Assembly: GCA_022709525.1 (NCBI GenBank)
Contig: JAKLIQ010000004.1
Coordinates: 73,260-137,259, forward strand
Length of the DNA: 64,000 nt
Direction of reading: 5' to 3'
Origin: Candidatus Omnitrophota bacterium
GTDB lineage: Bacteria; Omnitrophota; Omnitrophia; Omnitrophales; Aquincolibacteriaceae
The position numbers were made by a program, and so were the translations under genes. Of the stretch, positions 1 to 64,000 are shown one piece after another. How positions within the stretch are numbered: position 1 is the first letter of the stretch; every line of letters begins with the position of its first letter. Below the pieces are notes generated by a model. It made no database searches and was not told the origin of the DNA. It saw only the letters and a list, made by a program, of their open reading frames with translations.

Positions 1-625
1 TGTTTCCAACGAGCTAAAACCGGAGCAGATGATCCACGCAAAAGGCAAAACGGTTCTTGTGATCGGTGGGGGCGATACGGGTTCCGACTGCGTCGGTACT
101 GCGAACCGGCAAGACGCGAAAAAAGTCTATCAATTCGAGATCCTGCCGAAACCAAAGGATTGGAAAGAGACCTGGAATCCTGTTTGGCCGAGTTGGCCGC
201 AGATCCTGCGCACATCGACTTCTCATGAGGAGGGATGCGAGCGGGACTGGGCCATCACAACCAAAATGTTCTCCGGAAAAGACGGAAAAGTCCATCAAGT
301 CCATTGTGCGCGGGTCCAATGGGAACAGGATAAAGCGACGGGACAATATAAGATGAAAGAACTGCCGGGCTCCGAATTCACGCTCCAAGCCGATCTCGTG
401 CTGCTCGCTATGGGATTCGTCCACGTGGAGCACGGGAGGCTTGTCAAAGAGCTCGGTGTGCAGTTGGATTCGCGGGGGAACATCGCGGTCGATGCAGGTT
501 TTGCGACAAGCGTGAAAAATGTTTTTGCGGCCGGTGATACAGTGCGCGGGGCGTCGTTGGTTGTCTGGGCGATCCGGCAGGGCCGCGAGGCCGCCGCCGC
601 TGTCGATTCCTGCCTTAAGTCTTAA
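1..625 (+). CDS. gltD: C-terminal part (5'-truncated at window edge) of glutamate synthase small subunit-like NAD(P)H/FAD oxidoreductase
   Basis: ORF is open to the window start in frame 2. It carries a GGGDTGSDC dinucleotide-binding motif and an AAGD motif, giving a GltD/pyridine-nucleotide-disulfide-oxidoreductase-like C-terminus. Confidence 0.6.
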   Translation, partial: VSNELKPEQMIHAKGKTVLVIGGGDTGSDCVGTANRQDAKKVYQFEILPKPKDWKETWNPVWPSWPQILRTSTSHEEGCERDWAITTKMFSGKDGKVHQVHCARVQWEQDKATGQYKMKELPGSEFTLQADLVLLAMGFVHVEHGRLVKELGVQLDSRGNIAVDAGFATSVKNVFAAGDTVRGASLVVWAIRQGREAAAAVDSCLKS

Positions 626-645
626 CTTCGATTTTTTTATTCTTC

Positions 646-654
646 TGGTATAAT
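646..654 (+). promoter_or_regulatory. Extended -10 element TGgTATAAT upstream of tRNA-Thr
   Basis: TGGTATAAT read directly ~24 nt upstream of the tRNA 5' end, with a T-rich stretch upstream. Confidence 0.4.
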
Positions 655-677
655 TCACGCCTCAATTCTTGCGATAC

Positions 678-749
678 GCTGGAGTAGCTCAGTCGGTAGA
701 GCAGCTGTTTCGTAAACAGCAGGTCGTCGGTTCAAATCCGACCTCCAGC
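678..749 (+). tRNA. tRNA-Thr (anticodon CGU)
   Basis: A 72-nt cloverleaf was folded by hand. Acceptor stem GCTGGAG/CTCCAGC, D-arm GCTC..GAGC, anticodon stem GCTGT/ACAGC with loop TT-CGT-AA, T-arm GTCGG-TTCAAAT-CCGAC. No encoded CCA. Confidence 0.85.
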
Positions 750-759
750 TTTTTATTCT

Positions 760-2190
760 TTACCGGGCGCGCCGCAGGGGAGTCGGCAGGATCTTCAGGA
801 CTTCCCGGTATTTTGTCACGGTGCGCCGCGCGATCTGGATCCCCTCGTCTTTTAGCGCATTCACGATCGCCTGGTCGCTCAAAGGTTTCTTAGGATCCTC
901 CGCTTCCACCAATCTCCGGATCCTTTCCATAATGCTTTTCTGCGATTCCCCTTCACCGTCCCGGGTTTCAAGCTTTTGCGAGAAAAAGCTCTTGTAGGAA
1001 AGCGTGCCTTGAGGGGTCTTCAGATATTTTCCATGGATCGCCCGGCTGATGGTGGATTCATGAAGATTCAATCGCTCGGCGATATCCTTAAGGCGTAGCG
1101 GGCGCAAATAGGCGAATCCGCGCGTGAAGAAAAGCGGTTGGGCGCGAACGATTTCTTCGGTGATCGCGCGGAGCGTAGAGCCCCGGAGTTCGATCGCCTT
1201 CATAAAATCCATCCCGCTCGCAAGGCGGGTTTTGAGGAAGTCTTTGGTTTTGCCGTCGAGATTTTTCTCCCGGAGCATCCGGCGGTATTCGTTATTGATG
1301 CGAAGCTCCGGCACAAAGTCGTTGTGCATTTCGATCTCGAGGCCGTCCTTGGTCCCTTCTTTGATCGAAACGGTCGCGTCAGGAGTTACGGCGATCGGTT
1401 CTTCCGAGTAAAAGCTGCGGCCGGGTTTCGGCTCAAGACGCCCGATAAGTTCGACCGCTTTTTTGATCTCCTGCTCGCTTGCGCAAAAGATCTTGGCGAG
1501 CATTTTCCAGTCGCGTTTCCCAAGCAAGTCGAAATGGTCCCGGATGATGCCTTTAGCGAGCGTCGCTTCTGTGCCTTTTCGTTCCAGCTGGATCAGAAGC
1601 GTTTCCCGGAGGTTCCGCGCGCCGATTCCGGGAGGATCGAGTTTTTGGATCTTAAGGAGGACCTCTTCGACGGCGGTTGTATCCGTTTTGACCGCCGCGG
1701 CGATCTCTTCAGTCGTTGCTTTAAGATAGCCATCCGGATCGATATTGCCGATGATCTCGGCCCCGATGCGTTTTTCGGCGGCGTTCAGATCGAGAAAACG
1801 CAGCTGGAATTCCAGATAATCAAAAAGACTTTCCGGTTTTGTGATCAGCGTTTCTTGGAAGTCCTTGACCTTTCTGGCGTCCTCGGCTCTGCGCCGCGAG
1901 AGGTCGGAAGGGGCCGATGAAAAAGAAAGAGGCTCTTTGGCTGCCCAATCGTCAGGAAGGGTCTCTTCAGGATCCTCTTCCTCAGAATTCGTTCTCGGCG
2001 GTTCGGAGGCGTCGGGGACCTCAGAGTCTTTCGACCGGGAAACCTCCTCGAGCATAGGGTTTTCCTCTAAGGCGGCTTCGACCGCTTTCCGCAGCTCGAG
2101 CACGGGAAGATGAAGCAGGCGCAGATATTCCCGCATCTGGGGCGATAGAACGGTCTTCTGAGATTGGGTCTGATCAAACCTTGGCTCCAT
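760..2190 (-). CDS. rpoN: RNA polymerase sigma-54 factor
   Basis: 476 aa. C-terminal RpoN box (ARRTVTKYRE) and HTH (ESTISRAIHGKYL), a Gln/acidic-rich N-terminus and the sigma-54 core region. Confidence 0.9.
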   Translation of the reverse strand: MEPRFDQTQSQKTVLSPQMREYLRLLHLPVLELRKAVEAALEENPMLEEVSRSKDSEVPDASEPPRTNSEEEDPEETLPDDWAAKEPLSFSSAPSDLSRRRAEDARKVKDFQETLITKPESLFDYLEFQLRFLDLNAAEKRIGAEIIGNIDPDGYLKATTEEIAAAVKTDTTAVEEVLLKIQKLDPPGIGARNLRETLLIQLERKGTEATLAKGIIRDHFDLLGKRDWKMLAKIFCASEQEIKKAVELIGRLEPKPGRSFYSEEPIAVTPDATVSIKEGTKDGLEIEMHNDFVPELRINNEYRRMLREKNLDGKTKDFLKTRLASGMDFMKAIELRGSTLRAITEEIVRAQPLFFTRGFAYLRPLRLKDIAERLNLHESTISRAIHGKYLKTPQGTLSYKSFFSQKLETRDGEGESQKSIMERIRRLVEAEDPKKPLSDQAIVNALKDEGIQIARRTVTKYREVLKILPTPLRRAR

Positions 2191-2261
2191 GCGGAGAACA
2201 TATCACGGTGGGAAATCGTTGTAAAGCTAGGAGATTTGAGGACTTAGGGGGAAGAAAGCAT

Positions 2262-2289
2262 TTGACACCCTTTGCTATTTTTTTATAAT
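2262..2289 (+). promoter_or_regulatory. Near-consensus sigma70 promoter, TTGACA-16 nt-TATAAT, directed at accD
   Basis: TTGACA at 2262-2267 and TATAAT at 2284-2289 read directly. Located in the rpoN/accD divergent intergenic region. Confidence 0.6.
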
Positions 2290-2312
2290 GGTTGACGGTT
2301 TTAGCAAGTTGC

Positions 2313-2358
2313 GCCACGGGATTGGTTCCGGAATCAAGGTCTTTCTCGTGGCTTTTTT
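2313..2358 (+). promoter_or_regulatory. Hairpin (GCCACG...CGTGGC with internal palindrome TTCCGGAA) followed by T6 in the accD leader; attenuator-like element
   Basis: Inverted repeat and T-tract read directly. Lies between the predicted transcription start (~2296) and the accD ribosome-binding site. Confidence 0.35.
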
Positions 2359-2376
2359 GTATGAGGGGGACCCTCT

Positions 2377-3240
2377 TTGCCTCAGAAGGAGAAAGCTGAT
2401 TTAATGACGCAAGCGCCCGCGCTCCTGGTCACAAAAGGCCTCAGAAAGAAAAGCATGCCGGCCGGTCTTTGGACGAAATGTCCAAGCTGCCAGACGGTCA
2501 TGTTCAACAAAACCCTCAAAGAAAATCTCCTTGTTTGCGCGAAATGTTCGTATCACTTCATCATGGGCGCCCTCGAGCGCATCCACCATCTGGCTGATGA
2601 GGGTTCCTTTGTCGAGATCGACGCGAACCTTCGTTCCGAAGACCCGCTCAAATTCTCCGCCGTCAAGGCCTATACCGAAAAGATCAAGCAGGATCAGAAA
2701 AAAACCGGGCTTAAAGAAGCTTGCGTGACGGGGACCGCAAAGATCCTCGGTCATGATTGCGCCTTAGGGGTTACGGATTCGCGTTTCATTATGGGCTCGA
2801 TGGGTTCGGTGGTGGGCGAGAAGATCACGCGTCTTATAGAGCTGGCCTTGGAAAAGAAACTTACCCTGATCATTATTTCCGGTTCCGGAGGCGGCGCGCG
2901 CATGTACGAAGGGGCTCTCAGTTTGATGCAGATGGCCAAGACTTCGGTTGCGCTCGCCCGTTATCAAAAAGAAAAACTCTCCTTTATTTCGGTCCTGACC
3001 AATCCGACGATGGGCGGCGTGATGGCGAGCTTTGCTTCGCTCGGGGATGTCATCATCGCGGAGCCGCGCGCGCTTCTTGGGTTTGCGGGTCCTCGCGTCA
3101 TCGAACAAACGATCCGCCAGAAACTTCCGCCGGATTTTCAGACCTCGGAGTTCCTGTTGGACCATGGCCTTGTCGATATGGTGGTCGATCGCCAGCATCT
3201 AAAACAAAAACTCGGACTTTTACTCGAATATTTGCGCTAA
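2377..3240 (+). CDS. accD: Acetyl-CoA carboxylase carboxyltransferase subunit beta
   Basis: N-terminal C4 zinc finger (WTKCPSCQ...CAKCSYH) and carboxyltransferase domain. TTG start at 2377 preceded by GAGGGGG. An alternative ATG at 2404 is preceded by AAGGAG. Confidence 0.9.
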   Translation: MPQKEKADLMTQAPALLVTKGLRKKSMPAGLWTKCPSCQTVMFNKTLKENLLVCAKCSYHFIMGALERIHHLADEGSFVEIDANLRSEDPLKFSAVKAYTEKIKQDQKKTGLKEACVTGTAKILGHDCALGVTDSRFIMGSMGSVVGEKITRLIELALEKKLTLIIISGSGGGARMYEGALSLMQMAKTSVALARYQKEKLSFISVLTNPTMGGVMASFASLGDVIIAEPRALLGFAGPRVIEQTIRQKLPPDFQTSEFLLDHGLVDMVVDRQHLKQKLGLLLEYLR

Positions 3241-3255
3241 TCCATCGGGGGCACC

Positions 3256-4362
3256 GTGGCGAACGTTACTTTAAAAAGCGTCTCAAAGATCTACAAGGAC
3301 GGCGTGAAGGCCGTCAATAATGTCAGTCTCGAGATCCCGAACCGTGAGTTTGTCGTGCTTGTGGGGCCTTCCGGCTGCGGCAAATCCACCACCCTTCGCA
3401 TGGTAGCCGGCCTCGAAGACATTACCGAAGGGGAGATCTTCATCGAGAACGTCCTCGTCAACCATGTTCCCGCGAAAAACCGCGACATCGCGATGGTGTT
3501 CCAGAATTACGCGCTTTACCCGCACATGACGGTTTATGAGAACCTGGCGTTCGGCCTCAAGCTTCGCCGTTACCCGTTCAAAGAGATCGAACGGCGCGTG
3601 CACGAGGCTGCCGAGATCCTGGGATTGACACTTGAGATCCTGAAGCGCCGGCCCAAAGAACTTTCCGGCGGGGAACGTCAGCGCGTTGCGGTCGGCCGCG
3701 CGATCGTCCGCAAGCCCAAAGTCTTTCTTTTTGACGAACCGTTGAGCAATCTTGATGCCAAACTCCGCGTCCAGATGCGCATGGAGCTCCAAAAGCTGCA
3801 CAATCGGCTGCAATCGACCATGATCTATGTCACGCATGATCAGGTGGAAGCTTTGACGCTCGGAGACCGGATCGTGGTCATGCATCACGGGATCGTCCAG
3901 CAGGTCGCCGACCCCGTCAATCTCTATGAACGCCCGCACAATAAATTCGTCGCGGGTTTTATCGGATCGCCTCCGATGAACTTTCTTAAGGGCACGATCC
4001 AGGCCGAGGATGGCGATTATTATTTCCAGGACCGAAGCATCAAGTTGCGCATCCTCCCGCATTTTTATTCCCGCATCGCCCAGTATAAAGGCCAAACGCT
4101 GACGATGGGGATCCGGCCGGAGGATATTTATGACAAAATTTTCGCTCAGGACGCAAGGCCGGAATTTACGATCACCGCAACGGTCGATGTGGTCGAGCCG
4201 ATGGGTTCGGAGATCTATCTTTATCTCACCAGCGGCAGCAATAATTTTGTCGTACGTGTTTCCAACCAGGACACGGCCGCCATGAACCAGGACTTGCAGG
4301 TGGTGTTCGACATGAGCAAGGCTCATTTCTTCGATCCTCAAACAGGCGTTGCGATCTCATAG
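3256..4362 (+). CDS. ABC transporter ATP-binding protein, MalK/UgpC/MsiK-type sugar importer ATPase
   Basis: Walker A GPSGCGKST, signature LSGGERQRV, Walker B FLFDEPLSNLD, plus a C-terminal TOBE-like regulatory domain. No permease gene is adjacent. Confidence 0.85.
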   Translation: MANVTLKSVSKIYKDGVKAVNNVSLEIPNREFVVLVGPSGCGKSTTLRMVAGLEDITEGEIFIENVLVNHVPAKNRDIAMVFQNYALYPHMTVYENLAFGLKLRRYPFKEIERRVHEAAEILGLTLEILKRRPKELSGGERQRVAVGRAIVRKPKVFLFDEPLSNLDAKLRVQMRMELQKLHNRLQSTMIYVTHDQVEALTLGDRIVVMHHGIVQQVADPVNLYERPHNKFVAGFIGSPPMNFLKGTIQAEDGDYYFQDRSIKLRILPHFYSRIAQYKGQTLTMGIRPEDIYDKIFAQDARPEFTITATVDVVEPMGSEIYLYLTSGSNNFVVRVSNQDTAAMNQDLQVVFDMSKAHFFDPQTGVAIS

Positions 4363-4379
4363 TGACGAGAGTCTAGCAA

Positions 4380-5825
4380 ATGGGCTCACAAACCCGACGT
4401 CAGATCGCTTTTGCGCTCGGCCTGGGAACGGCCCTTCTCCTCGCGTATCTTCTTGTTTATACCCTTGTCCAGCTCAAGAACACCGAAGTTCCTGAGATCT
4501 ATCTCCAGCGTATCGCTCTCATTTTGACCGCCCTTGCCTTGCCGCTTTTTACGACCTGGTGGCGCTTTAAATGGCTTGGCGTCAATCTCATCGCTTCGCT
4601 TTTCCTTGTCCCGCTGGTCCTTTTTGTCGTCTCGATCACAAAGATCCCTGTATTTCTCTGGGTGTTCCTGGCTTACGGTTTCATCATGTTCATGCTTTAT
4701 CGCACGGAACAATATTTTGAGACACAGATCGCGATGATCGGGATCGAGCAGGAAAAATACGAAGATGAAACAAATAACTTAGGGATCGCGTTCAAGGCGA
4801 AGGGCGAAGGGATCAGCACTTTTTTTGAAAAATATTCCACCTACTACAACCTGCGCAAGCTGGCTGAAGAGTTGACGGTCAGTCTTTCCTGGGCTGAACT
4901 CGCGCAAAAAGCCGTGGACCGGGCCATGGACTTTATCCCCCGCGGGGATTTCGCGAAGGTGACCTTGGCGCACGGCGAGGAGCGGAAACTCCCGGTCGTC
5001 GCTAAACGAAGGCTTCGCCCGGTCGGCAGTTGGAGCGGCAAGCAAGGGGACTTGTTCGATTTTTGGTGTATCAAGAACCGTAAGCGCTTGATCGTCATGG
5101 ACGCTCAGGAGGATTTTCGGTTCGCCTTAAGCGATGCGGAAAAGAAAGATAATGTCCGGAGCCTGATCATCGCCCCGCTTTTTCATGAGGGACGCGTCGC
5201 CGGCACCATCGCCATTCACGCGACCCGGCCGAGCGTTTTCAGCCATGACGATCTGCGGCTTCTTGATGCGATCGCCACGCTCGCTTCTTCCGCGATCTCA
5301 AACGCCATTCTCTATGAAAAAACCGAGGAGCTGGCGATCAAGGACTCGCTGACCGGCCTTTTTGTCCGCCGGTATTTTTTCGAGCGTCTGAAAGAAGAGC
5401 ACCGGCGGGCCCTTTTGCACCAGAAAAATCTTTCCTTTTTAATGTGCGACCTCGATCATTTCAAAGAATGTAACGACCGTTTTGGCCATCAGGGCGGCGA
5501 TCTTATGCTGATCCAGTTCGCGGAGATACTTCGCCAATGCCTCAAAGGGTCGCTTTTGGCCCGTTACGGCGGGGAAGAGTTTGCGATCCTTTTACCCGAA
5601 TCGACGAAAGCGGAGGCCGCAAAGATCGCCGAACAGATCCGAAAAGCGGTCGAGAAATCGCCGTTCAATATTCGCCGTGAGCAGGTCCAGATGACGGTCT
5701 CGATCGGCGTCGCAAGTCTTCCGGACGACACCCTAGATCTTGAAAATCTCGTTCGCAAAGCCGATGAAGCGTTGTACCGCGCCAAGAAAGGGGGGAGGAA
5801 TCGCGTATGCGTCGCCACCTCCTGA
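4380..5825 (+). CDS. Membrane-anchored GAF-GGDEF diguanylate cyclase
   Basis: N-terminal transmembrane helices, a GAF-like middle domain and a GGDEF domain with an RYGGEEF active-site motif. Confidence 0.85.
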   Translation: MGSQTRRQIAFALGLGTALLLAYLLVYTLVQLKNTEVPEIYLQRIALILTALALPLFTTWWRFKWLGVNLIASLFLVPLVLFVVSITKIPVFLWVFLAYGFIMFMLYRTEQYFETQIAMIGIEQEKYEDETNNLGIAFKAKGEGISTFFEKYSTYYNLRKLAEELTVSLSWAELAQKAVDRAMDFIPRGDFAKVTLAHGEERKLPVVAKRRLRPVGSWSGKQGDLFDFWCIKNRKRLIVMDAQEDFRFALSDAEKKDNVRSLIIAPLFHEGRVAGTIAIHATRPSVFSHDDLRLLDAIATLASSAISNAILYEKTEELAIKDSLTGLFVRRYFFERLKEEHRRALLHQKNLSFLMCDLDHFKECNDRFGHQGGDLMLIQFAEILRQCLKGSLLARYGGEEFAILLPESTKAEAAKIAEQIRKAVEKSPFNIRREQVQMTVSIGVASLPDDTLDLENLVRKADEALYRAKKGGRNRVCVATS

Positions 5826-7189
5826 CCCTTTCCGTCCTCGCCATCGCGATGTGCTTTGTCGTGTGGCAGTCCCGGCAAACCCTTCTTGTATATTATCTCT
5901 TGTCGACTTTGTGGGTCCTGCCGCTTTATTACTTTTTTAAGGAGCGTGCTTATGGTTTTTTGGTGTTTGCGGCGGCGGCGGTTCTTCTTCTCCATGGATG
6001 GTTTTTTCGCATCAGCCCCCACCCGCGCATGTTCGGATTGTGGTTGGTCCAGGCTCTTCTTTTCTCGGGGCTTTGTTATTACCGTTGGGAATTAAAGCGT
6101 CTTCAGGACCGGGCGCAAGAGGCAAAAGAAAATATCCGGAAAAGCCTGGAATCGTTCCAGGCAAAATACCAGACAAGACTGAGCAGCTTGAGGCACCTCG
6201 AGGTGCAGGTCGCAAGCCTGATGAATCTTTTTGAGATCGCCCGCGATTTCAGTGAATGTATGGATTTCAATACCCTGGCCGAGTTTTTGCTGAAAAAACT
6301 AAGGACCGAACTTGCCTTCGAAAAAATGCAGATCTTTCTTTTGAACCAGGGTTCCGCAGAAAAGAAAGCGGGACTCCCCAAGATCTATTCGATGCTCTCG
6401 GAAGGGGTCCGCGAAGAAGAGCGCGCCCTTACGGAATCCGAGCGGCAGGATTTTAACGCCCTGGAGCAGGCAAAAGGGATGGTCCGCCGGGAGGAAGTTT
6501 GGTATTTTCCGATCTTTGAAGGCAAAGAAATGAGCTCCGTTTTTGCGATCCACGGCATCAAGGAGGAGGATCTGGCCCGCGTCGAGGTCTTAAGCGCCTA
6601 CCTCGTTCTTTTGATCAAGAAGATCAAGCTCTATGAAACCGTCCGCGAACTGGCCATTGTCGATGAATTGACCCAGGTTTTTCTCCGTCACCACTTTTTC
6701 GAGCGTTTGGAGGAGGAGCTTCGCCGGAGCATGCGATTTAAGCTGCCGCTGACGGTATTAATGTTAGACATCGATCATTTCAAAAGATATAATGACGACT
6801 TCGGACACTTGGTCGGGGACGCGACGCTCAAGGAAGTGGCCGATCTCCTGAAACGGAATCTCCGCCGTGTTGATCTTGTGGGACGGTACGGCGGCGAAGA
6901 GTTCGTTGTCGCCATGCCGGAGACCCGCGTGGCGAATGCGGTGGAGGTGGCCGAACGTATCCGTTCCAACATCGCCCGGTATGATTTTCAGCTCTACAAT
7001 GTCAAAACCCGGGTGACCGTCAGCCAGGGATTGATCGTCTTTGACGGGGAAGCCGCCGCGCAACTTGAGAATGTCAATGTAAAAAACCTTGCGGTCGAAC
7101 TGATCCAGAAGGCGGACCAGGCGATGTATCGCGCCAAAGAAGAAGGCCGCAATCGGGTTTGTCTTTATAAGGAAGCCAAGAAATCGTGA
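5807..7189 (+). CDS. Membrane-anchored GAF-GGDEF diguanylate cyclase (paralog of the upstream gene)
   Basis: Same architecture: transmembrane helices, coiled coil, GAF-like domain and GGDEF with RYGGEEF. Overlaps the upstream gene by 19 nt. Confidence 0.85.
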   Translation: MRRHLLTLSVLAIAMCFVVWQSRQTLLVYYLLSTLWVLPLYYFFKERAYGFLVFAAAAVLLLHGWFFRISPHPRMFGLWLVQALLFSGLCYYRWELKRLQDRAQEAKENIRKSLESFQAKYQTRLSSLRHLEVQVASLMNLFEIARDFSECMDFNTLAEFLLKKLRTELAFEKMQIFLLNQGSAEKKAGLPKIYSMLSEGVREEERALTESERQDFNALEQAKGMVRREEVWYFPIFEGKEMSSVFAIHGIKEEDLARVEVLSAYLVLLIKKIKLYETVRELAIVDELTQVFLRHHFFERLEEELRRSMRFKLPLTVLMLDIDHFKRYNDDFGHLVGDATLKEVADLLKRNLRRVDLVGRYGGEEFVVAMPETRVANAVEVAERIRSNIARYDFQLYNVKTRVTVSQGLIVFDGEAAAQLENVNVKNLAVELIQKADQAMYRAKEEGRNRVCLYKEAKKS

Positions 7190-9540
7190 AGCGAATTTCT
7201 GAATTTAAAATTTCCGCAGGCCGCCTTTTTTTCCTTTCAGCGCTCTCCTTTTTTCTGGTTTTCTTCGTTGCCCTTTCTCCGGTCATGAGCGAAGAAGCCG
7301 CGGAAGAGAGCTCTTCCGAAAAACCCGCGCCTCGTGATCTTCCGCTGAAAAATATTTTTAATTCTTCCGACGCCAAAGTCGAAGCCGTGGCGGACACCCT
7401 CGAGTATCAGAAAGATACCGGAAAATTGATCGCTCGCGGCAACGCTGTGATCACCTATCAAGGGACGCGTATTCTGGCTGATTACGCCGAAGTCGAAACG
7501 GACGCCAAAAAAGCCTACGCGAAGGGCCATGTGATGATCTTTAAAGGCGATGAGCCCCAGATCCAGGGCGAGGAGATCTACTATGATTTTGGCAATCACA
7601 CAGGGACTTTCCCGAACGCCCGCGTCATGAGCCCGCCTTGGTACGCGCGCGGGGCGGACGTCCAACAAACTCGCGAAGGGGTTTATAAGGTTCAGAAGGG
7701 CGCGGTGACGACCTGTAATTTTGAAAAACCGCACTATGAGGTCCGCTGCAAAAAAGCGACGCTCTATGTCGACGAGAAGATCCTCATGCGGAATGTGACG
7801 ATCTATGTGCTGGGAAAGCCCGTTTTCTGGCTGCCTTTTATGGACGTTCCGCTTAACTGGCCCAATATTCCTATTCAGGCCACGGCCGGATATTCCAAGC
7901 AGTACGGGCCTTATGTCGGCCTCATGAAGGGGATCACGATCAACAAATATCTCTGGGGGCGGGCCCAAGTCGATTGGCGGCAAAAGCGCGGATTCGGAGC
8001 CGGCTGGGATCAATATTACAATTTCGGCAAATACGCTCATGGCAGCGTGAAACTTTATTTGACGCAGGATAAGAAAGCGCCGACGCCGGGATATGTTAAC
8101 GCTGACGGCGAACTTGATCCTTATGCGGAACGGCGGGATAAAAAACGCGGCAGGATCACGTGGCGGCACCGCACGGATGTTAATGATTACACGCACGTTT
8201 TGCTTCGTTACAGCCGCCTCGCGGATGAATATTTCCTGCAGGATTTTTTTGAAGAAGAGTATCGCGCTGAGATGCAGCCGCGCTCTTTTGTGACGGCGAC
8301 CCATAATTCCCAGCGCTACGGGGCTATGATCCATTTGGAAAAGAAAATGAACGGATTCGAGGCGCTTGTCGAACGCATGCCGGAAGTGCGCCTCGATTGG
8401 AAAAATCAGCCGTTTTTTACCGACAAGATCTTTAACGAAAGCCGCATTCAATTCGACAATCTCGCAAAAACTTACACACGAAGCTCGACGAAACAGGAGG
8501 CGATCCGGACCGACGCCTACACGAATTGGTACATGCCGCTTCGCTGGAACGATGTCAACATCATGCCGTTCGGCGGTTACCGGGGCACCTTTTACAGCCA
8601 ACAGGCCAATTCGAATTCCGCGACTTTTCGCAATATCGGGGAATACGGGATCGACCTAAGGACTCATTTTTACAGGACTTTCGATGTTTCGTTCGATAAG
8701 ATCGGTATTGAAGTCAACCAGCTCCGCCATGTCGCGGTTCCGATCGTTCGGGTTGAAGGCGCCGTATCCTCCGTCGATATGGACCGCTTGACGCGGTTCG
8801 ACACGATTGACGCGATCGACAGTTCTTCCCGCGTCGTGATGGGATTTGAGAACCGGCTTCAGACCAAGCGGGTCGTTGCCGGAAAAACACAGCGCGTCGA
8901 CATCGTAAGCCTTAACACGTATCTTTTTTATGAAATGCAACCGATCGACCCGACGATCGGCAATAATCAATTCACTTTATTCCGCAATGAGTTGACGCTT
9001 CGTCCGTACGAGTGGCTTCAGTATCAGGCAAAAGTTACTTACAGTTTTGCGACGACCTATTTTAAATCCATCACACAGGACCTGTTGATACGGAAGGGGC
9101 CGTGGAAGTTTCTTTTTGGGTACCGCTTTACTCACCGGCAATATGACTGGTATACCGAGCAGACCATCCCCACGAGCCAGCAATTCGTTTTTGATACACG
9201 CTACGTCTTAAATCACCTTTGGGAGGTCGGCGGTTTTATCCGCTGGGATACGAAGCAGCAAAAAGTGAACGAATGGGAAATTTCCGCAGCGCGCGATCTT
9301 CACGATTTCATTCTTGAGTTTGGCTACAACGTTCGTGATTCGTTGATCGACAGCAATAACATCGGAGCTTTCGTTAATTTCCGCATGAAGGCGTTCCCGT
9401 CCTATGTGCTTCGCTCAGGTCAGCGCGCCAGTTTTTCTGAGCCGCGGATCGGCGAAACGGTAGCAGGTGCCAATGAGGGGGCCGGTATGTTTGGAACCCC
9501 CACTATGACGGGCGCGCAACGGCTCATTTCCGAGCAGTGA
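7186..9540 (+). CDS. lptD: LPS-assembly outer-membrane protein LptD (OstA family)
   Basis: 784 aa. Signal peptide, an OstA-like N-terminal domain (GNAVITYQGTRILADYAEVETDAKKAYAKGHV) and a large C-terminal beta-barrel region rich in Y/W/F-ending strands. Confidence 0.75.
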   Translation: MKRISEFKISAGRLFFLSALSFFLVFFVALSPVMSEEAAEESSSEKPAPRDLPLKNIFNSSDAKVEAVADTLEYQKDTGKLIARGNAVITYQGTRILADYAEVETDAKKAYAKGHVMIFKGDEPQIQGEEIYYDFGNHTGTFPNARVMSPPWYARGADVQQTREGVYKVQKGAVTTCNFEKPHYEVRCKKATLYVDEKILMRNVTIYVLGKPVFWLPFMDVPLNWPNIPIQATAGYSKQYGPYVGLMKGITINKYLWGRAQVDWRQKRGFGAGWDQYYNFGKYAHGSVKLYLTQDKKAPTPGYVNADGELDPYAERRDKKRGRITWRHRTDVNDYTHVLLRYSRLADEYFLQDFFEEEYRAEMQPRSFVTATHNSQRYGAMIHLEKKMNGFEALVERMPEVRLDWKNQPFFTDKIFNESRIQFDNLAKTYTRSSTKQEAIRTDAYTNWYMPLRWNDVNIMPFGGYRGTFYSQQANSNSATFRNIGEYGIDLRTHFYRTFDVSFDKIGIEVNQLRHVAVPIVRVEGAVSSVDMDRLTRFDTIDAIDSSSRVVMGFENRLQTKRVVAGKTQRVDIVSLNTYLFYEMQPIDPTIGNNQFTLFRNELTLRPYEWLQYQAKVTYSFATTYFKSITQDLLIRKGPWKFLFGYRFTHRQYDWYTEQTIPTSQQFVFDTRYVLNHLWEVGGFIRWDTKQQKVNEWEISAARDLHDFILEFGYNVRDSLIDSNNIGAFVNFRMKAFPSYVLRSGQRASFSEPRIGETVAGANEGAGMFGTPTMTGAQRLISEQ

Positions 9541-9588
9541 TGTTGATCTCCTTCTAGGCGTTTCAAATATTCCCGAAAGGATATTGCG

Positions 9589-10887
9589 ATGAAGATCGGT
9601 ATTATCGGCTCCGGCTACGTTGGCCTTGTGACCGGCACATGCCTGGCCCATCTCGGACACAAGGTCACCTGCATTGACCAGGACCGACGCAAGATCCAGA
9701 CCCTCAAAAAGGGTAAAATACCCTTTTACGAGCCGGGACTTTTTGAAATGGTCCGGGAAAATGTCGCCGCAAAAAGACTTTCATTCTCGACCGAGATCTC
9801 AAGTGTCGTCAATCGTTGTGAAGTTCTTTTTATCTGCGTTCACACGCCTCCCAAACCTGACGGGGAAGCGGACCTTAGTTTTGTGGAAAAGGTCGCCCGC
9901 CAGATCGCGATCCACCTCCGCAAATATTGTTTGATCGTTGAAAAAAGCACGGTGCCTGTCGAAACAGGGGAATGGGTGCGCCGCACTATCAAGCGGAACG
10001 TCAAAAAAGGCGTTCACTTTGACGTGGCGTCCAATCCGGAGTTTTTAAGGGAAGGTTCGGCGATCCACGATTTTCTTCAGCCGGATCGCATCGTGATCGG
10101 CGTCTCAAGCGAACGGGCGGAAAAAATATTCCGCTCTCTTTACAGCCCGCTCAAGGCCCCGATGATCGTGACCGACATCAAAAGCGCCGAACTGATCAAG
10201 CATGCCGCGAATTCTTTTCTGGCCACCAAGATCTCCTTCGCGAACGCTGTGTCCCGGGTCTGCGATGCCGTCGGAGCCGATATTGAAAAAGTTGCGCTGG
10301 GGATGGGGCTTGATCCCCGCATCGGCAAACAGTTCCTGAAAGCCGGGATCGGTTTCGGCGGATCTTGTTTTCCGAAGGATGTCGGGGCTTTTCTGCATAT
10401 CTCGGAAAAACTAGGTGCGCGCTTCGAACTTCTCGCCGATGTATTGCGTATCAATGAAACCCAGGCCCGTTATTTTTTCGAAAAGATCAAGAATTCCATG
10501 AAAAACTTGCGGGGAAAAACGGTCGGTGTCCTGGGCCTTGCCTTTAAGCCGGACACGGACGATATGCGCTCCGCCCCGTCCATTCCCATCATCCAGATGC
10601 TCCAGAAAGAAGGGGTCAGGGTCAAAGCTTACGATCCCCAAGCCGTCTCAAAAGCGGCCGAGATCCTTCAAAATGTGGATTATACCGCCACGCCTTACGA
10701 AGCGGTTCACGGCGCCCATGCCGTTGCGGTATTGACCGAATGGAGCGAGTTTCTGAATTTAGATTGGGGCCGCATCAAAAAGCTCATGCCGGGACACTTT
10801 TTCTTTGACGGGCGTAACATGTTCCAGCCGGCGGAAATGAAGAAAAACGGTTTCCGCTATTTCAGCGTCGGCCGGCCTTCAGCTTAA
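9589..10887 (+). CDS. ugd: UDP-glucose 6-dehydrogenase (nucleotide-sugar dehydrogenase family)
   Basis: N-terminal Rossmann motif MKIGIIGSGYVGLVTG, the catalytic Cys region (GFGGSCFPKD) and the C-terminal UDP-binding domain. Confidence 0.8.
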   Translation: MKIGIIGSGYVGLVTGTCLAHLGHKVTCIDQDRRKIQTLKKGKIPFYEPGLFEMVRENVAAKRLSFSTEISSVVNRCEVLFICVHTPPKPDGEADLSFVEKVARQIAIHLRKYCLIVEKSTVPVETGEWVRRTIKRNVKKGVHFDVASNPEFLREGSAIHDFLQPDRIVIGVSSERAEKIFRSLYSPLKAPMIVTDIKSAELIKHAANSFLATKISFANAVSRVCDAVGADIEKVALGMGLDPRIGKQFLKAGIGFGGSCFPKDVGAFLHISEKLGARFELLADVLRINETQARYFFEKIKNSMKNLRGKTVGVLGLAFKPDTDDMRSAPSIPIIQMLQKEGVRVKAYDPQAVSKAAEILQNVDYTATPYEAVHGAHAVAVLTEWSEFLNLDWGRIKKLMPGHFFFDGRNMFQPAEMKKNGFRYFSVGRPSA

Positions 10888-10901
10888 AGGAGGTTTATTC
10901 C

Positions 10902-11627
10902 ATGAAAGGCATTATTCTCGCGGGCGGTCTCGGAAGCCGGCTTTTTCCTCTTACCAAGGTTACCAACAAGCACCTTCTCCCGGTCTATGACAAGCCCATG
11001 ATTTATTATCCCATCGAGACGTTGGTGCGCGCCGGCGTCCGGGATATCCTGATCGTGACAGGGGGGTATTCTTCCGGGGATTTTCTAAAGCTCCTCGGGA
11101 ACGGCAAGCAATTCGGCCTCAAGCATATCAACTATACTTATCAGGAAGGGGAAGGCGGCATCGCTCAAGCGCTGGGCCTTGCCGAGCATTTTGCGGGTAA
11201 TGAAAAAATAGTGGTGATCCTAGGCGATAACATCATCCAGGACGACATCACGCCTTACGTCCGCCGTTTTTCCGCGCAGTCTGAGGGCGCGAGACTGCTT
11301 CTCAAAAAAGCTCCGGATCCTGAACGCTTCGGAGTGGCGGTGTTCCAGAATAAAAAGATCGCGGACATCGTCGAAAAGCCCAAAAAGCCCAAGAGCCCTT
11401 ACGTGGTTACCGGCATCTACATGTATGACGCCTCGGTTTTTGATTTCATCAAGACCCTCAAGCCTTCCCGCCGCGGCGAACTGGAGATCACGGATGTCAA
11501 TAACTGGTACCTGAAGCGCGGCCTCCTGGAGTATGACTTCCTAAAAGGTTTCTGGACCGATGCCGGAACTTTTGAATCGCTGCATCACGCCAATGCTCTC
11601 GTGGCGCAACAACATCAGGGCCGCTAG
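10902..11627 (+). CDS. rmlA: Glucose-1-phosphate thymidylyltransferase, short form
   Basis: MKGIILAGGLGSRLFPLT... and an RGELEITD motif. At 241 aa it lacks the long-form C-terminal extension. Confidence 0.75.
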   Translation: MKGIILAGGLGSRLFPLTKVTNKHLLPVYDKPMIYYPIETLVRAGVRDILIVTGGYSSGDFLKLLGNGKQFGLKHINYTYQEGEGGIAQALGLAEHFAGNEKIVVILGDNIIQDDITPYVRRFSAQSEGARLLLKKAPDPERFGVAVFQNKKIADIVEKPKKPKSPYVVTGIYMYDASVFDFIKTLKPSRRGELEITDVNNWYLKRGLLEYDFLKGFWTDAGTFESLHHANALVAQQHQGR

Positions 11628-11631
11628 CGTC

Positions 11632-12612
11632 ATGAAGCGCTTGCTTGTTACGGGGGGTTGCGGGTTCATCGGCTCGAATTTCGTCCGCTATTTTCTCAAA
11701 TCCCGCCCGGATTGGGGCGTCCTCAATCTCGACAAGCTCAGCTATTCGGGCAACCTTGCCAATCTGAGCGATCTGAAAAGTTCATCCCGCTATGAATTCG
11801 TCAGGGGCGATATCGCTGATAAAAAACTGGTCTTAAAACTCATGAAAAAAGTTTCGGCTGTGGCCCACTTTGCGGCCGAAACTCATGTGGACCGTTCCAT
11901 TGAAGCGGCGGATGATTTTCTTAAGACCAATATCCTCGGAACCGCAGCGTTGCTTGAAGTGTCGCTGGCCTGCGGCATCAAGCGTTTTGTGCATATGTCG
12001 ACCGATGAGGTGTACGGTTCTATCGCCAAAGGGCATGTGGATGAAACTGCCCCGCTTCTTCCCAATAGCCCTTATTCGGCCTCCAAAGCCGGCGCCGACC
12101 TTCTTGTGCGCTCTTTTCAGGAGACCTACGGCCATCCTGCGATGATCATGCGGTGCACGAATAATTTCGGGCCCTATCAATTCCCCGAAAAAGTCATTCC
12201 GCTTTTTGTCACGAACCTTCTTGAGGGCAAAACGGTGCCGCTTTACGGTAATGGGAAAAATCGCCGCGACTGGATCTATGTGGAAGATGCCTGCCGCGGG
12301 CTTCTGCTTGTTCTTGAAAAAGGCAAAGCGGGGGAGATCTACAATATGGGCGCCCATCATGAAATGAACAACCTTGAGCTTACGGGCTCGATCCTCCGGG
12401 CGCTCAAAAAAGACAGAAAAATGATCCGTTACGTTCCGGACCGTTTGGGGCATGACCTTCGCTACGCGGTCAATTTCAACAAACTGAAACGCTTGGGGTT
12501 CCGTCCTGCCTGGAGCTTCTCCGAAGGGCTCGCGGCAACCGTGAAGTGGTACAAGGAAAATCCGGATTGGTGGAAACCCCTGAAGCGGGATCAATATACG
12601 GTAAAAAGCTAA
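11632..12612 (+). CDS. rmlB: dTDP-glucose 4,6-dehydratase
   Basis: TGGCGFIGSNFV motif, YSASKA catalytic motif and an extended SDR fold. The internal ATG at 11632 was chosen because the longer track ORF would overlap rmlA. Confidence 0.9.
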   Translation: MKRLLVTGGCGFIGSNFVRYFLKSRPDWGVLNLDKLSYSGNLANLSDLKSSSRYEFVRGDIADKKLVLKLMKKVSAVAHFAAETHVDRSIEAADDFLKTNILGTAALLEVSLACGIKRFVHMSTDEVYGSIAKGHVDETAPLLPNSPYSASKAGADLLVRSFQETYGHPAMIMRCTNNFGPYQFPEKVIPLFVTNLLEGKTVPLYGNGKNRRDWIYVEDACRGLLLVLEKGKAGEIYNMGAHHEMNNLELTGSILRALKKDRKMIRYVPDRLGHDLRYAVNFNKLKRLGFRPAWSFSEGLAATVKWYKENPDWWKPLKRDQYTVKS

Positions 12613-13586
12613 TGACGCAGACCCCCCTCAAGATCCTCATTACCGGCGCCGGCGGCATGCTCGGCACAGATCTCTCCAATGCCCTTGGCCGCGAATTCGA
12701 CGTGGTAGGGCTTGAGCGCCGTCCCGTGACGCATCTGGCCACCCCTTATGACATTTGTGATCTGACTCAGGCCCGGAAAACACGCGAGGCCATTCTCAGT
12801 CACAAGCCCGATCTGATCATCCATGCCGCCGCGATGACGGATGTGGATTATTGCGAAGAACACCATGACGAGGCCTTGGAGAATAACGTCGGCGCGACCG
12901 AAAGCGTCGTGAGCGCCGCGGGGGAGATCGACGCCCCGGTCATTTTTTTTAGTACCGATTATGTGTTCGACGGGAAGAAAAAAGGGGAATATGACGAGAG
13001 TGATGTGCCCGATCCGATCAGTTTTTACGGAAAAACAAAACGAATGGGGGAGGAGATCATTTTGCGCGACGCGAAACGCGCCGTGATCTTCCGCATCACC
13101 TGGCTTTTTGGGATATGGGGCCGGTGTTTTCCGAAGTCGATCCTCCGGCAAGCCGCTGAGGTCAAGACGATGAATGTTGTTCATGATCAGGCGGGACGCC
13201 CAACCTGGTCGTGGGACCTTGCGCTCGCGATCCAAGAGCTCTTGAATAAAAAACGGGAAAAGATCCTGGCTCCGGGGCGCGAGATCTTTCATCTTGGGAA
13301 TTCGGGCAGCGTTCATTGGGCCGATTATGCCCGTTTCGTGCTGAAGGAGGCCGGGCTTTCCACAGTCAAGATCAAGGAAATCTCCAGCGCCGATCTTAAC
13401 CGCCCAGCTCCCCGGCCCGCGAATTCAGTGCTTTCCTTGAAAAAAGCCGAAAAAGTCCTTGGCTTAAAATTGCGTCCCTGGAAAGACGCGGTCACAGAAT
13501 TCCTTCCGAAACTACGAGAGGCATTAGCGGCTCAGGAGGCGAAGGCGAAAGCTCAGGACGCCGAAAAGGAGAATACCGCATCATGA
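12612..13586 (+). CDS. rmlD: dTDP-4-dehydrorhamnose reductase
   Basis: [17 protein letters not shown] and YGKTK motifs, which align with E. coli RmlD. TAATG overlap with rmlB. The C-terminus carries an Ala/Lys/Glu-rich tail. Confidence 0.85.
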
Positions 13587-14527
13587 AAAAAACATGCGTG
13601 ATCACAGGCGGCGGCGGTTTTTTAGGGTCGCACCTCTGCGACCGTTTTTTGCAACGCGGTTGTCGCGTGATCGCGATCGATAATTTTCTGACCGGAAACG
13701 AAAAGAATATTTCCCATTTAAGGAATGATCCCGATTTCAAACTGATCCGCCACGACGTGAGCCGTCCGCTCCGTGTTCCCGGAAGGATCGATCACGTTCT
13801 TCATTTTGCGTCGCCGGCGAGCCCCCTGGATTATCTCCAGTTCCCCATACAAACGTTAAAAGTGGGCGCTCTCGGGACGCACAATGCCCTCGGGCTCGCT
13901 AAAGAGAAAAAAGCGGTATTCCTTCTCGCTTCGACGTCCGAGGTTTACGGCGATCCGCTCGTTCACCCGCAAACGGAATCCTATTGGGGAAACGTCAATC
14001 CCGTGGGCCCCCGGGGTGTTTACGACGAAGCGAAGCGTTATGCCGAAGCCCTGACCATGGCCTATCATCGCAGCCACAAAATGAATACCAAGATCATCCG
14101 CATTTTTAATACTTACGGACCGCGCATGCGCCTTCGCGACGGTCGCGCGATCCCTGCTTTTCTTTCACAAGCGTTAACCGAAAAACCTCTTACTGTGTTC
14201 GGCAGCGGAAAACAAACGCGAAGTCTTTGTTATATCAGCGACATGATCAATGGGATCGAAAAACTTTTATCTTCCAGGATGAACGACCCTGTCAACATCG
14301 GGAACCCGAGCGAAATTTCCATGATGGAGCTTGCGAGAAAGATCATTCAGATCACGGGAAGTTCCAGCAAGATCGTGCGGAAACCTCTTCCGGTCGATGA
14401 CCCTAAGGTCCGCAGGCCCGACATCTCCAAAGCAAAAAAATATCTTTCCTGGACCCCGAAAGTTCCGTTAGATCATGGCCTGCGGCATACGATCGAATAT
14501 TTCAGGGCCGCACTAAGGAGATCCTAA
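13583..14527 (+). CDS. UDP-glucuronate decarboxylase (UDP-xylose synthase)
   Basis: [40 protein letters not shown] and [10 protein letters not shown] motifs closely match the UXS family. Confidence 0.85.
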
Positions 14528-15234
14528 TGGCGATTTATCTTTCAGTGGTGATCCCGGCTTACAACGAAGCGGAACGCTTGCCTCAGACCCTTGATTCGAT
14601 CCTTGGTTTTCTTAAACAGCAGTCCTACGATTCGGAGATCGTTGTTTCCGATGACGGCAGTTCGGATCAAACCGTTCAAGTCGCGGAAGAAAAACTCCGG
14701 GATTTTCCGCACCAAATTCTCAAAACGCCTCGAAACCGTGGTAAAGGACACGCCGTGCGGCAGGGCATGCTGGCAGCGAAAGGGGAATACGTCCTTTTTA
14801 CCGACGCCGACCTTTCGACCCCGATCAGTGAGGTTTTAAGGTTTATCGCTCATCTTCTCAAAGACCAGGATGTGGTGATCGGTTCGCGAGCCCTTCCGGA
14901 ATCTCAAGTGGAGATCCATCAGAATTTCCTTCGAGAAACTATGGGAAAGATCTTCAACCGGATCGCGCGGCTCTGGGCTTTTCAAGGCGTTCATGATTCC
15001 CAATGCGGATTTAAATGCTTTCGCAAAGGCGTCGCCCATGATCTCTTTAGCGCGCAAAAACTGGATGGCTTCAGTTTTGATGTTGAGATCATCTATCTTG
15101 CTCAAAAGCGCGGTTATCGCATCCTGGAGCTTCCGGTCGTGTGGCGAAATTCTCCCAAAAGCCGCGTTCAAGTCCTTCGCGATCCTTTTCTGATGTTCCG
15201 GGATGTCCTAAGGATCCGCAAACTCCATTCATGA
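14527..15234 (+). CDS. GT2 polyprenyl-phosphate sugar synthase (ArnC/GtrB/Dpm1-like)
   Basis: SVVIPAYNE, DDGSSD and a DAD motif. 235 aa, soluble. Confidence 0.8.
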   Translation: MAIYLSVVIPAYNEAERLPQTLDSILGFLKQQSYDSEIVVSDDGSSDQTVQVAEEKLRDFPHQILKTPRNRGKGHAVRQGMLAAKGEYVLFTDADLSTPISEVLRFIAHLLKDQDVVIGSRALPESQVEIHQNFLRETMGKIFNRIARLWAFQGVHDSQCGFKCFRKGVAHDLFSAQKLDGFSFDVEIIYLAQKRGYRILELPVVWRNSPKSRVQVLRDPFLMFRDVLRIRKLHS

Positions 15235-16913
15235 ATAAGGCGTCTTCGCCCCATAGGACTTCACTTGCGATCGCCGGGATCCTGGTCTTAGCGGCCTTTT
15301 TAAGATTATGGGGTGTCGGCTTCGGATTGCCGGACCTTTTCCATGCCGACGAACCTGTGGTCGTCAACCATGCTCTTGCTTTCGGGACCGGCGACCTTAA
15401 CCCACACTTTTTTAATATCCCGCCGCTGGTGAGCTATTTGCTTTTTATTTGTTACGGATGCTATTTTCTGATCGGATCCTTGGCCGGCCTCTTCCATTCA
15501 TTGCGCGATTTTGAGTATCTTTTTTATTTTGACCCCTCCTCTTTTTATTTGATCGCCCGGCTGATCTTCGGCGTCCTGTTTGGCGCCGCTTCCGTCTACG
15601 CGTTTTACCGTCTTGCGCGCCGCCTGGGCGATTCCTCGCTCGGTTTGTGGGCAAGTTTTTTTCTGGCTGTCAACTTCCTTCACGCCAGAGATTCCCACTA
15701 TGTCTATGCGGATATTCCGCTCCTTTTCGCTCTTATTTGCGCCTTCTATCCCATTCTGCGGATATCAGATGAACCCTCCTTTAAAAAATGGCATGTTTTA
15801 GCCGGTTTTTGGATCGGGCTCGCCACGGCAACAAAATACAATGGTGTTTTTCTGGTGATCCCGTATATCTGGATATGCGTCCGGAGCATTTCCTGGAAGA
15901 AATGGCCTGCTCTCTGGAGCTTTGCGTTTCTAACAGCTATTCTTACATTCATCGCGCTCAATCCATTTTCGGTCCTGGATCACGGTTTTTTCTTGAAAGA
16001 AATCTTTGAGCAATCGGCGTCGAATCGCGGGGGATTACCTTGGCATCATCACTTCACTTACTCTCTCGCTGGCGGGATGGGTTGGCCGATGCTTGTGCTG
16101 GCGCTCTGGGGGACCTTGATCGCCCTGTTCCGGGGCGACCGAAAGATCCAAGCAATCGCCATCTTCGCTCTGGCTTATTACGCCGTCCTTTTTTTCTTTG
16201 CCCAGCCCTATGACCGCTACGTCCTTCCGCTCATTCCTTTCGCGCTTTTGCTTGCGGCAAAGGTTTTACTTCAATGGAAGGCGCGTTCCAGTCTTATATT
16301 TTGGGTCCTCATCCCGTTTTTAGTCTTGCCGTCCCTGATCAAGATCATTCATTGGGACAGGATCATGTCGAGACCCGACGTCAGGACCTTGGCTAAAGAA
16401 TGGGTGGAGGCGAACATCCCCGCGGGAAGCCGCCTGGCCCTTGATGGCACGTTTTACATGCCTCGCCTAGCTTTTAGTCCGACGCAACTTGAAGAAAAGA
16501 AAGCAAAAGCCGGAGGCGGCCATCATGGGGAGGTGAAATCCCGCCGCATCGATGCCTTGTTGTCGCGCCCCCGCCATCCTTCCTATGAACTTTATTTTTT
16601 AAACCGCGACCTCGGCGCCAAAGACGCTTTTCTTTTTTCAGAGCCGCGCATTCCATTCGATGTGAGCGCGCTCAAAGAAAATAATATCGAGTATGTATTT
16701 CTTATCGATGGTCTTCATCAGGATGACGATCCGTTCTATCAGACCCTTCAGGACCAAGCCGAGTTGGTCATGATATTTTCGCCCTATCTTGATCAAACGG
16801 ACATGATCATCCGCGATTCCCAGGCCATGACGGGCGGGCCGTTCCTTTGGAGCGATATATTGCCGCGTAAACGAAACGGCTACCCGATCAGCGTTTATCG
16901 CCTCCGTTCGTAA
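15231..16913 (+). CDS. GT-C fold membrane glycosyltransferase (ArnT/PMT_2 family)
   Basis: About 11 transmembrane helices, a HADEP acidic motif in the first periplasmic loop and a C-terminal soluble domain. ATGA overlap with the upstream GT2. Confidence 0.75.
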   Translation: MNKASSPHRTSLAIAGILVLAAFLRLWGVGFGLPDLFHADEPVVVNHALAFGTGDLNPHFFNIPPLVSYLLFICYGCYFLIGSLAGLFHSLRDFEYLFYFDPSSFYLIARLIFGVLFGAASVYAFYRLARRLGDSSLGLWASFFLAVNFLHARDSHYVYADIPLLFALICAFYPILRISDEPSFKKWHVLAGFWIGLATATKYNGVFLVIPYIWICVRSISWKKWPALWSFAFLTAILTFIALNPFSVLDHGFFLKEIFEQSASNRGGLPWHHHFTYSLAGGMGWPMLVLALWGTLIALFRGDRKIQAIAIFALAYYAVLFFFAQPYDRYVLPLIPFALLLAAKVLLQWKARSSLIFWVLIPFLVLPSLIKIIHWDRIMSRPDVRTLAKEWVEANIPAGSRLALDGTFYMPRLAFSPTQLEEKKAKAGGGHHGEVKSRRIDALLSRPRHPSYELYFLNRDLGAKDAFLFSEPRIPFDVSALKENNIEYVFLIDGLHQDDDPFYQTLQDQAELVMIFSPYLDQTDMIIRDSQAMTGGPFLWSDILPRKRNGYPISVYRLRS

Positions 16914-16983
16914 CGTTCTAGTGCTGGCTTTTCGCCGAAATTTCCGTAAAATGACACTCCACACCCAATAAAGAGATCTTTCC

Positions 16984-18054
16984 GTGGAAAATGAAAAAAC
17001 GCTAGTGATGGGGAACGTTGCGATGTCGGAAGCTGCCGTCCGGGCAGGATGCCGCTTCTACGCGGGCTATCCCATTACCCCCCAGAACGAAGTGAGCGAA
17101 TATCTTGCAAAACGGCTTCCGGAGGTGGGTGGAGTTTTTGTCCAGGCGGAATCGGAATTAGCCGCCATCAATATGGTTTTTGGCGCGGCTTCGACCGGGG
17201 AACGCGCGATGACCTCTTCTTCAAGCCCCGGGATCAGTCTTATGCAAGAAGCCATTTCGTATCTCGCCGCGGCCCAGATCCCGTGTCTTATTGCGAATAT
17301 CATGCGTGGCGGTCCCGGCCTCGGTAATATCCAGGGCTCTCAAGCGGACTATTTTCAGGCGACGCGCGGCGGCGGTCACGGGGATTATCGACTGATCGTT
17401 CTGGCGCCATGGTCGGTGCAGGAGATGTATGATCTTACGATCCGCGGATTCGAGCTCGGGGATCAATATCGCAACCCCGTCATGCTCCTGGCGGACGGGA
17501 TCCTGGGCCAGATGGCCGAATCGATCGAACTGAAAAAGCCTGGAAAACAAAAACCCGTTCCAAAGAATTGGGCTCTCACGGGCTGCGCGGGCCGGAAACC
17601 CAACGTGGTCCGGACGCTTTACCTCCAGGAAAAGGATGCCTTGGAACAAAAGAACGCGGAGCTTCAGGCGAAATATGAACTGATCACCCGGGAGCTGCAG
17701 CTTTCCGAGGCGCGTTTTGAAAAAGACGCAGAGATCGCCGTTATCGCTTATGGGACCTCGGCCAGGATCGCTCATTGGGCCGTCAAACGGGCCAGGGAAT
17801 CTGGCATTAAAGTCGGGCTCTTCCGTCCCATCACCCTTTGGCCGTTCCCCGCGACGGCCCTCCGGGAGATCGCGGCCCATTGCCGGAAACTCCTAGTGGT
17901 CGAAATGAGCCAGGGGCAAATGATCGAAGACGTCCGTCTTTCGAGGATCCCCGCGACAGGGGTCGACCCCAAGATCGAATTTTTAGGCCGCGGCGGTGGA
18001 TGGTACCCCAAGCCCAAGGAACTTTTGGCCAAGATCATGGAGATCGCAAAATAA
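16984..18054 (+). CDS. korA: 2-oxoacid:ferredoxin oxidoreductase subunit alpha
   Basis: Pyruvate-flavodoxin/ferredoxin oxidoreductase core domains and domain III. Confidence 0.8.
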   Translation: MENEKTLVMGNVAMSEAAVRAGCRFYAGYPITPQNEVSEYLAKRLPEVGGVFVQAESELAAINMVFGAASTGERAMTSSSSPGISLMQEAISYLAAAQIPCLIANIMRGGPGLGNIQGSQADYFQATRGGGHGDYRLIVLAPWSVQEMYDLTIRGFELGDQYRNPVMLLADGILGQMAESIELKKPGKQKPVPKNWALTGCAGRKPNVVRTLYLQEKDALEQKNAELQAKYELITRELQLSEARFEKDAEIAVIAYGTSARIAHWAVKRARESGIKVGLFRPITLWPFPATALREIAAHCRKLLVVEMSQGQMIEDVRLSRIPATGVDPKIEFLGRGGGWYPKPKELLAKIMEIAK

Positions 18055-18785
18055 TGAATGCTGACGCGAAAACCATCAGATCCGGACGGATGCACTATTG
18101 CCCGGTTTGCGGGCATACGATCGCACAGCGCATGATCGGCGATGTGATCGATGAGCTGGGGATCCGCGAACGAACGATCGGTACGGCGCCGGTCGGATGC
18201 GCCGTGTTGCTCTATGATTATTTTAATTGCGACATCATCGAATGTCCCCACGGAAGGATCCCCGCGGTCGCGACGGGCATCAAGCGGATGCGGCCCGAAA
18301 ATATCGTCTTCGCGTATGGGGGCGACGGAGATCTTCTTTCGATCGGGCTCGCGGAGACCATCCACTGCGCCAATCGGGGAGAGAATATCACCATGATCTT
18401 TATCAATAATGCGGTCTATGGGATGACCGGCGGACAAATGGCGCCGACTACCTTGATCGGCCAAAAAACCATTACAACCCCCGAGGGAAGGATGTCGACC
18501 CTGACCGGCGCGCCTTTGAGGATCTGCGAAATGTTCGACACGCTGGCCAGCCCCGTTTTTATCGAACGCGTGGCGGTCCATGATGCGCCGCATATGCACC
18601 GCGCCAAGCAGGCGATCCGAAAGGCTTTTCAGAATCAGATCGAAGGAAAAGGATTTTCTTTTGTCGAGATCCTTTCGATGTGTCCGACCCACTGGAAAAT
18701 GGCGGGGAAGGATGCCTGTCAGTTCGTGGGGAATGAAATGGCGGGCTATTTTTCGATCAAAAAATTCAGGGATGTGGACGCATGA
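18054..18785 (+). CDS. korB: 2-oxoacid:ferredoxin oxidoreductase subunit beta (TPP-binding)
   Basis: CPVCGH motif and a GDG TPP-binding motif (YGGDGDL). TAATG overlap with korA. Confidence 0.85.
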   Translation: MNADAKTIRSGRMHYCPVCGHTIAQRMIGDVIDELGIRERTIGTAPVGCAVLLYDYFNCDIIECPHGRIPAVATGIKRMRPENIVFAYGGDGDLLSIGLAETIHCANRGENITMIFINNAVYGMTGGQMAPTTLIGQKTITTPEGRMSTLTGAPLRICEMFDTLASPVFIERVAVHDAPHMHRAKQAIRKAFQNQIEGKGFSFVEILSMCPTHWKMAGKDACQFVGNEMAGYFSIKKFRDVDA

Positions 18786-19333
18786 TAGAAGAAAAGATCT
18801 TTGTCGCGGGCTTCGGAGGCCAAGGGGTCGTTGTGGCCGGGAACGTTCTTGCCCATGCGGCTTTGGAAGAAGGCCGTTATATTCTCGGGATGGTCTCCTA
18901 CGGTGTGGAAGTGCGCGGGGGAGCGTCTCACAGTTTCGTGATCATATCGGATCAGGAGATCGACTGCCCCATTATTGATGAGGCGACGCTCGGGTTCGCG
19001 CTCAGCCAGGCCGCTTATGAAAAATTCAAGACAAAAACTCGTCCCGACGGGATCTTTTTTATCGATTCTTCACAAGTAAGTAATATTGACCCCGCGCAAA
19101 CGACCGGCCGCATCATCGAGATCCCCGCGACGCAGATCGCCCGCGAGGTCGGAAATGAAAAAGTAACGAATATGATCATGCTTGGCGCCGCCATCCAGAA
19201 AACAGGGATCGTGAAAATGGCGAGCGCGGTGAAAATCCTCGGAAAAGTATTTAAAGGGCTCCGGAAAGACCTGATCTATGTGAATGAAAAAGCTCTTCAG
19301 GTCGGCGCGGATTTTATGCGCCAAAAAAGATAG
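18782..19333 (+). CDS. korC: 2-oxoacid:ferredoxin oxidoreductase subunit gamma
   Basis: The FVAGFGGQGVV gamma-subunit motif. Confidence 0.8.
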   Translation: MIEEKIFVAGFGGQGVVVAGNVLAHAALEEGRYILGMVSYGVEVRGGASHSFVIISDQEIDCPIIDEATLGFALSQAAYEKFKTKTRPDGIFFIDSSQVSNIDPAQTTGRIIEIPATQIAREVGNEKVTNMIMLGAAIQKTGIVKMASAVKILGKVFKGLRKDLIYVNEKALQVGADFMRQKR

Positions 19334-19361
19334 GCACTATAACTCGTTCAATTTAAAAGAG

Positions 19362-20126
19362 TTATGGCTTTTCAGCTCTGTATTTCTTAGAGCAACGATA
19401 CCGCCAGAATTTCAAACCTTCCCAAAGCGCGGATCCCATGATCTTCATATTCACGGAAGATTTTCCCGCCTGGCGGCCCCGGTGGTTCGAAGGGATCTCC
19501 TTGATGCGGAACCCGAGATCGTGGGCCTTGATGATGATCTCGGGTAAAACAAAAAGCGATTTTGAAGTAAGGTCGATCCGGTCTAAAACTTTCCGGCTCC
19601 AGGCCTGCGACCAGTTGTAGTCGTTGATACGGATCTTAAAAAGATAGTTCAATAAAAAGATATAGATCACGGAAAGAAAGAACCGGAAAAGCTGGTAAGC
19701 ATTCCGCTGCCAGCGCACCCCCAATACAATATCCGCTTCGTCGCGTTGGAAGATCTCGACAAAATTGGGGATTTCGGAGGAATCGAATTCTTCATCGGCG
19801 CCGATGTACATCAGATATTTTCCGTGCGATGCGGCAATCCCGTCCTTGAGGGAGTGGGTATAACCTTGATTTTTTTCATGAACAATCAACTGGGTATTCG
19901 GATATTTAGAAATTTCAGTCTGTAGGACCTCCCGAGTTCTGTCTTTACTGCCGTCTTCAATGAGGATGACTTCCCAATTCCATTCCGGGTGAGCGGTTAG
20001 AATGGTGAAGAGATTGGCGAGCATCCGCGCAATATTTTCCTGCTCGTTATAGACCGGCGTGATAAAGCTGATAAATGGCTGGTTGATCATGCGGATTAAA
20101 TTAATGTTTTTTGCTAGGGATGTCAA
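19362..20126 (-). CDS. GT2 family glycosyltransferase
   Basis: SFITPVYNE, EDGSKD and a DxD motif. Confidence 0.8.
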   Translation of the reverse strand: MTSLAKNINLIRMINQPFISFITPVYNEQENIARMLANLFTILTAHPEWNWEVILIEDGSKDRTREVLQTEISKYPNTQLIVHEKNQGYTHSLKDGIAASHGKYLMYIGADEEFDSSEIPNFVEIFQRDEADIVLGVRWQRNAYQLFRFFLSVIYIFLLNYLFKIRINDYNWSQAWSRKVLDRIDLTSKSLFVLPEIIIKAHDLGFRIKEIPSNHRGRQAGKSSVNMKIMGSALWEGLKFWRYRCSKKYRAEKP

Positions 20127-20189
20127 TGTTATACTGTGCCTGTTTTTGTCATTGAAAGTAAGGTTTTATAAACGGAATAGGGGAACGAA

Positions 20190-21059
20190 GTGCTTATGAG
20201 ACCAGAGGTTAGCGTTATTCTTCCGGCCTATAACGAAGAGGCTGCGATCGGACCCGTAATTGATGCGGTGCAGACTGCCATGAAAGGCTCCCGGTGGTCT
20301 TACGAGATTCTTGTCATCGATGACTGCTCTACAGATCGGACCGCCGAAATCGCCGAAACAAAAAAAGTAAAAGTCATTCGTCGACCGATCAAAGGAGGAT
20401 CGGGCGCATCCCGCCGAACCGGCATACTGTCCGCCGAAGGAGAGATTATTGTTATGCTTGACGCGGACGGCTCCTATGAAGCATCGGACATCCCCAAGCT
20501 TTTGGAGTATTTTCCGATGTATGATCAGGTCAACGGTGCCCGAACCAGCGAGCAAGGAACTTTGAAGATCTTAAGAGCTCCGGCTAAATGGCTTATCCGA
20601 AGCCTGGCATGCTATTTAACAAACACTCATATCCCGGATCTTAATACCGGTCTCAAGGCCTTCAAGAAAGATATTATGAAAAAATACCTCTGGGTTCTGC
20701 CTAACGGGTTTTCCTGCGTCACGACCATGACGCTGGCTTTTCTGACGAACGGTTACGCTGTCAAATACGTCCCGACGACTTATCACAAGCGCATCGGAAA
20801 ATCTAAATTCCATCCCGTCAAAGACACGCTCGCGTATATTAAAACAGTGATCCGTATGGTGATGTATTTTAAGCCCTTGCGGGTTTTCATGCCTGCCGCT
20901 GGTTTTATTTTTGCTCTTGGGATCGTAAAATCCATCTGGAGTTTTAGCGCTACCAATACGCTTCAAGAATCGGATATCATTATTTTTATGGCCGCGATCA
21001 TGCTCACATTCCTCGGATTGATAAGCGATCTGATCGCGACTTATCAAAACCGTTCCTAG
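20190..21059 (+). CDS. GT2 polyprenyl-phosphate sugar synthase with C-terminal TM helices (GtrB/CsbB-like)
   Basis: SVILPAYNE, DDCSTDRT and a DAD motif. Two C-terminal transmembrane helices, typical of GtrB/CsbB. Confidence 0.8.
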   Translation: MLMRPEVSVILPAYNEEAAIGPVIDAVQTAMKGSRWSYEILVIDDCSTDRTAEIAETKKVKVIRRPIKGGSGASRRTGILSAEGEIIVMLDADGSYEASDIPKLLEYFPMYDQVNGARTSEQGTLKILRAPAKWLIRSLACYLTNTHIPDLNTGLKAFKKDIMKKYLWVLPNGFSCVTTMTLAFLTNGYAVKYVPTTYHKRIGKSKFHPVKDTLAYIKTVIRMVMYFKPLRVFMPAAGFIFALGIVKSIWSFSATNTLQESDIIIFMAAIMLTFLGLISDLIATYQNRS

Positions 21060-21082
21060 AAATTTCTCGGGAGCAACTTCCC

Positions 21083-22699
21083 ATGGCGGAACAAAATCTA
21101 AAAGACCTTTATTTTTTGGAAGGGATCCAGTACGTTCCAAAGCTTCTTGAGCTAGCTGACAGGAACCGCCTCAACTCTACCTATGGTTGCTTTGATCGGG
21201 GCTTCTGGCATTATCGAACAATCGATTTTCCAAGTGGCATGTACCAGGAATCTGTATTGCCGTTAGCGCTAGCTTTCACATTAAAACATCCCTCTAATCC
21301 TTACTATCAAAATCAGCGGATTCGAGAGATTGTTCTTGCGGGCATTGATTACGCGCAACGCTCTGCCTACTCCGATGGATCGTGCGATGATTATTTCCCC
21401 TTTGAGCGCGCGGCTGGCGCCACAGCCTTTTCGCTTTATGCCTGCACGGAAGCCCTTCTGGTCCTTGGTGAAAAAGGAACGGAGCGTCACGAATTCCTGA
21501 AATTGCGGGCTAACTATCTCACCGAAGAGGGAATGCGAGAATCCGGCGTTTTATCGAACCACAAAGCCTTGATCGTTCTCGGGCTTTATAATACCTTTCT
21601 ATTGACCCAAGATGCGTCCTTTCGGGATAAAGCTGCGGCATGTTTGAAAAAACTTTTAGATCTGCAAACGGACGAAGGCTGGTTCCCTGAATATGAAGGA
21701 TGTGACCCGGGGTATTTGACATTTACAATCGATTTCTTGGCGAAGTATTATCAAAAATCCTCAGATCCTTCCGTTGTAGAACCGCTTCGTAAAGCGATCG
21801 GTTTTGCTTCCTATTTAATGCATCCTGACGGCAGTTTCGGCGGGGAATATGGGAGCCGTAACACTTTTCATTTTGTGCCGCACGGCTTTGAAATCATGGC
21901 GGCATTAGAGCCCCGGGCCATCTCCCTGACCAATGCGTTCTTGAGATCGCTTCGTCAAAAAACGCGATCATATTTGGAAGATGATCGCATTTTTATTCAT
22001 TACACCTATAATTATCTGCAAAGTTACAAAGATTTTTTTGAGCGAAAAGAATCACAGAACGAAAATACCCCCTCTGTTTTTCAAAAATTTTTTGAAAAAG
22101 CAGGATTTCTTGTCGTTTCTACGCCGCAGGATTACGCGGTCATCGGGATCCGAAAGGGCGGTACCGCCAAGATATTCAAAAAGACCGTTCTAAAATACAG
22201 CGACTCCGGGCTTCTTGGAACCACGGTGTGTGGAAAACGTTTTACTTCACAGGTCATCTCAAACTGGAATTATACGATCGAAAAGGATCTTCTTGTGATC
22301 GAAGGGAATAGCTGCGTCTATAAGCCTCTATTATTTCATCCTCTGTCATTTCTTTGCTTTCGCGCTTTCGTTCTTTTTGTCGCTCGCTTTTTTTCTCCGA
22401 ATTTCATCCGGAAATTTTTACAGACAAAAGCTATCACAAAAAAAGAGAGAAAGCTCCCGGTCCGCGTCCGCAAAGAAATACCTCTCAAAACGCTGGACCG
22501 CATCCGCTACCAGATCTCTCTCGAAGATCCCGCTTTAAAGATCAAAGATCTTTGGATCAGTTCGGATGCGACATTCATCTATGTCGCCACAAGCCAACCC
22601 TTTCAAGGCGCTAATCTTCTGCCATGGATCGATCTGAATGCCGTTTTGCCCGAACTAAACGCAAAACGATCGATCTCATACGAATATCGGATCGCATGA
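21083..22699 (+). CDS. Hypothetical protein (538 aa), function unknown
   Basis: Long ORF, co-directional and tightly packed between the GtrB-like GT2 and the flippase-like gene. One hydrophobic segment near the C-terminus. No motif recognised. Confidence 0.5.
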   Translation: MAEQNLKDLYFLEGIQYVPKLLELADRNRLNSTYGCFDRGFWHYRTIDFPSGMYQESVLPLALAFTLKHPSNPYYQNQRIREIVLAGIDYAQRSAYSDGSCDDYFPFERAAGATAFSLYACTEALLVLGEKGTERHEFLKLRANYLTEEGMRESGVLSNHKALIVLGLYNTFLLTQDASFRDKAAACLKKLLDLQTDEGWFPEYEGCDPGYLTFTIDFLAKYYQKSSDPSVVEPLRKAIGFASYLMHPDGSFGGEYGSRNTFHFVPHGFEIMAALEPRAISLTNAFLRSLRQKTRSYLEDDRIFIHYTYNYLQSYKDFFERKESQNENTPSVFQKFFEKAGFLVVSTPQDYAVIGIRKGGTAKIFKKTVLKYSDSGLLGTTVCGKRFTSQVISNWNYTIEKDLLVIEGNSCVYKPLLFHPLSFLCFRAFVLFVARFFSPNFIRKFLQTKAITKKERKLPVRVRKEIPLKTLDRIRYQISLEDPALKIKDLWISSDATFIYVATSQPFQGANLLPWIDLNAVLPELNAKRSISYEYRIA

Positions 22700-23625
22700 A
22701 ACGCCTTCTTCCGCTGACTTTTTCCGTCCTGATCCTGATCATCATCTTTTCGCGGATCAATCTTGCGGATTTCGGAAACTACATCGCTTCGTTAGATATC
22801 CCGTTATTCGCTGCAGCCCTGCTTTGTTTCATCCCGCAGGTCCTCATTTCGGCCTGGCGCTGGAAATTCCTTATCAGAAAAAAAGCATCGTTGGGCCTCT
22901 TTGAATCCGTCAAGCTGGTGCTCGCGTCTTCTTCGCTAAATGTTTTTCTGCCGTCAAAAATAGGGGATCTTTCAAAAGCCTATTTTCTTAAAAAACAAGG
23001 AAAAATAGAATTAAAGCGGGGAACCAACGTGGTGCTTTTCGAACGTTATATTGATACAGCCTCGCTTTGCAGCATGGCGGTTTTAGGCATCCTGACCGAA
23101 GGGAGCTTTAGCCGTCATTTTTTAATTCTTCTCGGGATCTCATGCGGCGTTATCGCTCTATTTCCGGTCCTCTACTTTTTGAAATTCGAAAAAGAACCGA
23201 AATTTTCGTTTGGCGGAAAACATCCGTGGATGGAAAAACTGCGCCATTTCTTAAAAGACGCTCAGGAATATCTTCTCGAACTTAAGAAAGATCAAAAAAC
23301 GCTTTGGCTCGCTATCGCTGCATCCGTTTTTCTGTGGTCGCTTCATCTTTTTCAATTTTATCTCGTTTTCCTGGCGATCCATGCCCCGGTTGCCTGGTAT
23401 CACGTTTTTTGTTTTGTCCCAGTCTCTATTTTAATAGGCATGATCCCCATAACGCTTGCGGGGATCGGCTCGCGGGACGCGGCGCTCATTCTTTTATTTG
23501 CCCCCTATGCGCCTGCCTCCCAAATGATTTTTATCGGTATTTTCGCTTCCTTGCGATATTTCATACCCGGGATCTGCGGCATTCCGTTCCTCCATCAATA
23601 CATGATCGAAGAACATGCGGAATAA
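22696..23625 (+). CDS. Flippase-like membrane protein (lysylphosphatidylglycerol-synthase TM-region/UPF0104-like)
   Basis: 8 transmembrane helices over ~310 aa and an ATGA overlap with the upstream gene. This family commonly sits beside GtrB-like GT2 genes. Confidence 0.55.
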   Translation: MKRLLPLTFSVLILIIIFSRINLADFGNYIASLDIPLFAAALLCFIPQVLISAWRWKFLIRKKASLGLFESVKLVLASSSLNVFLPSKIGDLSKAYFLKKQGKIELKRGTNVVLFERYIDTASLCSMAVLGILTEGSFSRHFLILLGISCGVIALFPVLYFLKFEKEPKFSFGGKHPWMEKLRHFLKDAQEYLLELKKDQKTLWLAIAASVFLWSLHLFQFYLVFLAIHAPVAWYHVFCFVPVSILIGMIPITLAGIGSRDAALILLFAPYAPASQMIFIGIFASLRYFIPGICGIPFLHQYMIEEHAE

Positions 23626-26600
23626 AACGACCTCCGGCTTTTTTACTGGGGAATCCCTGCCTTTATGTCTTTTAGGGCTCGCGATATTCCTTTTTTTCAT
23701 TGAAGTTTTTTTTCTCAAGGTCGGATTTTTTAGCGGGGATCACCGGGCGCAGCATTATCCTTGGGCCGCATTTTATGCGGCTCACATCAAGAACTTTCAG
23801 CTCCCGTGGTGGACGACGCTCTTCCATTGCGGCTTTCCGCTCCTCGCCGAAGGGCAAGTAGGAGCGCTTTATCCGCTTAACATTGTTTTCTATTTTTTCC
23901 TGCCGTTCCCTTTAGCCTATACTTACAATATCTTGGCGCATTTTTTTATTTCCGCTTTTTTTATTTATATCTTGTTGCGTTCCTTAGGCCTTTCACGAAG
24001 CGCTGCCTTGTTCGGCGGATTGATCTATTTGTTCGGTACGGCTCAAGGCGGCTATTATTACAACATCATTTCACTCAAAGTTCTGACCTGGTTTCCGTTC
24101 GCGCTGTATTTGGTCCGTAAGATCATCGAAGACGATCGCTACGATCTTTTCTCATGGCTCGCCCTTGTCTTTGCCTTTCAGATATTCGCCGGTTATCTGC
24201 AATACGCTGTTTATTCGATCGCATTCACGGCATTCTTTTTTTTCTGGTTTGCCTTCTCTAAATCTAGAGAAACTCATCGGCCGGACCGTTTCTGGAAACA
24301 ATTCGCCGCTTTCGCCGCGGCCCTTTTTTGCGCGATCCTCGTCGCATTGCCGCAATTGGGGAGCGCTCTTGAATTGTCTTTTTTTTCAAACCGCTATGGT
24401 TTCCCCGATGAATTCGCATACCTTGGCTCGCTTAACCCTGCGGCCGTAATGACGCTTTTTTTTCCGCAATGGGACGGCTTCCTTGGCGCTGAGATTTATG
24501 TTGGGGCTATCGGCCTTTTCTTCTTTTTGGTTTCCCTGTTTTTGCCAAAAAACAAACCAGAGCGCTTTTTTTTCTGGATGTTATTGGTAGCGCTGCTATG
24601 CGCGCTCGGAAAATTCAACCCTCTTTTTGTCCTGTTTGTAAAGCTCACGCACTTCACAAGCTTTAGAATACCGACGAAATTCATGTATTTTGCGGCTTTC
24701 GCGAGTTCGGTGCTGTGCGCTTACGGCTTTCAAAAATGGCAGGGTTTGGGACCGACCGCGCCTTCTTTTAAAAAACCATATCGGGCCTTTCTGGTCGTAT
24801 CCGGTCTAGGCATTCTAACGCTCCTCTCCGGCAGCGCGCTTCTTAAGCTTTTTGAAAATCCGATCAAGGATGCCGCGAGACAATTCATGAGCGTGAATTT
24901 TTCCCACTCGGTGGTCCACACCTTGCCGATGGAAGTTTATTTCGAGCGCTTGAACCTCTTCTATGAAAACATCCTAAACGCCATAGCACTTTCCAACCCG
25001 TGGAACCTTGCTTTTCTCTTATTTATGGCCGGAAGTATTATAGCGGTCGCGTATCTTCAAAGCATCGGATGGCGTGCGACGCGCCTCATAAAAATAGCGC
25101 TCTTTCTTTTTTTATTCACAAATCTATATGTTTACAGCTGGACCACCATCAAGGGCAATTACGAAACAGAACGTTTTATAAAAAAACCGTCGAAGCTGAT
25201 CGATGATTTAAAAGATCAAAAAGGAACTTTCCGCGTTCACCGCCTTATCACTGCAGTCCACAAAACGGAAGGATTCCCCATGCCACCGCATACCAACATG
25301 CTGGACCGGCTCTCCATCGTTGGCGGCTATAGCCCTCTGGTTCGGGCAGATTATTACGATCTTCTTGAAGGTATTGGCGACATCGACGATTCGAACCGCC
25401 TTAAGACCGCCACTCAAGAATCCATTGCCAACGAAAAAGCTCTTTTAAATTTTCTAAATGTGCGCTATCTCATCACCGATGAAATCCTGCATGATCCTTC
25501 TTTTGAAAAAATCGCGGAAGAAGGGGATTACTACCTATACCAAAATGCGGACGTCATGCCGCGGGCTTTTTGGGTCGCGAATTCATTCCAAATGAATACC
25601 CAAAAAGATTTTACGGGTCTCGTCCACACGGGGAAATTCGAACCTCAGAGATACGCTTACCTAGCTTCCGCCGATAGCGCTCAAACAACAAATAACTCTC
25701 TGCCATGGCTTCCCGCAACTATCCTTGAAGATCAAGATTCCCGCGCGGTCTTTTTAATCAACGTGCCGGCGCCGGGTTTTTTGGTCACGAGCGATCTTTC
25801 TTATCCGGGGTGGCATGCTTACGTGAACGGCGTTGAAAAACCAGTGCTCCAAGTAAACGGCGTCTTCCGAGGCTTGCAACTCGATGATCCCGGAAATACG
25901 ACGATCGAGTTTCGATACCAGCCTATTTGGCGAACAATCGCCGGATTTTCTGCCGCTTTCGGATTAATCTTGTTCTTAATGCCGCTTGCCCGCGGACAGA
26001 AAGGATCCCGTCAACGCTCTTTACCTACCGAAAAAACTAGCGACTTCATCCGAACGCTAAAACCCTATCTCGTCACTCGAGAGACTTGTCCGTCCTGTCA
26101 GTGTTCCACAAAAGGACTTCGAACATATCGACTTGAGCATTTTAATCTCTACCGTTGCTTGTGCGGTTTGCGATTTATCGATCCCTCTTTGAACGCCGAA
26201 GGTCAAATGATGATCTATCAATCCTCCGAGGCACTAAAAAAGATCAATCCAGCCCTTGAACATTACTACGAATATGAAACATTAAAAAAGGGAGGTCGGA
26301 CCCGTAACGATTACGAGAAATCCCTTGGAGCGCTAAGAAAAGCGGGCGCTCACGGACAAATGCTCGAAGTGGGGTGCGGCACCGGTTCTTTTCTGCGATT
26401 TGCGCATGAACGCGGGTGGCAAGTGCTCGGTATTGATTCGAGCAAGCCAAATATCGAATTGCTAGCACGGCAAAATATTCCGGCGATCTGTGAAGATTTT
26501 TTGAACTTGAAATCGGAAAAAAAATTTGGCGTTATCGTTCTTTGGGATGTCCTTGAGCATTTTCAAGACCCTTCGACGTTCATTAAAAAAAGCTTTGAGC

Positions 26601-26944
26601 TTCTCGAATCAGAGGGCTTGATCCTGATCGCCGCGCCGCTCTATCCTAATCTCTTGAGCTCGCTGGCTGAGCTCGTATACCGGGTGAGTTTTGGAAAAAT
26701 ACGGGGACCTATGGAGAAAATGTACATGGTAGAACATGCCTTGTATTTCAGCGAGAAATCACTTGCTGACATTTTAATGCGGCATGGTTTTACGAAAAAG
26801 ATCTCTTGGCGAACGGAAACAGATTTAAGACGTTATGCTTTTGGACCAATGACCCGCTTTCTTTTAGCCTGTTTTTTCATCTTGGCGCGACTTCTAAAAC
26901 AGCAAAATCGAACTATTTTCATCGGACAAAAAAAAGTTTTTTGA
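23615..26944 (+). CDS. YfhO-like GT-C membrane glycosyltransferase fused to a C-terminal Zn-ribbon plus class I SAM methyltransferase
   Basis: N-terminal ~780 aa is polytopic with a large extracytoplasmic domain, YfhO-like. The C-terminus has CPSCQC...CLCG and a methyltransferase motif I (LEVGCGTGSF). Confidence 0.6.
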   Translation: MRNKTTSGFFTGESLPLCLLGLAIFLFFIEVFFLKVGFFSGDHRAQHYPWAAFYAAHIKNFQLPWWTTLFHCGFPLLAEGQVGALYPLNIVFYFFLPFPLAYTYNILAHFFISAFFIYILLRSLGLSRSAALFGGLIYLFGTAQGGYYYNIISLKVLTWFPFALYLVRKIIEDDRYDLFSWLALVFAFQIFAGYLQYAVYSIAFTAFFFFWFAFSKSRETHRPDRFWKQFAAFAAALFCAILVALPQLGSALELSFFSNRYGFPDEFAYLGSLNPAAVMTLFFPQWDGFLGAEIYVGAIGLFFFLVSLFLPKNKPERFFFWMLLVALLCALGKFNPLFVLFVKLTHFTSFRIPTKFMYFAAFASSVLCAYGFQKWQGLGPTAPSFKKPYRAFLVVSGLGILTLLSGSALLKLFENPIKDAARQFMSVNFSHSVVHTLPMEVYFERLNLFYENILNAIALSNPWNLAFLLFMAGSIIAVAYLQSIGWRATRLIKIALFLFLFTNLYVYSWTTIKGNYETERFIKKPSKLIDDLKDQKGTFRVHRLITAVHKTEGFPMPPHTNMLDRLSIVGGYSPLVRADYYDLLEGIGDIDDSNRLKTATQESIANEKALLNFLNVRYLITDEILHDPSFEKIAEEGDYYLYQNADVMPRAFWVANSFQMNTQKDFTGLVHTGKFEPQRYAYLASADSAQTTNNSLPWLPATILEDQDSRAVFLINVPAPGFLVTSDLSYPGWHAYVNGVEKPVLQVNGVFRGLQLDDPGNTTIEFRYQPIWRTIAGFSAAFGLILFLMPLARGQKGSRQRSLPTEKTSDFIRTLKPYLVTRETCPSCQCSTKGLRTYRLEHFNLYRCLCGLRFIDPSLNAEGQMMIYQSSEALKKINPALEHYYEYETLKKGGRTRNDYEKSLGALRKAGAHGQMLEVGCGTGSFLRFAHERGWQVLGIDSSKPNIELLARQNIPAICEDFLNLKSEKKFGVIVLWDVLEHFQDPSTFIKKSFELLESEGLILIAAPLYPNLLSSLAELVYRVSFGKIRGPMEKMYMVEHALYFSEKSLADILMRHGFTKKISWRTETDLRRYAFGPMTRFLLACFFILARLLKQQNRTIFIGQKKVF

Positions 26945-26946
26945 CC

Positions 26947-28428
26947 ATGATCCCTTTTTCCATTCTTCTCTTCGCATTTTTGCTAAAAATCCCGTTCCTC
27001 GCCAAACCCTTGGTCGGTTACTTTGGGAGCTACCAGACCATCAACGCGATGATGGCCCAAATGATGCTGCATGGTCCTTGGCAAAACCTCACCGCGCCAC
27101 GCACCTTTATCCTATTCGATGGACATCCGGGGCTTCATTTAATTTACTATCCCATCGGTTCTTTAGCTGCGGCGGTTTTGAATTCGTTTTTTAGCGGGTC
27201 CCTTGTTTTTTGGGGACGCTTCCAAGCAGCCTTATTCGCATTACTGGCAGGAGTCTTCTTTTTCAAAAGTACTGAAAAGATACTCAATCGCCGGATCGCC
27301 CTTATTTCGCTCTTCATCTTCTCGCTTTCACCTACGGTTATGACCATGGGGACTAGCTTCCAGAATGAGGCGCCGGCTCTTTTTTTTCTGAGTTTCGCTT
27401 TTTGGCTATTTTTATCAGAAAAGATTTATGCCGGGTTCCTGGCCGGGCTTTTATTTGCTTTTGCCGTCGCGGCCCGTCTTCATTTCTTATCTGTTGCGCC
27501 GGTTTTTTTATTTGTCTGGGGTTCGGAAAAAAGAAAGGGGCGCCAGCTTCTAGTTTTTATATTAGGGTTATTGATCCCGATTTTCTTGCTCTACGGATAT
27601 TACTATTTGCTTGAAAAAAATTTTCCAACGCAGGTGATGACCAGCCTTTTCAGCCAATCCCATGAAGGCCGCCTTTTACCGGATTTCTTGGGGTTTACAA
27701 AAGATTTCTACTCACGATTACTGATGATTATGATCGGTCCTTGGCTGACCCCGGTCATTCTGCCTCTATTGCTATTGCAGAACCCTGCCCGATGGAAAAA
27801 GGAACGGATTTTTGGGATTTGGCTTGTTTTCTCTCTTTCCGTGATCGTTCTTCTGCCTAAAAAAGTTGCTGATCATCCTTTTTATCTGATCCATTGCGTC
27901 CCCGCAGCAGCGGTCTTAGCTGCATCCGCCTATGAGACATTTAAAGGCTTGATACGGAAAAGCATCCGTGTTTTGTTTTGGAGCGCTTTTCTTTTTTGCG
28001 CTTTACGCTATTATGTGCCGACCGCGTTATCGGGAGGAATGGACAAAAAGAAAATCCCAGCGATAGGGAAGCAGGTCCAGGCTTTAACGCAACCTCAAGA
28101 CAAGATCATTGCTTCCCATGGTTCGTCGCCCGATCTTTTATATTACGCGAACAGATGGGGCTGGCCCTTTAGTTTGACGATGAGGGAAAGCTATGTCCTG
28201 ACGAGCCCGCAGCCGCGCCATCAACGATTGGTCGGGAAAGGATACGGCGATCCAGTTCTCTGGCTTGAAAAATTACGCTCTGAGGGAGCCGCTTATTTAG
28301 TGCTTACAGAACCCGATGTCTTTCGCGCGCAAAAAGATTTTTTTGATCATGTTATGAAGAATTATCCACTTGTACAAAAAAGCGATAGATCGTTCTTGCT
28401 TTTTGATCTGAGAGAAAAACGCACATGA
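26947..28428 (+). CDS. GT-C fold membrane glycosyltransferase (ArnT/PMT_2-like)
   Basis: Polytopic N-terminal region with a C-terminal soluble domain. TGA/ATG coupling with the upstream gene. Confidence 0.6.
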   Translation: MIPFSILLFAFLLKIPFLAKPLVGYFGSYQTINAMMAQMMLHGPWQNLTAPRTFILFDGHPGLHLIYYPIGSLAAAVLNSFFSGSLVFWGRFQAALFALLAGVFFFKSTEKILNRRIALISLFIFSLSPTVMTMGTSFQNEAPALFFLSFAFWLFLSEKIYAGFLAGLLFAFAVAARLHFLSVAPVFLFVWGSEKRKGRQLLVFILGLLIPIFLLYGYYYLLEKNFPTQVMTSLFSQSHEGRLLPDFLGFTKDFYSRLLMIMIGPWLTPVILPLLLLQNPARWKKERIFGIWLVFSLSVIVLLPKKVADHPFYLIHCVPAAAVLAASAYETFKGLIRKSIRVLFWSAFLFCALRYYVPTALSGGMDKKKIPAIGKQVQALTQPQDKIIASHGSSPDLLYYANRWGWPFSLTMRESYVLTSPQPRHQRLVGKGYGDPVLWLEKLRSEGAAYLVLTEPDVFRAQKDFFDHVMKNYPLVQKSDRSFLLFDLREKRT

Positions 28429-29141
28429 AAACTTTGATCGTAATGCCCACCTATAATGAACGCGACAATATCGAGCGCCTTGTGGGCCGCCTGATGAACG
28501 TCGATTCCGGCATCGATGTTCTCATAGTTGACGACAATTCGCCTGACGGAACAGGGGATCTTGCAGAAAGACTCGCGCAAAAGAATCCGAGAATTCATGT
28601 GCTTCGACGGCCCGGCAAACAAGGTCTTGGGCCCGCGTATATCGCCGGCTTCCAATGGGGATTGTCGCGCGATTACGACGCTTTCATGGAAATGGATGCG
28701 GATCTATCGCATCGCCCTCGCTATATTCCGCGTTTTTTACAGGAAATCAAAGATGCGGATATCGTCGTAGGGTCTCGGTGGATCAAAGGGGGAGGTATCG
28801 CGAATTGGCCTCTATCCCGTGTTTTTCTTAGCCGTATGGCGAGCCTCTATGCAAAGCTTATTCTTGGCGTATCGATCGCCGACATGACCGCCGGCTACAT
28901 CTGTTATCGCCGTAAAGTTTTGGAAGAGCTCGGACTTGATCGTATTCATTCTGACGGTTATTGCTTTCAAATCGAAATGAAATATCGCGCCCTTTGCCGC
29001 GGCTTCAAGATCGTCGAGATCCCCATCATTTTCACCGATCGTAAGGCGGGGAATTCTAAAATCTCACGTCATATCGTTCTTGAAGCCCTGATTATCACCT
29101 GGATACTACGATTCAGAAAAAAGCTATTTGAACGACCATGA
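28425..29141 (+). CDS. Polyprenol/dolichol-phosphate mannosyltransferase-like GT2 (Dpm1/Ppm1 family)
   Basis: LIVMPTYNERDNI, VDDNSPDGT and a DAD motif. 238 aa, soluble. Confidence 0.85.
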   Translation: MKTLIVMPTYNERDNIERLVGRLMNVDSGIDVLIVDDNSPDGTGDLAERLAQKNPRIHVLRRPGKQGLGPAYIAGFQWGLSRDYDAFMEMDADLSHRPRYIPRFLQEIKDADIVVGSRWIKGGGIANWPLSRVFLSRMASLYAKLILGVSIADMTAGYICYRRKVLEELGLDRIHSDGYCFQIEMKYRALCRGFKIVEIPIIFTDRKAGNSKISRHIVLEALIITWILRFRKKLFERP

Positions 29142-29263
29142 GAAAAGAATTTCCAAAAAATCATCGTTTTCGCCGCGATTTTTGGACCATTCTTTGGTTT
29201 TTATGGCTCCTGATCGTCGCGAGTTTTTATTTCTTCGATCTTTTTATCTCAAAACTCAAATAG
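29138..29263 (+). CDS. Candidate 41-aa single-TM micro-protein (MRKEFPKNHRFRRDFWTILWFLWLLIVASFYFFDLFISKLK)
   Basis: Hand-translated; below the 60-aa cut-off of the ORF track. ATGA overlap with the Dpm1-like gene. Basic N-terminus followed by one hydrophobic helix. An in-frame TAG lies 6 nt before the next gene's ATG. Confidence 0.3.
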   Translation: MRKEFPKNHRFRRDFWTILWFLWLLIVASFYFFDLFISKLK

Positions 29264-29269
29264 ATCCCT

Positions 29270-31066
29270 ATGGACCAATTTGCCGCGTTTGTTCATGTTG
29301 TATGGATTGTCGCTCTCGGAAATTTCTGGGGCCAACGGATCCTTGTTTGGGCAAAGTATAAGTTTGATTCCGAACTCGAACGAACTGCTTTTGGTTTTGC
29401 GGCCGGATTCGGCTCTTTTGGCCTTCTCTTGGCGATCCTCGGCTCCTTGGGTTTCTTTTCCGCTTCGGCTTGTTATTTATTTTTCATCTCTCTGACCGTT
29501 CTTCTTTTTTTTGGCTGGAAAGACCTACCCCCCTGGAACCCAAGGTTGATTTTTGAAGCATTACAAAAAAGCCCGCTTCTTTGGGCGCTAAGCGCTGTGC
29601 TGGCTCTAGCCATCATTCAATCCATGACCCCTTCAACTGCTCATGACGCGCTTGCTTACCAGCTTGAAATACCAAAACGCTTTGCACTGGCTCATCGTAT
29701 TTGCTATGTGCCATACGGCGTCAATTCCGTATTCCCGCTACTCATGAACATGTTCTATGTTCTTTCATTGCTTTGGGACGGAACCCGCATGGCAAATCTG
29801 TTCCATTGCGTGACCGGCCTTGGCATCGTTATCGGATTACTTGCGATCGAGAGAAGATTCATTCCAAAGTCTTGGCTCGGAATAAGCGCTTTGATTTTCG
29901 CGTTGACCCCCGGTATTTTTGGTCAAATGTCACTGGCCTACACCGATGTCGCTTTGAGTTTTTTTATTTTCTTTGTTTTTTATTCGATTTTAAAATGGCA
30001 GGAAACCGCGGATCTGAAATGGTTCGTTCTGGCTGGCATCTACTTGGGCTTTGCCTTCGGAGTAAAATACCTTGCGGCGCTCGCCGCAATTTCGGTTACG
30101 GCGTATTTGATTGTCCTTGCGTCTTTAAGGAAAATAAAACTAGGGCCAGCGCTTGCGGGGCTTTTTTTGATGGCTTCCATTTCCTTCTTGATCGGATTCG
30201 CTTGGTATTTTCGTTCTTTTCTCTACGAAGGAAGCTTTCTTTACTTTGGAGAAAAAGGCTACATCGCCAAAAATCTGGGATATCTCAATTCATTTGCGCT
30301 TCCTTGGTCGATGACAATGCATCCACAATACTTTGGAGGCTCGTGGACGCGGCTTGGCATCATATTCCTAGCTTTTTTGCCCGGTTTGTTTCTGATTCGA
30401 AAGAAACCGGCGGCCGCTAACACTTTTCTTTTTTGGGGGATCATTTATTTTTGCTTGTGGACCCTTCTACCGAGACAGAATCTTCGCTTCCTTTTTCCGG
30501 TCTGCGCGCTGTGGTCGTTACCCATCGGCCATCTGATCGCATCCGGTTTTCCTGAGAAATGGCTCACGAAATGGTCCCGAATTTTTATTTTTGCCATTCT
30601 TATAATCGAGGCGGGTGCAGCTTTTTATCACGGAAGGAACAGCTACCGGGTCGCCCTGGGATTAGAGACTGAGGAGGATTATTTAAAACGAACGGAGCGA
30701 ACTTATGCGGTTGCTCAATTTGTGAACACGAATCTCCCTGAAAATGCAAAGATTCTAAATGCTTACGAGGTCCGGATGTTCCATTTTCGGCCGGAAGTGA
30801 TACGTGAGCCGGAATTTCGCCAAAAAACACACTACGACACTCGCTTCGCAACTTCCGAAGAAACCGTCGATTTTTTAAAACGTGCCGGCATCACCCATGT
30901 TTTGATCGCCCCGAGCGATGCTGCGGAGAAGCAAATCTTTCCGCCAAGAAATATCCGCCAACTTGTTTCCGATGCTCAAGTCGGGAAGAGCCGCTTTAAG
31001 GAGCTCTATCGAGAACCTTCCCAAAAAGATTCCGAATCAGGATATACGGTCCTGAGCCTTATATAA
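29270..31066 (+). CDS. GT-C fold membrane glycosyltransferase (PMT_2/ArnT family)
   Basis: Polytopic membrane protein with a STAHDALAYQLEIPKRF acidic-loop motif and a C-terminal soluble domain. Confidence 0.7.
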   Translation: MDQFAAFVHVVWIVALGNFWGQRILVWAKYKFDSELERTAFGFAAGFGSFGLLLAILGSLGFFSASACYLFFISLTVLLFFGWKDLPPWNPRLIFEALQKSPLLWALSAVLALAIIQSMTPSTAHDALAYQLEIPKRFALAHRICYVPYGVNSVFPLLMNMFYVLSLLWDGTRMANLFHCVTGLGIVIGLLAIERRFIPKSWLGISALIFALTPGIFGQMSLAYTDVALSFFIFFVFYSILKWQETADLKWFVLAGIYLGFAFGVKYLAALAAISVTAYLIVLASLRKIKLGPALAGLFLMASISFLIGFAWYFRSFLYEGSFLYFGEKGYIAKNLGYLNSFALPWSMTMHPQYFGGSWTRLGIIFLAFLPGLFLIRKKPAAANTFLFWGIIYFCLWTLLPRQNLRFLFPVCALWSLPIGHLIASGFPEKWLTKWSRIFIFAILIIEAGAAFYHGRNSYRVALGLETEEDYLKRTERTYAVAQFVNTNLPENAKILNAYEVRMFHFRPEVIREPEFRQKTHYDTRFATSEETVDFLKRAGITHVLIAPSDAAEKQIFPPRNIRQLVSDAQVGKSRFKELYREPSQKDSESGYTVLSLI

Positions 31067-31112
31067 TCCTTGAGCTTTGCTCCTTTTTTGTTTTTGTTTG
31101 ATTTCAAGGATT
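31065..31112 (+). terminator. Terminator-like structure: 9-bp inverted repeat AATCCTTGA/TCAAGGATT enclosing a GAGC-TTT-GCTC hairpin plus T-tract
   Basis: Read directly, immediately after the GT-C stop codon and before the phosphoramidate module. Confidence 0.4.
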
Positions 31113-31169
31113 CTCCAGAGTACGCTATTCGCTCAAATGTCTTATTTTGAATCATTAAGAGGATTTTGC

Positions 31170-33518
31170 ATGGTCACGGAATTAATGGGAACAAAAGCTG
31201 AGACTCTGGAGCGAATCGCTTCGCTTTTGACGAGATCGATCGTACAACCTGTCTGCAAATTTACCGTGAGTGAATGGCGTTCGGATGAGAGCGGGTGCCT
31301 CGCTCGCATTCAAAGCCATTTTGCCCATCAGCCTGGTCCTTTTATCGTCCGTTCTTCTGCGATCGAAGAGGATCTGGCCAACCTTTCGAACGCCGGAAAA
31401 TTCACTTCGATCGCAGGGGTCGAGCTAAAAGATCGGTCCAAACTTCGACATGCTATTCAATCAGTAATCGCCTCCTACGGAGAGCTTTCTTCGGGACAAA
31501 ACCAGTTCTTCCTCCAACCCATGGTCAAAGATGTTGCTATAAGCGGCGTTGTTTTCACCCGCGATCTTGACACGCTGTCACCGTACTACATTATCAATTA
31601 CGACGACGCTTCCCATCGCACTGACAGCGTGACATCAGGCAGATCGAATAAACTTAAAACTTTTGTAAAGTTCCGGAATTTCAAGACAAAGAATAGAAAA
31701 TTCGAAAAACTTATGGAGGCAATCGCGGAAGTTGAAACGGTCTGCAAAAGCGACTGTCTTGACATCGAATTCGCCATTGAAAAGACAGGGCAGATCCATC
31801 TTTTGCAGGTTCGGCCTATCGTAACTCGAGGCCGGACACTTCCTAAAGTATTCATGGTTGGTCATTATCTGCACAAGATCTTCATGAAAATCGACCATAT
31901 TAATGCGCCTCACCCCTATCTTCACGGCTGGCGCACCTTTTTAGGCGTTATGCCGGATTGGAATCCGGCCGAGATGATCGGTGTAAAACCGCGGCCTTTA
32001 GCGCTTTCTCTCTATAAGGAGTTGATCACCGATAAGACGTGGTCCTACCAACGTGATGACTACGGTTATCGAAATGTCCGTTCTTACCCGCTTCTGGTGA
32101 CGCTGATCGGTCATCCTTATATCGATGTGCGGGTCAGTTTCAATTCATTCATACCCAAAGGGATCGATGAAGAATTGGCGTCGCGCTTGGCAAATTATTT
32201 CTTGACAAAGCTGCAGGATTCTCCGGCCAGCCATGACAAAGTGGAATTTGATGTTGTTTTTTCCTGCTTCTTTCTCAATCTTGAAGACAAGCTTCAAGGG
32301 CTCAAAAAAAATGGTTTTACGGAAAGCGACCTCAAAAAAATCAAGGACGCGCTGATTGAATTAACCAACAACATTCTGACCCATCATAATGGGATTTTTG
32401 CCAACGATCTCAATAAGATCACCGAATTAGAGGAAAGGCAGCAAAAAGTCCTGACGTCTTCATTGAACCCGATTGAAAAAATTTACTGGCTTTTGGAAGA
32501 TTGCCGCCGTTACGGTACGCTTCCATTCGCCGGGTTGGCGCGGGCAGGATTTGTCGCCGTTCAATTCCTCCGTTCCATGGTTGAAACGAAAGTGATTTCC
32601 CGCGAAGATTTTGATGACTTCATGGCGTCGCTTGATACGATCGCAAAGCAAATGGCGCGGGATCGCAGCGCGCTTTCAAAAGAAAAATTTCTCGCCCGCT
32701 ATGGGCACCTCCGTCCCGGAACTTATGATATCCTCTCCTTAAACTACCGCGAAGGTTATGACCTCTACTTTTCAAATCAGCCTCTTCCCCAGGATCCTCC
32801 TGCTAAGAAAGATTTCCGCTTCAAAGATTCTCAACTCCGAACCCTTGATCTTCTTCTTAAAAAAGAGGGGATTCAAGTAAGCGCTGAGGATCTCATTACT
32901 TTCTTAAGGCAAGCCATCGAGGGAAGAGAATACTCGAAATTCGTTTTTACTAAAAGCGTGAGCGAAATCTTAGGGCTTGTAAAAGAATTGGCGGCCTTTT
33001 ACGAACTCACCCCCGAAGACGCTTCTTTCATTGATATCAAAACCATCTTGCATTTGTATGCAACGCTCGACCATCGCGATCTCTCCTGCATCTTGGCCGA
33101 AGAAATCGAGCGCAACCGCAGTTTCTATGAAATCACCAAATTGATCAAATTGCCGGCATTTATCGTTGAACCTGATAATGCTTTTGAATTCGAACTTGAA
33201 GAGGGAAAACCCAACTACATTACCTTGGGGCGCGCTCGTGGAGAGACGATACTGGAAGAAAATATTTTGACGAGCAATCTCGACGGCAAAGTCGTTCTTA
33301 TCCCAAGCGCTGACCCGGGATATGACTGGATATTCACGCGCCCGCTGGCCGGACTTATTACGATGTACGGAGGCGCTAATTCCCATATGGCCATCCGCGC
33401 GGCTGAACTGCGCATCCCGTCCGTCATCGGTGCCGGTGAAAAAAATTATTCCGAATGGTCCCGCGCCAAATACCTTGAGATTGATTGCGCTAATCAACAA
33501 GTAACGGTGCTCCGATGA
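31170..33518 (+). CDS. PEP-utilising-enzyme-family ATP-dependent kinase (ATP-grasp N-domain plus C-terminal phosphohistidine mobile domain); candidate L-glutamine kinase (Cj1418-like)
   Basis: C-terminal GGANSHMAIRAAELRIPSVIGAG phosphohistidine motif and a PPDK_N-like N-terminus. The ATG at 31170 has an AAGAGGA site upstream; the longer track ORF would run into the terminator. Confidence 0.65.
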   Translation: MVTELMGTKAETLERIASLLTRSIVQPVCKFTVSEWRSDESGCLARIQSHFAHQPGPFIVRSSAIEEDLANLSNAGKFTSIAGVELKDRSKLRHAIQSVIASYGELSSGQNQFFLQPMVKDVAISGVVFTRDLDTLSPYYIINYDDASHRTDSVTSGRSNKLKTFVKFRNFKTKNRKFEKLMEAIAEVETVCKSDCLDIEFAIEKTGQIHLLQVRPIVTRGRTLPKVFMVGHYLHKIFMKIDHINAPHPYLHGWRTFLGVMPDWNPAEMIGVKPRPLALSLYKELITDKTWSYQRDDYGYRNVRSYPLLVTLIGHPYIDVRVSFNSFIPKGIDEELASRLANYFLTKLQDSPASHDKVEFDVVFSCFFLNLEDKLQGLKKNGFTESDLKKIKDALIELTNNILTHHNGIFANDLNKITELEERQQKVLTSSLNPIEKIYWLLEDCRRYGTLPFAGLARAGFVAVQFLRSMVETKVISREDFDDFMASLDTIAKQMARDRSALSKEKFLARYGHLRPGTYDILSLNYREGYDLYFSNQPLPQDPPAKKDFRFKDSQLRTLDLLLKKEGIQVSAEDLITFLRQAIEGREYSKFVFTKSVSEILGLVKELAAFYELTPEDASFIDIKTILHLYATLDHRDLSCILAEEIERNRSFYEITKLIKLPAFIVEPDNAFEFELEEGKPNYITLGRARGETILEENILTSNLDGKVVLIPSADPGYDWIFTRPLAGLITMYGGANSHMAIRAAELRIPSVIGAGEKNYSEWSRAKYLEIDCANQQVTVLR

Positions 33519-34150
33519 AAAAAATCCTCTTAAGCCAACGTTTAATTCAAAATCCAAGTTATCCTGAGATTCGGGAAGCGCTCGACATCCAATGGGGCGC
33601 ATTTCTTTCTAAATGCGGTCTGCTTCCGATCGCATTATCATTCAAAGCCCCGCTTGACGAATATTTCCGTTTGATCAAGCCGGATGGGGTCCTTTTAACG
33701 GGAGGGAACGATCTTGCTTCGCTCAATCCCACGGATCCATTATGCAAGATGCGCGATGAGTTCGAAAGTCGGTTGATCGAGATTGCCGTAAAATCCAAGA
33801 TCCCTCTGCTGGGAGTTTGCCGTGGGGCGCAAATGGTCGCTCATTTCTTTGGATCAACCTTTAAAAAGCGGGATGGCCATGTCGGCATCAACCATCGGGT
33901 GCGTTTCCAAGGACGCGGGATCTTCGAAGCAAACTATTCCCAAAAGACTTTGGTCAATTCGTACCACGGTTTTTGCATTCAAAGCACCGGCAAAGAACTT
34001 CTGACTGAAGGGATTGTGGAGACCGATCAGACCGTGGAAGCCTTTTCTCATAAATCACTTCCGATCTTTGGTATGATGTGGCATCCAGAACGCGTCGACC
34101 CGTTTTTAGTTTCCGATATTTCTTTTTTTAAAAAAATCTTTAAAGCTTAA
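33515..34150 (+). CDS. Class I glutamine amidotransferase-like / peptidase C26 hydrolase; candidate gamma-glutamyl-CDP-amidate hydrolase (Cj1417-like)
   Basis: Cys nucleophile (GVCRGAQM) and His (MWHPER) motifs. 211 aa. ATGA overlap with the upstream kinase. Confidence 0.7.
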   Translation: MKKILLSQRLIQNPSYPEIREALDIQWGAFLSKCGLLPIALSFKAPLDEYFRLIKPDGVLLTGGNDLASLNPTDPLCKMRDEFESRLIEIAVKSKIPLLGVCRGAQMVAHFFGSTFKKRDGHVGINHRVRFQGRGIFEANYSQKTLVNSYHGFCIQSTGKELLTEGIVETDQTVEAFSHKSLPIFGMMWHPERVDPFLVSDISFFKKIFKA

Positions 34151-34158
34151 GGGGTTCC

Positions 34159-34893
34159 ATGCGAGCAATCATATTGGCGGCGGGGGAAGGACAACGCCTT
34201 CGCCCCTTAACACTTGATCGGCCTAAATGCCTTGTGGAATATCAAGGAAAACCGATCATTGATTACCAGATCGACACCATGCGCTCCTGCGGCATCAAAG
34301 ATATCGTTTTGATCAAAGGCTATAAACAGGAAACCCTCCAGCGCCCTAAAGTCCGCTATGTGATCAATCCCGAATATGCAACGACCAATATGGTGGCGAC
34401 TTTATTTTGCGCCGAATCTTATTTTGACGATGATCTTTTGATCAGCTATGGCGATATTCTTTATGGCCGGTCGATCCTGGAACCGGTGCTTGCTTCCAAT
34501 GAGGATTTTGCCGTAGCGGTATCAATGAATTGGAAAGAGCTTTGGCTCAAACGCATGGATGACCCTCTGAAGGATGCCGAGACCATGAAACTCGATGACC
34601 GCGGATTCATCCGGGAGTTGGGCAAAAAACCAAAATCCTACGATGAGATCCAAGGTCAATACATGGGGCTTTTTAAGATCAAGAAAAAAATGCTTCCAAA
34701 GGTCAGAGCTGCTTATCATGATGCAGACAAAAATGCGGTTTATGACGGTAAAAATTATCGGAATATGTTCATGACGAGTTTTATTCAGCTGATGATCGAT
34801 AAAGGTTTTCCGGTCAAAGCCGTCCAAGTCACGGGGGAGTGGCTTGAGATCGATCATCTGGAAGATCTTAAAGTTTCCTGCAAATTCGACTGA
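34159..34893 (+). CDS. LicC-like nucleotidyltransferase; candidate CTP:phosphoglutamine cytidylyltransferase (Cj1416-like)
   Basis: MRAIILAAGEGQRLRPLT nucleotidyltransferase signature. 244 aa. Confidence 0.7.
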   Translation: MRAIILAAGEGQRLRPLTLDRPKCLVEYQGKPIIDYQIDTMRSCGIKDIVLIKGYKQETLQRPKVRYVINPEYATTNMVATLFCAESYFDDDLLISYGDILYGRSILEPVLASNEDFAVAVSMNWKELWLKRMDDPLKDAETMKLDDRGFIRELGKKPKSYDEIQGQYMGLFKIKKKMLPKVRAAYHDADKNAVYDGKNYRNMFMTSFIQLMIDKGFPVKAVQVTGEWLEIDHLEDLKVSCKFD

Positions 34894-34955
34894 ATGCCAA
34901 TCTTTTTAATGCCATTTTATTTGATAATTTTTGTATACTATCGGCCTGAAAACCT

Positions 34956-35681
34956 ATGAAAACTAACGCAAAAACCCAAGTGGTTGCGATCGATGGACCG
35001 TCTTACGTGGGGAAGAGCACCATCTCCAGAGAGTTGGCCGACCGGATGGGGTTCCTTTATGTCAACACCGGACACATGTATCGTGCGATCGGCCGCATCG
35101 CGATCGAAAACAAGATCGACCCCAAAGATGAGACTGCTATTGTCAAAATCGCAAAAACGACCGATTTTAAATTTTTCAGCGGCAAAGGTTTCTGCGGCAC
35201 TGTTGTCAACGGCAAAGACTGGACGCGGGAGCTGGACCATCAAGATATCGTCTTTTTCGCCTCGCGGATCTCGGTCATCCGGGAATTAAGGGATATCCTC
35301 ACAGCTAAACAGCGGGAGTTCTCGCAAGAACATCCAATCGTTATGGAGGGGCGCGACATCGGTACCATTGTGTTCCCTGATGCCATGTGGAAGTTTTACA
35401 TCACCGCTTCCGTTGAGATCCGGGCCTGGCGCATGTTCAAGATAATGACGGAGGAAGAAAAGAAGAAATGCCCTGACTATCACGTCTTGATCCCCAAGAT
35501 CGAAAAACTGGATGAGATCGACCGTAATCGTGAAATCGCCCCCTTGAAACTTGCTGCCGACGCCGTAATCTATGACAATTCAGACAGCCCGACGGAAGTC
35601 CAGGATGCGATCATCCTGCAATATTACATGAATCACAGAGATGAGATCTGTCGAAACTCAGCTCTTCTGAAAAACAAGTAA
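34956..35681 (+). CDS. cmk: Cytidylate kinase-family P-loop kinase
   Basis: IDGPSYVGKST P-loop, NTGHMYRA and GRDIGTIVFPDA motifs; the last closely matches E. coli Cmk (GRDMGTVVFPDA). Confidence 0.8.
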   Translation: MKTNAKTQVVAIDGPSYVGKSTISRELADRMGFLYVNTGHMYRAIGRIAIENKIDPKDETAIVKIAKTTDFKFFSGKGFCGTVVNGKDWTRELDHQDIVFFASRISVIRELRDILTAKQREFSQEHPIVMEGRDIGTIVFPDAMWKFYITASVEIRAWRMFKIMTEEEKKKCPDYHVLIPKIEKLDEIDRNREIAPLKLAADAVIYDNSDSPTEVQDAIILQYYMNHRDEICRNSALLKNK

Positions 35682-35698
35682 ATCGGAAGGGTAAGGCC

Positions 35699-36577
35699 TT
35701 GGAGACTATCGCGGAATTAAGAAAGATCTGCCAAACAACCGCAAAAAAGGACGTTTCAAATGTTTACATGCGGTATGTTTCCCGTTTTTTTTCCATCTAT
35801 CTGACGCGGCTTATCCTTCCTTATCCGGTCACTCCCAATCAGGTCAGTTTCGCCATGATCGTTACCGGAGTGATTGCGACATTCTTTTTCTTAAACCCCT
35901 CAAACCTGATCTTTTTGACCGGCGCACTGCTTCTGCAGCTTTGGTACATCATCGATTGCATGGACGGGGAAGTGGCGCGATACCGACAATACCAGCAAAA
36001 AAAGATCGTTGTTACCGATAAACGGCAATCCGGCATGTCGGGAAAATATTATGACGTGATCAATCACTATATTATCAACCTGCTTGTTCCTGCCATGATC
36101 GGCGTCGGTCTGTTCGAACAAACTGCTAATAAATTCTACATCGTCCTTGGGATTTTCGGCGCCCTTGGGCAGGTACTCACGCTTGCCATGCATGACGGCG
36201 GACATCGAATCACGATCGATAAGCTTATGAAATTCCGCTCGGTTCGAATTTCGGGCGAAATGAGCGGAGATCCTGAAAATCCCATCGATAACTCGAAAGA
36301 GAAACGTAGCCTGGCGCATTGGGCATTCATGATCGTCCATTACACCACAACATATCCGACCGTCATGAACCTCGTTTTGATCGCGGCAATCTTTGAAATC
36401 TTACTGCCGGGCTGGAATTGGCGGATCTCGCTTTTATGGTACCTAACCGCCGCATCCCTCCTTGTCTCGGCGACGATCATCACACGAACGATTGGCCAGA
36501 ATATCTTGGACCGGGAATTTCAAAAGAATTTTCAAGAGATCGAATCTGATGACCCTTCAGGGCCCTCCGGGTCCTGA
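35699..36577 (+). CDS. CDP-alcohol phosphatidyltransferase-family membrane protein (divergent motif)
   Basis: DCMDGEVAR matches D-x2-D-G-x2-A-R. The second half of the motif is divergent (insertion; G-x3-D-x3-H). About 6-8 transmembrane helices. TTG start with a GGAAGGG site upstream; an alternative ATG lies at 35768. Confidence 0.55.
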   Translation: METIAELRKICQTTAKKDVSNVYMRYVSRFFSIYLTRLILPYPVTPNQVSFAMIVTGVIATFFFLNPSNLIFLTGALLLQLWYIIDCMDGEVARYRQYQQKKIVVTDKRQSGMSGKYYDVINHYIINLLVPAMIGVGLFEQTANKFYIVLGIFGALGQVLTLAMHDGGHRITIDKLMKFRSVRISGEMSGDPENPIDNSKEKRSLAHWAFMIVHYTTTYPTVMNLVLIAAIFEILLPGWNWRISLLWYLTAASLLVSATIITRTIGQNILDREFQKNFQEIESDDPSGPSGS

Positions 36578-36616
36578 AGGATGGCTATTTTGCCCTTTCC
36601 CTTAAAACCCTCACGC

Positions 36617-36645
36617 TTGCACTGGATGCCATGTTGCTTTATAAT
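36617..36645 (+). promoter_or_regulatory. Near-consensus sigma70 promoter, TTGCAC-17 nt-TATAAT, directed at the epimerase/heptose genes
   Basis: Hexamers read directly, within a 192-nt intergenic region. Leaves a ~118-nt leader before the ATG at 36770. Confidence 0.55.
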
Positions 36646-36769
36646 CCATCCGGTCCGCGTCTGGCACTTGCCTTGGAAGGTGTTCATTTGATTGCGGTTA
36701 CAGCGTTTTCCTTCCGAATGGTTATTTTCAGATACCAATATGATTCATTAACGGAGAAAGCGATTATTT

Positions 36770-37759
36770 ATGATTAATGCGATGGTGACAGGCGGCGCCG
36801 GTTTTATTGGAAGCCACTTGACCGAATTATTGATCCGCGAGGGGTGTCGCGTAACGGTCCTTGATAATTTTTCGACCGGACGGCGGCAAAATCTGCGATC
36901 TCTAGAAAAAACAAAGAACCTGACCATTCACAAGGCGGATATAAGCCGGTTTGACGCTATTAAGACCCTTTTTAAGGGAGTCGATTATGTGTTCCATCTT
37001 GCGGCCTTAGCGGATATTGTGCCCTCGATCGAAAGGCCGTTAGATTATTACAAGTCTAACGTCAGCGGTACGGTTTCCGTGCTTGAAGCAAGCCGGCGGG
37101 CCGGCGTGAAGCGGTTCCTTTATGCCGCATCTTCTTCATGTTACGGTATTGCGCGGGAATATCCGACCAAAGAGACCGCTGAGATCCGTCCCGAATATCC
37201 TTACGCTCTGACAAAAAATCTCGGTGAACAATGCGCGATGCATTGGAGCAAAGTCTACGGTCTTCCAACCGTATCGCTTCGTCTCTTTAATGTCTATGGG
37301 CCAAGAGCGCGCACTTCTGGAACTTATGGCGCTGTCTTCGGCGTTTTTTTAGCTCAAATGCTTCACAAGAAACCTTTTACGGTAGTCGGGGATGGAACTC
37401 AAACAAGGGATTTTGTTTTTGTAACCGATGTCGCAAAAGCGTTTTGGAAAGCCGCCAATGCCGATATTTCGGGCGAGATCTTCAATATTGGCTCCGGATC
37501 TCCGGTCAGTGTTAATCGGATCACCGAAATCCTTGGAGGTGATGTCGTTTTTGTTCCCAAGCGGCCAGGAGAACCGGATGTGACGCATGCAGATATCACA
37601 AAGGCGAGAAAGGTTCTCGGATGGGAGCCGGTCATAAAGATCGAGGAAGGAATCCAGACGTTGAAAAAAAATATTAATGATTTTAAAAATGCGCCGGTTT
37701 GGACTCCGGACTCAATAAAAGAGGCTACAAAAACGTGGTTCGCTTATTTGAAAGGCTAA
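36770..37759 (+). CDS. NAD-dependent epimerase/dehydratase-family protein (UDP-sugar 4-epimerase-like)
   Basis: VTGGAGFIGSH Rossmann motif and YxxxK. 329 aa, extended SDR fold. Confidence 0.85.
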   Translation: MINAMVTGGAGFIGSHLTELLIREGCRVTVLDNFSTGRRQNLRSLEKTKNLTIHKADISRFDAIKTLFKGVDYVFHLAALADIVPSIERPLDYYKSNVSGTVSVLEASRRAGVKRFLYAASSSCYGIAREYPTKETAEIRPEYPYALTKNLGEQCAMHWSKVYGLPTVSLRLFNVYGPRARTSGTYGAVFGVFLAQMLHKKPFTVVGDGTQTRDFVFVTDVAKAFWKAANADISGEIFNIGSGSPVSVNRITEILGGDVVFVPKRPGEPDVTHADITKARKVLGWEPVIKIEEGIQTLKKNINDFKNAPVWTPDSIKEATKTWFAYLKG

Positions 37760-37760
37760 C

Positions 37761-39326
37761 ATGAGCTCCAAAACCAAGGAAGCAAAGCGTCTTAAGGTCG
37801 ACCATTTCGCTGAAAAAATCAAATCGCTCAACACCCTCGAAAAAACCATCGCAAAAATCAAAAAGAGCGGTAAAAAGGTCGTCCACTGTCATGGTGTTTT
37901 TGACCTGATGCACCCGGGACATATCCATCACTTTTACGCTGCACGTAAAAAAGGGGATTACCTTGTTGTCACTTTGACCAAAGATGAATATGTCGGAAAA
38001 GGGCCTGGACGTCCCGTTTTCAATCAAAGATTAAGAGCGGAATCGGTCGCTGCGGTCGAGTGCGTCGATTATGTTGCCATCAATGAATGGCCTACGGCCG
38101 TGGAAACCATTCGAAAGCTGAAGCCGAACTTTTACGTTAAAGGTATCGAATACGCGGCGCCGGATGAGGATATCACGGGCAATATCCGTCCGGAGCGGGA
38201 AGCGGTTGAAAGTATCGGCGGAAAGCTTGTATTCACAGATGAAGTGCGCTTCAGTTCGAGTAATATCCTTAACACTTATTTCAGCGTCTTTTCCGAAGAA
38301 ACGCGCCTTTTTCTTCAGCAATTCCATAAACGCTACAGCGAAGAAGACGTCATAAAACACTTAAAGGACCTTGAGGGCTTGAAGATCCTTGTTATTGGCG
38401 ATACGATCATCGATGAATACCATTACTGCAAAGCGCTCGGAAAATCTCCGAAAGAAACCATGGTCACTACCAAATATCTCAACTCCGAATCTTTTGCCGG
38501 CGGCGTTCTGGCTTGCGCGAACCATGCGGCTTCATTCTGCGGAAATGTGGATTTGGTTACCTGCCTTGGCCGCGAGAACTCCCATGAAGAATTCATTCGA
38601 AAACATTTAAAACCCAATATCAAGCCCCATTTTTTCTACCGCGAAAATGCTCCAACGATCGTCAAGCGGCGTTTTGTCGAACCGGTCTTTCTTTCCAAAA
38701 TGTTCCAGGTCAGCTTTCTGGAAGATTCCTCGCTTCCCCCTCAAACAGACGAGGCTCTGCGCGCCCATCTTCTTAAGATCCTTCCGAAGTATGACGCTGT
38801 GTTGGTGGCGGATTATGGCCACGGCTTTCTTAGCCCGGCAACGATCGCGCTTTTAGGTAAAAAAGCGAAGTTTCTTGCGGTCAATACTCAAACCAACAGC
38901 GCGAATCTTGGCTTTAACCTTGTCACAAAATATCGTCATGTCGATTATATTTGCATCGATGAACCCGAGATCCGGCTTGCGATGCATGACAAGAGCGGAC
39001 CTTTAGAGCCGCTTATCGAGCGAGTCAGCAAGCTGTTGAAAACAAAAATGGTCATGATCACAAGAGGCCACCTCGGCTCAATCGCTCACAGAAACGGTGA
39101 GGCATTCGCCGCAACGCCTATTTTTTCAAGCGAGATCGTCGACCGCGTAGGGGCGGGAGACGCTTTCTTCGCCGTAACTGCCCCGTGCGCGGCTAAAGGA
39201 TACCCTTCGGATCTGATCGGTTTTATCGGCAATGCAGTGGGAGCTATGGCGGTCCGGATCGTTTGTAACCGTTCCTTCATCGAATCGGTACCATTGTGCC
39301 GTTTTATTTCAACCTTGCTCAAATGA
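37761..39326 (+). CDS. Bifunctional nucleotidyltransferase (HxGH cytidylyltransferase-like, N-terminal) / PfkB-family sugar kinase (C-terminal); HldE/RfaE-like with reversed domain order
   Basis: N-terminus has HCHGVFDLMHPGHI (HxGH nucleotidyltransferase motif). The C-terminus has PfkB motifs (GDTIIDEY..., DRVGAGDAF). Confidence 0.7.
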   Translation: MSSKTKEAKRLKVDHFAEKIKSLNTLEKTIAKIKKSGKKVVHCHGVFDLMHPGHIHHFYAARKKGDYLVVTLTKDEYVGKGPGRPVFNQRLRAESVAAVECVDYVAINEWPTAVETIRKLKPNFYVKGIEYAAPDEDITGNIRPEREAVESIGGKLVFTDEVRFSSSNILNTYFSVFSEETRLFLQQFHKRYSEEDVIKHLKDLEGLKILVIGDTIIDEYHYCKALGKSPKETMVTTKYLNSESFAGGVLACANHAASFCGNVDLVTCLGRENSHEEFIRKHLKPNIKPHFFYRENAPTIVKRRFVEPVFLSKMFQVSFLEDSSLPPQTDEALRAHLLKILPKYDAVLVADYGHGFLSPATIALLGKKAKFLAVNTQTNSANLGFNLVTKYRHVDYICIDEPEIRLAMHDKSGPLEPLIERVSKLLKTKMVMITRGHLGSIAHRNGEAFAATPIFSSEIVDRVGAGDAFFAVTAPCAAKGYPSDLIGFIGNAVGAMAVRIVCNRSFIESVPLCRFISTLLK

Positions 39327-39925
39327 AAGCGACCATGAATATCCGAGACTATTTCTCAAATTTGAAACTTTGCTTAGATGCGGTAGAAGTGCGCGACGAG
39401 AAGCAAAATCTGCTCGCCCCGGACCCCGGCTTTCAACGCGCGATCGAATGGATCGCGGCCGCAGGAAAAAAACATGCTAAAGTGATCTTTGTCGGTAACG
39501 GCGGCAGCGCGGCGATCGCGAGCCATCAGGCGGTGGACCTCTGGAAAAACGGAGGCATTCGTGCGATCGCCTTTAATGATGCGTCGTTGCTCACCTGCGT
39601 CGGCAACGATTACAGTTATCCGGAAATTTTTGAAAAACCGGTCGCTATGTTCGCGGACGCAGACGACGTCCTAATCGCGATAAGTTCTTCCGGCCGATCG
39701 TCCAACATCCTTAAGGCCGCGCAAAAAGCCAAAGAACTTGGCTGCCGCGTTATCACGATGTCGGGATTCAAATCTGACAACCCGCTGCGCCAAGCGGGCC
39801 ACGTGAATTTTTATATACCATCCGATAGTTACGGATTCGTCGAAATCGCACATCTCACCCTTTGCCACTATCTGACGGATCATTTCGTTTCGGCCGCGCA
39901 AAAATTCCGGAAAAGCGGGGATTAA
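39323..39925 (+). CDS. gmhA: D-sedoheptulose-7-phosphate isomerase (SIS domain)
   Basis: SIS-domain motifs (VGNGGSAAIASH, ISSSGRS). ATGA overlap with the upstream gene. Confidence 0.8.
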   Translation: MKATMNIRDYFSNLKLCLDAVEVRDEKQNLLAPDPGFQRAIEWIAAAGKKHAKVIFVGNGGSAAIASHQAVDLWKNGGIRAIAFNDASLLTCVGNDYSYPEIFEKPVAMFADADDVLIAISSSGRSSNILKAAQKAKELGCRVITMSGFKSDNPLRQAGHVNFYIPSDSYGFVEIAHLTLCHYLTDHFVSAAQKFRKSGD

Positions 39926-39938
39926 CCTTCTTCTGAAT

Positions 39939-41006
39939 ATGGATAAATACCGGATCGATAGCCATAAGTTGCTCTATCACGTTGACAGGACCAGTGACTG
40001 GCTTGCCGGAAAGAATATTTATCCTATTTATGCCGAAATTTCTCCCTGCGGGGCATGTAATCACCGGTGCATTTATTGCGGCCTTGATTTCATGAAGTAT
40101 CAATCGCGCCGGCTTGAGACGGCGCTTCTAAAAGAAAGATTGACTGAACTCGGCCGGCTCGGCCTCAAAAGCATCATGTATGCAGGAGAAGGCGAGCCTT
40201 TCCTTCACAAGGATATGGCCGAGATCATTGAACACACAAAAAAATCCGGCATTGATGTGGGAGTTACTTCGAACGCCGTGCTCTTTGATGAAAAAACGGC
40301 GGAACGGACGCTTTCGTGCATGGCTTGGATCAAAGTGAGCATTAACGGCGCCACGCCGGAGACTTACGCGAAAATCCACCAAACTAAACCCGAAGACCTT
40401 GACCGGGTCTTTAAGAATATGGCTTTTGCGGCTCAAACTAAAAAGAAAAACAATTATGCATGCACTTTGGGAATGCAGCTTCTCCTGCTTCCCGAAAATC
40501 ACCATGAAGCTAAGCTGCTCGCCCAAAAAGCCAAAGAAATCGGAATGGACTATCTTGTGATCAAGCCCTACTCCCAGCACCCTTCGAGCTTGACCAAAAT
40601 CTATCAGAACATCCGCTACAGCGACTACGATTATCTTGAGAACGAGCTTAAGGATCTGAACGATAAAAATTTCAACGTGATCTTTCGAGCCCGATCGATG
40701 AAAAAATGGGACGAGGCCGCCCGTAATTACAAGCGTTGTCTGGCGCTGCCATTCTGGACTTATATTGACGCCGGCGGGGATGTGTGGGGGTGCAGCATTT
40801 ATCTTGGGAATAAAGATTTTCTTTACGGAAATATTTATAAGAATACTTTCAAGGAGATCTGGGAAAGCGACGCGAGGAAAAAATCCCTCGAAAAAGTCGC
40901 GACTTGCCTTAATGTTGAAAACTGCCGGGTCAACTGCCGGATGGACGAGATCAACCGCTATCTCTGGGAATTAAAAAATCCTCCGGCTCACGCGAATTTC
41001 ATCTGA
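39939..41006 (+). CDS. Radical SAM protein with C-terminal Cys-rich (SPASM/twitch-like) region
   Basis: CX3CX2C (CNHRCIYCG) near the N-terminus. C-terminal CLNVENCRVNCRMD. Confidence 0.8.
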   Translation: MDKYRIDSHKLLYHVDRTSDWLAGKNIYPIYAEISPCGACNHRCIYCGLDFMKYQSRRLETALLKERLTELGRLGLKSIMYAGEGEPFLHKDMAEIIEHTKKSGIDVGVTSNAVLFDEKTAERTLSCMAWIKVSINGATPETYAKIHQTKPEDLDRVFKNMAFAAQTKKKNNYACTLGMQLLLLPENHHEAKLLAQKAKEIGMDYLVIKPYSQHPSSLTKIYQNIRYSDYDYLENELKDLNDKNFNVIFRARSMKKWDEAARNYKRCLALPFWTYIDAGGDVWGCSIYLGNKDFLYGNIYKNTFKEIWESDARKKSLEKVATCLNVENCRVNCRMDEINRYLWELKNPPAHANFI

Positions 41007-41818
41007 TGAAAAACCAGCTTCTTGCAAAAGCCAACGCGATTCGCGACGAGATCCTCAGGGTCTCAATCAAAAATAAAGCCGGCCACATCGCCCCCTCGCT
41101 TTCATCGGTGGATATCCTGACCGCGCTCTACTACAAGATCTTATCCTACAACCCCAAAAAACCTTTATGGGAAGACCGGGATCGAGTGGTTTTTTCAAAA
41201 GCGCACGGTTGTTACGCGCTTTACGCGATCCTTGCCGATCTTAACGTGATTCCCCGGAAAGAATGGGAAGGCTTTTATACATCGGAAAGTTCGCTTTTGG
41301 GCTGCATGGAGCACCGTCCGGAATATGGCCTTGAGGCAGGATGCGGATCGCTCGGGCATGGGTTGCCGATCGCGGTCGGCATTGCTTACGGCGCTAAGCT
41401 CCAAGAAAAAAAATATACGACATATTGCGTGATGGGGGACGGTGAATTCCAGGAAGGTTCGGCCTGGGAAGCGATCCTTTTTGCGATTAAGCATCAAGTT
41501 TCGAATCTTACGATCCTGGTGGACCACAATCGACTTCAAGCTATGGATTTTGTAAAAAACGTTCTTGATTCCGAGGAAAAAGAACTGATCAAGCGGTTGA
41601 AAGGATTCGGGCTTAATCCGATGCTTTGCCCCGGCCATGATCCTAAGGAGATCGCCGACTGCATCCATGCCGCGCAAAAATCAAATGCTTCGGTACCGGC
41701 GATCGTCGTCGCAGAAACGATCAAAGGATTTGGCCTAAAATGCATGGAAAACGTTCCGAAGTTCCATTTCAGAATCCCGAGCGATGAAGAATTAGCTAAA
41801 GGGAAAAGCTATGGATGA
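41006..41818 (+). CDS. Transketolase, N-terminal (TPP-binding) subunit
   Basis: TPP-binding GDGE and HGxxALY-type motifs. 270 aa, split-type transketolase. Confidence 0.85.
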   Translation: MKNQLLAKANAIRDEILRVSIKNKAGHIAPSLSSVDILTALYYKILSYNPKKPLWEDRDRVVFSKAHGCYALYAILADLNVIPRKEWEGFYTSESSLLGCMEHRPEYGLEAGCGSLGHGLPIAVGIAYGAKLQEKKYTTYCVMGDGEFQEGSAWEAILFAIKHQVSNLTILVDHNRLQAMDFVKNVLDSEEKELIKRLKGFGLNPMLCPGHDPKEIADCIHAAQKSNASVPAIVVAETIKGFGLKCMENVPKFHFRIPSDEELAKGKSYG

Positions 41819-42302
41819 AGCCGTTAACTACCGCAAAGATATTCTAGATCTGTTGATCCCTTATTTCCGGAAAGATAAACGGTATTATCTGCTTCTCTGT
41901 GATATGGGATTTGGAGCTGTGGATAAAATACGCGCGGAGTTCCCGGACCGGGTAATCAATTGCGGCATCATGGAGCAGGGAACGGTCGGCATTGCGGCCG
42001 GTATGAGCCTAAGCGGTCTGATCCCGGTTGTTTATTCGATCGTCAATTTCTTGGTCTATCGCGCTATCGAGCAGGTTCGCAATGACGTTATCCTGCAGGG
42101 CCTGAACGTTAAATTCGTCTCGACCGGCGTGAACGATTATTTTAAATTTCTCGGCCCGTCCCATTGTTGCGGCCAAGACGACATCCGTCTTATGGAATTG
42201 ATCCACATGAAAGTCTACGACCCCTACCAAACAAAAGCCCCTTTTCCTGAATTGGTCAATGATTGGATCCGAGATGCAAAGGCGGGATATCTTCGGGTTT
42301 AA
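41811..42302 (+). CDS. Transketolase C-terminal-side subunit reduced to the pyrimidine-binding domain (163 aa)
   Basis: IMEQGTVGIAAGMSL Pyr-domain motif. Lacks the usual C-terminal TKC domain. Overlaps the N-terminal subunit by 8 nt. Confidence 0.65.
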   Translation: MDEAVNYRKDILDLLIPYFRKDKRYYLLLCDMGFGAVDKIRAEFPDRVINCGIMEQGTVGIAAGMSLSGLIPVVYSIVNFLVYRAIEQVRNDVILQGLNVKFVSTGVNDYFKFLGPSHCCGQDDIRLMELIHMKVYDPYQTKAPFPELVNDWIRDAKAGYLRV

Positions 42303-42308
42303 ACGGGT

Positions 42309-44033
42309 TCAGGCCGTTGTTCGCTGTAATTTGTAGACAAAAATACTTGTGCTCGGAAGTTTACGCGAAACAGCGGGGATTTTGCTAAGCATTTTAAAAA
42401 ACCGGAAAAGAAGAGGCTTTGAATCGAAAAGATCGTATTGCTTCCATAGAGACGCCTCAATCCCGGCGTCCTTGAGGGCGACCAACCTCTCTGGCTGAAG
42501 CGTCCGCGAATAAAGAAAAACAGCCGGCTCCTCCGCTAATCGGTCCTTAACGATCTCGATCCAATCGGACGGCAGATCATACCAATCAACGATCACGGCG
42601 CGACGCTCCAATTCCGTATGGCGTTCATAAAGACTTGTATCCGTCGGCGCTTCGCCGTAAACCAAAGGAAAAATATCTTTCTCCGCCCGCACAAGGGCAT
42701 CCTGCATCCCGCCATAATGACCAAGAAGCTTCGAATAAGTGAAAAAATTTAATAAACACGTCGCGACCACAAGCAGAATTAATGCGCTGAGGAAGACTCT
42801 CGACCTCTTTAGAGATGAGAAGAAAGCCTTTTGCAGCTCATCAAGCGCCAAAAAAAATACGATCAGCGACGGCAAATACGCAAAATTAAGAAAACGGCTG
42901 TCAGTTAACGGCATGCTGGAACAAAATCCGCAGAGGATCGCGACGAACCAGACAAGAAACAGATTGAAATGATGACGCCGGATCTCAAAATCCGGCGGGC
43001 CGGTCGGTGAAGGTTTTCGGAGGTTGAAGAGAAAAAAAGCGACAAAAAGACCGAGCCAGAAAAGAACGCCTAAAAAAAGACCGTAATTTTCGGTAAATGA
43101 AAGCGGATTTCTGCTTCGCCGAAAGATCGATTTAAAGGAAAATTCTCCGTCCGGCACAAAAAAGGTTCGTTGCAAACCATTTTGCCATTTCAACGAAAAC
43201 ATTTTTTTGTCTTTAGGAGCTTCCACTTTGCTGGCTGCGAGATTGTCTTCCGGATTGATCTTCCTCGCAATCTCATTAAAAAAAGTTTTGGAAGGAACAA
43301 CAAGAAAAAAGCTTACCGCCACAACAAAAACCGCGATCGCGGTCTTCAAAAAGCCGATCCTTCGGTAAATCGAACGGCATTGCCAAATAAGGAATCCAAG
43401 ACAAACGACCGGAAGAATCTTCTCGGAGGACTTTAATTTGATCGCAAGCCATACCGAAATAAGCCATAAAAACGCGAGGAAAGAGAATGCGATCACGGAC
43501 TTGGAACGCTGCAAGGTCAAACGGCCGAATAAAAGGATCGCCGTGAGCGACAGAATGGAGATGTAGAATTGAAAATCGGCCGAAAAATCCGAAATAAGCA
43601 TGAAGACATTGCTCGGAAAGGTCAGGTAGAGCGCTACGGCAAGCCAGCCCCAGAGCTTGCGTTTTGTCCAATGTGCGATGATGCCGAATAAAAGAGCGGA
43701 TAAAAGACCGCAGCCGACCGCTGTCACCACGTGGAGAGGCGGCAAGGTGTAGCCCAAGCTATCAAATTCGAATTTCAAAAACAAGAATTGCAGAGGGCGC
43801 AGATAGACCATGAGATCGGTCCGCGAAGTCGGCGGATAAAACCAGGATGGCGTGCTCGGATTCAGTGTAAGCTTGACAAGCTCCCCATAGCTAACCGCGC
43901 CGGTACCGCGAACAACCAGCGGATAGTCCGCATTGAAATCGTAAGGAAGACCGACATAACAGGTAAAAAAGAAAGCGAAGGCGACCAGCGCGACCAAACA
44001 TAGATGAACCGTCAAAGTATCTTTTCTTTCCAT
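42309..44033 (-). CDS. Polytopic membrane protein with C-terminal soluble domain; possible GT-C-type glycosyltransferase/polymerase
   Basis: 574 aa with 10 or more hydrophobic helices. No family motif recognised with confidence. Confidence 0.45.
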   Translation of the reverse strand: MERKDTLTVHLCLVALVAFAFFFTCYVGLPYDFNADYPLVVRGTGAVSYGELVKLTLNPSTPSWFYPPTSRTDLMVYLRPLQFLFLKFEFDSLGYTLPPLHVVTAVGCGLLSALLFGIIAHWTKRKLWGWLAVALYLTFPSNVFMLISDFSADFQFYISILSLTAILLFGRLTLQRSKSVIAFSFLAFLWLISVWLAIKLKSSEKILPVVCLGFLIWQCRSIYRRIGFLKTAIAVFVVAVSFFLVVPSKTFFNEIARKINPEDNLAASKVEAPKDKKMFSLKWQNGLQRTFFVPDGEFSFKSIFRRSRNPLSFTENYGLFLGVLFWLGLFVAFFLFNLRKPSPTGPPDFEIRRHHFNLFLVWFVAILCGFCSSMPLTDSRFLNFAYLPSLIVFFLALDELQKAFFSSLKRSRVFLSALILLVVATCLLNFFTYSKLLGHYGGMQDALVRAEKDIFPLVYGEAPTDTSLYERHTELERRAVIVDWYDLPSDWIEIVKDRLAEEPAVFLYSRTLQPERLVALKDAGIEASLWKQYDLFDSKPLLFRFFKMLSKIPAVSRKLPSTSIFVYKLQRTTA

Positions 44034-44169
44034 AGAATGACGGGGATTGTATCACAGAGAATGCGAAAAAAGAATCTTTGGCTTGGCTTTTTCCGGCATC
44101 TTTGTTATAGTCGGTCCCGAACTTGCTTTTGCAGCAACGCGTGTTTTAAAATAAAAATGAGGCCATATT

Positions 44170-44916
44170 TTGGAAAGAACGATCACTGTCATTATCCCTT
44201 CGTTGAACGAAGAAGGGAATATTGAGAATACATTTACCGAAGTTTTGGAAGCGATCGACGACCGGTTTTCTGATCACGAAATCCTTCTCTTTGATGACGG
44301 CTCTACCGACCGGACCGGCGCCATTATCGATGAATTGGCCGCCCGCCACAAGAACGTCAAAGCCATCCATAACGGGAAAAATATGGGGTTCGGCTATAAC
44401 TTCAAAAAGGGCGTCTCGATGGCCCGAATGAATTATGTGTCCATTATTCCGGGAGACAATGAGATTCTAGGCAGTTCCATCAAAGCCATGTTCTCTCTCG
44501 TTGGATCGGCGGACATTGTGATCCCTTTTACCATGAATATGGAAGTCCGGCCTTTTTCCCGGTGCCTGCTATCCCACCTTTTTACTTTGATTCTGAATAG
44601 CATCTTCCGCTGCATGCTTCATTACTACAATGGTCCCATCATTCACCGGCGCGACGTGATCACGAAAGTTCCGATACAAACCAACGGTTTTGCTTTTCAG
44701 GCCATGGCGCTCGTAAAACTCATCCGAAGCGGTCATTCGTTTGTGGAGGTCGGCATGTATTTGCGGCCGCGGCGATCCAGCCGATCAACGGCTCTTAAGT
44801 TTAAAAATGTGGTCAGCGTCTTCGGAGCCATCGCGAGACTTTTCTGGGAAGTTTGCATTACCAACCGCAACCAATACAGTGTCAGCGTTCAACGCGTAAT
44901 GCCGCAAAAAAATTAA
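44170..44916 (+). CDS. GT2 family glycosyltransferase
   Basis: TVIIPSLNE, DDGSTDRT and PGDNE motifs. Confidence 0.8.
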   Translation: MERTITVIIPSLNEEGNIENTFTEVLEAIDDRFSDHEILLFDDGSTDRTGAIIDELAARHKNVKAIHNGKNMGFGYNFKKGVSMARMNYVSIIPGDNEILGSSIKAMFSLVGSADIVIPFTMNMEVRPFSRCLLSHLFTLILNSIFRCMLHYYNGPIIHRRDVITKVPIQTNGFAFQAMALVKLIRSGHSFVEVGMYLRPRRSSRSTALKFKNVVSVFGAIARLFWEVCITNRNQYSVSVQRVMPQKN

Positions 44917-44924
44917 CCTGCCCC

Positions 44925-45797
44925 ATGGCCGAAACCTGCCCTTTCTGCCTCCAACCTGATACTAAGATCTATTTGACCGCAAAAGAGGGGATCCTGCGAA
45001 AATGCAGACGTTGCCATTGCGTCTTTAATCCGCAGCGAGCAAACGAGTTTGACGCGGATTCTGAGGAATTAAATACCGGTTACAATGCTCTGATCGAAAA
45101 GATGGCCGGCCTTGACGCGCAGATCGGGAAAAAGATCGCCAACTTCATGGCAGCTCATCTTGAAATGTCAGGAAATTTCCTGGAGATCGGTTGCGGCACT
45201 TGCTTTTTAAGTAAGGTTTTTCGCGAAAACTACCCCCGGATCCGTTATACCGGCATTGAAAGCTCCTCAAAGTTCTTTGACGCGCTCAGCCACGAACTTA
45301 AAAAACAGGTTTTTTTTGACAAAGACCTTTCCGCTGCCCTTGATCGTATCCCCGATCATTCCCAGAACGCGATCATCCTAAACCATGTCCTTGAGCATTT
45401 GCCGGATCCCCGCGCGACCATGCTGGAATTGAAGAAAAAACTTTCAGAGAACGGAGGGATTTATCTCGAAGTACCCAATGAGCAATGGAAAAAAGCCCAG
45501 ATTATGGTCCGGAATATCCTGAAACCCAATGCGCCGGCATGGTTCGCTGGACACATTAATTTCTTCACGAAGGAAAATCTGGGTCATTTTCTGGATCATT
45601 GCGGTTTTCGCGTTGCGGCTTTAAAAAGGGAATCTATCGCCGATAACCAGGCTACTTTCATCAAGATGTTGGGAGGAGAGGAAGTTTATCGCGACAATCG
45701 TCTTGCGCAATTTGCTTATCATCTTTTGCGCTTAACAGCATTTGAAAAATTGATCCGCTATGGAATTGTTCTGCGCTGCATCTGCAAGAAAAATTAA
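44925..45797 (+). CDS. Class I SAM-dependent methyltransferase with N-terminal Zn-ribbon
   Basis: CPFC...CRRCHC Zn-ribbon, then motif I LEIGCGTCF. The ATG at 44925 was chosen because the longer track ORF overlaps the GT2. Confidence 0.8.
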   Translation: MAETCPFCLQPDTKIYLTAKEGILRKCRRCHCVFNPQRANEFDADSEELNTGYNALIEKMAGLDAQIGKKIANFMAAHLEMSGNFLEIGCGTCFLSKVFRENYPRIRYTGIESSSKFFDALSHELKKQVFFDKDLSAALDRIPDHSQNAIILNHVLEHLPDPRATMLELKKKLSENGGIYLEVPNEQWKKAQIMVRNILKPNAPAWFAGHINFFTKENLGHFLDHCGFRVAALKRESIADNQATFIKMLGGEEVYRDNRLAQFAYHLLRLTAFEKLIRYGIVLRCICKKN

Positions 45798-45812
45798 TCC
45801 CGCACCGCTTCG

Positions 45813-46610
45813 TTAGGAACGGCTCCGCTTCATCAGGGCCCGCAAGATCATCGCAAAAGCTTTCGAGGGAAGACATCGAGCGGCGAAAACTTTCCAGGGA
45901 TGGGAGAATTTCGTAAAAAAGGTACAACGATTTTTTGAAAGATGAGCGAGCGTTTTTCTGGCAATATCCCCGGGAGTTTCTCCCGGGAAAAGATGGACGC
46001 CGTGCGGCTCGGCAGAAACTTTTTCAAAGTTGGTCTTCGTATATCCCGGGCATAACGCCACGATCTTGACCCCTTTTTCCTGATTTTCAGCCCAAATGGC
46101 ATTCGTAAAGATCCGGACAAAGCTTTTTGCGGCCGAATAAAGAGCGGCAAAAGGATAGGGAAGAAAACCGGCGATCGACGCGACATTGATGATCGCGCCA
46201 TACCGGCGGGTTTGCATCGGCGGCAAAAAAAGACGGCACATATGAGCGATCACGGCTGAATCGACCTGGATCAGATTCTGGATCTGTTCATGGCTCATCG
46301 CGCCAAAATCGCCGAAATAACCGAACCCGGCCGCATTCACAAGCACATCGATTTGCTTCTCGCCAACCGCTTGGCGGATCTTTTGAACAGCATCATTCCG
46401 GGAAAGGTCGAGCGAAAGGACCGCCACTTCGATCCCGAAGGTATGCGACCAACTTGCAGCGATCTCCCCGAGCCTTTCCGCTTCAAGCGCCACGAGAAAA
46501 AGATTCATGCCTCGGGCGGCCAGCTGTTCGGCGAAAGCACGGCCGATGCCGGAGGTAGCTCCCGTCACCAGCGCCCAACGGCCTCTTTGAAGAATGGTCA
46601 GCTGTTCCAT
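45813..46610 (-). CDS. SDR-family oxidoreductase
   Basis: ALVTGATSGIGRA and YSAAKS catalytic motifs. Confidence 0.85.
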   Translation of the reverse strand: MEQLTILQRGRWALVTGATSGIGRAFAEQLAARGMNLFLVALEAERLGEIAASWSHTFGIEVAVLSLDLSRNDAVQKIRQAVGEKQIDVLVNAAGFGYFGDFGAMSHEQIQNLIQVDSAVIAHMCRLFLPPMQTRRYGAIINVASIAGFLPYPFAALYSAAKSFVRIFTNAIWAENQEKGVKIVALCPGYTKTNFEKVSAEPHGVHLFPGETPGDIARKTLAHLSKNRCTFFTKFSHPWKVFAARCLPSKAFAMILRALMKRSRS

Positions 46611-46617
46611 CAGAGGC

Positions 46618-47394
46618 TCAGCTCCTTTTCCTTCCTCGATAAAATCCAGGGATCAATTGTTGAGCGAGCCAAATCCCGCGGAAAAGGATTCTCGCCCGGA
46701 AAGGGAATATCATGGAAACGCGGTTTGAAACTGCAAATTTGGCAATGGCTTTAACGGTTCGATCCACTGAGACCGAAAACCAATTTTTAATCTGCGTCAT
46801 GATCTTCGGAAATTTATCCGAACTTGAAACGATCGGAGTCAATACAGGGCCCAGCACGACCCATTTAAATTTCAAGTTTGTTTTGCGATACATTTCGCAA
46901 AAAACTTTAAAACTCTGGGTCAGGGCTTTTTTGCTGATGTAATAACCCAAACAATAAGGGTTCGCGGCATAATTTGTCACGGAGGAAATGGCGACGATCT
47001 TTGTTTCGGGCAATTGATGTCGCAACGCAACAAGAGGGGCGACAAAATTCAAGGCACCGAACAGATTGGTGTTAAGGACTTCGCGGAACCCATCGAGAGA
47101 AAAAAACTCATCATTATCGACTTTATTAATACCGGCATTCAAAACGAATATGGACGGGACTTTTTTCCGATCTACAAGATCGGCAATAAGCTTTTTGACC
47201 GCGGCAGCATCCTGGATATCCACTTTATGGAATTCCACAGTAGGATAAAGAGCTTCGAGAGCGGCGTCTTGACGCCGGTTCACCGCGAAGACTTTGATGC
47301 CTTTCTTGACGTAAAAATCCATTAACCCGCGGCCGATGCCCGAAGTCGTACCCGTGATCAAAACAGAACTGCTATCATTTTGTGTGAACGCCAT
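46618..47394 (-). CDS. SDR-family oxidoreductase
   Basis: VLITGTTSGIGRG and YYISKKA motifs. Confidence 0.85.
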   Translation of the reverse strand: MAFTQNDSSSVLITGTTSGIGRGLMDFYVKKGIKVFAVNRRQDAALEALYPTVEFHKVDIQDAAAVKKLIADLVDRKKVPSIFVLNAGINKVDNDEFFSLDGFREVLNTNLFGALNFVAPLVALRHQLPETKIVAISSVTNYAANPYCLGYYISKKALTQSFKVFCEMYRKTNLKFKWVVLGPVLTPIVSSSDKFPKIMTQIKNWFSVSVDRTVKAIAKFAVSNRVSMIFPFRARILFRGIWLAQQLIPGFYRGRKRS

Positions 47395-47544
47395 GGCCCA
47401 CTTATAATGAAAAGGCCCAAAATCGTCAATGATAAACTTGACGCCCCCATTAAGAAAGGGCAGCGCTCAAAACGCGTTGACGCGGCACCGTGTTAAAAGT
47501 AAACTCTCAACGAGCCTCGATTTTTTATAAGCAAAACAATAAAA

Positions 47545-48063
47545 GTGGATGAAACTATGTCGGCACCGGCAAGCATTTTGGCGTTCGGTTTTAGTACTTT
47601 TTTTTGTTGTTTATGCCTGCACGTCCTCCTATGGCGCTTGCGACATCCCCATCATCATGTCGGAGCTCTATTGAGCGTGTTCTTTATCCCTGGCGCTGTT
47701 CTGATTGGGCTCATTGCCCTTGGATGTCGTCAGCTTACTCTTGCCGACCTTGCGGCAATCGCCATTCTTCATACCGCGCTCAGTTGCGCTTATATCCAAA
47801 TTTATCCGGCAAGCCAGGCGGATAGCCCATCGCTAAAAATACTTGTCTTGGTCGGGAGGTCCGAAACAGGACTAACTGCCGAAGAAATCCGGTCTTTTTT
47901 TGATCCAAAAACCCTATTCTCGGACCGGATCCATGATCTTTTAAATGCCAAACTTATTTATCAAAGCGGAGAAAAGCTGGCCCTTAGCTCGAAAGGTGAA
48001 AAAATGATCGCGCCGTTTTTAATGCTTCGAAAAGCCCTGGGCCTTCCGGCGGGGAGGGGTTAA
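47545..48063 (+). CDS. Hypothetical small membrane protein (172 aa)
   Basis: 2-3 N-terminal transmembrane helices and a C-terminal soluble ~70-aa domain. First of two equal-length tandem genes. Confidence 0.45.
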   Translation: MDETMSAPASILAFGFSTFFCCLCLHVLLWRLRHPHHHVGALLSVFFIPGAVLIGLIALGCRQLTLADLAAIAILHTALSCAYIQIYPASQADSPSLKILVLVGRSETGLTAEEIRSFFDPKTLFSDRIHDLLNAKLIYQSGEKLALSSKGEKMIAPFLMLRKALGLPAGRG

Positions 48064-48064
48064 G

Positions 48065-48583
48065 ATGACTTCCCGCTATCTTTTTCTACTGCTCTTATTA
48101 ATAAGTTCGCCCTTCTGCATCTTTTTGCTTCATATCTTCCTTTCAAGGATCTTGCGGAAATTCAAACCTCATATCGCCCCGCTTCCCGTCGCGGCTTTTT
48201 CGGTCCTTTGCAGCTATCCTTTGATGGGTTATGCATTATGGATGTGTTTTCTTAAATTTTTAACAGGAAGCGATGTTTTGGGATTCGGATTATATGCATT
48301 GATCGTTTATACATGTTTTTCGTTCTGCTATTTCATACTTTTTACCATGAGTGAAACGGCCAGAAGGATCCACATCCTTCGAAAGCTCAGGGAAACCGGC
48401 CCTCTTTCCGAAGATGCTCTGGCTGCCGATTATGCCGCTGAGGATATGCTGGATGTGCGCCTAAGACGCATGGTCGAGTTAAAACAGCTGCGCCTCGTTA
48501 AAGACCGTTTTATACTTAAAAACCGGTTGCTCTGGTTAGCAGGGACTGCGCTTTCGGCCTGGGCCAAAGCGCTCGGGTTCTAA
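48065..48583 (+). CDS. Hypothetical small membrane protein (172 aa), probable paralog of the upstream gene
   Basis: Same length and topology. Starts 2 nt after the upstream stop codon. Confidence 0.45.
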   Translation: MTSRYLFLLLLLISSPFCIFLLHIFLSRILRKFKPHIAPLPVAAFSVLCSYPLMGYALWMCFLKFLTGSDVLGFGLYALIVYTCFSFCYFILFTMSETARRIHILRKLRETGPLSEDALAADYAAEDMLDVRLRRMVELKQLRLVKDRFILKNRLLWLAGTALSAWAKALGF

Positions 48584-48666
48584 CTTCGCTTCCTCTTAAT
48601 CGTTCACCGTTAAACTATCTACATCCCCCCTGCGGCAATCAAAACTCAGAATACAATGACATCATA

Positions 48667-48684
48667 TGACTATTGTTGACTATT
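48667..48684 (+). promoter_or_regulatory. Tandem direct repeat TGACTATT(10-bp phasing)TGACTATT, overlapping a TTGACT -35-like hexamer; candidate operator/promoter
   Basis: Read directly, in an AT-rich intergenic region ~50 nt upstream of the HTH gene. Confidence 0.3.
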
Positions 48685-48735
48685 ATTGAATCCATGTTAC
48701 GATATCCCATATTCTAATCACGGAAAGGGAATATC

Positions 48736-49003
48736 ATGCAAATCAATGAATTTGAGGTCTATACCCCTAAGGAAACGCAGGCGCTGCTCAAAGTAAGTCC
48801 GAGCACGATGATGCGTATGATCAAAAACGGCCTTATAGGGGCCGCAAAGGTTGGGAAGCAATACCGCATCCTGGGTAAAGAGATATTGCGGGTGATCTCT
48901 CCAAAACTCGAGGATAAAGTCGGCAAAGCCTACAATAAGGCACGCCATTGGGTACACGAAGGCATCGATGAGAAACCGTCCCCCAAAAATAAGCACAATT
49001 CTC

Positions 49004-49020
<17 letters not shown>
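48736..49020 (+). CDS. Excisionase/MerR-type helix-turn-helix DNA-binding protein (94 aa)
   Basis: LLKVSPSTMMRMIKNGLIGAAKVGKQYRI has the HTH_17/Xis-family pattern. Confidence 0.55.
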
Positions 49021-51898
<2,878 letters not shown>

Positions 51899-51899
51899 T

Positions 51900-52976
51900 A
51901 TGCATAACGCTCATCATTTACCACTTTTTTTTCGCGTGGATGCCGGCCTCCAAATGGGAACAGGGCATCTGATGCGTTGTCTGGCCCTTGCGCAGGCCTG
52001 GCATGCTCTTGGCGGTAAAACATTTTTTATAACAAAACGGATCGCTCCGGCCCTGCGTCGCCATCTTCGAACCGCCGGCGTTTCTGGAATATGCGAGATC
52101 GCTGCGGCTCGAAATGACGCAAGGAAAACTATTCGGTTTATTCAGGCAAACACGAAGGGGCGAAACCCCTGGATGGTCGTTGATGGCTATCATTTTGGAG
52201 CAAATTACTTAAAACAGCTTCGATCGGCGGGCATGCGCCTGCTTGTAATCGATGATCACGCTAAAATGCCGATTACCTATGCGGATCTTTTATTAAATCA
52301 AAATGCCTACGCCTCCAAGAAACTTTATTCGTTTAAAAAGTTAAAACGTCCGCCCCAGTTTTTATTGGGAGGAAAATATTGCCTGCTTCGGCGCGAATTC
52401 TGGAAGCGGGGAAAAAACCCGGAAAATCAAGATGCCGCCGAAAAAGTCCTGGTCACCATGGGCGGCGCGGACCCGTACGGCGCGACAATAAAGATACTCA
52501 AAATGCTCGCGGCGGCCGGGGATCACCGTTTGAAGCTTACCGTGATCGTGGGGGCGAATAATCCGCGCGTATCGCTTATCCGGCATTTTGCTCAATGCTC
52601 AAAGCTGTCGATTCGGGTTGTGAAGAATGTAAAAAATATGACCCGATGGTACCGCTGGGCGGATCTTGCGATTACCGGCGGGGGAACGACCTGTTGGGAA
52701 CTTGCCTGGGCAGGAGTCCCGATGATGACGGTTACCTTAGCAGACAACCAGCTTATGATCACACGCTGCCTGCACCGCGGAGGATTTGCGATCTCTTTAG
52801 GTTGGCATGACCTTCTCGACCAAAAAAAATTCAACCGGGCTTTAAATCAATTGAGATCGGATGGCTTACGGAGACGCCGTATGAGACAGGCTTTGCAAAA
52901 AATCATCGATGGGCAAGGGGCGCTCCGCACCGCTCGGGCGATTATGACGCGTGCAAAAACAATAACGGGGGCATGA
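51900..52976 (+). CDS. pseG: UDP-2,4-diacetamido-2,4,6-trideoxy-beta-L-altropyranose hydrolase (PseG; MurG-like GT-B)
   Basis: FRVDAGLQMGTGHLMRCLALAQ matches the PseG N-terminal signature. 358 aa. Confidence 0.75.
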   Translation: MHNAHHLPLFFRVDAGLQMGTGHLMRCLALAQAWHALGGKTFFITKRIAPALRRHLRTAGVSGICEIAAARNDARKTIRFIQANTKGRNPWMVVDGYHFGANYLKQLRSAGMRLLVIDDHAKMPITYADLLLNQNAYASKKLYSFKKLKRPPQFLLGGKYCLLRREFWKRGKNPENQDAAEKVLVTMGGADPYGATIKILKMLAAAGDHRLKLTVIVGANNPRVSLIRHFAQCSKLSIRVVKNVKNMTRWYRWADLAITGGGTTCWELAWAGVPMMTVTLADNQLMITRCLHRGGFAISLGWHDLLDQKKFNRALNQLRSDGLRRRRMRQALQKIIDGQGALRTARAIMTRAKTITGA

Positions 52977-52977
52977 T

Positions 52978-53748
52978 ATGCGCATCCTTTATTTAGCAAA
53001 TAACCGATTAGGGCTGGAAGTGCTGCGATGGCTTAAAAACCGGGGAGAGAATATTGTTGGACTCGTCCTTCACCCTCCTCAAAAACAAAAATATGCCAAA
53101 GAAATAAAACAGATCGCCAAACTTGCTTCGCGGCTTGTGCTTGACGGTTCAAAACTCCACACAAGTCGCTCCCAAAACACACTGCGGGAAATGAATGCTG
53201 ATGTCGCTATTTCGGTTCTTTTTGATTACATCTTAAAACCCGATTTCCTCGCTCTTTTTCCCAAAGGCGTGCTGAATCTACATCCGGCCCTCTTGCCTTA
53301 TAACCGAGGACAATACCCGAATGTGTGGAGCATTGTTGAAAACACGCCCGCCGGCACAACGCTGCATTATATCGACGCCGGCATTGACACCGGAGCGATC
53401 CTTGCTCAAAAGAAAGTTTTGATGGAACCGGTTGATACCGGAAAAACGCTTTACCAAAAATTAGAGAAGGCCTCTCTGGACCTTTTCAAAGAATCCTGGC
53501 CGCGTTTTATTAGAGGAAAATTGAAGGCTAAGACCCAAAAAAATAAAAAAGGCACCTACCACCGCACTCTCGATGTGAACAAAATCGATTTGATTGATCT
53601 CAATAAAAAATATAAAGCCGGTGATCTGATCAATATCCTTCGGGCACGCACTTTTGAGCCATATCCCGGGGCTTATTTCATCAGCAAAGGAAAGCGTGTT
53701 TATTTAAGTCTCGCGTTAAATTATGATCCAAAGGGGCGCCGATCCTGA
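52978..53748 (+). CDS. Formyltransferase-family protein (Fmt/PurN-like catalytic domain)
   Basis: NLHPALLPYNRG (Asn/His) and HYIDAGIDTGAIL (Asp) catalytic motifs. Confidence 0.7.
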   Translation: MRILYLANNRLGLEVLRWLKNRGENIVGLVLHPPQKQKYAKEIKQIAKLASRLVLDGSKLHTSRSQNTLREMNADVAISVLFDYILKPDFLALFPKGVLNLHPALLPYNRGQYPNVWSIVENTPAGTTLHYIDAGIDTGAILAQKKVLMEPVDTGKTLYQKLEKASLDLFKESWPRFIRGKLKAKTQKNKKGTYHRTLDVNKIDLIDLNKKYKAGDLINILRARTFEPYPGAYFISKGKRVYLSLALNYDPKGRRS

Positions 53749-53749
53749 C

Positions 53750-54379
53750 ATGGCCAATCTTTTTATGGGCACTTTTGAAACGGTTCTTTCCGAAGTGATC
53801 AATTTTATTCCCATCGACTGCATTCTGGCGGAGGACAAACCCGCTAGCGCTAAAGTCGTCGCGTTGGGGAAAAAACTTGGCCTTGAGGTGCGGATGTTCC
53901 GAACTTATGACGAATTAGTTGCTCAAACCGGCGATTTTAAAAAAATCGGAATTTGTTTTATTGCAGGCTTCGGTACAATCCTTCGAAATGATTTTATCCA
54001 GAAATGCGATGCCGTCGTAAACATGCATCTTGGAGATGTCGCGGATTGCCGCGGACGGCATCCTCTGCCAACCGCCATCTTAAGAAAGGATCGTATGATG
54101 ACGGCGACGATCCATCTGATCGACTCTGAAAAGATCGATGCGGGCCCGATCCTCGGAAAAACAAGTCTCCCGATCGATTATGACAAGAACTATACAGCCA
54201 ATGAAATAGAACTTCTTAAAGCCGCTGTCCAATTAACGCGTGAAGTTCTGAACCAATACAAACGTACGGGCTCTTTCCGGGGACAACCCTGGAAAGCGCC
54301 CGACGGAAGTTACCAACCAAAAGTCCCGTCTGAAACGCTTGAACGTGTATTTAGAGCGAGGACGCTCAAGGAGCTTTGA
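53750..54379 (+). CDS. Second formyltransferase-family protein (paralog)
   Basis: NMHLGDVADCRGRHPL and TIHLIDSEKIDAGPILG motifs. TGA/ATG coupling with the upstream gene. Confidence 0.6.
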   Translation: MANLFMGTFETVLSEVINFIPIDCILAEDKPASAKVVALGKKLGLEVRMFRTYDELVAQTGDFKKIGICFIAGFGTILRNDFIQKCDAVVNMHLGDVADCRGRHPLPTAILRKDRMMTATIHLIDSEKIDAGPILGKTSLPIDYDKNYTANEIELLKAAVQLTREVLNQYKRTGSFRGQPWKAPDGSYQPKVPSETLERVFRARTLKEL

Positions 54380-54380
54380 T

Positions 54381-55103
54381 ATGAAGGTCGTGATCAGCCA
54401 GCCGCGCTACCTTCCGGCTCTCAATTACTTACAACGGCTTTGTTTTGCGGACTTGTTCGTATTTCTTGATACGGTACAGCGTCAATCGCGGGGATGGGAG
54501 AACAGGAACCAAATCCTGAACGGCGACCAAGCTAAGTGGCTTACCGTGCCCATTCGTTCTTCTTCACGTGAATTGATCAAACATTCGATCATCGATCATC
54601 CTGACTGGATCAAAGAGCATAAGCTTTCACTTGTCAAAGCTTACGAAAAGCATCCGTTCTTTGAAAAAAAATCGATCGATGCTTTTTACAAAGACGCCGA
54701 GATCGTTTTTCAAAATTCAGAAGGAAGATTCGGCGCCGTGATAACTCATTTATTAAAAAACGCGTGCGCTCTTTTTGGCTTTTCTCCAAAAATTATTTTG
54801 GCGAGCGAATTACCGCACACCTTTGACCTAAGTCACGGACCGGCAAAATTGGCCGACATTTGCAAAGAGATAAAGGCGACCGCCTATATTTCAGGGCCTA
54901 ACGGCCGCGCGTACGGGGTTCGCGAGGCGTTTGAGGGAAGCCCCATCAAAGTTTATTTTCATGATTTCAAACACCCCCAGTACCGCCAACAAGGGCGGTC
55001 GGGATTTACGCCCTATCTTGCTTTTTTCGATGCTCTCTTCAATGTCGGTTTTGAAAAAACAAAGGAGTGGATCCATGATAAACCTGTCCTCTCGGAAACA
55101 TAA
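54381..55103 (+). CDS. WbqC-like family protein
   Basis: N-terminal MKVVISQPRYLPALNYLQRL...FLDTVQ pattern typical of WbqC-like proteins. AAGGAG site upstream. Confidence 0.6.
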   Translation: MKVVISQPRYLPALNYLQRLCFADLFVFLDTVQRQSRGWENRNQILNGDQAKWLTVPIRSSSRELIKHSIIDHPDWIKEHKLSLVKAYEKHPFFEKKSIDAFYKDAEIVFQNSEGRFGAVITHLLKNACALFGFSPKIILASELPHTFDLSHGPAKLADICKEIKATAYISGPNGRAYGVREAFEGSPIKVYFHDFKHPQYRQQGRSGFTPYLAFFDALFNVGFEKTKEWIHDKPVLSET

Positions 55104-55773
55104 GATCCTCGTAGTGGCCGCACACCCGGATGACGAAATCCTGGGTTGCGGCGGAACAATAGCGCGCTTGTCAAAGGAAGGGCATGAAGTGCATATTCTC
55201 ATTTTAGGGGAGGGCGCAACCTCTCGCGACCAATCCCGGAATATCGCAAAACGAAGTGCCGCGCTTAAAAAACTCCGGCTTTCCGCGGAAAAAGCCGCAA
55301 AGGTCTTGGGGGCGTGTCGTGTTCATTTCCATGACTTTCCGGATAATCGTTTTGACAGTGTCGCCTTGCTTGATATTGTAAAAGCGGTCGAGCAGGTCAA
55401 AGAAAAAATTCGTCCTTCGATAATTCTGACGCATTTTGCACATGATCTTAATATCGATCATCAAAAGACCTTTAAAGCGGTATTGACGGCCACGCGGCCG
55501 ATGAAAAACGAAACCGTGAGAGCCGTTTATTCCTTCGAAATTCTTTCCTCTACCGAATGGCAGTACGCACACCCTTTTCCGGCGGATACTTTCATGGATA
55601 TTTCGGACTTCTTCGCCCGCAAACTTAGAGCATTAAAGGAATATGCGCAGGAAATGAGAGGGCCGGACCATCCGCGCTCATCCCGAGGAGTAACGCTTAA
55701 TGCGGAACTTTGGGGGCTTAAGACGGGGACTCAATACGCGGAAGCATTACAACTAGTGAGGCAGATCATTTAA
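55075..55773 (+). CDS. PIG-L/LmbE-family N-acetylglucosaminyl deacetylase
   Basis: ILVVAAHPDDEILGCGGT metal-binding motif and an HxxH region. AAGGAG site upstream. Overlaps the upstream gene by 29 nt. Confidence 0.8.
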   Translation: MINLSSRKHKILVVAAHPDDEILGCGGTIARLSKEGHEVHILILGEGATSRDQSRNIAKRSAALKKLRLSAEKAAKVLGACRVHFHDFPDNRFDSVALLDIVKAVEQVKEKIRPSIILTHFAHDLNIDHQKTFKAVLTATRPMKNETVRAVYSFEILSSTEWQYAHPFPADTFMDISDFFARKLRALKEYAQEMRGPDHPRSSRGVTLNAELWGLKTGTQYAEALQLVRQII

Positions 55774-55775
55774 AT

Positions 55776-56840
55776 ATGAAAAAAACTTTAAAGATCGGAC
55801 ACAAGATCGTCGGAGAAGGGCGGCCGGTATTTTGTATTGCCGAACTCTCGGCGAACCATCTGCAGAATTACGGACTCGCGGTTAAAATGGTCCGCGCCGC
55901 AAAAAGGGCGGGAGCAGACGCCGTAAAGGTGCAAACCCTCACGCCGGACACCATGACCCTGGATTGCCATAACCAACACTTCCGGATTAAGGGAAACACG
56001 CCGTGGGATGGCCAAACCTATTACCAGCTTTACAGTCAGACCTGCATGCCGTGGGCCTGGCATCAAAAACTCGCGCGACTGGCGAAATCGCTCGGGCTCG
56101 TTTTTTTCTCTACGCCCTATGACACAAGCTCTTCCGATTTTCTTGCAAAACTCAAAATGCCAGCCTACAAGATCGCGTCGTTCGAATTAACCGACATCCC
56201 TTTCATCCGGCATGTCGCAAAAAAGAAAAAGCCGATGTTGATGTCCACCGGGATCGCTACGCTCGCGGAGATCGATGACGCCATCCGCGCTTGCCGATCT
56301 GCCGGAAACTCAAAACTGATCCTTTTAAAATGCACCTCGATGTATCCTACCCCGTTGACCGAATTGAACCTGCGCCATATTCAAGAACTCCGTAAGCATT
56401 ACGGCGCTTTGGTCGGTCTTTCCGACCACACGCTGGACTCGTCGGTCTCTGTAGCCGCGGTAGCGCTCGGGATCTGTGTGATCGAAAAACACTTCACATT
56501 GGATCGGAAGCTGGGGGGGCCGGACGCCGCCTTTTCTATGGAGCCGCATGAATTCAAAGAAATGGTCCGCTTGATCCGGAAAACGGAAGCCATGCTGGGA
56601 GAGAAACGTTTCCGCTTGAGCGCCTCGGTGAAAAAGAACCGTCAATTTTGCCGTTCGCTTTTTGCAGTCCAGGATATCAAGCGCCATGAACGCTTTTCTC
56701 CGAAAAATATCCGTTCGATACGCCCAGGATCCGGGCTTCCGCCGAAATATTACGATTTCATATTGAAAAAAAAGGCAGGCAAGGACATCCGCCGGGGAAC
56801 ACCCCTGGCTTGGTCCATGATCTCAACCCGAACTCATTAA
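55776..56840 (+). CDS. pseI: Pseudaminic acid synthase (NeuB family with C-terminal SAF domain)
   Basis: GEGRPVFCIAELSANH, KVQT and SDHT motifs of the NeuB/PseI family. 354 aa. Confidence 0.85.
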   Translation: MKKTLKIGHKIVGEGRPVFCIAELSANHLQNYGLAVKMVRAAKRAGADAVKVQTLTPDTMTLDCHNQHFRIKGNTPWDGQTYYQLYSQTCMPWAWHQKLARLAKSLGLVFFSTPYDTSSSDFLAKLKMPAYKIASFELTDIPFIRHVAKKKKPMLMSTGIATLAEIDDAIRACRSAGNSKLILLKCTSMYPTPLTELNLRHIQELRKHYGALVGLSDHTLDSSVSVAAVALGICVIEKHFTLDRKLGGPDAAFSMEPHEFKEMVRLIRKTEAMLGEKRFRLSASVKKNRQFCRSLFAVQDIKRHERFSPKNIRSIRPGSGLPPKYYDFILKKKAGKDIRRGTPLAWSMISTRTH

Positions 56841-56853
56841 CCCGGAGGTTACC

Positions 56854-57927
56854 GTGACAAAAGTCAACGAACAAAAGATCACCACCAATCCTTTTTATCA
56901 CTATCAAGACTTGTGGAAATCCGAAAATTTCAAAAAATGGGAAGCGGAACAGTCGGATGAATTCAAAAAATACCGTCGATTATGGCAAGAATGCCCGCGC
57001 CTGCGGAAAGCGCCTCCGGCCCCGATCAGCATCAATCTTGAATTGACGGATGTTTGTAATGCCGGCAATAAGCCTTGCATCATGTGCCCGAAATGGTTCC
57101 TGAAACCCCATAATCAATTCATGGCCTATGAAGATGCGGTTCGCGTTCTTGATGAAGCGAGATCGCTCGGCGTCTACGCCGTAAACTTGAACGGGGCCGG
57201 AGAATCGCTCTTGCATAAGGATTTCCCGAAAATCGTTCAATATGCCCGAAAAATCGGCTTTCTGGATGTGATGGTTCACACGAATGGAACGATGCTGACC
57301 CGTGAAATGTCGGAAAAGCTGATCGACGCGGGCCTGACGCGCCTCATCGTTTCGGTGGATTCGCACATTCCGGAGATCTACCAGACCATCCGACCCAATT
57401 TTAAATTTTCGACGGTCTATCAGAACGTAAAAAATTTTATCGCCGTCCGCGACCAGAAAGGGAAGCGCGAGCCTATTTTGCGTTTGACCATGGTCGTTAT
57501 GAAACACAATGTCGATACTATCAAAGACACGATCAAGTTCTGGTCCTTCGCCGATTACATCACGATCAATGATTGTATGTACTTTGACGATTTTAAGGTC
57601 TTTGATTTCGATAAGCAGAAAATCAACAGCGAGGCGAAACAAAAAGGCCTTATCTACGCCTGCGCGCCGCTTTATCAGCAGCTAACGGTAACGATCGACT
57701 TCAAGATCATCTCTTGCAGCACCATTTACGCAAAAAACTACAAGATCCTTGGCCATTACGGCAAACAATCACTCAAAGAGGCCTGGGAGGGAAGAGAGCT
57801 TGCCGAAATGCGCAAAGCTCACGAAAGCGGGCGCTGCACCGACATCCCATGCTGCGAAAAATGCGATCTTCCCCAGATTGAACTTTTGAAAAAGATTCGT
57901 GAACAAGATGGAGTAATGCTGCGCTAG
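56854..57927 (+). CDS. Radical SAM-like protein with unusual CX6CX2C cluster motif and C-terminal Cys-rich region
   Basis: ELTDVCNAGNKPCIMCPKW, with C-terminal CTDIPCCEKC. GTG start preceded by GGAGG. Confidence 0.65.
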   Translation: MTKVNEQKITTNPFYHYQDLWKSENFKKWEAEQSDEFKKYRRLWQECPRLRKAPPAPISINLELTDVCNAGNKPCIMCPKWFLKPHNQFMAYEDAVRVLDEARSLGVYAVNLNGAGESLLHKDFPKIVQYARKIGFLDVMVHTNGTMLTREMSEKLIDAGLTRLIVSVDSHIPEIYQTIRPNFKFSTVYQNVKNFIAVRDQKGKREPILRLTMVVMKHNVDTIKDTIKFWSFADYITINDCMYFDDFKVFDFDKQKINSEAKQKGLIYACAPLYQQLTVTIDFKIISCSTIYAKNYKILGHYGKQSLKEAWEGRELAEMRKAHESGRCTDIPCCEKCDLPQIELLKKIREQDGVMLR

Positions 57928-57936
57928 ATCGCAGCA

Positions 57937-59649
57937 ATGCCGGCTCTTATCGAGAAAAATATAATGAGCACAAAAAAGGTCGCCATCCTGGAAACAAAAG
58001 CGCAAGCGGACTTTTTCTGCGCCCAACGGCAAGCCCAGGAGTTTTCACGTGTTGCGATTTTCTTTCCTAAGCGGTTCATTCGCGCCGCCTCCGCCTGGCC
58101 GCTCGCTTACGAAGATGGCTATACGGACAACCGACATCTTTACCGTCAACAAATGGTGCTCTGCCGCTACGTCCAAGATCTATGCCGCGATCTCGTCGGA
58201 ATCCATCCCGATCTGATCGTTAACGGCATTAATCTACTCAATTGTTTTTTTAGGGATCTCTTTTATTTCGTTTATGCTCTATACCGAAACGAAAAGTTCT
58301 TCCACGCTTTTCTCGAAAAAGAGCGCTTTGAGCGAGCTGTGATCCTTAAAGAAAAATTCCAGACCGCGGAAAATAATCCCTTGAATCAACACTTTGAGGA
58401 ATTCTGCCATCGAGAAAGGATCCCGACAGATATCCTCGAACTACCGCTTAAGAAAAAAAATCCAGACAAAAACGCCGATTCGGATTTATTGAAAAAAATC
58501 TTAAATTTTCTCACGCGATTGCGTTACAGGACCGGCCCGCAAACCCTTCTGGCTATGAAAGATTCTTTGTTTTTTCTCTTGGCAGATACGATGCGAGGTC
58601 AGGCACTTGCGGCTTTCCCTTCTAAGGTCAATTACCGACGTTTTTTTGAATATTTTTCGCGCGACATTCAAATCCATCATCTCATTAAAACTGCCATCCC
58701 TGAACAAAAACCACTGCTACCTTTCGAGCTCCCCGAACCAAGGATTGATAATGTGGTCATACCGCTTCGCTCAGAGCTTTTTCGCCGTTTCATTTCTGAA
58801 AAAGCAGCCTTGGTTCGAAGTATTTTACCGTCACTTTCCGATTTTTTAATCCGGAGCAAACCGGAAAAAATCATTCTTGATGAAGATATGACCGTGATCG
58901 CTCGCACTTTAGCGTTGCTGGCGCGAAAAAACCGAATTCCCACTACCGTCGTCCAACATGGTTCTTTGATCCGAGAAGATGCAGCGCCCGGCTTCTTTCC
59001 CCTCGAAGCCGACAAATTGGTCGTTATGGATAAGATGATTCATCGTGAACTATGCGACATTATTCCTTCAGAACGGATGGAGATTAATGACTATGGTTAT
59101 TTCAATAATTTGACCACCTACGCCGGCCCAGCCCGCTCAACTGCACTGCTAAAACAACATGGCCTCGAATCCCAAAAATATATCCTTGTTATCAATCCGA
59201 ACAATAAATGGACCGGCATGCGCGGCATTCCGATCCGTCATATGACGCCGGCGGTCTATGAACGCTTCCTGGAAGGACTTTTGTCCCTTGTTCAGCGATT
59301 CCCGAAAATGATTTTTGCTCTCAAATTAAGGCCCGGCGATCTCGCGCCTGAAAAATATGCTTACTTGGACGCGGATTTTCAAAAACTCCCTAATTTCCAT
59401 CTCGTCGCGGGAAATCAAGAAGCGGCATGGGGACTTTTAGCCACCGCTTCTTGCGTGATCTCACCCGTATGGTCAACCGCCGTGGTTGAAGCGATAAAAT
59501 TGAACCGGCCCGTTTTTTTCTGGGATCTGCAGGAAGCTTACGAAAAACTCGATAGCCTGTTGCTTGATCCTAACTTTCATCGCGTCAAAACAAAAGAGGA
59601 GCTTGAATCCGCCCTCTTAAAACTGTCGGCTAATGAGATCTTTCGATGA
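57937..59649 (+). CDS. Hypothetical protein (570 aa); possible GT-B/capsule-synthesis-like transferase
   Basis: The C-terminal third resembles GT-B/TagF/KpsS-type C-domains (VISPVWSTAVVEAIKLNRPVFF). No definitive motif. Confidence 0.45.
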   Translation: MPALIEKNIMSTKKVAILETKAQADFFCAQRQAQEFSRVAIFFPKRFIRAASAWPLAYEDGYTDNRHLYRQQMVLCRYVQDLCRDLVGIHPDLIVNGINLLNCFFRDLFYFVYALYRNEKFFHAFLEKERFERAVILKEKFQTAENNPLNQHFEEFCHRERIPTDILELPLKKKNPDKNADSDLLKKILNFLTRLRYRTGPQTLLAMKDSLFFLLADTMRGQALAAFPSKVNYRRFFEYFSRDIQIHHLIKTAIPEQKPLLPFELPEPRIDNVVIPLRSELFRRFISEKAALVRSILPSLSDFLIRSKPEKIILDEDMTVIARTLALLARKNRIPTTVVQHGSLIREDAAPGFFPLEADKLVVMDKMIHRELCDIIPSERMEINDYGYFNNLTTYAGPARSTALLKQHGLESQKYILVINPNNKWTGMRGIPIRHMTPAVYERFLEGLLSLVQRFPKMIFALKLRPGDLAPEKYAYLDADFQKLPNFHLVAGNQEAAWGLLATASCVISPVWSTAVVEAIKLNRPVFFWDLQEAYEKLDSLLLDPNFHRVKTKEELESALLKLSANEIFR

Positions 59650-61157
59650 CATCACGCGGTACGGTTAAAACACGCGTTTTTAAAGATACGGCGATCTATT
59701 CTGTCGCCAATTACATCGCGCAGGGGATCGGCGTTATCAACAGCATTATTCTCCGACAGTTCATGGGCCCACAAGCCATGGGGGTTTGGAGCGTGCTTCA
59801 GGTGATCTTGGGTTATTGCGGCTATGCTAGCATGGGAACAACGCGAGCGATGGCGCGAGATTATCCGTTGCTCCGTGGACGCGGAGATTTTGAAAAAGCT
59901 GAAAAAATGAAGAATCTTACGCTGACCTTCAGCATGGTTATGTCGATCATTCCGGCGCTGCTCCTCGCAGGCTACGCGATTTTTAAAAGCGGGTCCCTTG
60001 AGCGATCCTTTTTGATCGGTATCCTTTTTCTGGTCTTTTTCCTTTTTATTCAACGCTTCTACGATTTTGTACTGACCCTATTGCGGACCGAAAAGAAATT
60101 TAACCTTCTTAGCGGCATTGTGGTCATTAATGCCGTCGTCGGTCTTATCGTAACTCTGACTTTCGTAAAATTCTGGAACATCTACGGACTTCTAGCCGGC
60201 ACTTTTGTTACGACTATGCTGTTGATCTTTGTGATTTTCCGCTATGACGCCTACGATTTTAAGTTTTTCTGGCATCTTCCAAGCATTTGGAGCGAATTGA
60301 AGCTAGGGGTCCCTCTCGTTGGATCGGCTTTTCTTCTGACCATTCTATCGGGGATCGATAAACTTATTATCGCTAAAAAGCTCGGATTTTATGACGCCGG
60401 TCTCTATTCCATCGCAATGATGTGCAGTAATTATATCTTCACCCTTCCGATGATGTTCTCTCATGTCGTGTACCCGAACCTCATGGAATCCTTCGGCAAG
60501 ACCGGTGATTCACGTCAGGTGCTGGGATATCTAACCAAACCCATCCTTGTTTTTTCGGTGATGGTCCCATTCTTCTGCGGGCTAGCGATCTTCCTCATGC
60601 CAATCATCACTCAATTGTTCCTGCCGAAATTTATTCCGGGGCTACCTGCGATGGCTATCTACCTGATCGGCATTTATTTCATGCTGATGGGACAATTCGC
60701 CAACAATTACTTGGTAGCACTGGATAAATATTTGATCACTATTCCCATCTTAGGAGTAGCGATCGCCATAAATTACTTTTTAGGCCTTTTTTTGATCCAT
60801 TTAGGGTGGGGGATCTCCGGCGTCGCTCTTTCCACGGTTTTCGCTTACGCAGCCTACGGCATCATGACTTTCATCGCCGCTCTTCTCAAAGCCATGACCC
60901 CGAGAGAAAGCGTCATTACCATTTTGGAGAATTTAGCCCTTTTCATTTTGTATTTTACCGGCATCCTGTTCTTGGACCGGTATCTGAAATTGGACAATCT
61001 CTATATGACGGCGGGATTGAAATGCTTCGGCCTGGTCTTATACGCGCTGCCTTTTTGCAGGATCCTTGAAAAGAAAACGGGGGTCATCTCCACGCTCCTT
61101 TTGACAAAAAAAATCCATTTTGAAAAAAACCCGGAACTCGACGATCAGGGAGCATGA
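59646..61157 (+). CDS. wzx: Oligosaccharide flippase (Wzx; MOP superfamily polysaccharide biosynthesis protein)
   Basis: 503 aa, ~14 transmembrane helices, with the N-terminal pattern typical of PST-family flippases. Confidence 0.8.
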   Translation: MTSRGTVKTRVFKDTAIYSVANYIAQGIGVINSIILRQFMGPQAMGVWSVLQVILGYCGYASMGTTRAMARDYPLLRGRGDFEKAEKMKNLTLTFSMVMSIIPALLLAGYAIFKSGSLERSFLIGILFLVFFLFIQRFYDFVLTLLRTEKKFNLLSGIVVINAVVGLIVTLTFVKFWNIYGLLAGTFVTTMLLIFVIFRYDAYDFKFFWHLPSIWSELKLGVPLVGSAFLLTILSGIDKLIIAKKLGFYDAGLYSIAMMCSNYIFTLPMMFSHVVYPNLMESFGKTGDSRQVLGYLTKPILVFSVMVPFFCGLAIFLMPIITQLFLPKFIPGLPAMAIYLIGIYFMLMGQFANNYLVALDKYLITIPILGVAIAINYFLGLFLIHLGWGISGVALSTVFAYAAYGIMTFIAALLKAMTPRESVITILENLALFILYFTGILFLDRYLKLDNLYMTAGLKCFGLVLYALPFCRILEKKTGVISTLLLTKKIHFEKNPELDDQGA

Positions 61158-61268
61158 ATCGTTGGGGATTTCTTTGTTTTAATTGAGTATTTCGAGAGCA
61201 TTTGCTAGATTACCTGGCATTCTGCTTAAACGGTCTATTTTTCAAACACCTAGGAAGGCGATTCGACC

Positions 61269-62303
61269 ATGAAAACGCGGCTTTTACGGTATTTAAGATG
61301 TCCTCATTGCCAAAGCGCCGAACTCGGGTCTCACGCTTTCAAAACCCATGATTCCGAGATCGAAAGCGGACTGATCATTTGTCAGACATGCCGCGTATGG
61401 TACCCGATCACGGAAACCATCCCGATCGTTTCAACCAATCCCTTGCTTGTGGAAGAGATTAAAAAAGAAATGCGAGCCGTTTGGGGCCATGAATTCGATT
61501 TCAAGAATCTCGTTACTTCAAGAAACGCCGCATCAGACCAAACTTTCGCTTTAACGCAACGGGAACAAATCGAACACTATAACGAAGAGGCCGTGCGTTA
61601 TGATGCCGAAATCGCCGATACGGTTTTTTGGCGATCGGTGGTCGATCAAACCATTTGCCAATGGGCCCGATCCGAAAAAGTCCGCGAGGGAATCATTCTC
61701 GAGATCGGATGCGGCACGGGCGCTTCGACCGTAAAACTTGCCAAAATGGGCTGCCGCCTGATCGCTTTGGATATCTGCCTCACAGCCGCTAAACGCGCGC
61801 TTGCGAAGGTTCGCGATCAGGGTCTTGGTGAAAATGTCGACCTGCTTGTCACTGAGGCGGAATCCCTGCCGTTCCGCCATGATATTTTTACAGCCAGCGT
61901 TTTTACGGGCGTGCTTCATCATGTCGCCAGTCCAAGCCAGGTACTCAAAGAAATGTCGCGGGTCTTAAAAAGCGGCGGATGGGTCTACGGGCATGAAAAT
62001 AACGCGTCCGCCTTTCGCTTTCTTTTCGATTTGATGATGAAAATGAAACAGCTCTGGCATGAAGAGGCGGGAACCCATCCGCTTCTCGAATCTAAAAAAA
62101 CAAAAGAGTGGGGACGCCAAGCGGGCCTGGATATTCAAACCGACAGCATCGTTTTCCTGCCGCCTCATTTCTTTAATCTGCTTTCGCAGCGAACAGCCCA
62201 AAAGCTTTTGCGTATGACCAATAAATTTTTCGGATGGATCCCATGGCTTAAAGATCAGGGAGGGCTTTTAATCATTTCGGGAATCAAGACGGGTCCGGCG
62301 TAA
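61269..62303 (+). CDS. Class I SAM-dependent methyltransferase with N-terminal Trm112-like Zn-ribbon
   Basis: CPHCQS...CQTCRVWYPITETIPI (Trm112/DUF343-like), then motif I LEIGCGTGAS. Confidence 0.8.
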   Translation: MKTRLLRYLRCPHCQSAELGSHAFKTHDSEIESGLIICQTCRVWYPITETIPIVSTNPLLVEEIKKEMRAVWGHEFDFKNLVTSRNAASDQTFALTQREQIEHYNEEAVRYDAEIADTVFWRSVVDQTICQWARSEKVREGIILEIGCGTGASTVKLAKMGCRLIALDICLTAAKRALAKVRDQGLGENVDLLVTEAESLPFRHDIFTASVFTGVLHHVASPSQVLKEMSRVLKSGGWVYGHENNASAFRFLFDLMMKMKQLWHEEAGTHPLLESKKTKEWGRQAGLDIQTDSIVFLPPHFFNLLSQRTAQKLLRMTNKFFGWIPWLKDQGGLLIISGIKTGPA

Positions 62304-62307
62304 AATC

Positions 62308-63720
62308 ATGATTATTTGGAACGCGTTTTATAAATATTTCCTTGAGCGAGGAAACACCCCTAAATATATCGCCCTCGGGATACTCATCGGACTTTTTCTT
62401 TTTAAACGATGGGGGATATCGGAATGGTGCCGGACTCATTTTTCAAAAATCTCCCAGAAAAAATGGCTTTTGCTCATCCTGGTCATCGGATTCTTGCTGC
62501 GTTTAGCATGGATCTTCTGGTCCCCGTATAGTCCTCCGGCGGCAGGGACCGAGGACTACGTCATGATCCGGCATGCTCAAGACCTTGTTGCGGGTAACGG
62601 CTATGTCACAACCGAAGGCGCTCCAAGCGCAGACCGTCCGATCGGATACGCCATTCTACTCGCCGGGATCTTTAAAGCGTTCGGAGAGAATCTTGATTGG
62701 GTGGCTCTTATGAACGCCTTTTTAAGCCTCGTCACGATCTGGCTTGTCTACCGGCTGGGTCTTTTGTTAAAAAATGAGCTCGTCGGGTTGCTGGCTGCGT
62801 TTTTTGTTGCGATCTATCCGACATCCATTTTCGCCTCACGGATCGTTCTGGAAGAGCATGTTTTTATCCCGATGTGGCTTGGGGGGATTTATCTTCTGAT
62901 CCGAGATTATCAAAATCCGTCCTGGAAAAAACTAATTGGCGCGGGACTTCTTTTTGGGATCGGTGCCCATATGCGGACTTTCTCCTTCGCTATGGGACTA
63001 GTGGTTTTCCTGATGTGGTTGTTCGCTAAAAAGAAACCTGGGCAGGCGATCCTGCGGGCGCTGATAATCCAGGCGATCATTTTGATCTTCGCGGTGCCCT
63101 GGGCGATTCGCAATCAACAAAAACTCGGCGAGCCGGTCCTTTACACAACTTGGATCGGAGCCGCGCTCTATTTCTCCAATAACGATACGAGCGATGTCCG
63201 CTATCCCATCAATCCTACGCGTGAACAAGGCGGGGATCTGGCCTTTTCAAAAGCACAAACAGAGATTGAAAGGAATCGCGCTGGAAAAAATGCCGCTTTT
63301 GAATGGATAAAAACACATCCTGTCACTTTCTTGCAAAAAGCTATTGGCCGTCTCATTTATATGCTTGGTCTTACGCGGGAAGGCTGGACCGTGACCGATA
63401 ACTTCAACACCATTAAAGCCGGCCGAACACGCCCCTCCGACAAGGCGATCAAAAAACTCAATAAGGCGGACAATGATTATTATGGGACCATTTTTCTTCT
63501 CGCGGTCTTTGGAACGATCATTTTTCTCCTTCCAGGAGAAATGCGCTCGCATCAGGCCGGGATCGGTTATCTGTTTCTAACATTAGCCTATTATTTTTCG
63601 ATCATTGCCCTCACAATGGGACACCGAAAATATCGCTTTGCGATAGAACCGTTTTTCTGCCTGTTGGCGGCTTATGGCATTTCCTTTTTCTTTACACCTC
63701 CTAAACGCATCGAGTCGTGA
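62308..63720 (+). CDS. GT-C fold membrane glycosyltransferase (PMT_2/ArnT-like)
   Basis: Polytopic membrane protein with an acidic motif (TEDY) in the first periplasmic loop. Confidence 0.65.
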   Translation: MIIWNAFYKYFLERGNTPKYIALGILIGLFLFKRWGISEWCRTHFSKISQKKWLLLILVIGFLLRLAWIFWSPYSPPAAGTEDYVMIRHAQDLVAGNGYVTTEGAPSADRPIGYAILLAGIFKAFGENLDWVALMNAFLSLVTIWLVYRLGLLLKNELVGLLAAFFVAIYPTSIFASRIVLEEHVFIPMWLGGIYLLIRDYQNPSWKKLIGAGLLFGIGAHMRTFSFAMGLVVFLMWLFAKKKPGQAILRALIIQAIILIFAVPWAIRNQQKLGEPVLYTTWIGAALYFSNNDTSDVRYPINPTREQGGDLAFSKAQTEIERNRAGKNAAFEWIKTHPVTFLQKAIGRLIYMLGLTREGWTVTDNFNTIKAGRTRPSDKAIKKLNKADNDYYGTIFLLAVFGTIIFLLPGEMRSHQAGIGYLFLTLAYYFSIIALTMGHRKYRFAIEPFFCLLAAYGISFFFTPPKRIES

Positions 63721-63726
63721 TCTTTT

Positions 63727-64000
63727 ATGGAACAAAACCGAAAATTGAAAATCTCACTTTTTATCCCGGTCTATAACGCGTTCGCTTATATCCCGCACGC
63801 CCTTAACGAATCCTACCGGGCGCTTTCTGAATGCTGCGAAGCCTTCGAAATCGTGGTTGTCGATGATAATTCGAACGATCAAACTGCCTCTTTCCTGCAA
63901 AACATTGAGCAGGCGCAATACCCGCAGGATAAAAGAATACGCGTCGTTAAAAACACAACAGGCCCTTCGCGACGCGAAAACCTGGCAACTGCTTTTGCTT
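63727..64000 (+). CDS. GT2 family glycosyltransferase (3'-truncated at window end)
   Basis: LFIPVYNA and VVDDNSNDQT motifs. Runs off the window. Confidence 0.75.
   Translation, partial: MEQNRKLKISLFIPVYNAFAYIPHALNESYRALSECCEAFEIVVVDDNSNDQTASFLQNIEQAQYPQDKRIRVVKNTTGPSRRENLATAFA

Follow-up and report, generated by a model that had tools for sequence, protein, structure and literature searches.

A kinase gene and a membrane-protein gene encoded side by side in an Omnitrophota genome form a conserved pair, whose probable role is to place small phosphorus groups on molecules of the cell surface by an as yet undescribed route. The stretch of DNA analysed, hereafter the window, comprises 64,000 nucleotides. 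In it the cytidylate-kinase-family gene (34956..35681, + strand, a 241-aa ORF) and the gene for a polytopic membrane protein (35699..36577, + strand, a 292-aa ORF) come right after a nucleotidyltransferase gene (34159-34893), exactly at the coordinates given in the original prediction. The membrane protein, a His-variant member of the CDP-alcohol phosphotransferase fold, is a candidate phosphoramidate transferase. According to our proposal, it would move phosphoramidate from cytidine 5'-diphosphoramidate (CDP-amidate) to a membrane-bound hydroxyl acceptor with release of CMP, which the kinase would recycle. On the sequence evidence presented here we give this particular reading an even chance of being correct. 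Phosphoramidate transfer coupled to CMP recycling had already been suggested for this locus, and the context supports it through the cassette homologues upstream and the constant linkage of the kinase, while the transfer chemistry is what we infer from that context.

In the window only 17 bp separate the stop codon of the kinase gene from the transferase gene. The latter begins with TTG at 35699, a start that we consider to be correct, since the N-terminus METIAELRKICQ is conserved in the family and GGAAGGG is present upstream. Database gene calls start 23 codons downstream of this TTG and yield 269 aa, a form that was matched in an exact database look-up, in which the 292-aa product had no match. 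Residues 86-123 (DCMDGEVARYRQYQQKKIVVTDKRQSGMSGKYYDVINH) carry the motif D-x2-DG-x2-AR, followed by a spacer of 20 residues (canonically 8) and G-x3-D-x3-H, where the fourth Asp has become His. The first half of the signature, D86-C-M-D89-G-E-V-A-R94 (35954..35980, +), is invariant in 34 homologues and lies in a predicted helix (residues 69-101). The spacer (35981..36040, +), which corresponds to a 12-residue insertion, occupies the end of this helix and the loop ahead of helix 113-142, with a mean pLDDT of 86 in the AlphaFold model. The second half, G115-KYY-D119-VIN-H123 (36041..36067, +), contains the His that replaces the fourth Asp. The earlier description of a DCMDGEVAR half followed by a half altered through an insertion and an Asp-to-His replacement, GKYYDVINH, was therefore accurate. 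Residues D86, D89, G90, E91, A93, R94, G115, D119, N122, H123 and Y124 are invariant across the 34 homologues, and the 20-residue spacing together with the His was found in 68 of 72 close homologues, so that the altered second half is no sequencing accident. In the wider clade the 8-residue spacer is retained by 114 of 124 motif-bearing representatives. The fourth-Asp position is occupied by His in 106, by Asn in 12 and by Asp in 3 of the 143 nearest cluster representatives, and by Asn or even Leu in more distant relatives; the Asp-to-His change marks a broad clade and is not peculiar to the window protein.

The PF01066 profile search that had been proposed as a check gave a marginal match (23.0 bits against a gathering cutoff of 22, E 1.2e-4), and a precomputed match to this profile is present in only 4 of 72 close homologues. 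A profile of 34 family members matched AF2299 (E 2.4e-12) and IPCT-DIPPS (E 4.6e-5), and the AlphaFold model of the transferase is confident (pLDDT 91, pTM 0.87), with a six-helix membrane fold in which the motif lies across helices 2 and 3. Based on the family-profile matches and the model, the relationship to the CDP-alcohol phosphotransferases is real and the protein has their fold. Its sequence keeps the three metal-/diphosphate-binding Asp residues, and the Asp proposed as catalytic base has given way to His. Compared to the archaeal AF2299 and IPCT-DIPPS (PDB 4o6m/4o6n and 4mnd), identity is only 17-19%, the two motif halves are set apart by the 12-residue insertion, His stands as the fourth Asp and there is no fused cytoplasmic domain; furthermore, the proposed head group would be P-NH2 or P-C, not a phospho-alcohol. 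A firm grouping with PgsA or PIPS had been named as evidence against the prediction, and none was observed. No NCBIfam equivalog cutoff for the housekeeping phospholipid synthases (PgsA, PIPS/AIPS, Pss, Pcs) was reached by the transferase, the best scores being 29.2 bits for archaetidylinositol phosphate synthase (cutoff 180) and 19.9 bits for PIP synthase (cutoff 170). A lipid-synthesis neighbourhood was not found in the annotated family loci, all of which are glycan-biosynthesis islands. On the NCBIfam scores and the gene context, we rejected the identity as a housekeeping lipid synthase.

The genes upstream of the pair are, by sequence, full-length homologues of the glutamine kinase/hydrolase/cytidylyltransferase cassette, and together with the pair they constitute one co-directional module (31077-36577). 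The L-glutamine kinase homologue (Cj1418-like; 31077..33518, +; started at 31137 by gene callers) scores 953 bits with NCBIfam NF004508 (cutoff 501), carries Pfam PPDK_N and PEP-utilizers, and, aligned along its full length, shares 49-50% identity with the copies of Geomonas and Nitrohelix; homologues are annotated by JGI as 'glutamine kinase'. Its end is overlapped by 4 bp by the start of the gene for the gamma-glutamyl-CDP-amidate hydrolase homologue (Cj1417-like; 33515..34150, +; Pfam Peptidase_C26/GATase). The best NCBIfam match of this protein is NF045546 with 187.5 bits, under the cutoff of 250 (next family, 48), and it is 38-40% identical to, and syntenic with, the Geomonas and Nitrohelix copies in APS-kinase-type cassettes. 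The cytidylyltransferase (Cj1416-like, NTP_transf_3/LicC-type; 34159..34893, +; Pfam NTP_transf_3 and NTP_transferase) has LicC, a CTP:phosphocholine cytidylyltransferase, among its best PDB sequence matches (E 1.3e-16), and shares its cassette position with the nucleotidyltransferases (NTs) of Nitrohelix (50% identity) and Geomonas (35%). On the strength of this homology, the cassette is predicted to have the activities of the characterised C. jejuni enzymes. A promoter/terminator scan of the 26-38 kb region returned counts at or below the shuffled expectation.

In C. jejuni the O-methyl phosphoramidate (MeOPN) pathway involves Cj1418, Cj1416, Cj1417 and Cj1415, then Cj1421/Cj1422, with CDP-amidate as an intermediate (PMC11800397). 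Homologues of the first three enzymes are encoded here in one operon-like string, but the window has no homologue of the APS-kinase-type Cj1415 and no module-type methyltransferase was found in it, while the transferase is of a different fold. Given the lack of a Cj1415 homologue, the donor is expected not to be 3'-phosphorylated and the by-product to be CMP rather than 3',5'-CBP. In line with the suggestion that no CysC-like 3'-kinase is needed, none was found in the entire 64-kb window or in any family locus (tblastn with four APS kinases from cassette loci, E 1e-3), and APS_kinase is also absent from the Pfam annotation of 26-46 kb. In Geomonas RF6, Nitrohelix and a third contig, APS_kinase adjoins the same cassette and no CMP kinase (CMK) or CDP-OH gene is present. 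In the loci compared, APS kinase behind the glutamine-kinase cassette on the one hand and CMK plus transferase on the other are mutually exclusive downstream solutions, an observation that we count as support for our proposal. Homologues of the candidate transferases encoded in the APS-kinase-type loci, namely Glyphos_transf, a Sulfotransfer_3-like protein and one of 644 aa, were not found in the window.

The cluster-linked CMK shows full-length homology to E. coli CMK 1kdo (E 1.1e-35) and scores 191.8 bits with Pfam Cytidylate_kin (PF02224, cutoff 26) and 202.1 bits with NCBIfam TIGR00017 cmk (cutoff 135.55). Similarly to the E. coli enzyme, it has the Walker A motif and, as ligands of cytosine, ribose and phosphate, S/T36, R41, R110, R131, D132, D185 and R188, and the equivalents of Walker A, R41, R110, R131, D132, R157, D185 and R188 are invariant in the 24 linked copies. 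The E. coli Arg181, however, is replaced by Leu in the window protein and by Leu or Ile in 24/24 linked copies; the gene lies in glycan islands. In T. thermophilus CMK the corresponding Arg171 is a LID-domain arginine contacting the acceptor phosphate (PMC7259600). Among database sequences, Leu or Ile is found at this position in 52 of the 58 best matches, and Arg is retained by 60 of the 62 next ones. Judged by this residue, the linked CMK is a distinct paralog without Arg181 and not an ordinary cmk. That it should be the genome's housekeeping cmk, placed here by chance, is extremely improbable: its score does exceed the equivalog cutoff for cmk, but in every one of the 24 informative loci, which come from several phyla, the gene lies next to that of the transferase, and it belongs to a clade separate from ordinary CMKs. 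The idea of the kinase as CMP recycler is supported by linkage, but it has to be amended as regards the kind of enzyme. Loss of Arg181 is odd for a simple CMP recycler and counts against our preferred explanation. Ordinary CMKs outside the linked clade include an Omnitrophota one with 39% identity. The replacement of Ser36 by Thr was ruled out as a paralog signature, Thr being present in ordinary CMKs too. A role of the CMK-like protein as functional substitute for the Cj1415 3'-kinase was rejected, because the active-site architecture of a CMP kinase is kept and the protein is equally present with phosphonate cassettes.

Comparison of the family loci revealed the CMK paralog upstream of the transferase in all 24 informative loci, i.e., those with at least 0.8 kb of DNA upstream of the transferase, at a distance of 6-128 bp in 23 of them; C-terminal CMK fragments were seen in 2 further truncated loci. 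The glutamine kinase/Cj1417/Cj1416 cassette was found in six loci (the window, L001, L002, L003, L021 and L023), and a PEP mutase-cytidylyltransferase/decarboxylase cassette in about ten (L004, L006, L007, L008, L010, L012, L022, L024 and L030, with L011 partial). The latter type is made up of a PEP_mutase-NTP_transf_3 fusion, a TPP decarboxylase and an Fe-ADH or a second NT. Each cassette type ends in a cytidylyltransferase, and loci of both types show the same gene order, NT-(NUDIX)-CMK-transferase; what the cassette products have in common is a CMP leaving group on a small phosphorus head group. In the marine locus L057, the same CMK type, a NUDIX gene and the phosphonate cassette are accompanied by a more distant CDP-OH-like gene. 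No P-X cassette is present within the available 5-10 kb of L029, L031, L033, L035 and perhaps L028 and L036, in which an MT-NUDIX-CMK-transferase set is situated amid nonulosonic-acid or aminosugar genes, so the pair can occur where no P-X donor pathway lies next to it. The expected co-occurrence of the membrane protein with Cj1418-1416 homologues was hence recovered in six loci, but it is not specific, with about ten loci having the phosphonate cassette and four having neither within 5-10 kb.

The phosphoramidate-linked transferases form one clade nested among those linked to Fe-ADH phosphonate cassettes, and three positions (97, 133 and 161) separate the phosphoramidate- from the phosphonate-linked proteins. 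As this clade represents a single evolutionary event, co-evolution of transferase and cassette rests on one observation. The downstream epimerase, HldE-like, GmhA-like, radical-SAM and transketolase (heptose) genes were also considered as a donor pathway and were discarded, since none of them is conserved beside the 79%-identical L001 gene.

In the mechanism that we propose, glutamine kinase, cytidylyltransferase and gamma-glutamyl-CDP-amidate hydrolase would act in this order to make CDP-amidate. The membrane protein 35699-36577 would use it directly, without 3'-phosphorylation by an APS-kinase-type enzyme, since no such gene is present. The CMP-P moiety would be bound on the cytoplasmic side of the membrane and the acceptor hydroxyl activated, and the P(O)(O-)NH2 group would pass to the membrane-bound acceptor while CMP leaves. 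The CMK paralog would then convert CMP to CDP, thereby removing a product inhibitor and returning cytidine nucleotide to the CTP-consuming cassette. With the catalytic-base Asp replaced by His, and by Asn or Leu in more distant relatives, catalysis may depart from the canonical mechanism. The same kinase-transferase pair would, in sister lineages, do the corresponding work with CMP-activated phosphonates, e.g., HEP-CMP, and the family would thus be one of head-group transferases for small CMP-activated P-C/P-N groups. It is possible, though rather doubtful, that the His-variant family is the missing last enzyme of both phosphonate and phosphoramidate surface tailoring in a wide range of uncultured bacteria, transferring P-C or P-N head groups of plain CMP-activated donors to a polyprenyl-phosphate-linked sugar at the inner membrane face, with the Arg181-less CMK as dedicated partner.

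Concerning the acceptor, the neighbouring genes hint at a polyprenyl-phosphate-linked sugar, which may be made by a GT2 enzyme and exported by PMT_2 (GT-C) enzymes. The GT2 protein (28425..29141, +; Pfam Glycos_transf_2) is similar to polyprenyl-phosphate-sugar synthases and could provide the lipid-linked acceptor; its best NCBIfam matches (AglJ, dolichyl-phosphate hexose transferase, ArnC and PpgS) are all far under the cutoffs. A homologue occurs in 10 of 17 long family loci. The adjacent membrane glycosyltransferase (26806..28428, +; weak Pfam PMT_2), possibly involved in periplasmic delivery, has homologues in 13 of these 17, with YfhO and DUF2079 taking its place in L007/L017. A second PMT_2 (GT-C) membrane glycosyltransferase (29270..31066, +; Pfam PMT_2) is located directly upstream of the cassette and is syntenic in L001, L003, L021 and L023. 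The presence of GT2 and GT-C genes in most long loci resembles three-component periplasmic glycosylation (ArnC/ArnT, GtrB/GtrC, CsbB/YfhO), and L019 additionally contains an ArnD-like polysaccharide deacetylase and an EamA gene. The neighbourhood suggests a tie of these genes to the transferase; we know of no three-component system that phosphoramidates or phosphonylates a lipid-linked sugar. The GT2+PMT_2 pair as proof of the acceptor was downgraded, because another such pair is found at 14527-16913 and some family loci do not have one. The GT2/GT-C association is frequent and not universal, which counts against our preferred explanation.

A number of other readings of the transferase have to be considered. 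The enzyme might perform ordinary chemistry with a CDP-alcohol or CDP-diacylglycerol that has nothing to do with the cassette, placing phosphoglycerol, phosphoethanolamine, phosphocholine or a phosphatidyl anchor onto a glycan precursor, with the CMK recycling the CMP and another, unrecognised enzyme installing the phosphoramidate. A conventional role was also named as an alternative in the original prediction. The canonical first half of the signature and the family loci with no P-X cassette nearby would agree with this. However, the cassette NT is the only co-conserved cytidylyltransferase, with none other available for a CDP-alcohol, and the HldE-like downstream gene is not conserved in L001. 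Moreover, the NT-(NUDIX)-CMK-transferase order is common to both cassette types, the transferase tree tracks cassette type, no other phosphoramidate transferase or 3'-kinase was found in the search of window and family loci, and lipid-synthase NCBIfam scores are far under cutoff. We thus regard conventional chemistry as unlikely, though not negligible. Another option retains the donor and has diacylglycerol or some other membrane lipid as acceptor; the enzyme would then yield a phosphoramido- or phosphono-lipid and not a decorated sugar. Lipid head groups are indeed built by most characterised members of the fold, and eukaryotic ethanolamine phosphotransferases use CMP-AEP and diacylglycerol as substrates. 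In addition, CDP-alcohol phosphatidyltransferases of Nostoc and Burkholderia phosphonate clusters have been predicted to make phosphonolipids (PMC5987646). A lipid product nevertheless appears quite unlikely: the family loci are glycan islands, most of the long ones carry GT2/GT-C genes, lipid-synthesis genes are missing from them, and wider-clade members, too, sit amid flippase, glycosyltransferase and methyltransferase genes.

It could also be argued that the protein is no phosphotransferase but a CMP-/CDP-binding scaffold or flippase, or that it uses a different CMP-donor such as CMP-nonulosonate. In favour of this, the position of the fourth Asp is taken by His, Asn or Leu in the wider clade, and genes for NeuB and CMP-NulO synthetase are present between 49 and 57 kb of the window as well as in many family loci; in L031 and L033 they lie directly upstream. 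We consider this reading very unlikely: D1, D2, G, A, R, G and D3 are all invariant, as in a working metal/diphosphate site, His can serve as a general base, and several loci (L007, L012 and L022) have no NulO genes within 10 kb. Direct transfer of phosphoramidate from CDP-amidate to a membrane-bound acceptor is the reading that we favour.

As for precedents, CMP-activated phosphonates are established intermediates (PMC6697681, PMC9088020): Fom1-type fusions make HEP-CMP (PMC9088020) and PntC makes CMP-AEP (PMC6697681). The step that places them on cell-surface molecules has been called enigmatic (PMC6697681), and published discussion of the last phosphonate transfer favours LicD-like enzymes. 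CDP-alcohol phosphatidyltransferases of Nostoc and Burkholderia clusters have also been predicted to move phosphonate head groups (PMC5987646). In agreement with phosphonate tailoring, PEP mutase-cytidylyltransferase fusions are found upstream of the sister family members, along with a decarboxylase and Fe-ADH, whereas PEP mutase and decarboxylase homologues were not found in the window. The notion of an unprecedented use of the fold was too strong, because of the published prediction and because the family descends from phosphonate-linked members; the new element would be the P-N head group. In the literature searched, no description of the His variant, the insertion or the obligate CMK partner was found. 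Apart from a passing remark in a Borg preprint, it contained nothing on CMK in association with PEP mutase or on CDP-alcohol transferases in phosphoramidate clusters.

Within the MeOPN pathway, the transfer of phosphoramidate to the sugar is the step about which least is known. One transferase family behind both donor cassettes constitutes a concrete, clonable candidate for this step and for its phosphonate counterpart. It also predicts a second use of CDP-amidate, direct and with CMP as the leaving group, as compared to a PAPS-like 3'-phosphorylated donor. A 2022 review described the glutamine-kinase cassette as specific to C. jejuni (PMC9561416). Our analysis points to thousands of homologues in environmental bacteria, with more than 7800 glutamine-kinase loci, and natural P-N glycoconjugates may thus be much commoner than known. 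If the family is indeed the last enzyme of both kinds of tailoring, MeOPN-like P-N decoration would occur far outside Campylobacter, by a second route that does without a 3'-phosphorylated donor.

The gene at 35699-36577 (+), 17 bp 3' of a cytidylate kinase gene, encodes a helical membrane protein of 292 aa whose fold places it, as a divergent member, in the CDP-alcohol phosphotransferase superfamily. Residues 86-123 read DCMDGEVAR-YRQYQQKKIVVTDKRQSGMS-GKYYDVINH. This stretch begins with the first half-signature of the superfamily and continues with a 20-residue spacer (canonically 8) and G-x3-D-x3-H. The match to PF01066 in Pfam is above cutoff but marginal (23.0 bits vs. 22); the similarity is upheld by a profile built from 34 homologues, which matches AF2299 (E 2.4e-12) and IPCT-DIPPS (E 4.6e-5), while structure prediction gave a confident AlphaFold model (pLDDT 91, pTM 0.87). 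Together with the residues invariant among homologues (D86, D89, G90, E91, A93, R94, G115, D119, N122, H123, and Y124), these results show that the protein retains the CDP-alcohol phosphotransferase fold and all but one of the four signature aspartates, the one usually assigned as catalytic base being replaced by His. Since both the fourth Asp and the spacing depart from the signature, we file the protein as a variant clade. Its identification as a PgsA/PIPS-type enzyme, i.e., a housekeeping lipid synthase, was rejected, as it scores at most 29 bits with the NCBIfam models against cutoffs of 170-180. The start is the TTG at 35699, because the N-terminus METIAELRKICQ is kept in all homologues and GGAAGGG lies just upstream. 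Public gene calls begin 23 codons later at Met24, giving 269 aa, and miss this N-terminus (35699-35767), yet it is conserved family-wide.

Other proteins share the His: among the 143 nearest cluster representatives at 50% identity, the fourth-Asp position holds His in 106, Asn in 12 and Asp in 3; nearly all of them keep the canonical 8-residue spacing. The narrow family to which the window protein belongs, about 72 clusters at 90% identity, is distinguished by a 12-residue insertion, and scores drop from 189 to 102 bits at its edge. Its members are nearly all metagenome or MAG proteins, the few with a taxon coming from Omnitrophota, Verrucomicrobiae, and Planctomycetia bins. Distant members of the wider DGEVARY clade also lie in glycan clusters (L055, 8001-9546; L056, 8001-10110; L057, 14121-15014), often with a methyltransferase gene immediately 3'. 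In the marine L057 member the fourth Asp is replaced by Leu, and the catalytic-base position is thus not conserved across the clade.

The preceding gene (34956-35681, +) encodes a cytidylate kinase (CMK) family protein of 241 aa (PF02224, 191.8 bits; TIGR00017, 202.1 bits, cutoff 135.55; E 1.1e-35 against E. coli Cmk). Re-reading of the two ORFs and of residues 86-123 agreed in every detail with the original prediction's account of both genes and of the altered motif. The 24 transferase-linked CMKs keep Walker A along with residues equivalent to E. coli R41, R110, R131, D132, R157, D185, and R188, and all 24 have Leu or Ile at the Arg181 position. Among the best 120 database matches, 52 of the first 58 have Leu/Ile at this position, and many of the 58 sit on contigs equal in length to those that carry transferase matches. 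The other 62 are ordinary CMKs, one of them from Omnitrophota, and 60 of these have Arg. In Thermus thermophilus CMK the equivalent Arg171 belongs to the LID domain and contacts the acceptor-nucleotide phosphate (PMC7259600). Given Leu/Ile in the linked clade vs. Arg in ordinary CMKs, this protein is a dedicated paralog and not the housekeeping enzyme. The same CMK type occurs in L057 with a NUDIX gene, a Fom1-like fusion, a decarboxylase, an Fe-ADH and the more distant CDP-OH-like gene.

The CMK gene is preceded on its strand by the three genes of a phosphoramidate cassette, neighbouring genes overlapping or being no more than 62 bp apart: a glutamine kinase homologue (31077-33518, +; NF004508, 953 bits vs. 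cutoff 501), a gamma-glutamyl-CDP-amidate hydrolase homologue (33515-34150, +; 187.5 bits with NF045546, its best match by far, cutoff 250) and an NTP_transf_3 cytidylyltransferase (34159-34893, +; Pfam). They are co-linear, full-length homologues of the cassettes of Geomonas sp. RF6 and Nitrohelix (35-50% identity). In C. jejuni the same three activities make cytidine diphosphoramidate, Cj1415 carries out 3'-phosphorylation, and Cj1421/Cj1422 are needed for transfer (PMC11800397).

Farther upstream, a PMT_2 GT-C gene and a second PMT_2 gene flank a GT2 gene that best matches polyprenyl-phosphate-sugar synthases. A long ORF of 1109 aa occupies 23615-26944 (+). The region 9589-19333 holds a UDP-glucose dehydrogenase, RmlA/RmlB/RmlD-like genes, an epimerase, another GT2 and PMT pair (14527-16913) and, within this otherwise glycan island, three 2-oxoacid:ferredoxin oxidoreductase subunit genes (16984-19333). 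On the 3' side, 36770-42302 encodes an epimerase, an HldE-like protein with reversed domains (the cytidylyltransferase-like one N-terminal, the PfkB kinase C-terminal), a GmhA-like SIS isomerase and a radical SAM/SPASM protein, as well as a split transketolase. The set resembles a heptose-type nucleotide-sugar pathway, and we place it outside the module because it is not conserved beside the closest relative, L001. It is followed by a 574-aa ORF with no Pfam match on record (42309-44033, -). By tblastn, 48968-57927 holds the window's own nonulosonic-acid set, with DegT-like (49013-50122), CMP-NulO synthetase-like (51173-51892) and NeuB-like (55794-56825) genes.

Scans of one-genome-per-species and metagenome contigs yielded 29 distinct transferase loci, the window included. 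Wherever a locus extends at least 0.8 kb upstream of the membrane gene (24 loci), a CMK gene stands ahead of it, at a distance of 6-128 bp in 23 and with two intervening genes in one; a CMK C-terminus is visible in two truncated loci. Obligate linkage of the transferase to the CMK paralog is thereby shown. The co-occurrence with Cj1418-1416 homologues that the original prediction proposed to check was found in part: six loci carry the phosphoramidate cassette upstream of CMK (the window, L001, L002, L003, L021, and L023), about ten have a phosphonate cassette instead (L004, L006, L007, L008, L010, L012, L022, L024, and L030, with L011 partial), and four (L029, L031, L033, and L035) have neither a PEP-mutase nor a glutamine-kinase cassette within 5-10 kb. 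The phosphonate cassette comprises a PEP_mutase-NTP_transf_3 fusion, a TPP decarboxylase and an Fe-ADH or second cytidylyltransferase. HEP-CMP is made by Fom1-type mutase-cytidylyltransferase fusions (PMC9088020) and CMP-AEP by PntC (PMC6697681); both cassette types therefore end in a cytidylyltransferase yielding a small phosphorus head group attached to CMP. The transferase is thus shown to be linked to interchangeable cassettes with this ending. The six phosphoramidate-linked transferases group together in a neighbour-joining tree, as a single clade that is nested within the Fe-ADH phosphonate-linked ones. Identity to the window protein is 59% for phosphonate-type L022 and 58-60% for L003, L021, and L023, and three alignment positions (97, 133, and 161) separate the two groups.

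In L029, L031/L050, L033/L051, and L035 (also L028 and L036), one or two methyltransferases, a NUDIX gene, CMK and the transferase lie amid nonulosonic-acid/aminosugar genes; neighbours of this sub-clade include NeuB, CTP_transf_3, DegT, GFO, PseB-like, and HisH/HisF-like genes. Most loci, three phosphoramidate-type ones included, have a NudE/NudK-like NUDIX gene between cytidylyltransferase and CMK (L003, L004, L006, L008, L012, L021-L024, L028-L036, and L057; e.g., L019 6716-7246), while it is absent there from the window, L001, and L002. By analogy with Gmm acting on GDP-mannose, this hydrolase may trim the CMP-activated donor pool.

The glutamine kinase, termed C. jejuni-specific in a 2022 review (PMC9561416), belongs to a very large family (>7800 matches at E <= 1e-20 in public data). 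Beyond the phosphoramidate clade, an APS_kinase gene adjoins it in the three loci taken, those of Geomonas RF6 and Nitrohelix vancouverensis, which carry all three cassette genes, and that of a metagenome contig (L053), which shows the kinase only. No CMK or CDP-OH-like gene occurs in these three loci, and their candidate transferases have folds other than the window transferase's, namely Glyphos_transf (Geomonas, L052 13707-14765), a Sulfotransfer_3-like protein (Nitrohelix, L054 8242-9438) and an unannotated 644-aa protein (L053 12350-14284). Conversely, tblastn with four APS kinases from these loci found nothing in the 64-kb window or any transferase-family locus, which shows the absence of an APS-kinase-type gene and accords with the earlier view that a CysC-like 3'-kinase is dispensed with here. 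Two alternative downstream solutions thus follow the same donor cassette. Campylobacter ppm-ppd clusters are flanked by adenylylsulfate kinase in a published survey (PMC8942020), suggesting that the same dichotomy exists for phosphonates.

The conserved metal site would bind the CMP-P part of cytidine diphosphoramidate, the transferase would activate a hydroxyl of the acceptor, probably using His123 as base, and P(O)(O-)NH2 would be transferred with release of CMP, which CMK would convert to CDP, relieving product inhibition and refilling the CTP pool. We regard the donor part of this model as evenly balanced between right and wrong. A competing explanation, in which the enzyme performs conventional CDP-alcohol or CDP-DAG chemistry that has nothing to do with the cassette, is favoured by the loci lacking a cassette; however, the conserved NT-(NUDIX)-CMK-transferase order, the transferase tree and the failure to find an alternative phosphoramidate transferase or 3'-kinase speak against it, and we consider it unlikely. 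A non-phosphotransferase role, or use of another CMP-activated donor such as CMP-nonulosonate, appears very unlikely, and that cmk is a housekeeping gene present by coincidence is barely credible.

With regard to the acceptor of the proposed phosphoramidate transfer, it might be a polyprenyl-phosphate-linked sugar that the adjacent GT2 makes and the PMT_2 enzymes use at a later stage. GT2 genes of polyprenyl-phosphate-sugar-synthase type occur in 10 of the 17 long loci of the family, and 13 of the 17 have a GT-C gene; YfhO is the substitute in L017, and L019 has an ArnD-like deacetylase and an EamA gene in addition. Given the second GT2 and PMT pair in the window, the link to the transferase is not specific, and we hold this part of the model to be tentative and less likely right than wrong. 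A lipid acceptor, giving a phosphoramido-lipid, seems quite unlikely.

The original prediction regarded this use of the fold as unprecedented, which is too strong, as phosphonate transfer by the same fold has already been predicted (PMC5987646). A Borg preprint also mentions, without interpretation, a CDP-alcohol phosphotransferase close to MeOPN-like and phosphonate genes. In the literature searched, we found no description of the His-variant family, of its obligate CMK partner or of its occurrence, instead of a 3'-kinase, with the glutamine-kinase cassette. For two transfer steps that are poorly understood, the transferase offers a candidate that can be tested.

Follow-up and report, generated by a model that had tools for sequence, protein, structure and literature searches.

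Six open reading frames lie co-directionally on the forward strand between positions 36,770 and 42,302 of the 64-kb stretch of an Omnitrophota genome analysed here, which we call the window (Table 1). Verification of the coordinates, together with domain calls from Pfam and NCBIfam profile searches, bore out the block and the domain inventory that the first-pass annotation had proposed for it. Adjacent genes are separated by 0–13 nt or overlap; base 41,006 is common to the stop of the radical SAM gene and the start of TKN, and the TKN and Pyr163 frames overlap by 8 nt. On this layout the transketolase (TK)-like pair TKN–Pyr163 appears to be translationally coupled to the radical SAM gene, not to the gene for the SIS isomerase.

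Table 1. Genes of the block and its downstream surroundings, with positions in the window
Feature	Positions	Strand	Profile matches and motifs
Extended SDR, GalE/WbpP 4-epimerase type, 329 aa	36770..37759	+	Pfam Epimerase/GDP_Man_Dehyd, E 1.4e-66
HxGH nucleotidyltransferase (N-terminal)–PfkB kinase (C-terminal) fusion, 521 aa	37761..39326	+	Pfam CTP_transf_like 44-142, PfkB 208-499
GmhA-like SIS isomerase	39296..39925	+	Pfam SIS_2/SIS; NCBIfam gmhA best
Radical SAM/SPASM enzyme, 355 aa	39939..41006	+	Pfam Radical_SAM + SPASM; CNHRCIYC motif
TK-like ThDP (PP-domain) subunit TKN, 270 aa	41006..41818	+	Transketolase_N 4e-30
Pyr-domain-only subunit Pyr163, 163 aa	41811..42302	+	Pfam Transket_pyr only; 6YAJ C-chain 48 bits
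Polytopic membrane protein, 574 aa, convergent with the operon	42309..44033	-	no Pfam match even at E=5
GT2 glycosyltransferase, 248 aa	44170..44916	+	Glycos_transf_2 4e-21
Two adjacent 172-aa membrane proteins	47545..48583	+	common ...YFHF..MSETARRI... motif

SDR, nucleotidyltransferase–kinase fusion and isomerase

The SDR scores higher against NCBIfam galE (184 bits) than against heptose_epim (128 bits), both under the cut-off, and its best PDB matches are UDP-sugar 4-epimerases (6dnt, 188 bits). The SSS...YxxxK signature is present and the RmlB-type Asp-Glu dyad is absent. Orthologues with 53–80% identity flank either the fusion gene or the radical SAM/TK-like cassette in many loci. We regard the SDR as a candidate NDP-heptose epimerase or oxidoreductase. 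For the fusion protein, the best NCBIfam matches are HldE (151 bits, cut-off 521) and rfaE domains II (100.5, cut-off 181.5) and I (cut-off 345). The kinase domain covers the last of these models, that of heptose-7-phosphate kinase, over its full length with 98.5 bits, against 39 for ribokinase and 25 for 1-phosphofructokinase. PDB searches returned the ECT cytidylyltransferase (70 bits), HldA (52 bits; the best match of the kinase domain) and HldC (49 bits). The family is large, with 7950 matches, the best 120 of which are all at least 57% identical, and its profile matches point to an HldE-like enzyme with reversed domain order.

The SIS protein probably starts at the ATG at 39,326, giving 199 aa, and homologues have 186–204 aa. 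It scores 96 bits against gmhA (TIGR00441, cut-off 209), the best 13 of 15 PDB matches are phosphoheptose isomerases, and NCBIfam and PDB sequence searches gave no match to KpsF/GutQ. The GmhA motifs GNGGS, GNDY and ISSSGRS and the His180 equivalent are retained; the catalytic Glu65 is replaced by Asp, invariant among 20 family members. Across phyla, SDR, fusion and SIS are conserved as a trio with 45–65% identity.

At the family level, the earlier reading of these three genes as NDP-heptose enzymes thus holds, with HldA/HldE and GmhA as best matches, but all scores fall below the equivalog cut-offs, the domain order is reversed and Glu65 is Asp. As the kinase scores well above its ribokinase and 1-phosphofructokinase values against the heptose-7-phosphate kinase model and the best matches of the SIS protein are all GmhA, the families are best read as a front end of the NDP-heptose type. 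The description of the module as self-contained does not survive: the same genome carries, ~8 kb before the window start, an hldC that exceeds its cut-off (190 versus 181.5 bits) and a near-canonical gmhA (198 versus 209), both found on a contig 99.98% identical to the window over their overlap. Because these copies exist elsewhere in the genome, the gmhA/hldC-like genes of the window are best seen as specialised paralogues. The reported lack of GmhB was confirmed, as neither a Pfam scan of every long ORF in the 64-kb window (GmhB/HAD-type proteins) nor tblastn with a GmhB-like protein from a related locus detected one there.

Radical SAM enzyme and transketolase-like pair

Homologues of the radical SAM enzyme number 4362, nearly all exactly 355 aa long and at least 63% identical. 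Its AF2 model (pLDDT 87.3) is closest in the PDB to DesII (E 1.5e-17, TM 0.68–0.70), followed by SuiB, BlsE (ranked tenth), SkfB and anSME, and the best PDB sequence matches are BlsE and DesII. The model thus suggests a DesII/BlsE-like fold, a similarity common also to SuiB, SkfB and anSME, which are peptide-modifying SPASM enzymes.

TKN scores 203 bits against the split-transketolase model (cut-off 488) and 168 bits against the 6YAK N-chain. It retains the GDGE..QEG..N ThDP motif and the equivalents of His26, His66 and His261, and the His100 equivalent is Cys, invariant in 50 family members. Pyr163 retains the cofactor Glu (GIMEQ) and the His473 equivalent; His461 is replaced by Gly and Asp469 by Leu, and the chain ends at ...YLRV, two residues short of the Arg520 equivalent, with no C-terminal domain, all invariant in 48 members. 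Its nearest relatives are TK-like C-subunits of ~300 aa with the same Gly and non-Asp changes. We considered whether the Pyr-only length is a truncation artefact and rejected this, as the best 120 of 1438 homologues, at least 71% identical, have 160–183 aa (all but one 160–164 aa). Neither subunit has membrane segments predicted from its sequence.

In transketolases, from those of bacteria to the human enzyme, conserved His100, His461, Asp469 and Arg520 serve donor (C1-OH), acceptor and phosphate binding; 6YAJ/6YAK, a genuine split transketolase, retains all four. With residue roles carried over from the E. coli and yeast enzymes and positions mapped by motif alignment, not structure, TKN–Pyr163 is predicted to keep ThDP binding and lacks these residues of a true transketolase. 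An enzyme so reduced could nevertheless bind sugar phosphates by other contacts. Because these residues are missing, the pair probably reshapes an activated sugar together with the radical SAM enzyme.

Distribution of the cassette

Counts of loci are approximate, as the samples came from pattern-seeded searches and many contigs were short. Across 49 genomes TKN and Pyr163 always occur together, mostly accompanied by the radical SAM enzyme and a GT2, and they are adjacent in 29 of 29 loci. Of these Pyr163 loci, 22 have an orthologue of the 355-aa radical SAM enzyme and only 15 the SIS gene. Of 29 Pyr163 loci with at least 6 kb upstream, 27 have either a kinase/nucleotidyltransferase gene of the fusion type or a gene for GT9, the heptosyltransferase family. 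GmhA is thus a looser companion of the TK-like pair than the radical SAM enzyme and GT2 are. Among 27 loci anchored on the fusion gene (at least 12 kb of flank), 22 contain a two-subunit ThDP enzyme, which in 13 is a PDH-E1 α/β pair (313 and 320 bits to PDH E1 models), never found with the Pyr163 type. The E1 pair occupies the position of the TK-like pair and is likewise accompanied by the radical SAM orthologue; the two are not strictly interchangeable, since E1 α/β and a TK-like pair occur together in 3 of the 27 loci.

The genes found most constantly beside TKN–Pyr163 encode GT2, a second SPASM radical SAM enzyme (367 aa) and two small membrane proteins. In the window, GT2 has weak NCBIfam matches to PgfS, AglJ and ArnC and is 53% identical to the GT2 that follows E1β in two loci (L002 and L003); among 33 loci with 3 kb or more of downstream sequence, 19 have a GT2 after TKN–Pyr163 or E1 α/β. 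This enzyme likely takes the sugar of the module, possibly transferring it onto polyprenyl phosphate. The 172-aa membrane proteins have no Pfam match, and their homologues (clusters sm172, c12, c19 and c57) come after TKN–Pyr163–GT2 in loci of many phyla. The 574-aa protein is a probable accessory part, with orthologues (40–42% identity) at the corresponding site of L008 and L010, the two loci that most resemble this one; that it is a GT-C-like transferase is conjecture only. The block is best read as joining two sub-modules of a mobile glycan-biosynthesis cassette, in a probable pathway that is widespread and unstudied; a literature search found no paper on any of its members.

Interpretation and comparison with known systems

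Our best reading, to which we assign a probability of about 0.5, is that a specialised NDP-heptose front end and a radical SAM/ThDP tailoring pair, the two conserved sub-modules of the cassette, make a modified sugar for GT2-mediated export. The GmhA-like isomerase, the reversed HldE-like fusion and the GalE/HldD-like SDR would activate a heptose derived from sedoheptulose-7-phosphate to an NDP-heptose, possibly with CDP as the nucleotide, as a specialised paralogue set of the ordinary gmhA and hldC of the organism. The DesII-like radical SAM enzyme may then generate a carbonyl on the activated sugar by oxidation or dehydration, and to this carbonyl the stripped-down two-subunit ThDP enzyme would add a two-carbon unit of the glycolaldehyde/ketol type, yielding a higher sugar with either a branch or a longer chain. 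Of the two, the longer chain is the more natural outcome, because the usual acceptors of transketolases are aldehydes and a branch would need a ketone. GT2, with the small membrane proteins and GT-C-type enzymes nearby, would pass the product to the envelope.

The first-pass annotation instead had the split transketolase feed sedoheptulose-7-phosphate to GmhA, and the SDR and the radical SAM enzyme modify the NDP-heptose later. On this model the enzyme would be a minimal but working transketolase, and heptose synthesis would not depend on the pentose-phosphate pathway of the host. The transketolase ancestry of TKN and the intact ThDP-binding and cofactor-activating residues are in keeping with this, as are the usual presence of the SIS gene where the fusion adjoins the Pyr163 type and one related locus (L130) whose fusion gene has a canonical split transketolase close by. 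The cassette also occurs in CPR bacteria and DPANN archaea, whose central metabolism is often reduced and where a private source of sedoheptulose-7-phosphate would be useful. However, the four substrate-binding residues are missing in every TK-like member, PDH-E1, which takes the same position in sister loci, cannot make sedoheptulose-7-phosphate, and in 9 of the 29 Pyr163 loci the pair adjoins GT9 and radical SAM genes with no fusion or SIS (GmhA) gene within 10 kb; the coupling to the radical SAM gene, not to SIS, argues in the same direction. A supply of sedoheptulose-7-phosphate to GmhA is therefore not borne out, and we consider this reading improbable.

A C2 extension could still lie upstream if the TK-like enzyme acted on a non-standard aldose, giving an unusual ketose phosphate for isomerisation by the GmhA-like protein and activation by the fusion; the NDP-sugar so made would not be that of glycero-manno-heptose. 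Lincosamide biosynthesis, in which an octulose is formed, offers a comparison for the extension. The altered acceptor site, the low front-end scores, the invariant Asp at the Glu65 position, the second gmhA/hldC set, which leaves room for a different substrate, and the lack of a nearby GmhB would all fit. This scheme is nevertheless unlikely, since E1 α/β in sister loci would yield 1-deoxy-ketoses, unusable by a GmhA-type aldose–ketose isomerase, the TK-like pair occurs without SIS or fusion genes, and two features typical of GmhA, the Ser-rich loop that binds phosphosugars and the GNDY motif, are retained in SIS. It is similarly doubtful that the nucleotide sugar is left untouched, with the radical SAM/ThDP pair acting after transfer on a polyprenyl-phosphate- or polymer-linked sugar or making a C2 acyl (glycolyl or acetyl) substituent for the glycan. 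Minimal loci, which hold only TKN–Pyr163 and its constant neighbours, the hydrophobic acceptor-site changes (Leu, Gly) with loss of phosphate-binding residues, and several GT2 and GT-C (PMT_2) pairs in the window, typical of lipid-carrier glycosylation, point that way; against it, the pair has no linked acyl carrier, lipoyl domain or acyltransferase, the structures that best match the radical SAM enzyme are of enzymes acting on soluble nucleotide sugars, and both TK-like subunits lack predicted membrane segments.

The preferred reading, a heptose-type front end with a tailoring pair, can be set against several known systems. The ADP-L-glycero-β-D-manno-heptose pathway (GmhA, HldE or HldA plus HldC, GmhB and HldD; the wider NDP-heptose biosynthetic enzymes of Tang et al. 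are summarised in PMC11573728) has four families in common with the window, namely SIS isomerase, PfkB kinase, HxGH nucleotidyltransferase and extended SDR, with GmhA, HldA, HldC and HldE as the best family-level matches. The window differs from it in its sub-cut-off scores, the Asp at Glu65, the missing GmhB, an SDR nearer GalE/WbpP than HldD, a nucleotidyltransferase domain that scores higher against the CTP-dependent ECT than HldC, and a second gmhA/hldC set in the genome. Its nucleotidyltransferase–kinase order, the reverse of HldE, is not among the three HBE architectures listed in PMC11573728. In the Campylobacter jejuni capsule locus, heptose genes adjoin the phosphoramidate genes Cj1415–Cj1418, and the window similarly has a Cj1418-type kinase (953 bits), a Cj1417-type hydrolase and a cytidylyltransferase directly upstream of the heptose-type module. 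The heptose genes are, however, of HldE rather than HddA/HddC type, and in place of Cj1415 and the Cj1421/1422 transferases the window encodes a Cmk-like kinase and a CDP-alcohol-phosphotransferase-like protein. None of the other cassette loci examined contains this phosphoramidate set.

The radical SAM enzyme resembles DesII and BlsE, which act on nucleotide- or nucleoside-linked sugars, including in its C-terminal Cys-rich SPASM/twitch-type domain, but identity is only 14–17%, NCBIfam rSAM_desII gives 39.8 bits against a cut-off of 450, and peptide-modifying SPASM enzymes score nearly as high. With the split-chain transketolase of Carboxydothermus hydrogenoformans (PDB 6YAK/6YAJ), the TK-like pair shares the two-gene organisation, the Transketolase_N and Transket_pyr folds, the ThDP/Mg motif, the activating Glu and three of four N-domain histidines; unlike it, the pair has a short β subunit, the four residue losses and a conserved His-Cys-Cys motif, and is embedded in glycan loci rather than pentose-phosphate contexts. 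A ThDP enzyme among nucleotide-sugar genes is also seen with the E1 α/β-like AviB1/AviB2 and Pau11/Pau12 and with the ThDP flavoenzyme YerE (yersiniose), which install two-carbon branches on activated keto-sugars (PMC4753412); the E1 pair of the sister loci is of just this AviB and Pau kind. By analogy, the logic would be the same, in that an acyl-anion equivalent attacks the carbonyl of a sugar. The window enzyme descends from transketolases and from neither E1 nor acetolactate synthase, which suggests a ketol/glycolaldehyde donor rather than pyruvate, and its proposed substrate would be a heptose-type sugar whose carbonyl comes from the radical SAM enzyme instead of a 4,6-dehydratase.

The six-gene block and its setting

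The block comprises six plus-strand open reading frames lying exactly where the first-pass annotation had placed them, and Pfam and NCBIfam upheld each of its domain calls (see table). The genes are closely packed and show translational coupling: 1 nt separates the epimerase-type gene (SDR) from the nucleotidyltransferase–kinase fusion, the fusion and SIS genes overlap, base 41006 is common to the stop codon of the 355-aa radical SAM gene (rSAM355) and the start codon of TKN, the N-terminal subunit of the transketolase-like pair, and TKN overlaps the gene for its 163-aa partner, Pyr163, by 8 nt. A promoter and terminator scan of 35600-44300 gave counts no higher than those from shuffled sequence, and a TTGCAC-17-TATAAT stretch spotted by eye upstream of the SDR gene fell short of the promoter-scan criteria.

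The block sits within a glycan region of more than 45 kb rich in GT2 and GT-C genes. GT2 and PMT_2 pairs are unusually dense, the window containing four or more GT-C genes and the sequence just past its end adding others, which suggests several parallel lipid-carrier-based periplasmic glycosylation systems. G+C content falls from 0.50-0.55 (positions 1-20000) to 0.45-0.49 (20000-64000), where the dense glycan region starts, consistent with horizontal acquisition of this region. Directly upstream of the block is a pathway resembling that for the MeOPN phosphoramidate of Campylobacter, a gene set absent from the other cassette loci examined; its CDP-alcohol-phosphotransferase-like protein might, as a conjecture, transfer phosphoramidate from CDP-amidate. 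A pseudaminic/legionaminic-like nonulosonic-acid cluster lies further downstream and includes a third SPASM radical SAM gene. Homologues of two adjacent 172-aa membrane proteins come after TKN, Pyr and GT2 genes in many phyla, CPR bacteria included. Relaxed Pfam searches of this pair and of the 574-aa and 538-aa membrane proteins returned no family match, and the ~900-residue N-terminal part of a 1109-aa protein is likewise without family assignment.

Features of the window and of its upstream flank, in window coordinates unless otherwise indicated
Feature	Position	Strand	Match or remark
GT2 + PMT_2 (GT-C) pairs	14527-16913, 26806-31066, 62308-63720		
1109-aa protein	23615-26944		Class I methyltransferase match only in last ~200 residues
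PRK05849/Cj1418-type kinase	within 31077-36577		953 bits, above cut-off
Gamma-glutamyl-CDP-amidate hydrolase-like GATase	within 31077-36577		187 bits vs 250 cut-off
NTP_transf_3 cytidylyltransferase-like protein	within 31077-36577		
Cmk-type kinase	within 31077-36577		
CDP-alcohol-phosphotransferase-like membrane protein	follows the four preceding entries		DCMDGEVAR motif
SDR	36770-42302 block, gene 1	+	Epimerase-type (Pfam/NCBIfam)
Fusion	block gene 2	+	CTP_transf_like + PfkB, one 521-aa protein
SIS	block gene 3	+	SIS_2/SIS
rSAM355	block gene 4	+	Radical_SAM + SPASM
TKN	block gene 5	+	Transketolase_N, 270 aa (PP subunit)
Pyr163	block gene 6	+	Transket_pyr only, 163 aa
GT2	44170-44916		
Two adjacent 172-aa membrane proteins	47545-48583		Common motif ...YFHF..MSETARRI...
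Nonulosonic-acid cluster	48968-57927		DegT aminotransferase, PseB-like dehydratase, CMP-sugar cytidylyltransferase, GT28-C, two formyltransferases (one with N-formyltransferase C-domain), WbqC, PIG-L deacetylase, NeuB
Third SPASM radical SAM gene	56854-57927		In nonulosonic-acid cluster; only 26% identical to rSAM355
Canonical hldC + near-canonical gmhA	16016-17081 of the flanking contig (L139)		Roughly 7.8-8.9 kb ahead of the window

The heptose-type genes

The first-pass annotation had placed the first three genes in an NDP-heptose module, and named a kinase domain grouping with ribokinase or 1-phosphofructokinase, and an SIS protein grouping with KpsF/GutQ, as the outcome that would point elsewhere. 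Neither occurred in the NCBIfam and PDB rankings, which rule out the Kdo and ribokinase alternatives. The kinase domain of the fusion scores 98.5 bits against rfaE_dom_I (model positions 3-298 of 315; cut-off 345), compared with only 39 bits for ribokinase and 25 bits for 1-phosphofructokinase, and the nucleotidyltransferase domain scores 100.5 bits (cut-off 181.5) against rfaE_dom_II, the heptose-1-phosphate adenylyltransferase model. HldA and HldC are among the PDB matches of the fusion, and the best solved relatives are HldA for the kinase and GmhA for the SIS protein. For the latter, gmhA is the top NCBIfam match (96 bits, cut-off 209.45), the best 13 of 15 PDB matches are phosphoheptose isomerases and the last two DiaA, and KpsF/GutQ appears among neither its NCBIfam nor its PDB matches. 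On these grounds, a heptose-nucleotide pathway is the best family-level assignment for the first three genes.

While heptose activation is thus reasonable at family level, the proteins are a divergent paralogue set with reversed domain order and not a standard heptose pathway, every score being far below its cut-off. The fusion scores 151 against HldE (cut-off 521), and its nucleotidyltransferase domain (residues 44-142) precedes the PfkB domain (208-499), the reverse of HldE, in which the kinase is N-terminal and the nucleotidyltransferase C-terminal; HldE model positions 320-469 align to fusion residues 18-171. The segment aligned to the STTR5 motif of NDP-heptose enzymes, (F/L)XXGRSTT (PMC11573728), reads ...EVRFSSSN... 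and does not fit it. Among PDB entries, the nucleotidyltransferase domain matches CTP:phosphoethanolamine cytidylyltransferase (70 bits) better than HldC (49 bits). The fusion family is large (7950 matches), and its best 120 members, all at least 57% identical, are spread over Omnitrophota, Nitrospirota, Elusimicrobia and PVC bacteria.

The SIS protein retains GNGGS, GNDY, the Ser-rich loop and the equivalent of His180, which together with Glu65 we take to be catalytic in GmhA (E. coli numbering); at Glu65, the window protein and 20/20 aligned family members have Asp (HQAVDL vs HFAEEL). The SDR reaches 127.7 against the HldD 6-epimerase model TIGR02197 (cut-off 274.6) and scores higher against the galE, LegB, RmlB and TviC models. 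It has no dehydratase Asp-Glu dyad, and its best PDB matches are UDP-sugar 4-epimerases, which it resembles more than HldD. Its function could still be analogous to that of HldD despite the model mismatch.

A contig 99.98% identical to positions 1-8183 of the window (8.2-kb overlap) carries a near-canonical gmhA (198 of 209 bits) and a canonical hldC, whose 190 bits to rfaE_dom_II exceed the cut-off; they are adjoined by thiE, a NudE-like Nudix hydrolase and a PfkB kinase other than HldA. With these genes present in the same organism, the window genes are a specialised second, divergent set. The statement that no GmhB lies in the window was borne out, since Pfam searches of all long ORFs and tblastn found no GmhB-type HAD phosphatase in the 64 kb; none was found in the 9-10 kb beyond either end.

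The transketolase-like pair and the radical SAM enzyme

TKN clearly descends from a transketolase, scoring 168 bits against the N chain of a split transketolase (6YAK). We aligned 50 TKN and 48 Pyr163 members with printed segments of 6YAK, of the corresponding C chain (6YAJ) and of human TKT; residue numbers and roles are presumed from E. coli TktA and were transferred by motif alignment. The ThDP/Mg motif GDGEFQEG...DHN in TKN and the cofactor-activating Glu (GIMEQ) in Pyr163 are kept and invariant across the family, and the equivalents of His26, His66, His261 and His473 are also kept. We take His26, His66, His100 and His261 to be the active-site histidines, with His100 contacting the donor C1-OH, and His461, Asp469 and Arg520 to be the substrate phosphate/acceptor residues, with Asp469 contacting the acceptor C2-OH and Arg520 binding phosphate. 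The His100 equivalent is Cys in 50/50 TKN members, compared with His in 6YAK and human TKT. In 48/48 Pyr163 members, His461 is replaced by Gly, Asp469 by Leu, and Arg520 is absent, the protein stopping at ...YLRV two residues earlier. Unlike Pyr163, the genuine split transketolase 6YAJ retains THAG...GEDGASHQ.

The C-terminal domain (Transketolase_C) is absent from the pair, which therefore departs from the three-domain transketolase architecture, and against the split-transketolase model (cut-off 488) TKN and Pyr163 score 203 and 33.6. Pyr163 is not a truncated gene, as the best 120 of 1438 homologues are 160-164 aa long bar one entry of 183 aa. The Pyr-only family is compact, with only 11 representatives (50% identity clustering) below E 1e-30 in a full-library HMMER search, and its nearest relatives by HMMER are "transketolase" C-subunits of ~300 aa. 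Gly at His461 together with a non-Asp residue at Asp469 was found in 8/8 of these C-subunits read and in most of those adjoining fusion genes. The changes thus extend beyond Pyr163, which makes the "transketolase" label doubtful for a large superfamily in glycan loci, where such annotations may be systematically misleading. C-subunits of ~300 aa with these changes adjoin fusion genes in loci L075, L083, L099, L114, L127, L129, L132, L135 and L137 (proteins P0378-P0412).

rSAM355 carries the cluster motif CNHRCIYC (CxxxCxxC) at residues 40-47 and belongs to the radical SAM superfamily. Its Radical_SAM domain (66.5 bits) and its Cys-rich C-terminal SPASM domain (29 bits) each exceed their Pfam cut-off; nearly all of the 4362 matches in its family are exactly 355 aa. 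A confident AlphaFold model built from a 42-sequence alignment (pLDDT 87.3, pTM 0.88) has DesII as its best structural match in the PDB (Foldseek E 1.5e-17, TM 0.68-0.70, 14-16% identity), followed by SuiB, BlsE, SkfB and anSME; by sequence, too, its closest solved relatives are BlsE and DesII. The likeness to DesII is at fold level only, rSAM355 scoring 39.8 against TIGR04426 (cut-off 450). Both DesII and BlsE remove hydrogen from a sugar linked to a nucleotide or nucleoside. A sugar hydroxyl can also be dehydrogenated to the ketone by DesII, and anSME turns a primary alcohol into an aldehyde. These resemblances would fit a carbonyl-creating step ahead of the ThDP enzyme but do not prove it, as peptide-modifying SPASM enzymes are nearly as similar.

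Distribution and possible roles of the cassette

Pyr163, at 55-82% identity, was located in 49 loci from species-representative genomes of DPANN archaea, CPR lineages and numerous bacterial phyla. In the 29 loci that extend 6 kb or more upstream, TKN is adjacent in 29/29, an rSAM355 orthologue is present in 22, an SIS gene in 15, and a fusion orthologue in 13, or 18 counting a more distant NT–PfkB type. Nine have a gene of GT9, the heptosyltransferase family, and lack both fusion and SIS genes within 10 kb, two have a GmhB-like gene and none has the α/β pair of a pyruvate dehydrogenase-type E1 enzyme. As 27/29 hold a fusion-type or GT9 gene, the pair is tied to heptose biology and not specifically to GmhA. 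Of the 33 loci that reach 3 kb or more downstream, 19 have a GT2 gene there and 19 a paralogous 367-aa SPASM radical SAM gene. DPANN archaea (Undinarchaeota, Nanoarchaeia) and CPR bacteria (Levybacteria, Peribacteria) also have the TKN–Pyr163–rSAM cassette, with proteins about 65% identical (GTDB loci L025, L026, L028 and L029), which implies its recent transfer between bacteria and archaea.

A fusion-anchored set comprised 80 metagenome loci and 4 others. Two-subunit ThDP enzymes occur in 22 of its 27 loci with at least 12 kb of flank: the Pyr163 type in two, other transketolase-like pairs in 10 and E1 α/β pairs in 13 (PDH E1 model scores of 313 and 320 bits). Because three of these loci hold both an E1 and a transketolase-like pair, strict interchangeability of the two has to be softened, although the Pyr163 type was never seen together with E1 α/β in the loci examined. 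Both sets of loci come from pattern-seeded searches favouring close relatives, and absences are soft since many contigs are short.

In the first-pass annotation, the transketolase supplied sedoheptulose-7-phosphate to GmhA, and one locus (L130) does have a canonical split transketolase near its fusion gene. This supply is probably wrong, given the losses at His100, His461, Asp469 and Arg520, the E1 α/β substitutes and the 9/29 GT9 loci without GmhA, and we consider it unlikely. In locus L002, E1 α/β lies exactly between the rSAM355 orthologue and GT2, the position of TKN–Pyr163 in the window, and to our knowledge PDH-type E1 cannot make sedoheptulose-7-phosphate. The function common to these alternative ThDP enzymes is more plausibly the transfer of a two-carbon unit onto a sugar, a role put forward for AviB1/B2 and Pau11/12 and demonstrated for YerE (PMC4753412). 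An upstream, non-canonical role of the pair in building a ketose is improbable in our judgement, and we give similarly little weight to a late role at the lipid or polymer level, or as an acyl donor. A free, unphosphorylated ketose substrate was considered because it would account for the absence of GmhB as well as for the loss of phosphate residues; this idea is weakened by the Ser-rich phosphosugar loop retained in the SIS protein.

We favour, with a probability of about 50%, a two-module reading in which an activated heptose is tailored. The GmhA-like protein would convert sedoheptulose-7-phosphate to heptose-7-phosphate, and the kinase domain would make the 1-phosphate, C7 being handled by a phosphatase encoded elsewhere or by none. 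The nucleotidyltransferase domain would form an NDP-heptose, whichever the nucleotide, to be epimerised or oxidised by the SDR; rSAM355 would generate a carbonyl, and the transketolase-like enzyme would add a C2 ketol unit as a branch or chain extension. The GT2 and three membrane proteins, the conserved 574-aa one and the 172-aa pair, would then move the product towards the envelope. More tentatively, the DesII-like radical SAM enzyme and the minimal transketolase-derived ThDP enzyme may together form an undescribed route to a higher-carbon or C-branched sugar decorating the cell envelope. Here, the radical SAM enzyme would oxidise NDP-heptose to a carbonyl and the two-carbon ketol unit would give a C9 sugar or a hydroxyacetyl branch, the cassette having been passed horizontally among DPANN archaea and anaerobic, uncultivated bacteria (Omnitrophota, Nitrospirota, Elusimicrobia, CPR).

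In a literature search, we found no description of the cassette and no experimental paper on any member, only general precedents (PMC4753412, PMC11573728). It is a widespread, uncharacterised set of a radical SAM enzyme and a minimal ThDP enzyme attached to heptose genes, with a real, if minor, chance of encoding new sugar chemistry. In public databases, thousands of genes bear the name "transketolase" or "HldE" because of these domains. Our data suggest that the transketolase label is functionally wrong for the Pyr163/TKN family and its ~300-aa sister family in glycan loci, so that metabolic reconstructions of these organisms may err where they include a pentose-phosphate transketolase, especially in CPR and DPANN genomes, where metabolism is sparse. 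If the proposed role is true, the joint action of a radical SAM and a ThDP enzyme on an activated heptose would represent new carbohydrate chemistry, and the 163-aa Pyr-only subunit a naturally minimised ThDP carboligase scaffold. NDP-heptoses act as agonists of ALPK1 (PMC11573728), and a reversed-order HldE paralogue, possibly CTP-dependent, enlarges the range of candidate producers and products of this type. Its nucleotidyltransferase–kinase order falls outside the three architectures listed for NDP-heptose enzymes (PMC11573728).

Follow-up and report, generated by a model that had tools for sequence, protein, structure and literature searches.

Gene cluster and immediate surroundings

The window, by which is meant the whole 64,000-nt stretch of Candidatus Omnitrophota DNA that was analysed, carries a run of pseudaminic acid (Pse)-type genes, the last of which, pseI, is followed after a gap of 13 nt by the gene for a 357-aa radical SAM enzyme, here called rSAM-A (Table 1). 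The ORF call reproduced exactly the position and product length given in the initial annotation, and the coupling to the pseudaminic acid synthase gene claimed there agrees with the short spacing. The ORF translation starts at GTG, and the identical 357-aa product is annotated in the public assemblies that exist for a Candidatus Omnitrophota MAG. In a motif scan, no terminator-like sites were found on the plus strand between pseI and rSAM-A; overall, such sites were somewhat commoner than in shuffled sequence, and promoter-like sites were no commoner. The GC content of rSAM-A equals that of its neighbours.

The public gene calls for this contig supplied the boundaries of the upstream Pse-type genes, and these genes (49004-56840, plus strand) are apparently co-transcribed. 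A PseH-type GNAT was not found in the window's cluster by Pfam or in the public gene calls. Since rSAM-A matches none of the six canonical enzymes PseB, PseC, PseH, PseG, PseI and PseF, it is regarded as an accessory gene. Pfam, NCBIfam and the gene calls revealed no extra aminotransferase or reductase beside it inside the operon in the window; two SDR genes (45813-47394) are encoded on the opposite strand, approximately 9 kb upstream. To judge by the 2-oxoacid:ferredoxin oxidoreductase genes of the window (16984-19333), the host resembles an anaerobe.

Downstream, after a gap of 9 nt, is a 570-aa ORF with no Pfam, NCBIfam or PDB sequence match and, among 5.8 billion clusters, only a match to itself. 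It is unrelated to the approximately 600-aa proteins of other rSAM-A loci and to a 573-aa no-Pfam ORF of the window (42309-44033), and its single-sequence AlphaFold2 model (pLDDT 37) was unusable. Co-occurrence of rSAM-A with this gene in other genomes, put forward in the initial annotation as a check, was thus not found, the ORF being without a homologue. The window also encodes a 344-aa methyltransferase, which was rejected as the methyltransferase of the conserved module described below as it gave no match to the profile of that protein. The two have only an architecture in common, an N-terminal Cys-rich ribbon followed by a class I domain, and the ribbon is matched by Pfam Trm112p in the 344-aa protein only.

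Table 1. Genes and protein features of the rSAM-A locus, in window coordinates
Feature	Position	Strand	Remarks
pseC	49004-50173	+	NCBIfam equivalog cut-off passed
pseB	50190-51176	+	NCBIfam equivalog cut-off passed
CTP_transf_3 cytidylyltransferase	51173-51898	+	Pfam
pseG	51900-52976	+	NCBIfam equivalog cut-off passed
Sugar N-formyltransferase with N_formyltrans_C domain	52978-53748	+	Pfam
Formyltransferase-like gene	53723-54379	+	Pfam
WbqC	54381-55103	+	Pfam
PIG-L deacetylase	55075-55773	+	Pfam
pseI	55776-56840	+	TIGR03586 score 457, cut-off 340
GGAGGT ribosome-binding site	56845-56850	+	3 nt 5' of GTG start; read from sequence
rSAM-A gene	56854-57927	+	357-aa twitch-type radical SAM enzyme; ORF, translation, Pfam, AlphaFold2 model
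N-terminal extension, residues 1-56	56854-57021	+	Predicted beta-hairpin and two helices (model)
Radical SAM core, residues 63-229	57040-57540	+	Pfam; predicted strands continue to residue 240
Cluster-binding loop CNAGNKPCIMC, C68-X6-C75-X2-C78, residues 68-78	57055-57087	+	CX6CX2C
G114-A115-G116-E117	57193-57204	+	Invariant in clade; E117 invariant in 162/162
C241 in NDCMYFD	57574-57576	+	Clade-invariant non-ligand Cys directly after predicted strand 235-240
Twitch (truncated SPASM) domain, residues 270-338	57661-57867	+	Putative ligands C270, C288, C334, C337; Pfam SPASM
CTDIPCCEKCD, residues 328-338	57835-57867	+	Conserved ligand candidates: C334, C337 only
570-aa orphan ORF	57937-59649	+	Outside conserved module

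Radical SAM core and cluster-binding loop

rSAM-A belongs to the radical SAM superfamily and has a cluster loop of non-canonical spacing. Both profiles named in the initial annotation are above threshold, with matches well beyond chance: Pfam Radical_SAM (PF04055) covers residues 63-229 (E 3.8e-16, 60.1 bits, cut-off 29.5) and SPASM (PF13186) residues 270-338 (E 1.6e-5, 25.5 bits, cut-off 21.5). The AlphaFold2 model (pLDDT 91.5, pTM 0.91) contains a predicted radical SAM barrel core with six beta strands, the absence of which had been set beforehand as refuting the assignment. When the model was compared with the PDB by Foldseek, all 50 of the 50 matches listed were radical SAM enzymes, headed by BtrN (4m7t; E 5.7e-11, TM 0.72 relative to target) and followed by BlsE, MoaA and viperin, with DesII also a strong fold match. 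A profile search of PDB sequences likewise placed BtrN first (E 4e-26).

The motif CNAGNKPCIMC with its CX6CX2C spacing, noticed in the initial annotation, was confirmed, and its three cysteines, whose lack of conservation in homologues was named there as a refuting outcome, are invariant in 162 of 162 aligned relatives (14 rSAM-A, 5 rSAM-B and 143 others). Over the same 162 relatives the seven ligand cysteines, E117, N144, S167 and D169 are conserved. The stretch G114-A115-G116-E117 we take to be the 'GGE'-type SAM-binding motif of radical SAM enzymes. All of the approximately 150 nearest relatives examined outside the rSAM-A clade have CX3CX2C; the CX5/CX6 first spacing is limited to the clade, and varies between the two among orthologues. 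A lengthened first spacer has precedents, and RadicalSAM.org gives CX4, CX5, CX6, CX7, CX8, CX9 and CX11 (PMC9477430). However, the CX6CX2C and CX5CX2C enzymes listed there lie in Megacluster-5-2 and Megacluster-4-10 respectively, unlike the SPASM/twitch protein rSAM-A, and for the SPASM/twitch Megacluster-1-1 no CXn variant is listed (PMC9477430), whereas the rSAM-A clade has CX5-6CX2C.

The N-terminal extension preceding the core bears the motifs TNPFYHY and YRxxW. In the rSAM-A clade alignment, T11-N12-P13, Y15-H16-Y17, Y40-R41 and W44 are invariant, and a YRxxW-like helix is also seen in rSAM-B and distant relatives.

Auxiliary-cluster domain and C241

A twitch domain is a shortened SPASM domain with three or four conserved cysteines and one [4Fe-4S] cluster (PMC9477430, PMC9012708). 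A full SPASM domain was defined here by seven or eight conserved cysteines (CX9-15GX4C ... CX2CX5CX3C ... C). This assignment, which implies two auxiliary clusters, was rejected for rSAM-A, which has four conserved cysteines C-terminal to the core and none after C337. The auxiliary domain is thus a twitch domain predicted to hold a single cluster, with C270, C288, C334 and C337 as putative ligands, spaced C-x17-C...C-x2-C. These four are invariant in the wide alignment (A1), are kept in 139-141 of the 143 other relatives, and align Cys for Cys with the twitch domain of BtrN (E ~1e-12). The C-terminal CTDIPCCEKCD, described in the initial annotation as SPASM/twitch-like, is present and its C334 and C337 are conserved within the twitch domain, whereas C328 (Cys in 11 of 14 clade members) and C333 (4 of 14) are not conserved. 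The other two putative ligands, C270 and C288, lie upstream of this motif and were absent from that description.

One further cysteine, C241, is conserved throughout the clade. Position 241 is Cys in 14/14 rSAM-A proteins, Asp in 5/5 rSAM-B proteins and mostly Y, L, F or M in the 143 other relatives, and HMMER aligned the stretch around it with MoaA residues 190-207, beginning EIRFIEFMD. From its conservation and its place in the model, C241 is a candidate H-atom donor at the catalytic end of the barrel. In NeoN, the H donor is Cys249, as summarized in PMC10991966.

Distribution of rSAM-A and its paralogues

Genomes were scanned for rSAM-A loci with the clade alignment (A2), no stretch of A1 being conserved enough for this. 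In all, the analysis covered seven independent loci, and all seven carry NeuB, a formyltransferase (Formyl_trans_N), WbqC and PIG-L. The grouping required a distance of at most 10 kb from NeuB or CTP_transf_3, together with PIG-L, WbqC and a formyltransferase, and 7/7 rSAM-A loci fall within it. One of the loci is from a Woesearchaeota archaeon and the others are bacterial. Thus, co-occurrence with pse genes in other genomes, the second check suggested at the outset, holds in every case, and rSAM-A is a rare clade strictly tied to Pse-type clusters. Mean column identity among 12 orthologues is 71%. Within the module, rSAM-A is conserved best, even across the bacterium-archaeon divide, with 55-64% identity versus 32-61% for PseI. 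In six of the seven loci it is adjoined by rSAM-B and a methyltransferase.

rSAM-A is a diverged paralogue of rSAM-B, a much commoner enzyme of nonulosonic acid (NulO) clusters. At 90% identity, rSAM-B forms at least 278 clusters and rSAM-A 13, so that the former is at least 20 times commoner. rSAM-B is found in NulO clusters of anaerobes, for example Salidesulfovibrio onnuriiensis (CP040751.1). The two proteins are alike in having an N-terminal helix, a radical SAM core and a 4-Cys twitch domain, and they occur in clusters of like type, with NeuB, PIG-L, WbqC and a formyltransferase. In contrast to rSAM-A, to which it is 24-27% identical, rSAM-B has the canonical CX3CX2C and an Asp at the position of C241; a class I methyltransferase invariably accompanies it. 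Paralogues of 425 aa and 342 aa also occur in similar NulO clusters, and paralogues and distant relatives are likewise located beside NeuB or CTP_transf_3. The twitch radical SAM paralogue family is heavily diversified within NulO clusters. In the window, tblastn gave no match at E<1e-3 to rSAM-B, to the approximately 325-aa module methyltransferase or to the approximately 600-aa no-Pfam proteins, and rSAM-B was not found in the 10 kb beyond rSAM-A on the same contig. Neither rSAM-A nor rSAM-B has a curated family, a solved orthologue or a paper in the searchable literature.

Comparison with characterized radical SAM enzymes

The best match of rSAM-A, by sequence profile and by fold, is BtrN (4M7T/4M7S), the 2-deoxy-scyllo-inosamine dehydrogenase of butirosin biosynthesis. 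Both have a C-terminal twitch domain with a single auxiliary [4Fe-4S] cluster and four Cys ligands, which in rSAM-A are predicted, and an amino-sugar-like small molecule is the substrate of BtrN and the presumed substrate of rSAM-A. The BtrN auxiliary cluster is fully Cys4-ligated and presumably acts as an electron acceptor (PMC9012708, PMC10337720). The differences are nevertheless considerable. Identity in the structural alignment is approximately 16%, and BtrN has the canonical CX3CX2C (C16/C20/C23; PMC9012708) instead of CX6CX2C. rSAM-A is approximately 100 residues longer, with an N-terminal extension of 56 residues and a barrel core that is also longer; the stretch from its VSVD strand to the twitch domain exceeds that of BtrN by approximately 50 residues, and the profile alignment falls into two pieces. 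rSAM-A has in addition the invariant C241, and the genomic contexts are Pse biosynthesis for rSAM-A and an aminoglycoside cluster for BtrN. In view of the low identity and the Pse context, rSAM-A was rejected as a BtrN-family orthologue.

NeoN (neomycin) and HygY (hygromycin B) can be likened to rSAM-A by description. As summarized in the literature, they are sugar epimerases that act on aminoglycoside pseudo-oligosaccharides rather than on a NulO, and a non-ligand cysteine returns the hydrogen during epimerization; the clade-invariant, non-ligand C241 may correspond to this residue in rSAM-A. HygY is a twitch enzyme with an H-returning Cys according to a paper title in the reference list of PMC10991966. 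MoaA (GTP 3',8-cyclase) is a twitch enzyme with a full-length core, and its HMMER alignment spans family-profile residues 53-246 (E 3e-19). Its auxiliary cluster, however, is held by three cysteines and binds GTP at an open iron (PMC9012708), whereas rSAM-A has four conserved cysteines, and molybdopterin genes are absent from the rSAM-A context.

Proposed function

The invariant cofactor ligands and SAM-binding motifs, and the position of rSAM-A as the most conserved gene of its module, argue against decay, and rSAM-A is very probably an active twitch radical SAM enzyme that works on the NulO pathway. As its relatives all lie in the same type of sugar-acid cluster, it probably performs a radical modification of a Pse-type cell-surface sugar that has not been described. 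The searchable literature yielded no paper in which radical SAM enzymes are connected with nonulosonic acids, and a search on the function of WbqC gave nothing useful. The undescribed modification of the Pse skeleton proposed in the initial annotation would fit both this silence and the genomic context. The presence of rSAM-B and a methyltransferase beside rSAM-A in six of seven loci makes a multi-step transformation possible.

The specific reaction put forward here as the likeliest, though tentatively and at appreciably less than even chances, is epimerization of a Pse-type sugar by means of C241, by analogy with NeoN and HygY. We infer its substrate, site of attack and outcome as follows. 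C68, C75 and C78 on the enlarged CX6CX2C loop would hold the SAM-binding [4Fe-4S] cluster, and C270, C288, C334 and C337 a fully Cys-ligated auxiliary [4Fe-4S] cluster in a twitch domain like that of BtrN. A 5'-deoxyadenosyl radical, produced when SAM is reductively cleaved, would abstract H from a C-H of the sugar; candidate substrates are Pse, its CMP form and a 6-deoxy-hexose precursor. The thiol of C241 would then return H to the opposite face, giving a redox-neutral epimerization of an unactivated stereocentre as reported in summary for NeoN/HygY, and the product, a stereoisomer of Pse, would be exported via the downstream genes. The lack of a ketone-handling aminotransferase or reductase with rSAM-A inside the operon in the window speaks for an epimerase. 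Against it, the closest solved structure, BtrN, belongs to a dehydrogenase whose auxiliary cluster is likewise of Cys4 type, the two distant SDR genes could reduce a ketone, and the N-acyl substituent might be modified instead of the sugar skeleton.

A BtrN-like dehydrogenase is an unlikely alternative. In this case the Pse-type sugar would lose a carbinol H from C4 or C8, or a hexose precursor would lose one at a hydroxyl, and the radical would give an electron to the Cys4 auxiliary cluster to form a keto-nonulosonate; this ketone could be the final product or an intermediate for reduction, amination or methylation. BtrN ranks first by profile as well as by fold, a rank that cannot separate a dehydrogenase from an epimerase because the PDB holds no twitch sugar epimerase. 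The four conserved auxiliary cysteines are as in BtrN rather than the three with an open iron of MoaA (PMC9012708, PMC10337720), reviews tie low-potential, fully ligated auxiliary clusters to two-electron oxidations (PMC9012708), and radical SAM dehydrogenases are plausible in an anaerobe-like host. However, the low identity to BtrN and the longer stretch before the twitch domain weaken the comparison, a conserved ketone-processing partner was not found with rSAM-A in the window, and the invariant C241 would be left without a role.

Some other radical chemistry on a Pse-type sugar, or tailoring of its substituents, is similarly improbable. The reactions considered were dehydration or deamination as by AprD4 or DesII, decarboxylation as by BlsE, C-C bond formation, and modification of an N-formyl or N-acyl group that the formyltransferase, WbqC and PIG-L enzymes install. 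These N-acyl-remodelling genes are always found with rSAM-A, BlsE, DesII and viperin are strong fold matches too, and both the adjoining methyltransferase and second radical SAM enzyme (6/7 loci) and the strong diversification of the paralogues within NulO clusters are consistent with such chemistry. Nevertheless, no hallmark of any one of these reactions was seen, the NCBIfam models for BlsE, viperin and other families are nowhere near their cut-offs, and Pfam detected no B12 domain for methyl transfer.

A role outside the NulO pathway, as a RiPP maturase, a maturase of MoaA or tungsten-cofactor type, or an inactive paralogue in the cluster, is highly improbable: the best NCBIfam matches are W_rSAM_matur, MoaA and spiro-SPASM, SPASM/twitch enzymes are often RiPP maturases (PMC9012708) and the altered loop might in principle impair function, but the scores lie far under cut-off and mostly cover the generic core only (TIGR04317, 106 against 380; TIGR02668, MoaA, 80.6 against 325; TIGR02666, 62.5 against 284), and all seven loci are sugar clusters with no precursor peptide or cofactor genes among the called neighbours. 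The widely missed curated cut-offs, the presence of only four auxiliary cysteines and the sugar-cluster contexts led to rejection of three identities, namely a RiPP maturase, an anaerobic sulfatase maturase and a MoaA or tungsten-cofactor maturase.

Implications for nonulosonic acid diversity

Flagella, capsules, LPS and S-layers are decorated with pseudaminic and related nonulosonic acids, which influence how phages and hosts recognize the cell. Their known diversity is attributed to conventional enzymes, namely SDR dehydratases/epimerases, aminotransferases and acyltransferases. rSAM-A, rSAM-B and the 425-aa and 342-aa forms might together represent an unrecognized radical toolkit of anaerobic bacteria and DPANN archaea, a suggestion that falls a little short of an even chance. 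The same somewhat-below-even estimate applies jointly to three further parts of this suggestion: that the toolkit would make uncatalogued NulOs, either new stereoisomers or Pse derivatives of keto, amino or C-modified type; that rSAM-A would epimerize an unactivated Pse carbon in a Cys-dependent manner; and that the lengthening of the loop to CX5-6CX2C would be adaptive, suiting for instance a given reductant partner.

If these enzymes do epimerize or oxidize unactivated positions of a nine-carbon sugar acid, this would be a new reaction class in NulO biosynthesis, and new surface sugars would be predicted on Omnitrophota and Woesearchaeota. The question of function is directly testable because Pse intermediates and assay formats (BtrN, HygY) already exist. 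With its naturally occurring CX5 and CX6 loops, the rSAM-A clade would also offer a series inside the SPASM/twitch group that is suited to studying the effects of loop length on the SAM-binding cluster.

Radical SAM core and predicted auxiliary cluster of rSAM-A

The initial annotation described a radical-SAM-like enzyme, and its ORF position, CX6CX2C motif, C-terminal CTDIPCCEKCD stretch and proximity to pseI were all correct. This protein and its close clade are designated rSAM-A here; the identical product occurs on 10 public contigs, and in a MAG of Candidatus Omnitrophota its annotation reads 'radical SAM protein'. Pfam Radical_SAM matched residues 63-229 (60.1 bits, cut-off 29.5), and Pfam SPASM matched residues 270-338 (25.5 bits, cut-off 21.5). 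AlphaFold2, run on a 19-sequence alignment, gave a confident model (pLDDT 91.5, pTM 0.91) with a core of six beta strands followed by a small C-terminal domain. All 50 matches listed from a Foldseek search of this model against the PDB were radical SAM enzymes, with BtrN (4m7t) at the top (E 5.7e-11, TM 0.72 relative to the target) and BlsE, MoaA, SkfB, viperins, DesII and anSME behind it. BtrN was again first in a PDB sequence-profile search (E 4e-26). The assignment to the radical SAM enzymes was supported, and the barrel whose absence would have refuted it is present in the model. No NCBIfam model reached its cut-off with rSAM-A; the top scores, tungsten-cofactor maturase (106 versus 380) and MoaA (80.6 versus 325), reflected mostly the generic core only. 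Membership of BtrN, MoaA or another curated equivalog family was rejected, as was identity with one of the six canonical Pse enzymes.

Seven cysteines (C68, C75, C78, C270, C288, C334 and C337) are invariant in the 19-sequence alignment of rSAM-A and homologues. In a larger alignment of 162 sequences, where the first homologue set is joined by the top-ranking representatives of an exhaustive search, the motif cysteines C68, C75 and C78 are kept in all 162, so the conservation on which the initial annotation depended was upheld. The four C-terminal cysteines are kept in 139-141 of the 143 sequences that belong neither to the rSAM-A clade nor to that of rSAM-B, a commoner paralogue; E117 (in a GGE-type motif), N144, S167 and D169 show similar conservation. 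Within CTDIPCCEKCD, C334 and C337 are conserved but C328 (Cys in 11 of 14 rSAM-A clade members) and C333 (4 of 14) are not, and the upstream C270 and C288 complete the predicted ligand set. Because only four cysteines are conserved, with none beyond C337, the C-terminal domain is predicted to be a twitch domain with one auxiliary cluster rather than a seven-Cys SPASM domain (definitions from PMC9477430 and PMC9012708), which narrows the SPASM/twitch likeness first noted. The BtrN twitch domain matched rSAM-A cysteine for cysteine in a HMMER alignment. The auxiliary cluster of BtrN is ligated by four Cys and is thought to take up an electron in a two-electron oxidation, and that of MoaA is held by three Cys, leaving one iron site open for substrate binding (PMC9012708; PMC10337720). 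At the level of predicted ligands, rSAM-A is shown to have the full equipment for a SAM-cleaving cluster and, in a BtrN-like twitch architecture, for a Cys4-ligated auxiliary cluster.

Among 172 family proteins, CX5CX2C or CX6CX2C spacing is confined to the close clade (P0001-P0012), and all other full-length relatives have CX3CX2C, some with an additional upstream Cys. The two- or three-residue insertion is therefore a derived trait of a single clade, its length differing between orthologues. The motifs for SAM binding are intact, mean column identity among 12 orthologues is 71%, and the clade is under evident constraint. RadicalSAM.org holds first-spacer variants from CX4 to CX11, in megaclusters other than SPASM/twitch (PMC9477430). 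Since lengthened spacers have precedents in the superfamily, the loop is unusual yet should be no bar to function. rSAM-A stands apart from known twitch enzymes in its enlarged loop, its nonulosonic acid context and an N-terminal extension of 56 residues.

Features of the window (nucleotide positions unless residues are stated)
Feature	Position	Strand	Remarks
2-Oxoacid:ferredoxin oxidoreductase genes	16984-19333	+	Three adjacent: POR_N/PFOR_II, TPP_enzyme_C, POR
1109-aa protein	23615-26944	+	Class I methyltransferase domain at residues ~909-1060
355-aa radical SAM/SPASM gene	39939-41006	+	Pfam 66.5 and 29 bits; neighbours 37761-42302
172-aa ORFs	47545-48063, 48065-48583	+	Adjacent, just 5' of Pse cluster
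Sugar N-formyltransferase	52978-53748	+	N_formyltrans_C dimerisation domain
pseI	55776-56840		TIGR03586 score 457 (cut-off 340); ends 13 nt 5' of rSAM-A
Ribosome-binding site GGAGGT	56845-56850	+	Upstream of rSAM-A GTG
rSAM-A ORF	56854-57927	+	357 aa, GTG start
CNAGNKPCIMC	rSAM-A residues 68-78		CX6CX2C
CTDIPCCEKCD	rSAM-A residues 328-338		
570-aa ORF	57937-59649	+	Starts 9 nt 3' of rSAM-A
Methyltransferase	61269-62303	+	344 aa

Genomic context and distribution

The window cluster runs pseC, pseB, a CTP_transf_3 cytidylyltransferase, pseG, the sugar N-formyltransferase, a second formyltransferase-like gene, WbqC, a PIG-L deacetylase, pseI, rSAM-A, the 570-aa orphan, a MOP flippase, a methyltransferase with an N-terminal Trm112p-like Zn-ribbon and a PMT_2 glycosyltransferase. 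Scanning for promoters and terminators revealed nothing notable between pseI, rSAM-A and the 570-aa ORF, which is compatible with a single transcription unit. No PseH-type GNAT acetyltransferase is present in the Pse cluster (49004-56840); with a sugar N-formyltransferase carrying N_formyltrans_C in its place, the product may be an N-formyl Pse derivative. An orthologue of this formyltransferase is absent from the other rSAM-A loci.

Six more independent rSAM-A loci were found (L001, L002-4, L005, L006-7, L010-11 and the archaeal L012). NeuB, Formyl_trans_N, WbqC and PIG-L are present in all six, as expected from the suggested co-occurrence with pse genes, and CTP_transf_3 in four (L001, L002, L006 and L012). 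rSAM-A is tied by this context to Pse-type pathways. Identities to the window proteins are of a module-wide magnitude; for L012 they are 54% for PseC, 54% for WbqC, 55% for PIG-L, 61% for PseI and 60% for rSAM-A. The most evenly conserved gene is rSAM-A itself, at 55-64% across loci where PseI falls to 32-33%. In locus L012 (Candidatus Woesearchaeota archaeon JAGVXP010000012.1, 4541-16066) the module is complete, running from PseB to rSAM-A, a methyltransferase and rSAM-B and on to NeuB, with 38-61% identity to the window for most genes and 25% for PseG. The complete module in a DPANN archaeon suggests that the cluster was transferred between domains as one block.

Co-occurrence with the 570-aa neighbour was not borne out. 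Searches of Pfam, NCBIfam and the PDB gave no match to this protein, which matches only itself among 5.8 billion protein clusters and shows no relation to the large proteins without Pfam domains at other rSAM-A loci; its single-sequence AF2 model was unusable (pLDDT 37). The ORF is kept only in assemblies with an identical rSAM-A gene.

A word-indexed search of the 5.8 billion clusters gave 13 close relatives, at 55-86% identity to rSAM-A, plus roughly 10 that are distant. Exhaustive HMMER scanning of 1.84 billion 50%-identity representatives returned a single close representative, the next best being 36% identical, and 185 representatives at E<=1e-30. One genome per species (185,579 species) yielded one rSAM-A locus, in a Candidatus Woesearchaeota (DPANN) archaeon (60% identity). 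One partial relative is annotated as originating from a Bacteroidia MAG.

Proposed reaction

The 5'-deoxyadenosyl radical of rSAM-A would take a hydrogen off a Pse-type sugar or its precursor. Position 241 is the sole putatively discriminating feature extracted for the reaction outcome: it is Cys in 14 of 14 rSAM-A and Asp in 5 of 5 rSAM-B sequences, and mostly aromatic or aliphatic in other relatives. The stretch around C241 aligned by HMMER with MoaA 190-207, starting EIRFIEFMD. In the model C241 directly follows the last barrel strand, at the barrel end that we take to line the SAM and substrate pocket. Among twitch sugar enzymes BtrN is a dehydrogenase, and NeoN and HygY are epimerases in which a non-ligand Cys gives the hydrogen atom back. 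This residue is Cys249 in NeoN (PMC10991966), and a title in the reference list of that paper states that a single Cys mutation turns HygY into a dehydrogenase.

C241 would be the corresponding hydrogen-returning residue, and by analogy rSAM-A is tentatively proposed as a Cys-dependent epimerase. A BtrN-like dehydrogenase is rather unlikely: the fold and cysteines resemble BtrN, but its ketone product would call for processing and the window operon holds no extra aminotransferase or reductase, which together with the C241 pattern favours the epimerase. Other radical sugar or N-acyl chemistry is similarly doubtful, and a role unrelated to the nonulosonic acid pathway is improbable. The initial annotation is supported overall, with its auxiliary-cluster ligands corrected. 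The class of enzyme is well known, and it is not unusual for sugar clusters to hold uncharacterised radical SAM genes. With its tight Pse-gene association across two domains, a clade-specific motif and a candidate catalytic Cys, rSAM-A nevertheless opens a so far undescribed step in nonulosonic acid chemistry to direct testing.

Twitch paralogues in nonulosonic acid clusters

rSAM-B and a methyltransferase of about 325 aa lie beside or near rSAM-A in each of the other six loci; rSAM-B was not found in the 64-kb window or 10 kb downstream of rSAM-A. rSAM-B proteins (351-360 aa, canonical CX3CX2C) are 24-27% identical to rSAM-A and 70-80% identical between loci. They are far commoner than rSAM-A, with at least 278 clusters, over 120 of them at >=54% identity, and cultured sulfate reducers, Salidesulfovibrio onnuriiensis among them, encode rSAM-B. 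In this species, as in a further Omnitrophota MAG, rSAM-B lies amid PIG-L, WbqC, GNAT, formyltransferase, methyltransferase, NeuB and CTP_transf_3 genes, together with additional twitch paralogues (425 and 342 aa). Relatives at a greater distance (27-31% identity) directly adjoin NeuB or CTP_transf_3. None of these paralogues reached an NCBIfam cut-off. Several twitch radical SAM paralogues, each without a described function, occur in the nonulosonic acid clusters of anaerobes and of one DPANN archaeon, a point wider than the original finding.

The two nonulosonic acid loci, L017 (S. onnuriiensis CP040751.1, 513437-534519) and L018 (Omnitrophota MAG QZKN01000156.1), each contain two NeuB, two or three CTP_transf_3 and four or five radical SAM genes, including rSAM-B and the 425-aa SPASM form, besides PIG-L, WbqC, formyltransferase and the rSAM-B-linked methyltransferase. 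Since L017 belongs to S. onnuriiensis, a cultured organism is at hand for work on the family. The window methyltransferase and that of the module (L001 12173-13150, L012 8694-9680 and others) both start with a Cys-rich N-terminal ribbon, to which Pfam Trm112p matches in the window protein, and continue with a class I methyltransferase domain near residues 145-240; the window protein was not detected with a profile of the module methyltransferases.

A full-text literature search found no paper joining 'radical SAM' with 'nonulosonic', merely incidental co-mentions of radical SAM and pseudaminic acid, and one uncharacterised radical SAM ORF mentioned in some Legionella LPS loci.

Other genes of the window

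The second, unrelated radical SAM/SPASM protein (355 aa) is 26% identical to rSAM-A in the core only and met no NCBIfam cut-off. On one side of its gene lie a PfkB-kinase/cytidylyltransferase fusion and a SIS-domain isomerase, and on the other the N-terminal and pyrimidine-binding halves of a split transketolase; the region appears to encode a further sugar pathway that includes a radical step. The first ~900 residues of the 1109-aa protein, whose sole recognisable domain is the C-terminal methyltransferase, matched no Pfam family. The 172-aa ORFs have no Pfam or NCBIfam match, and public annotation places a small HTH_17 gene between them and pseC. GC content drops at roughly 20 kb, from ~50-55% (1-20000) to ~45-49% (20000-64000), where a ~44-kb island begins with genes nearly all on one strand, including glycosyltransferases, PMT_2-type GT-C enzymes, flippases and sugar-nucleotide genes. 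The 2-oxoacid:ferredoxin oxidoreductase genes are compatible with an anaerobic host that has low-potential ferredoxin on hand to reduce radical SAM clusters.
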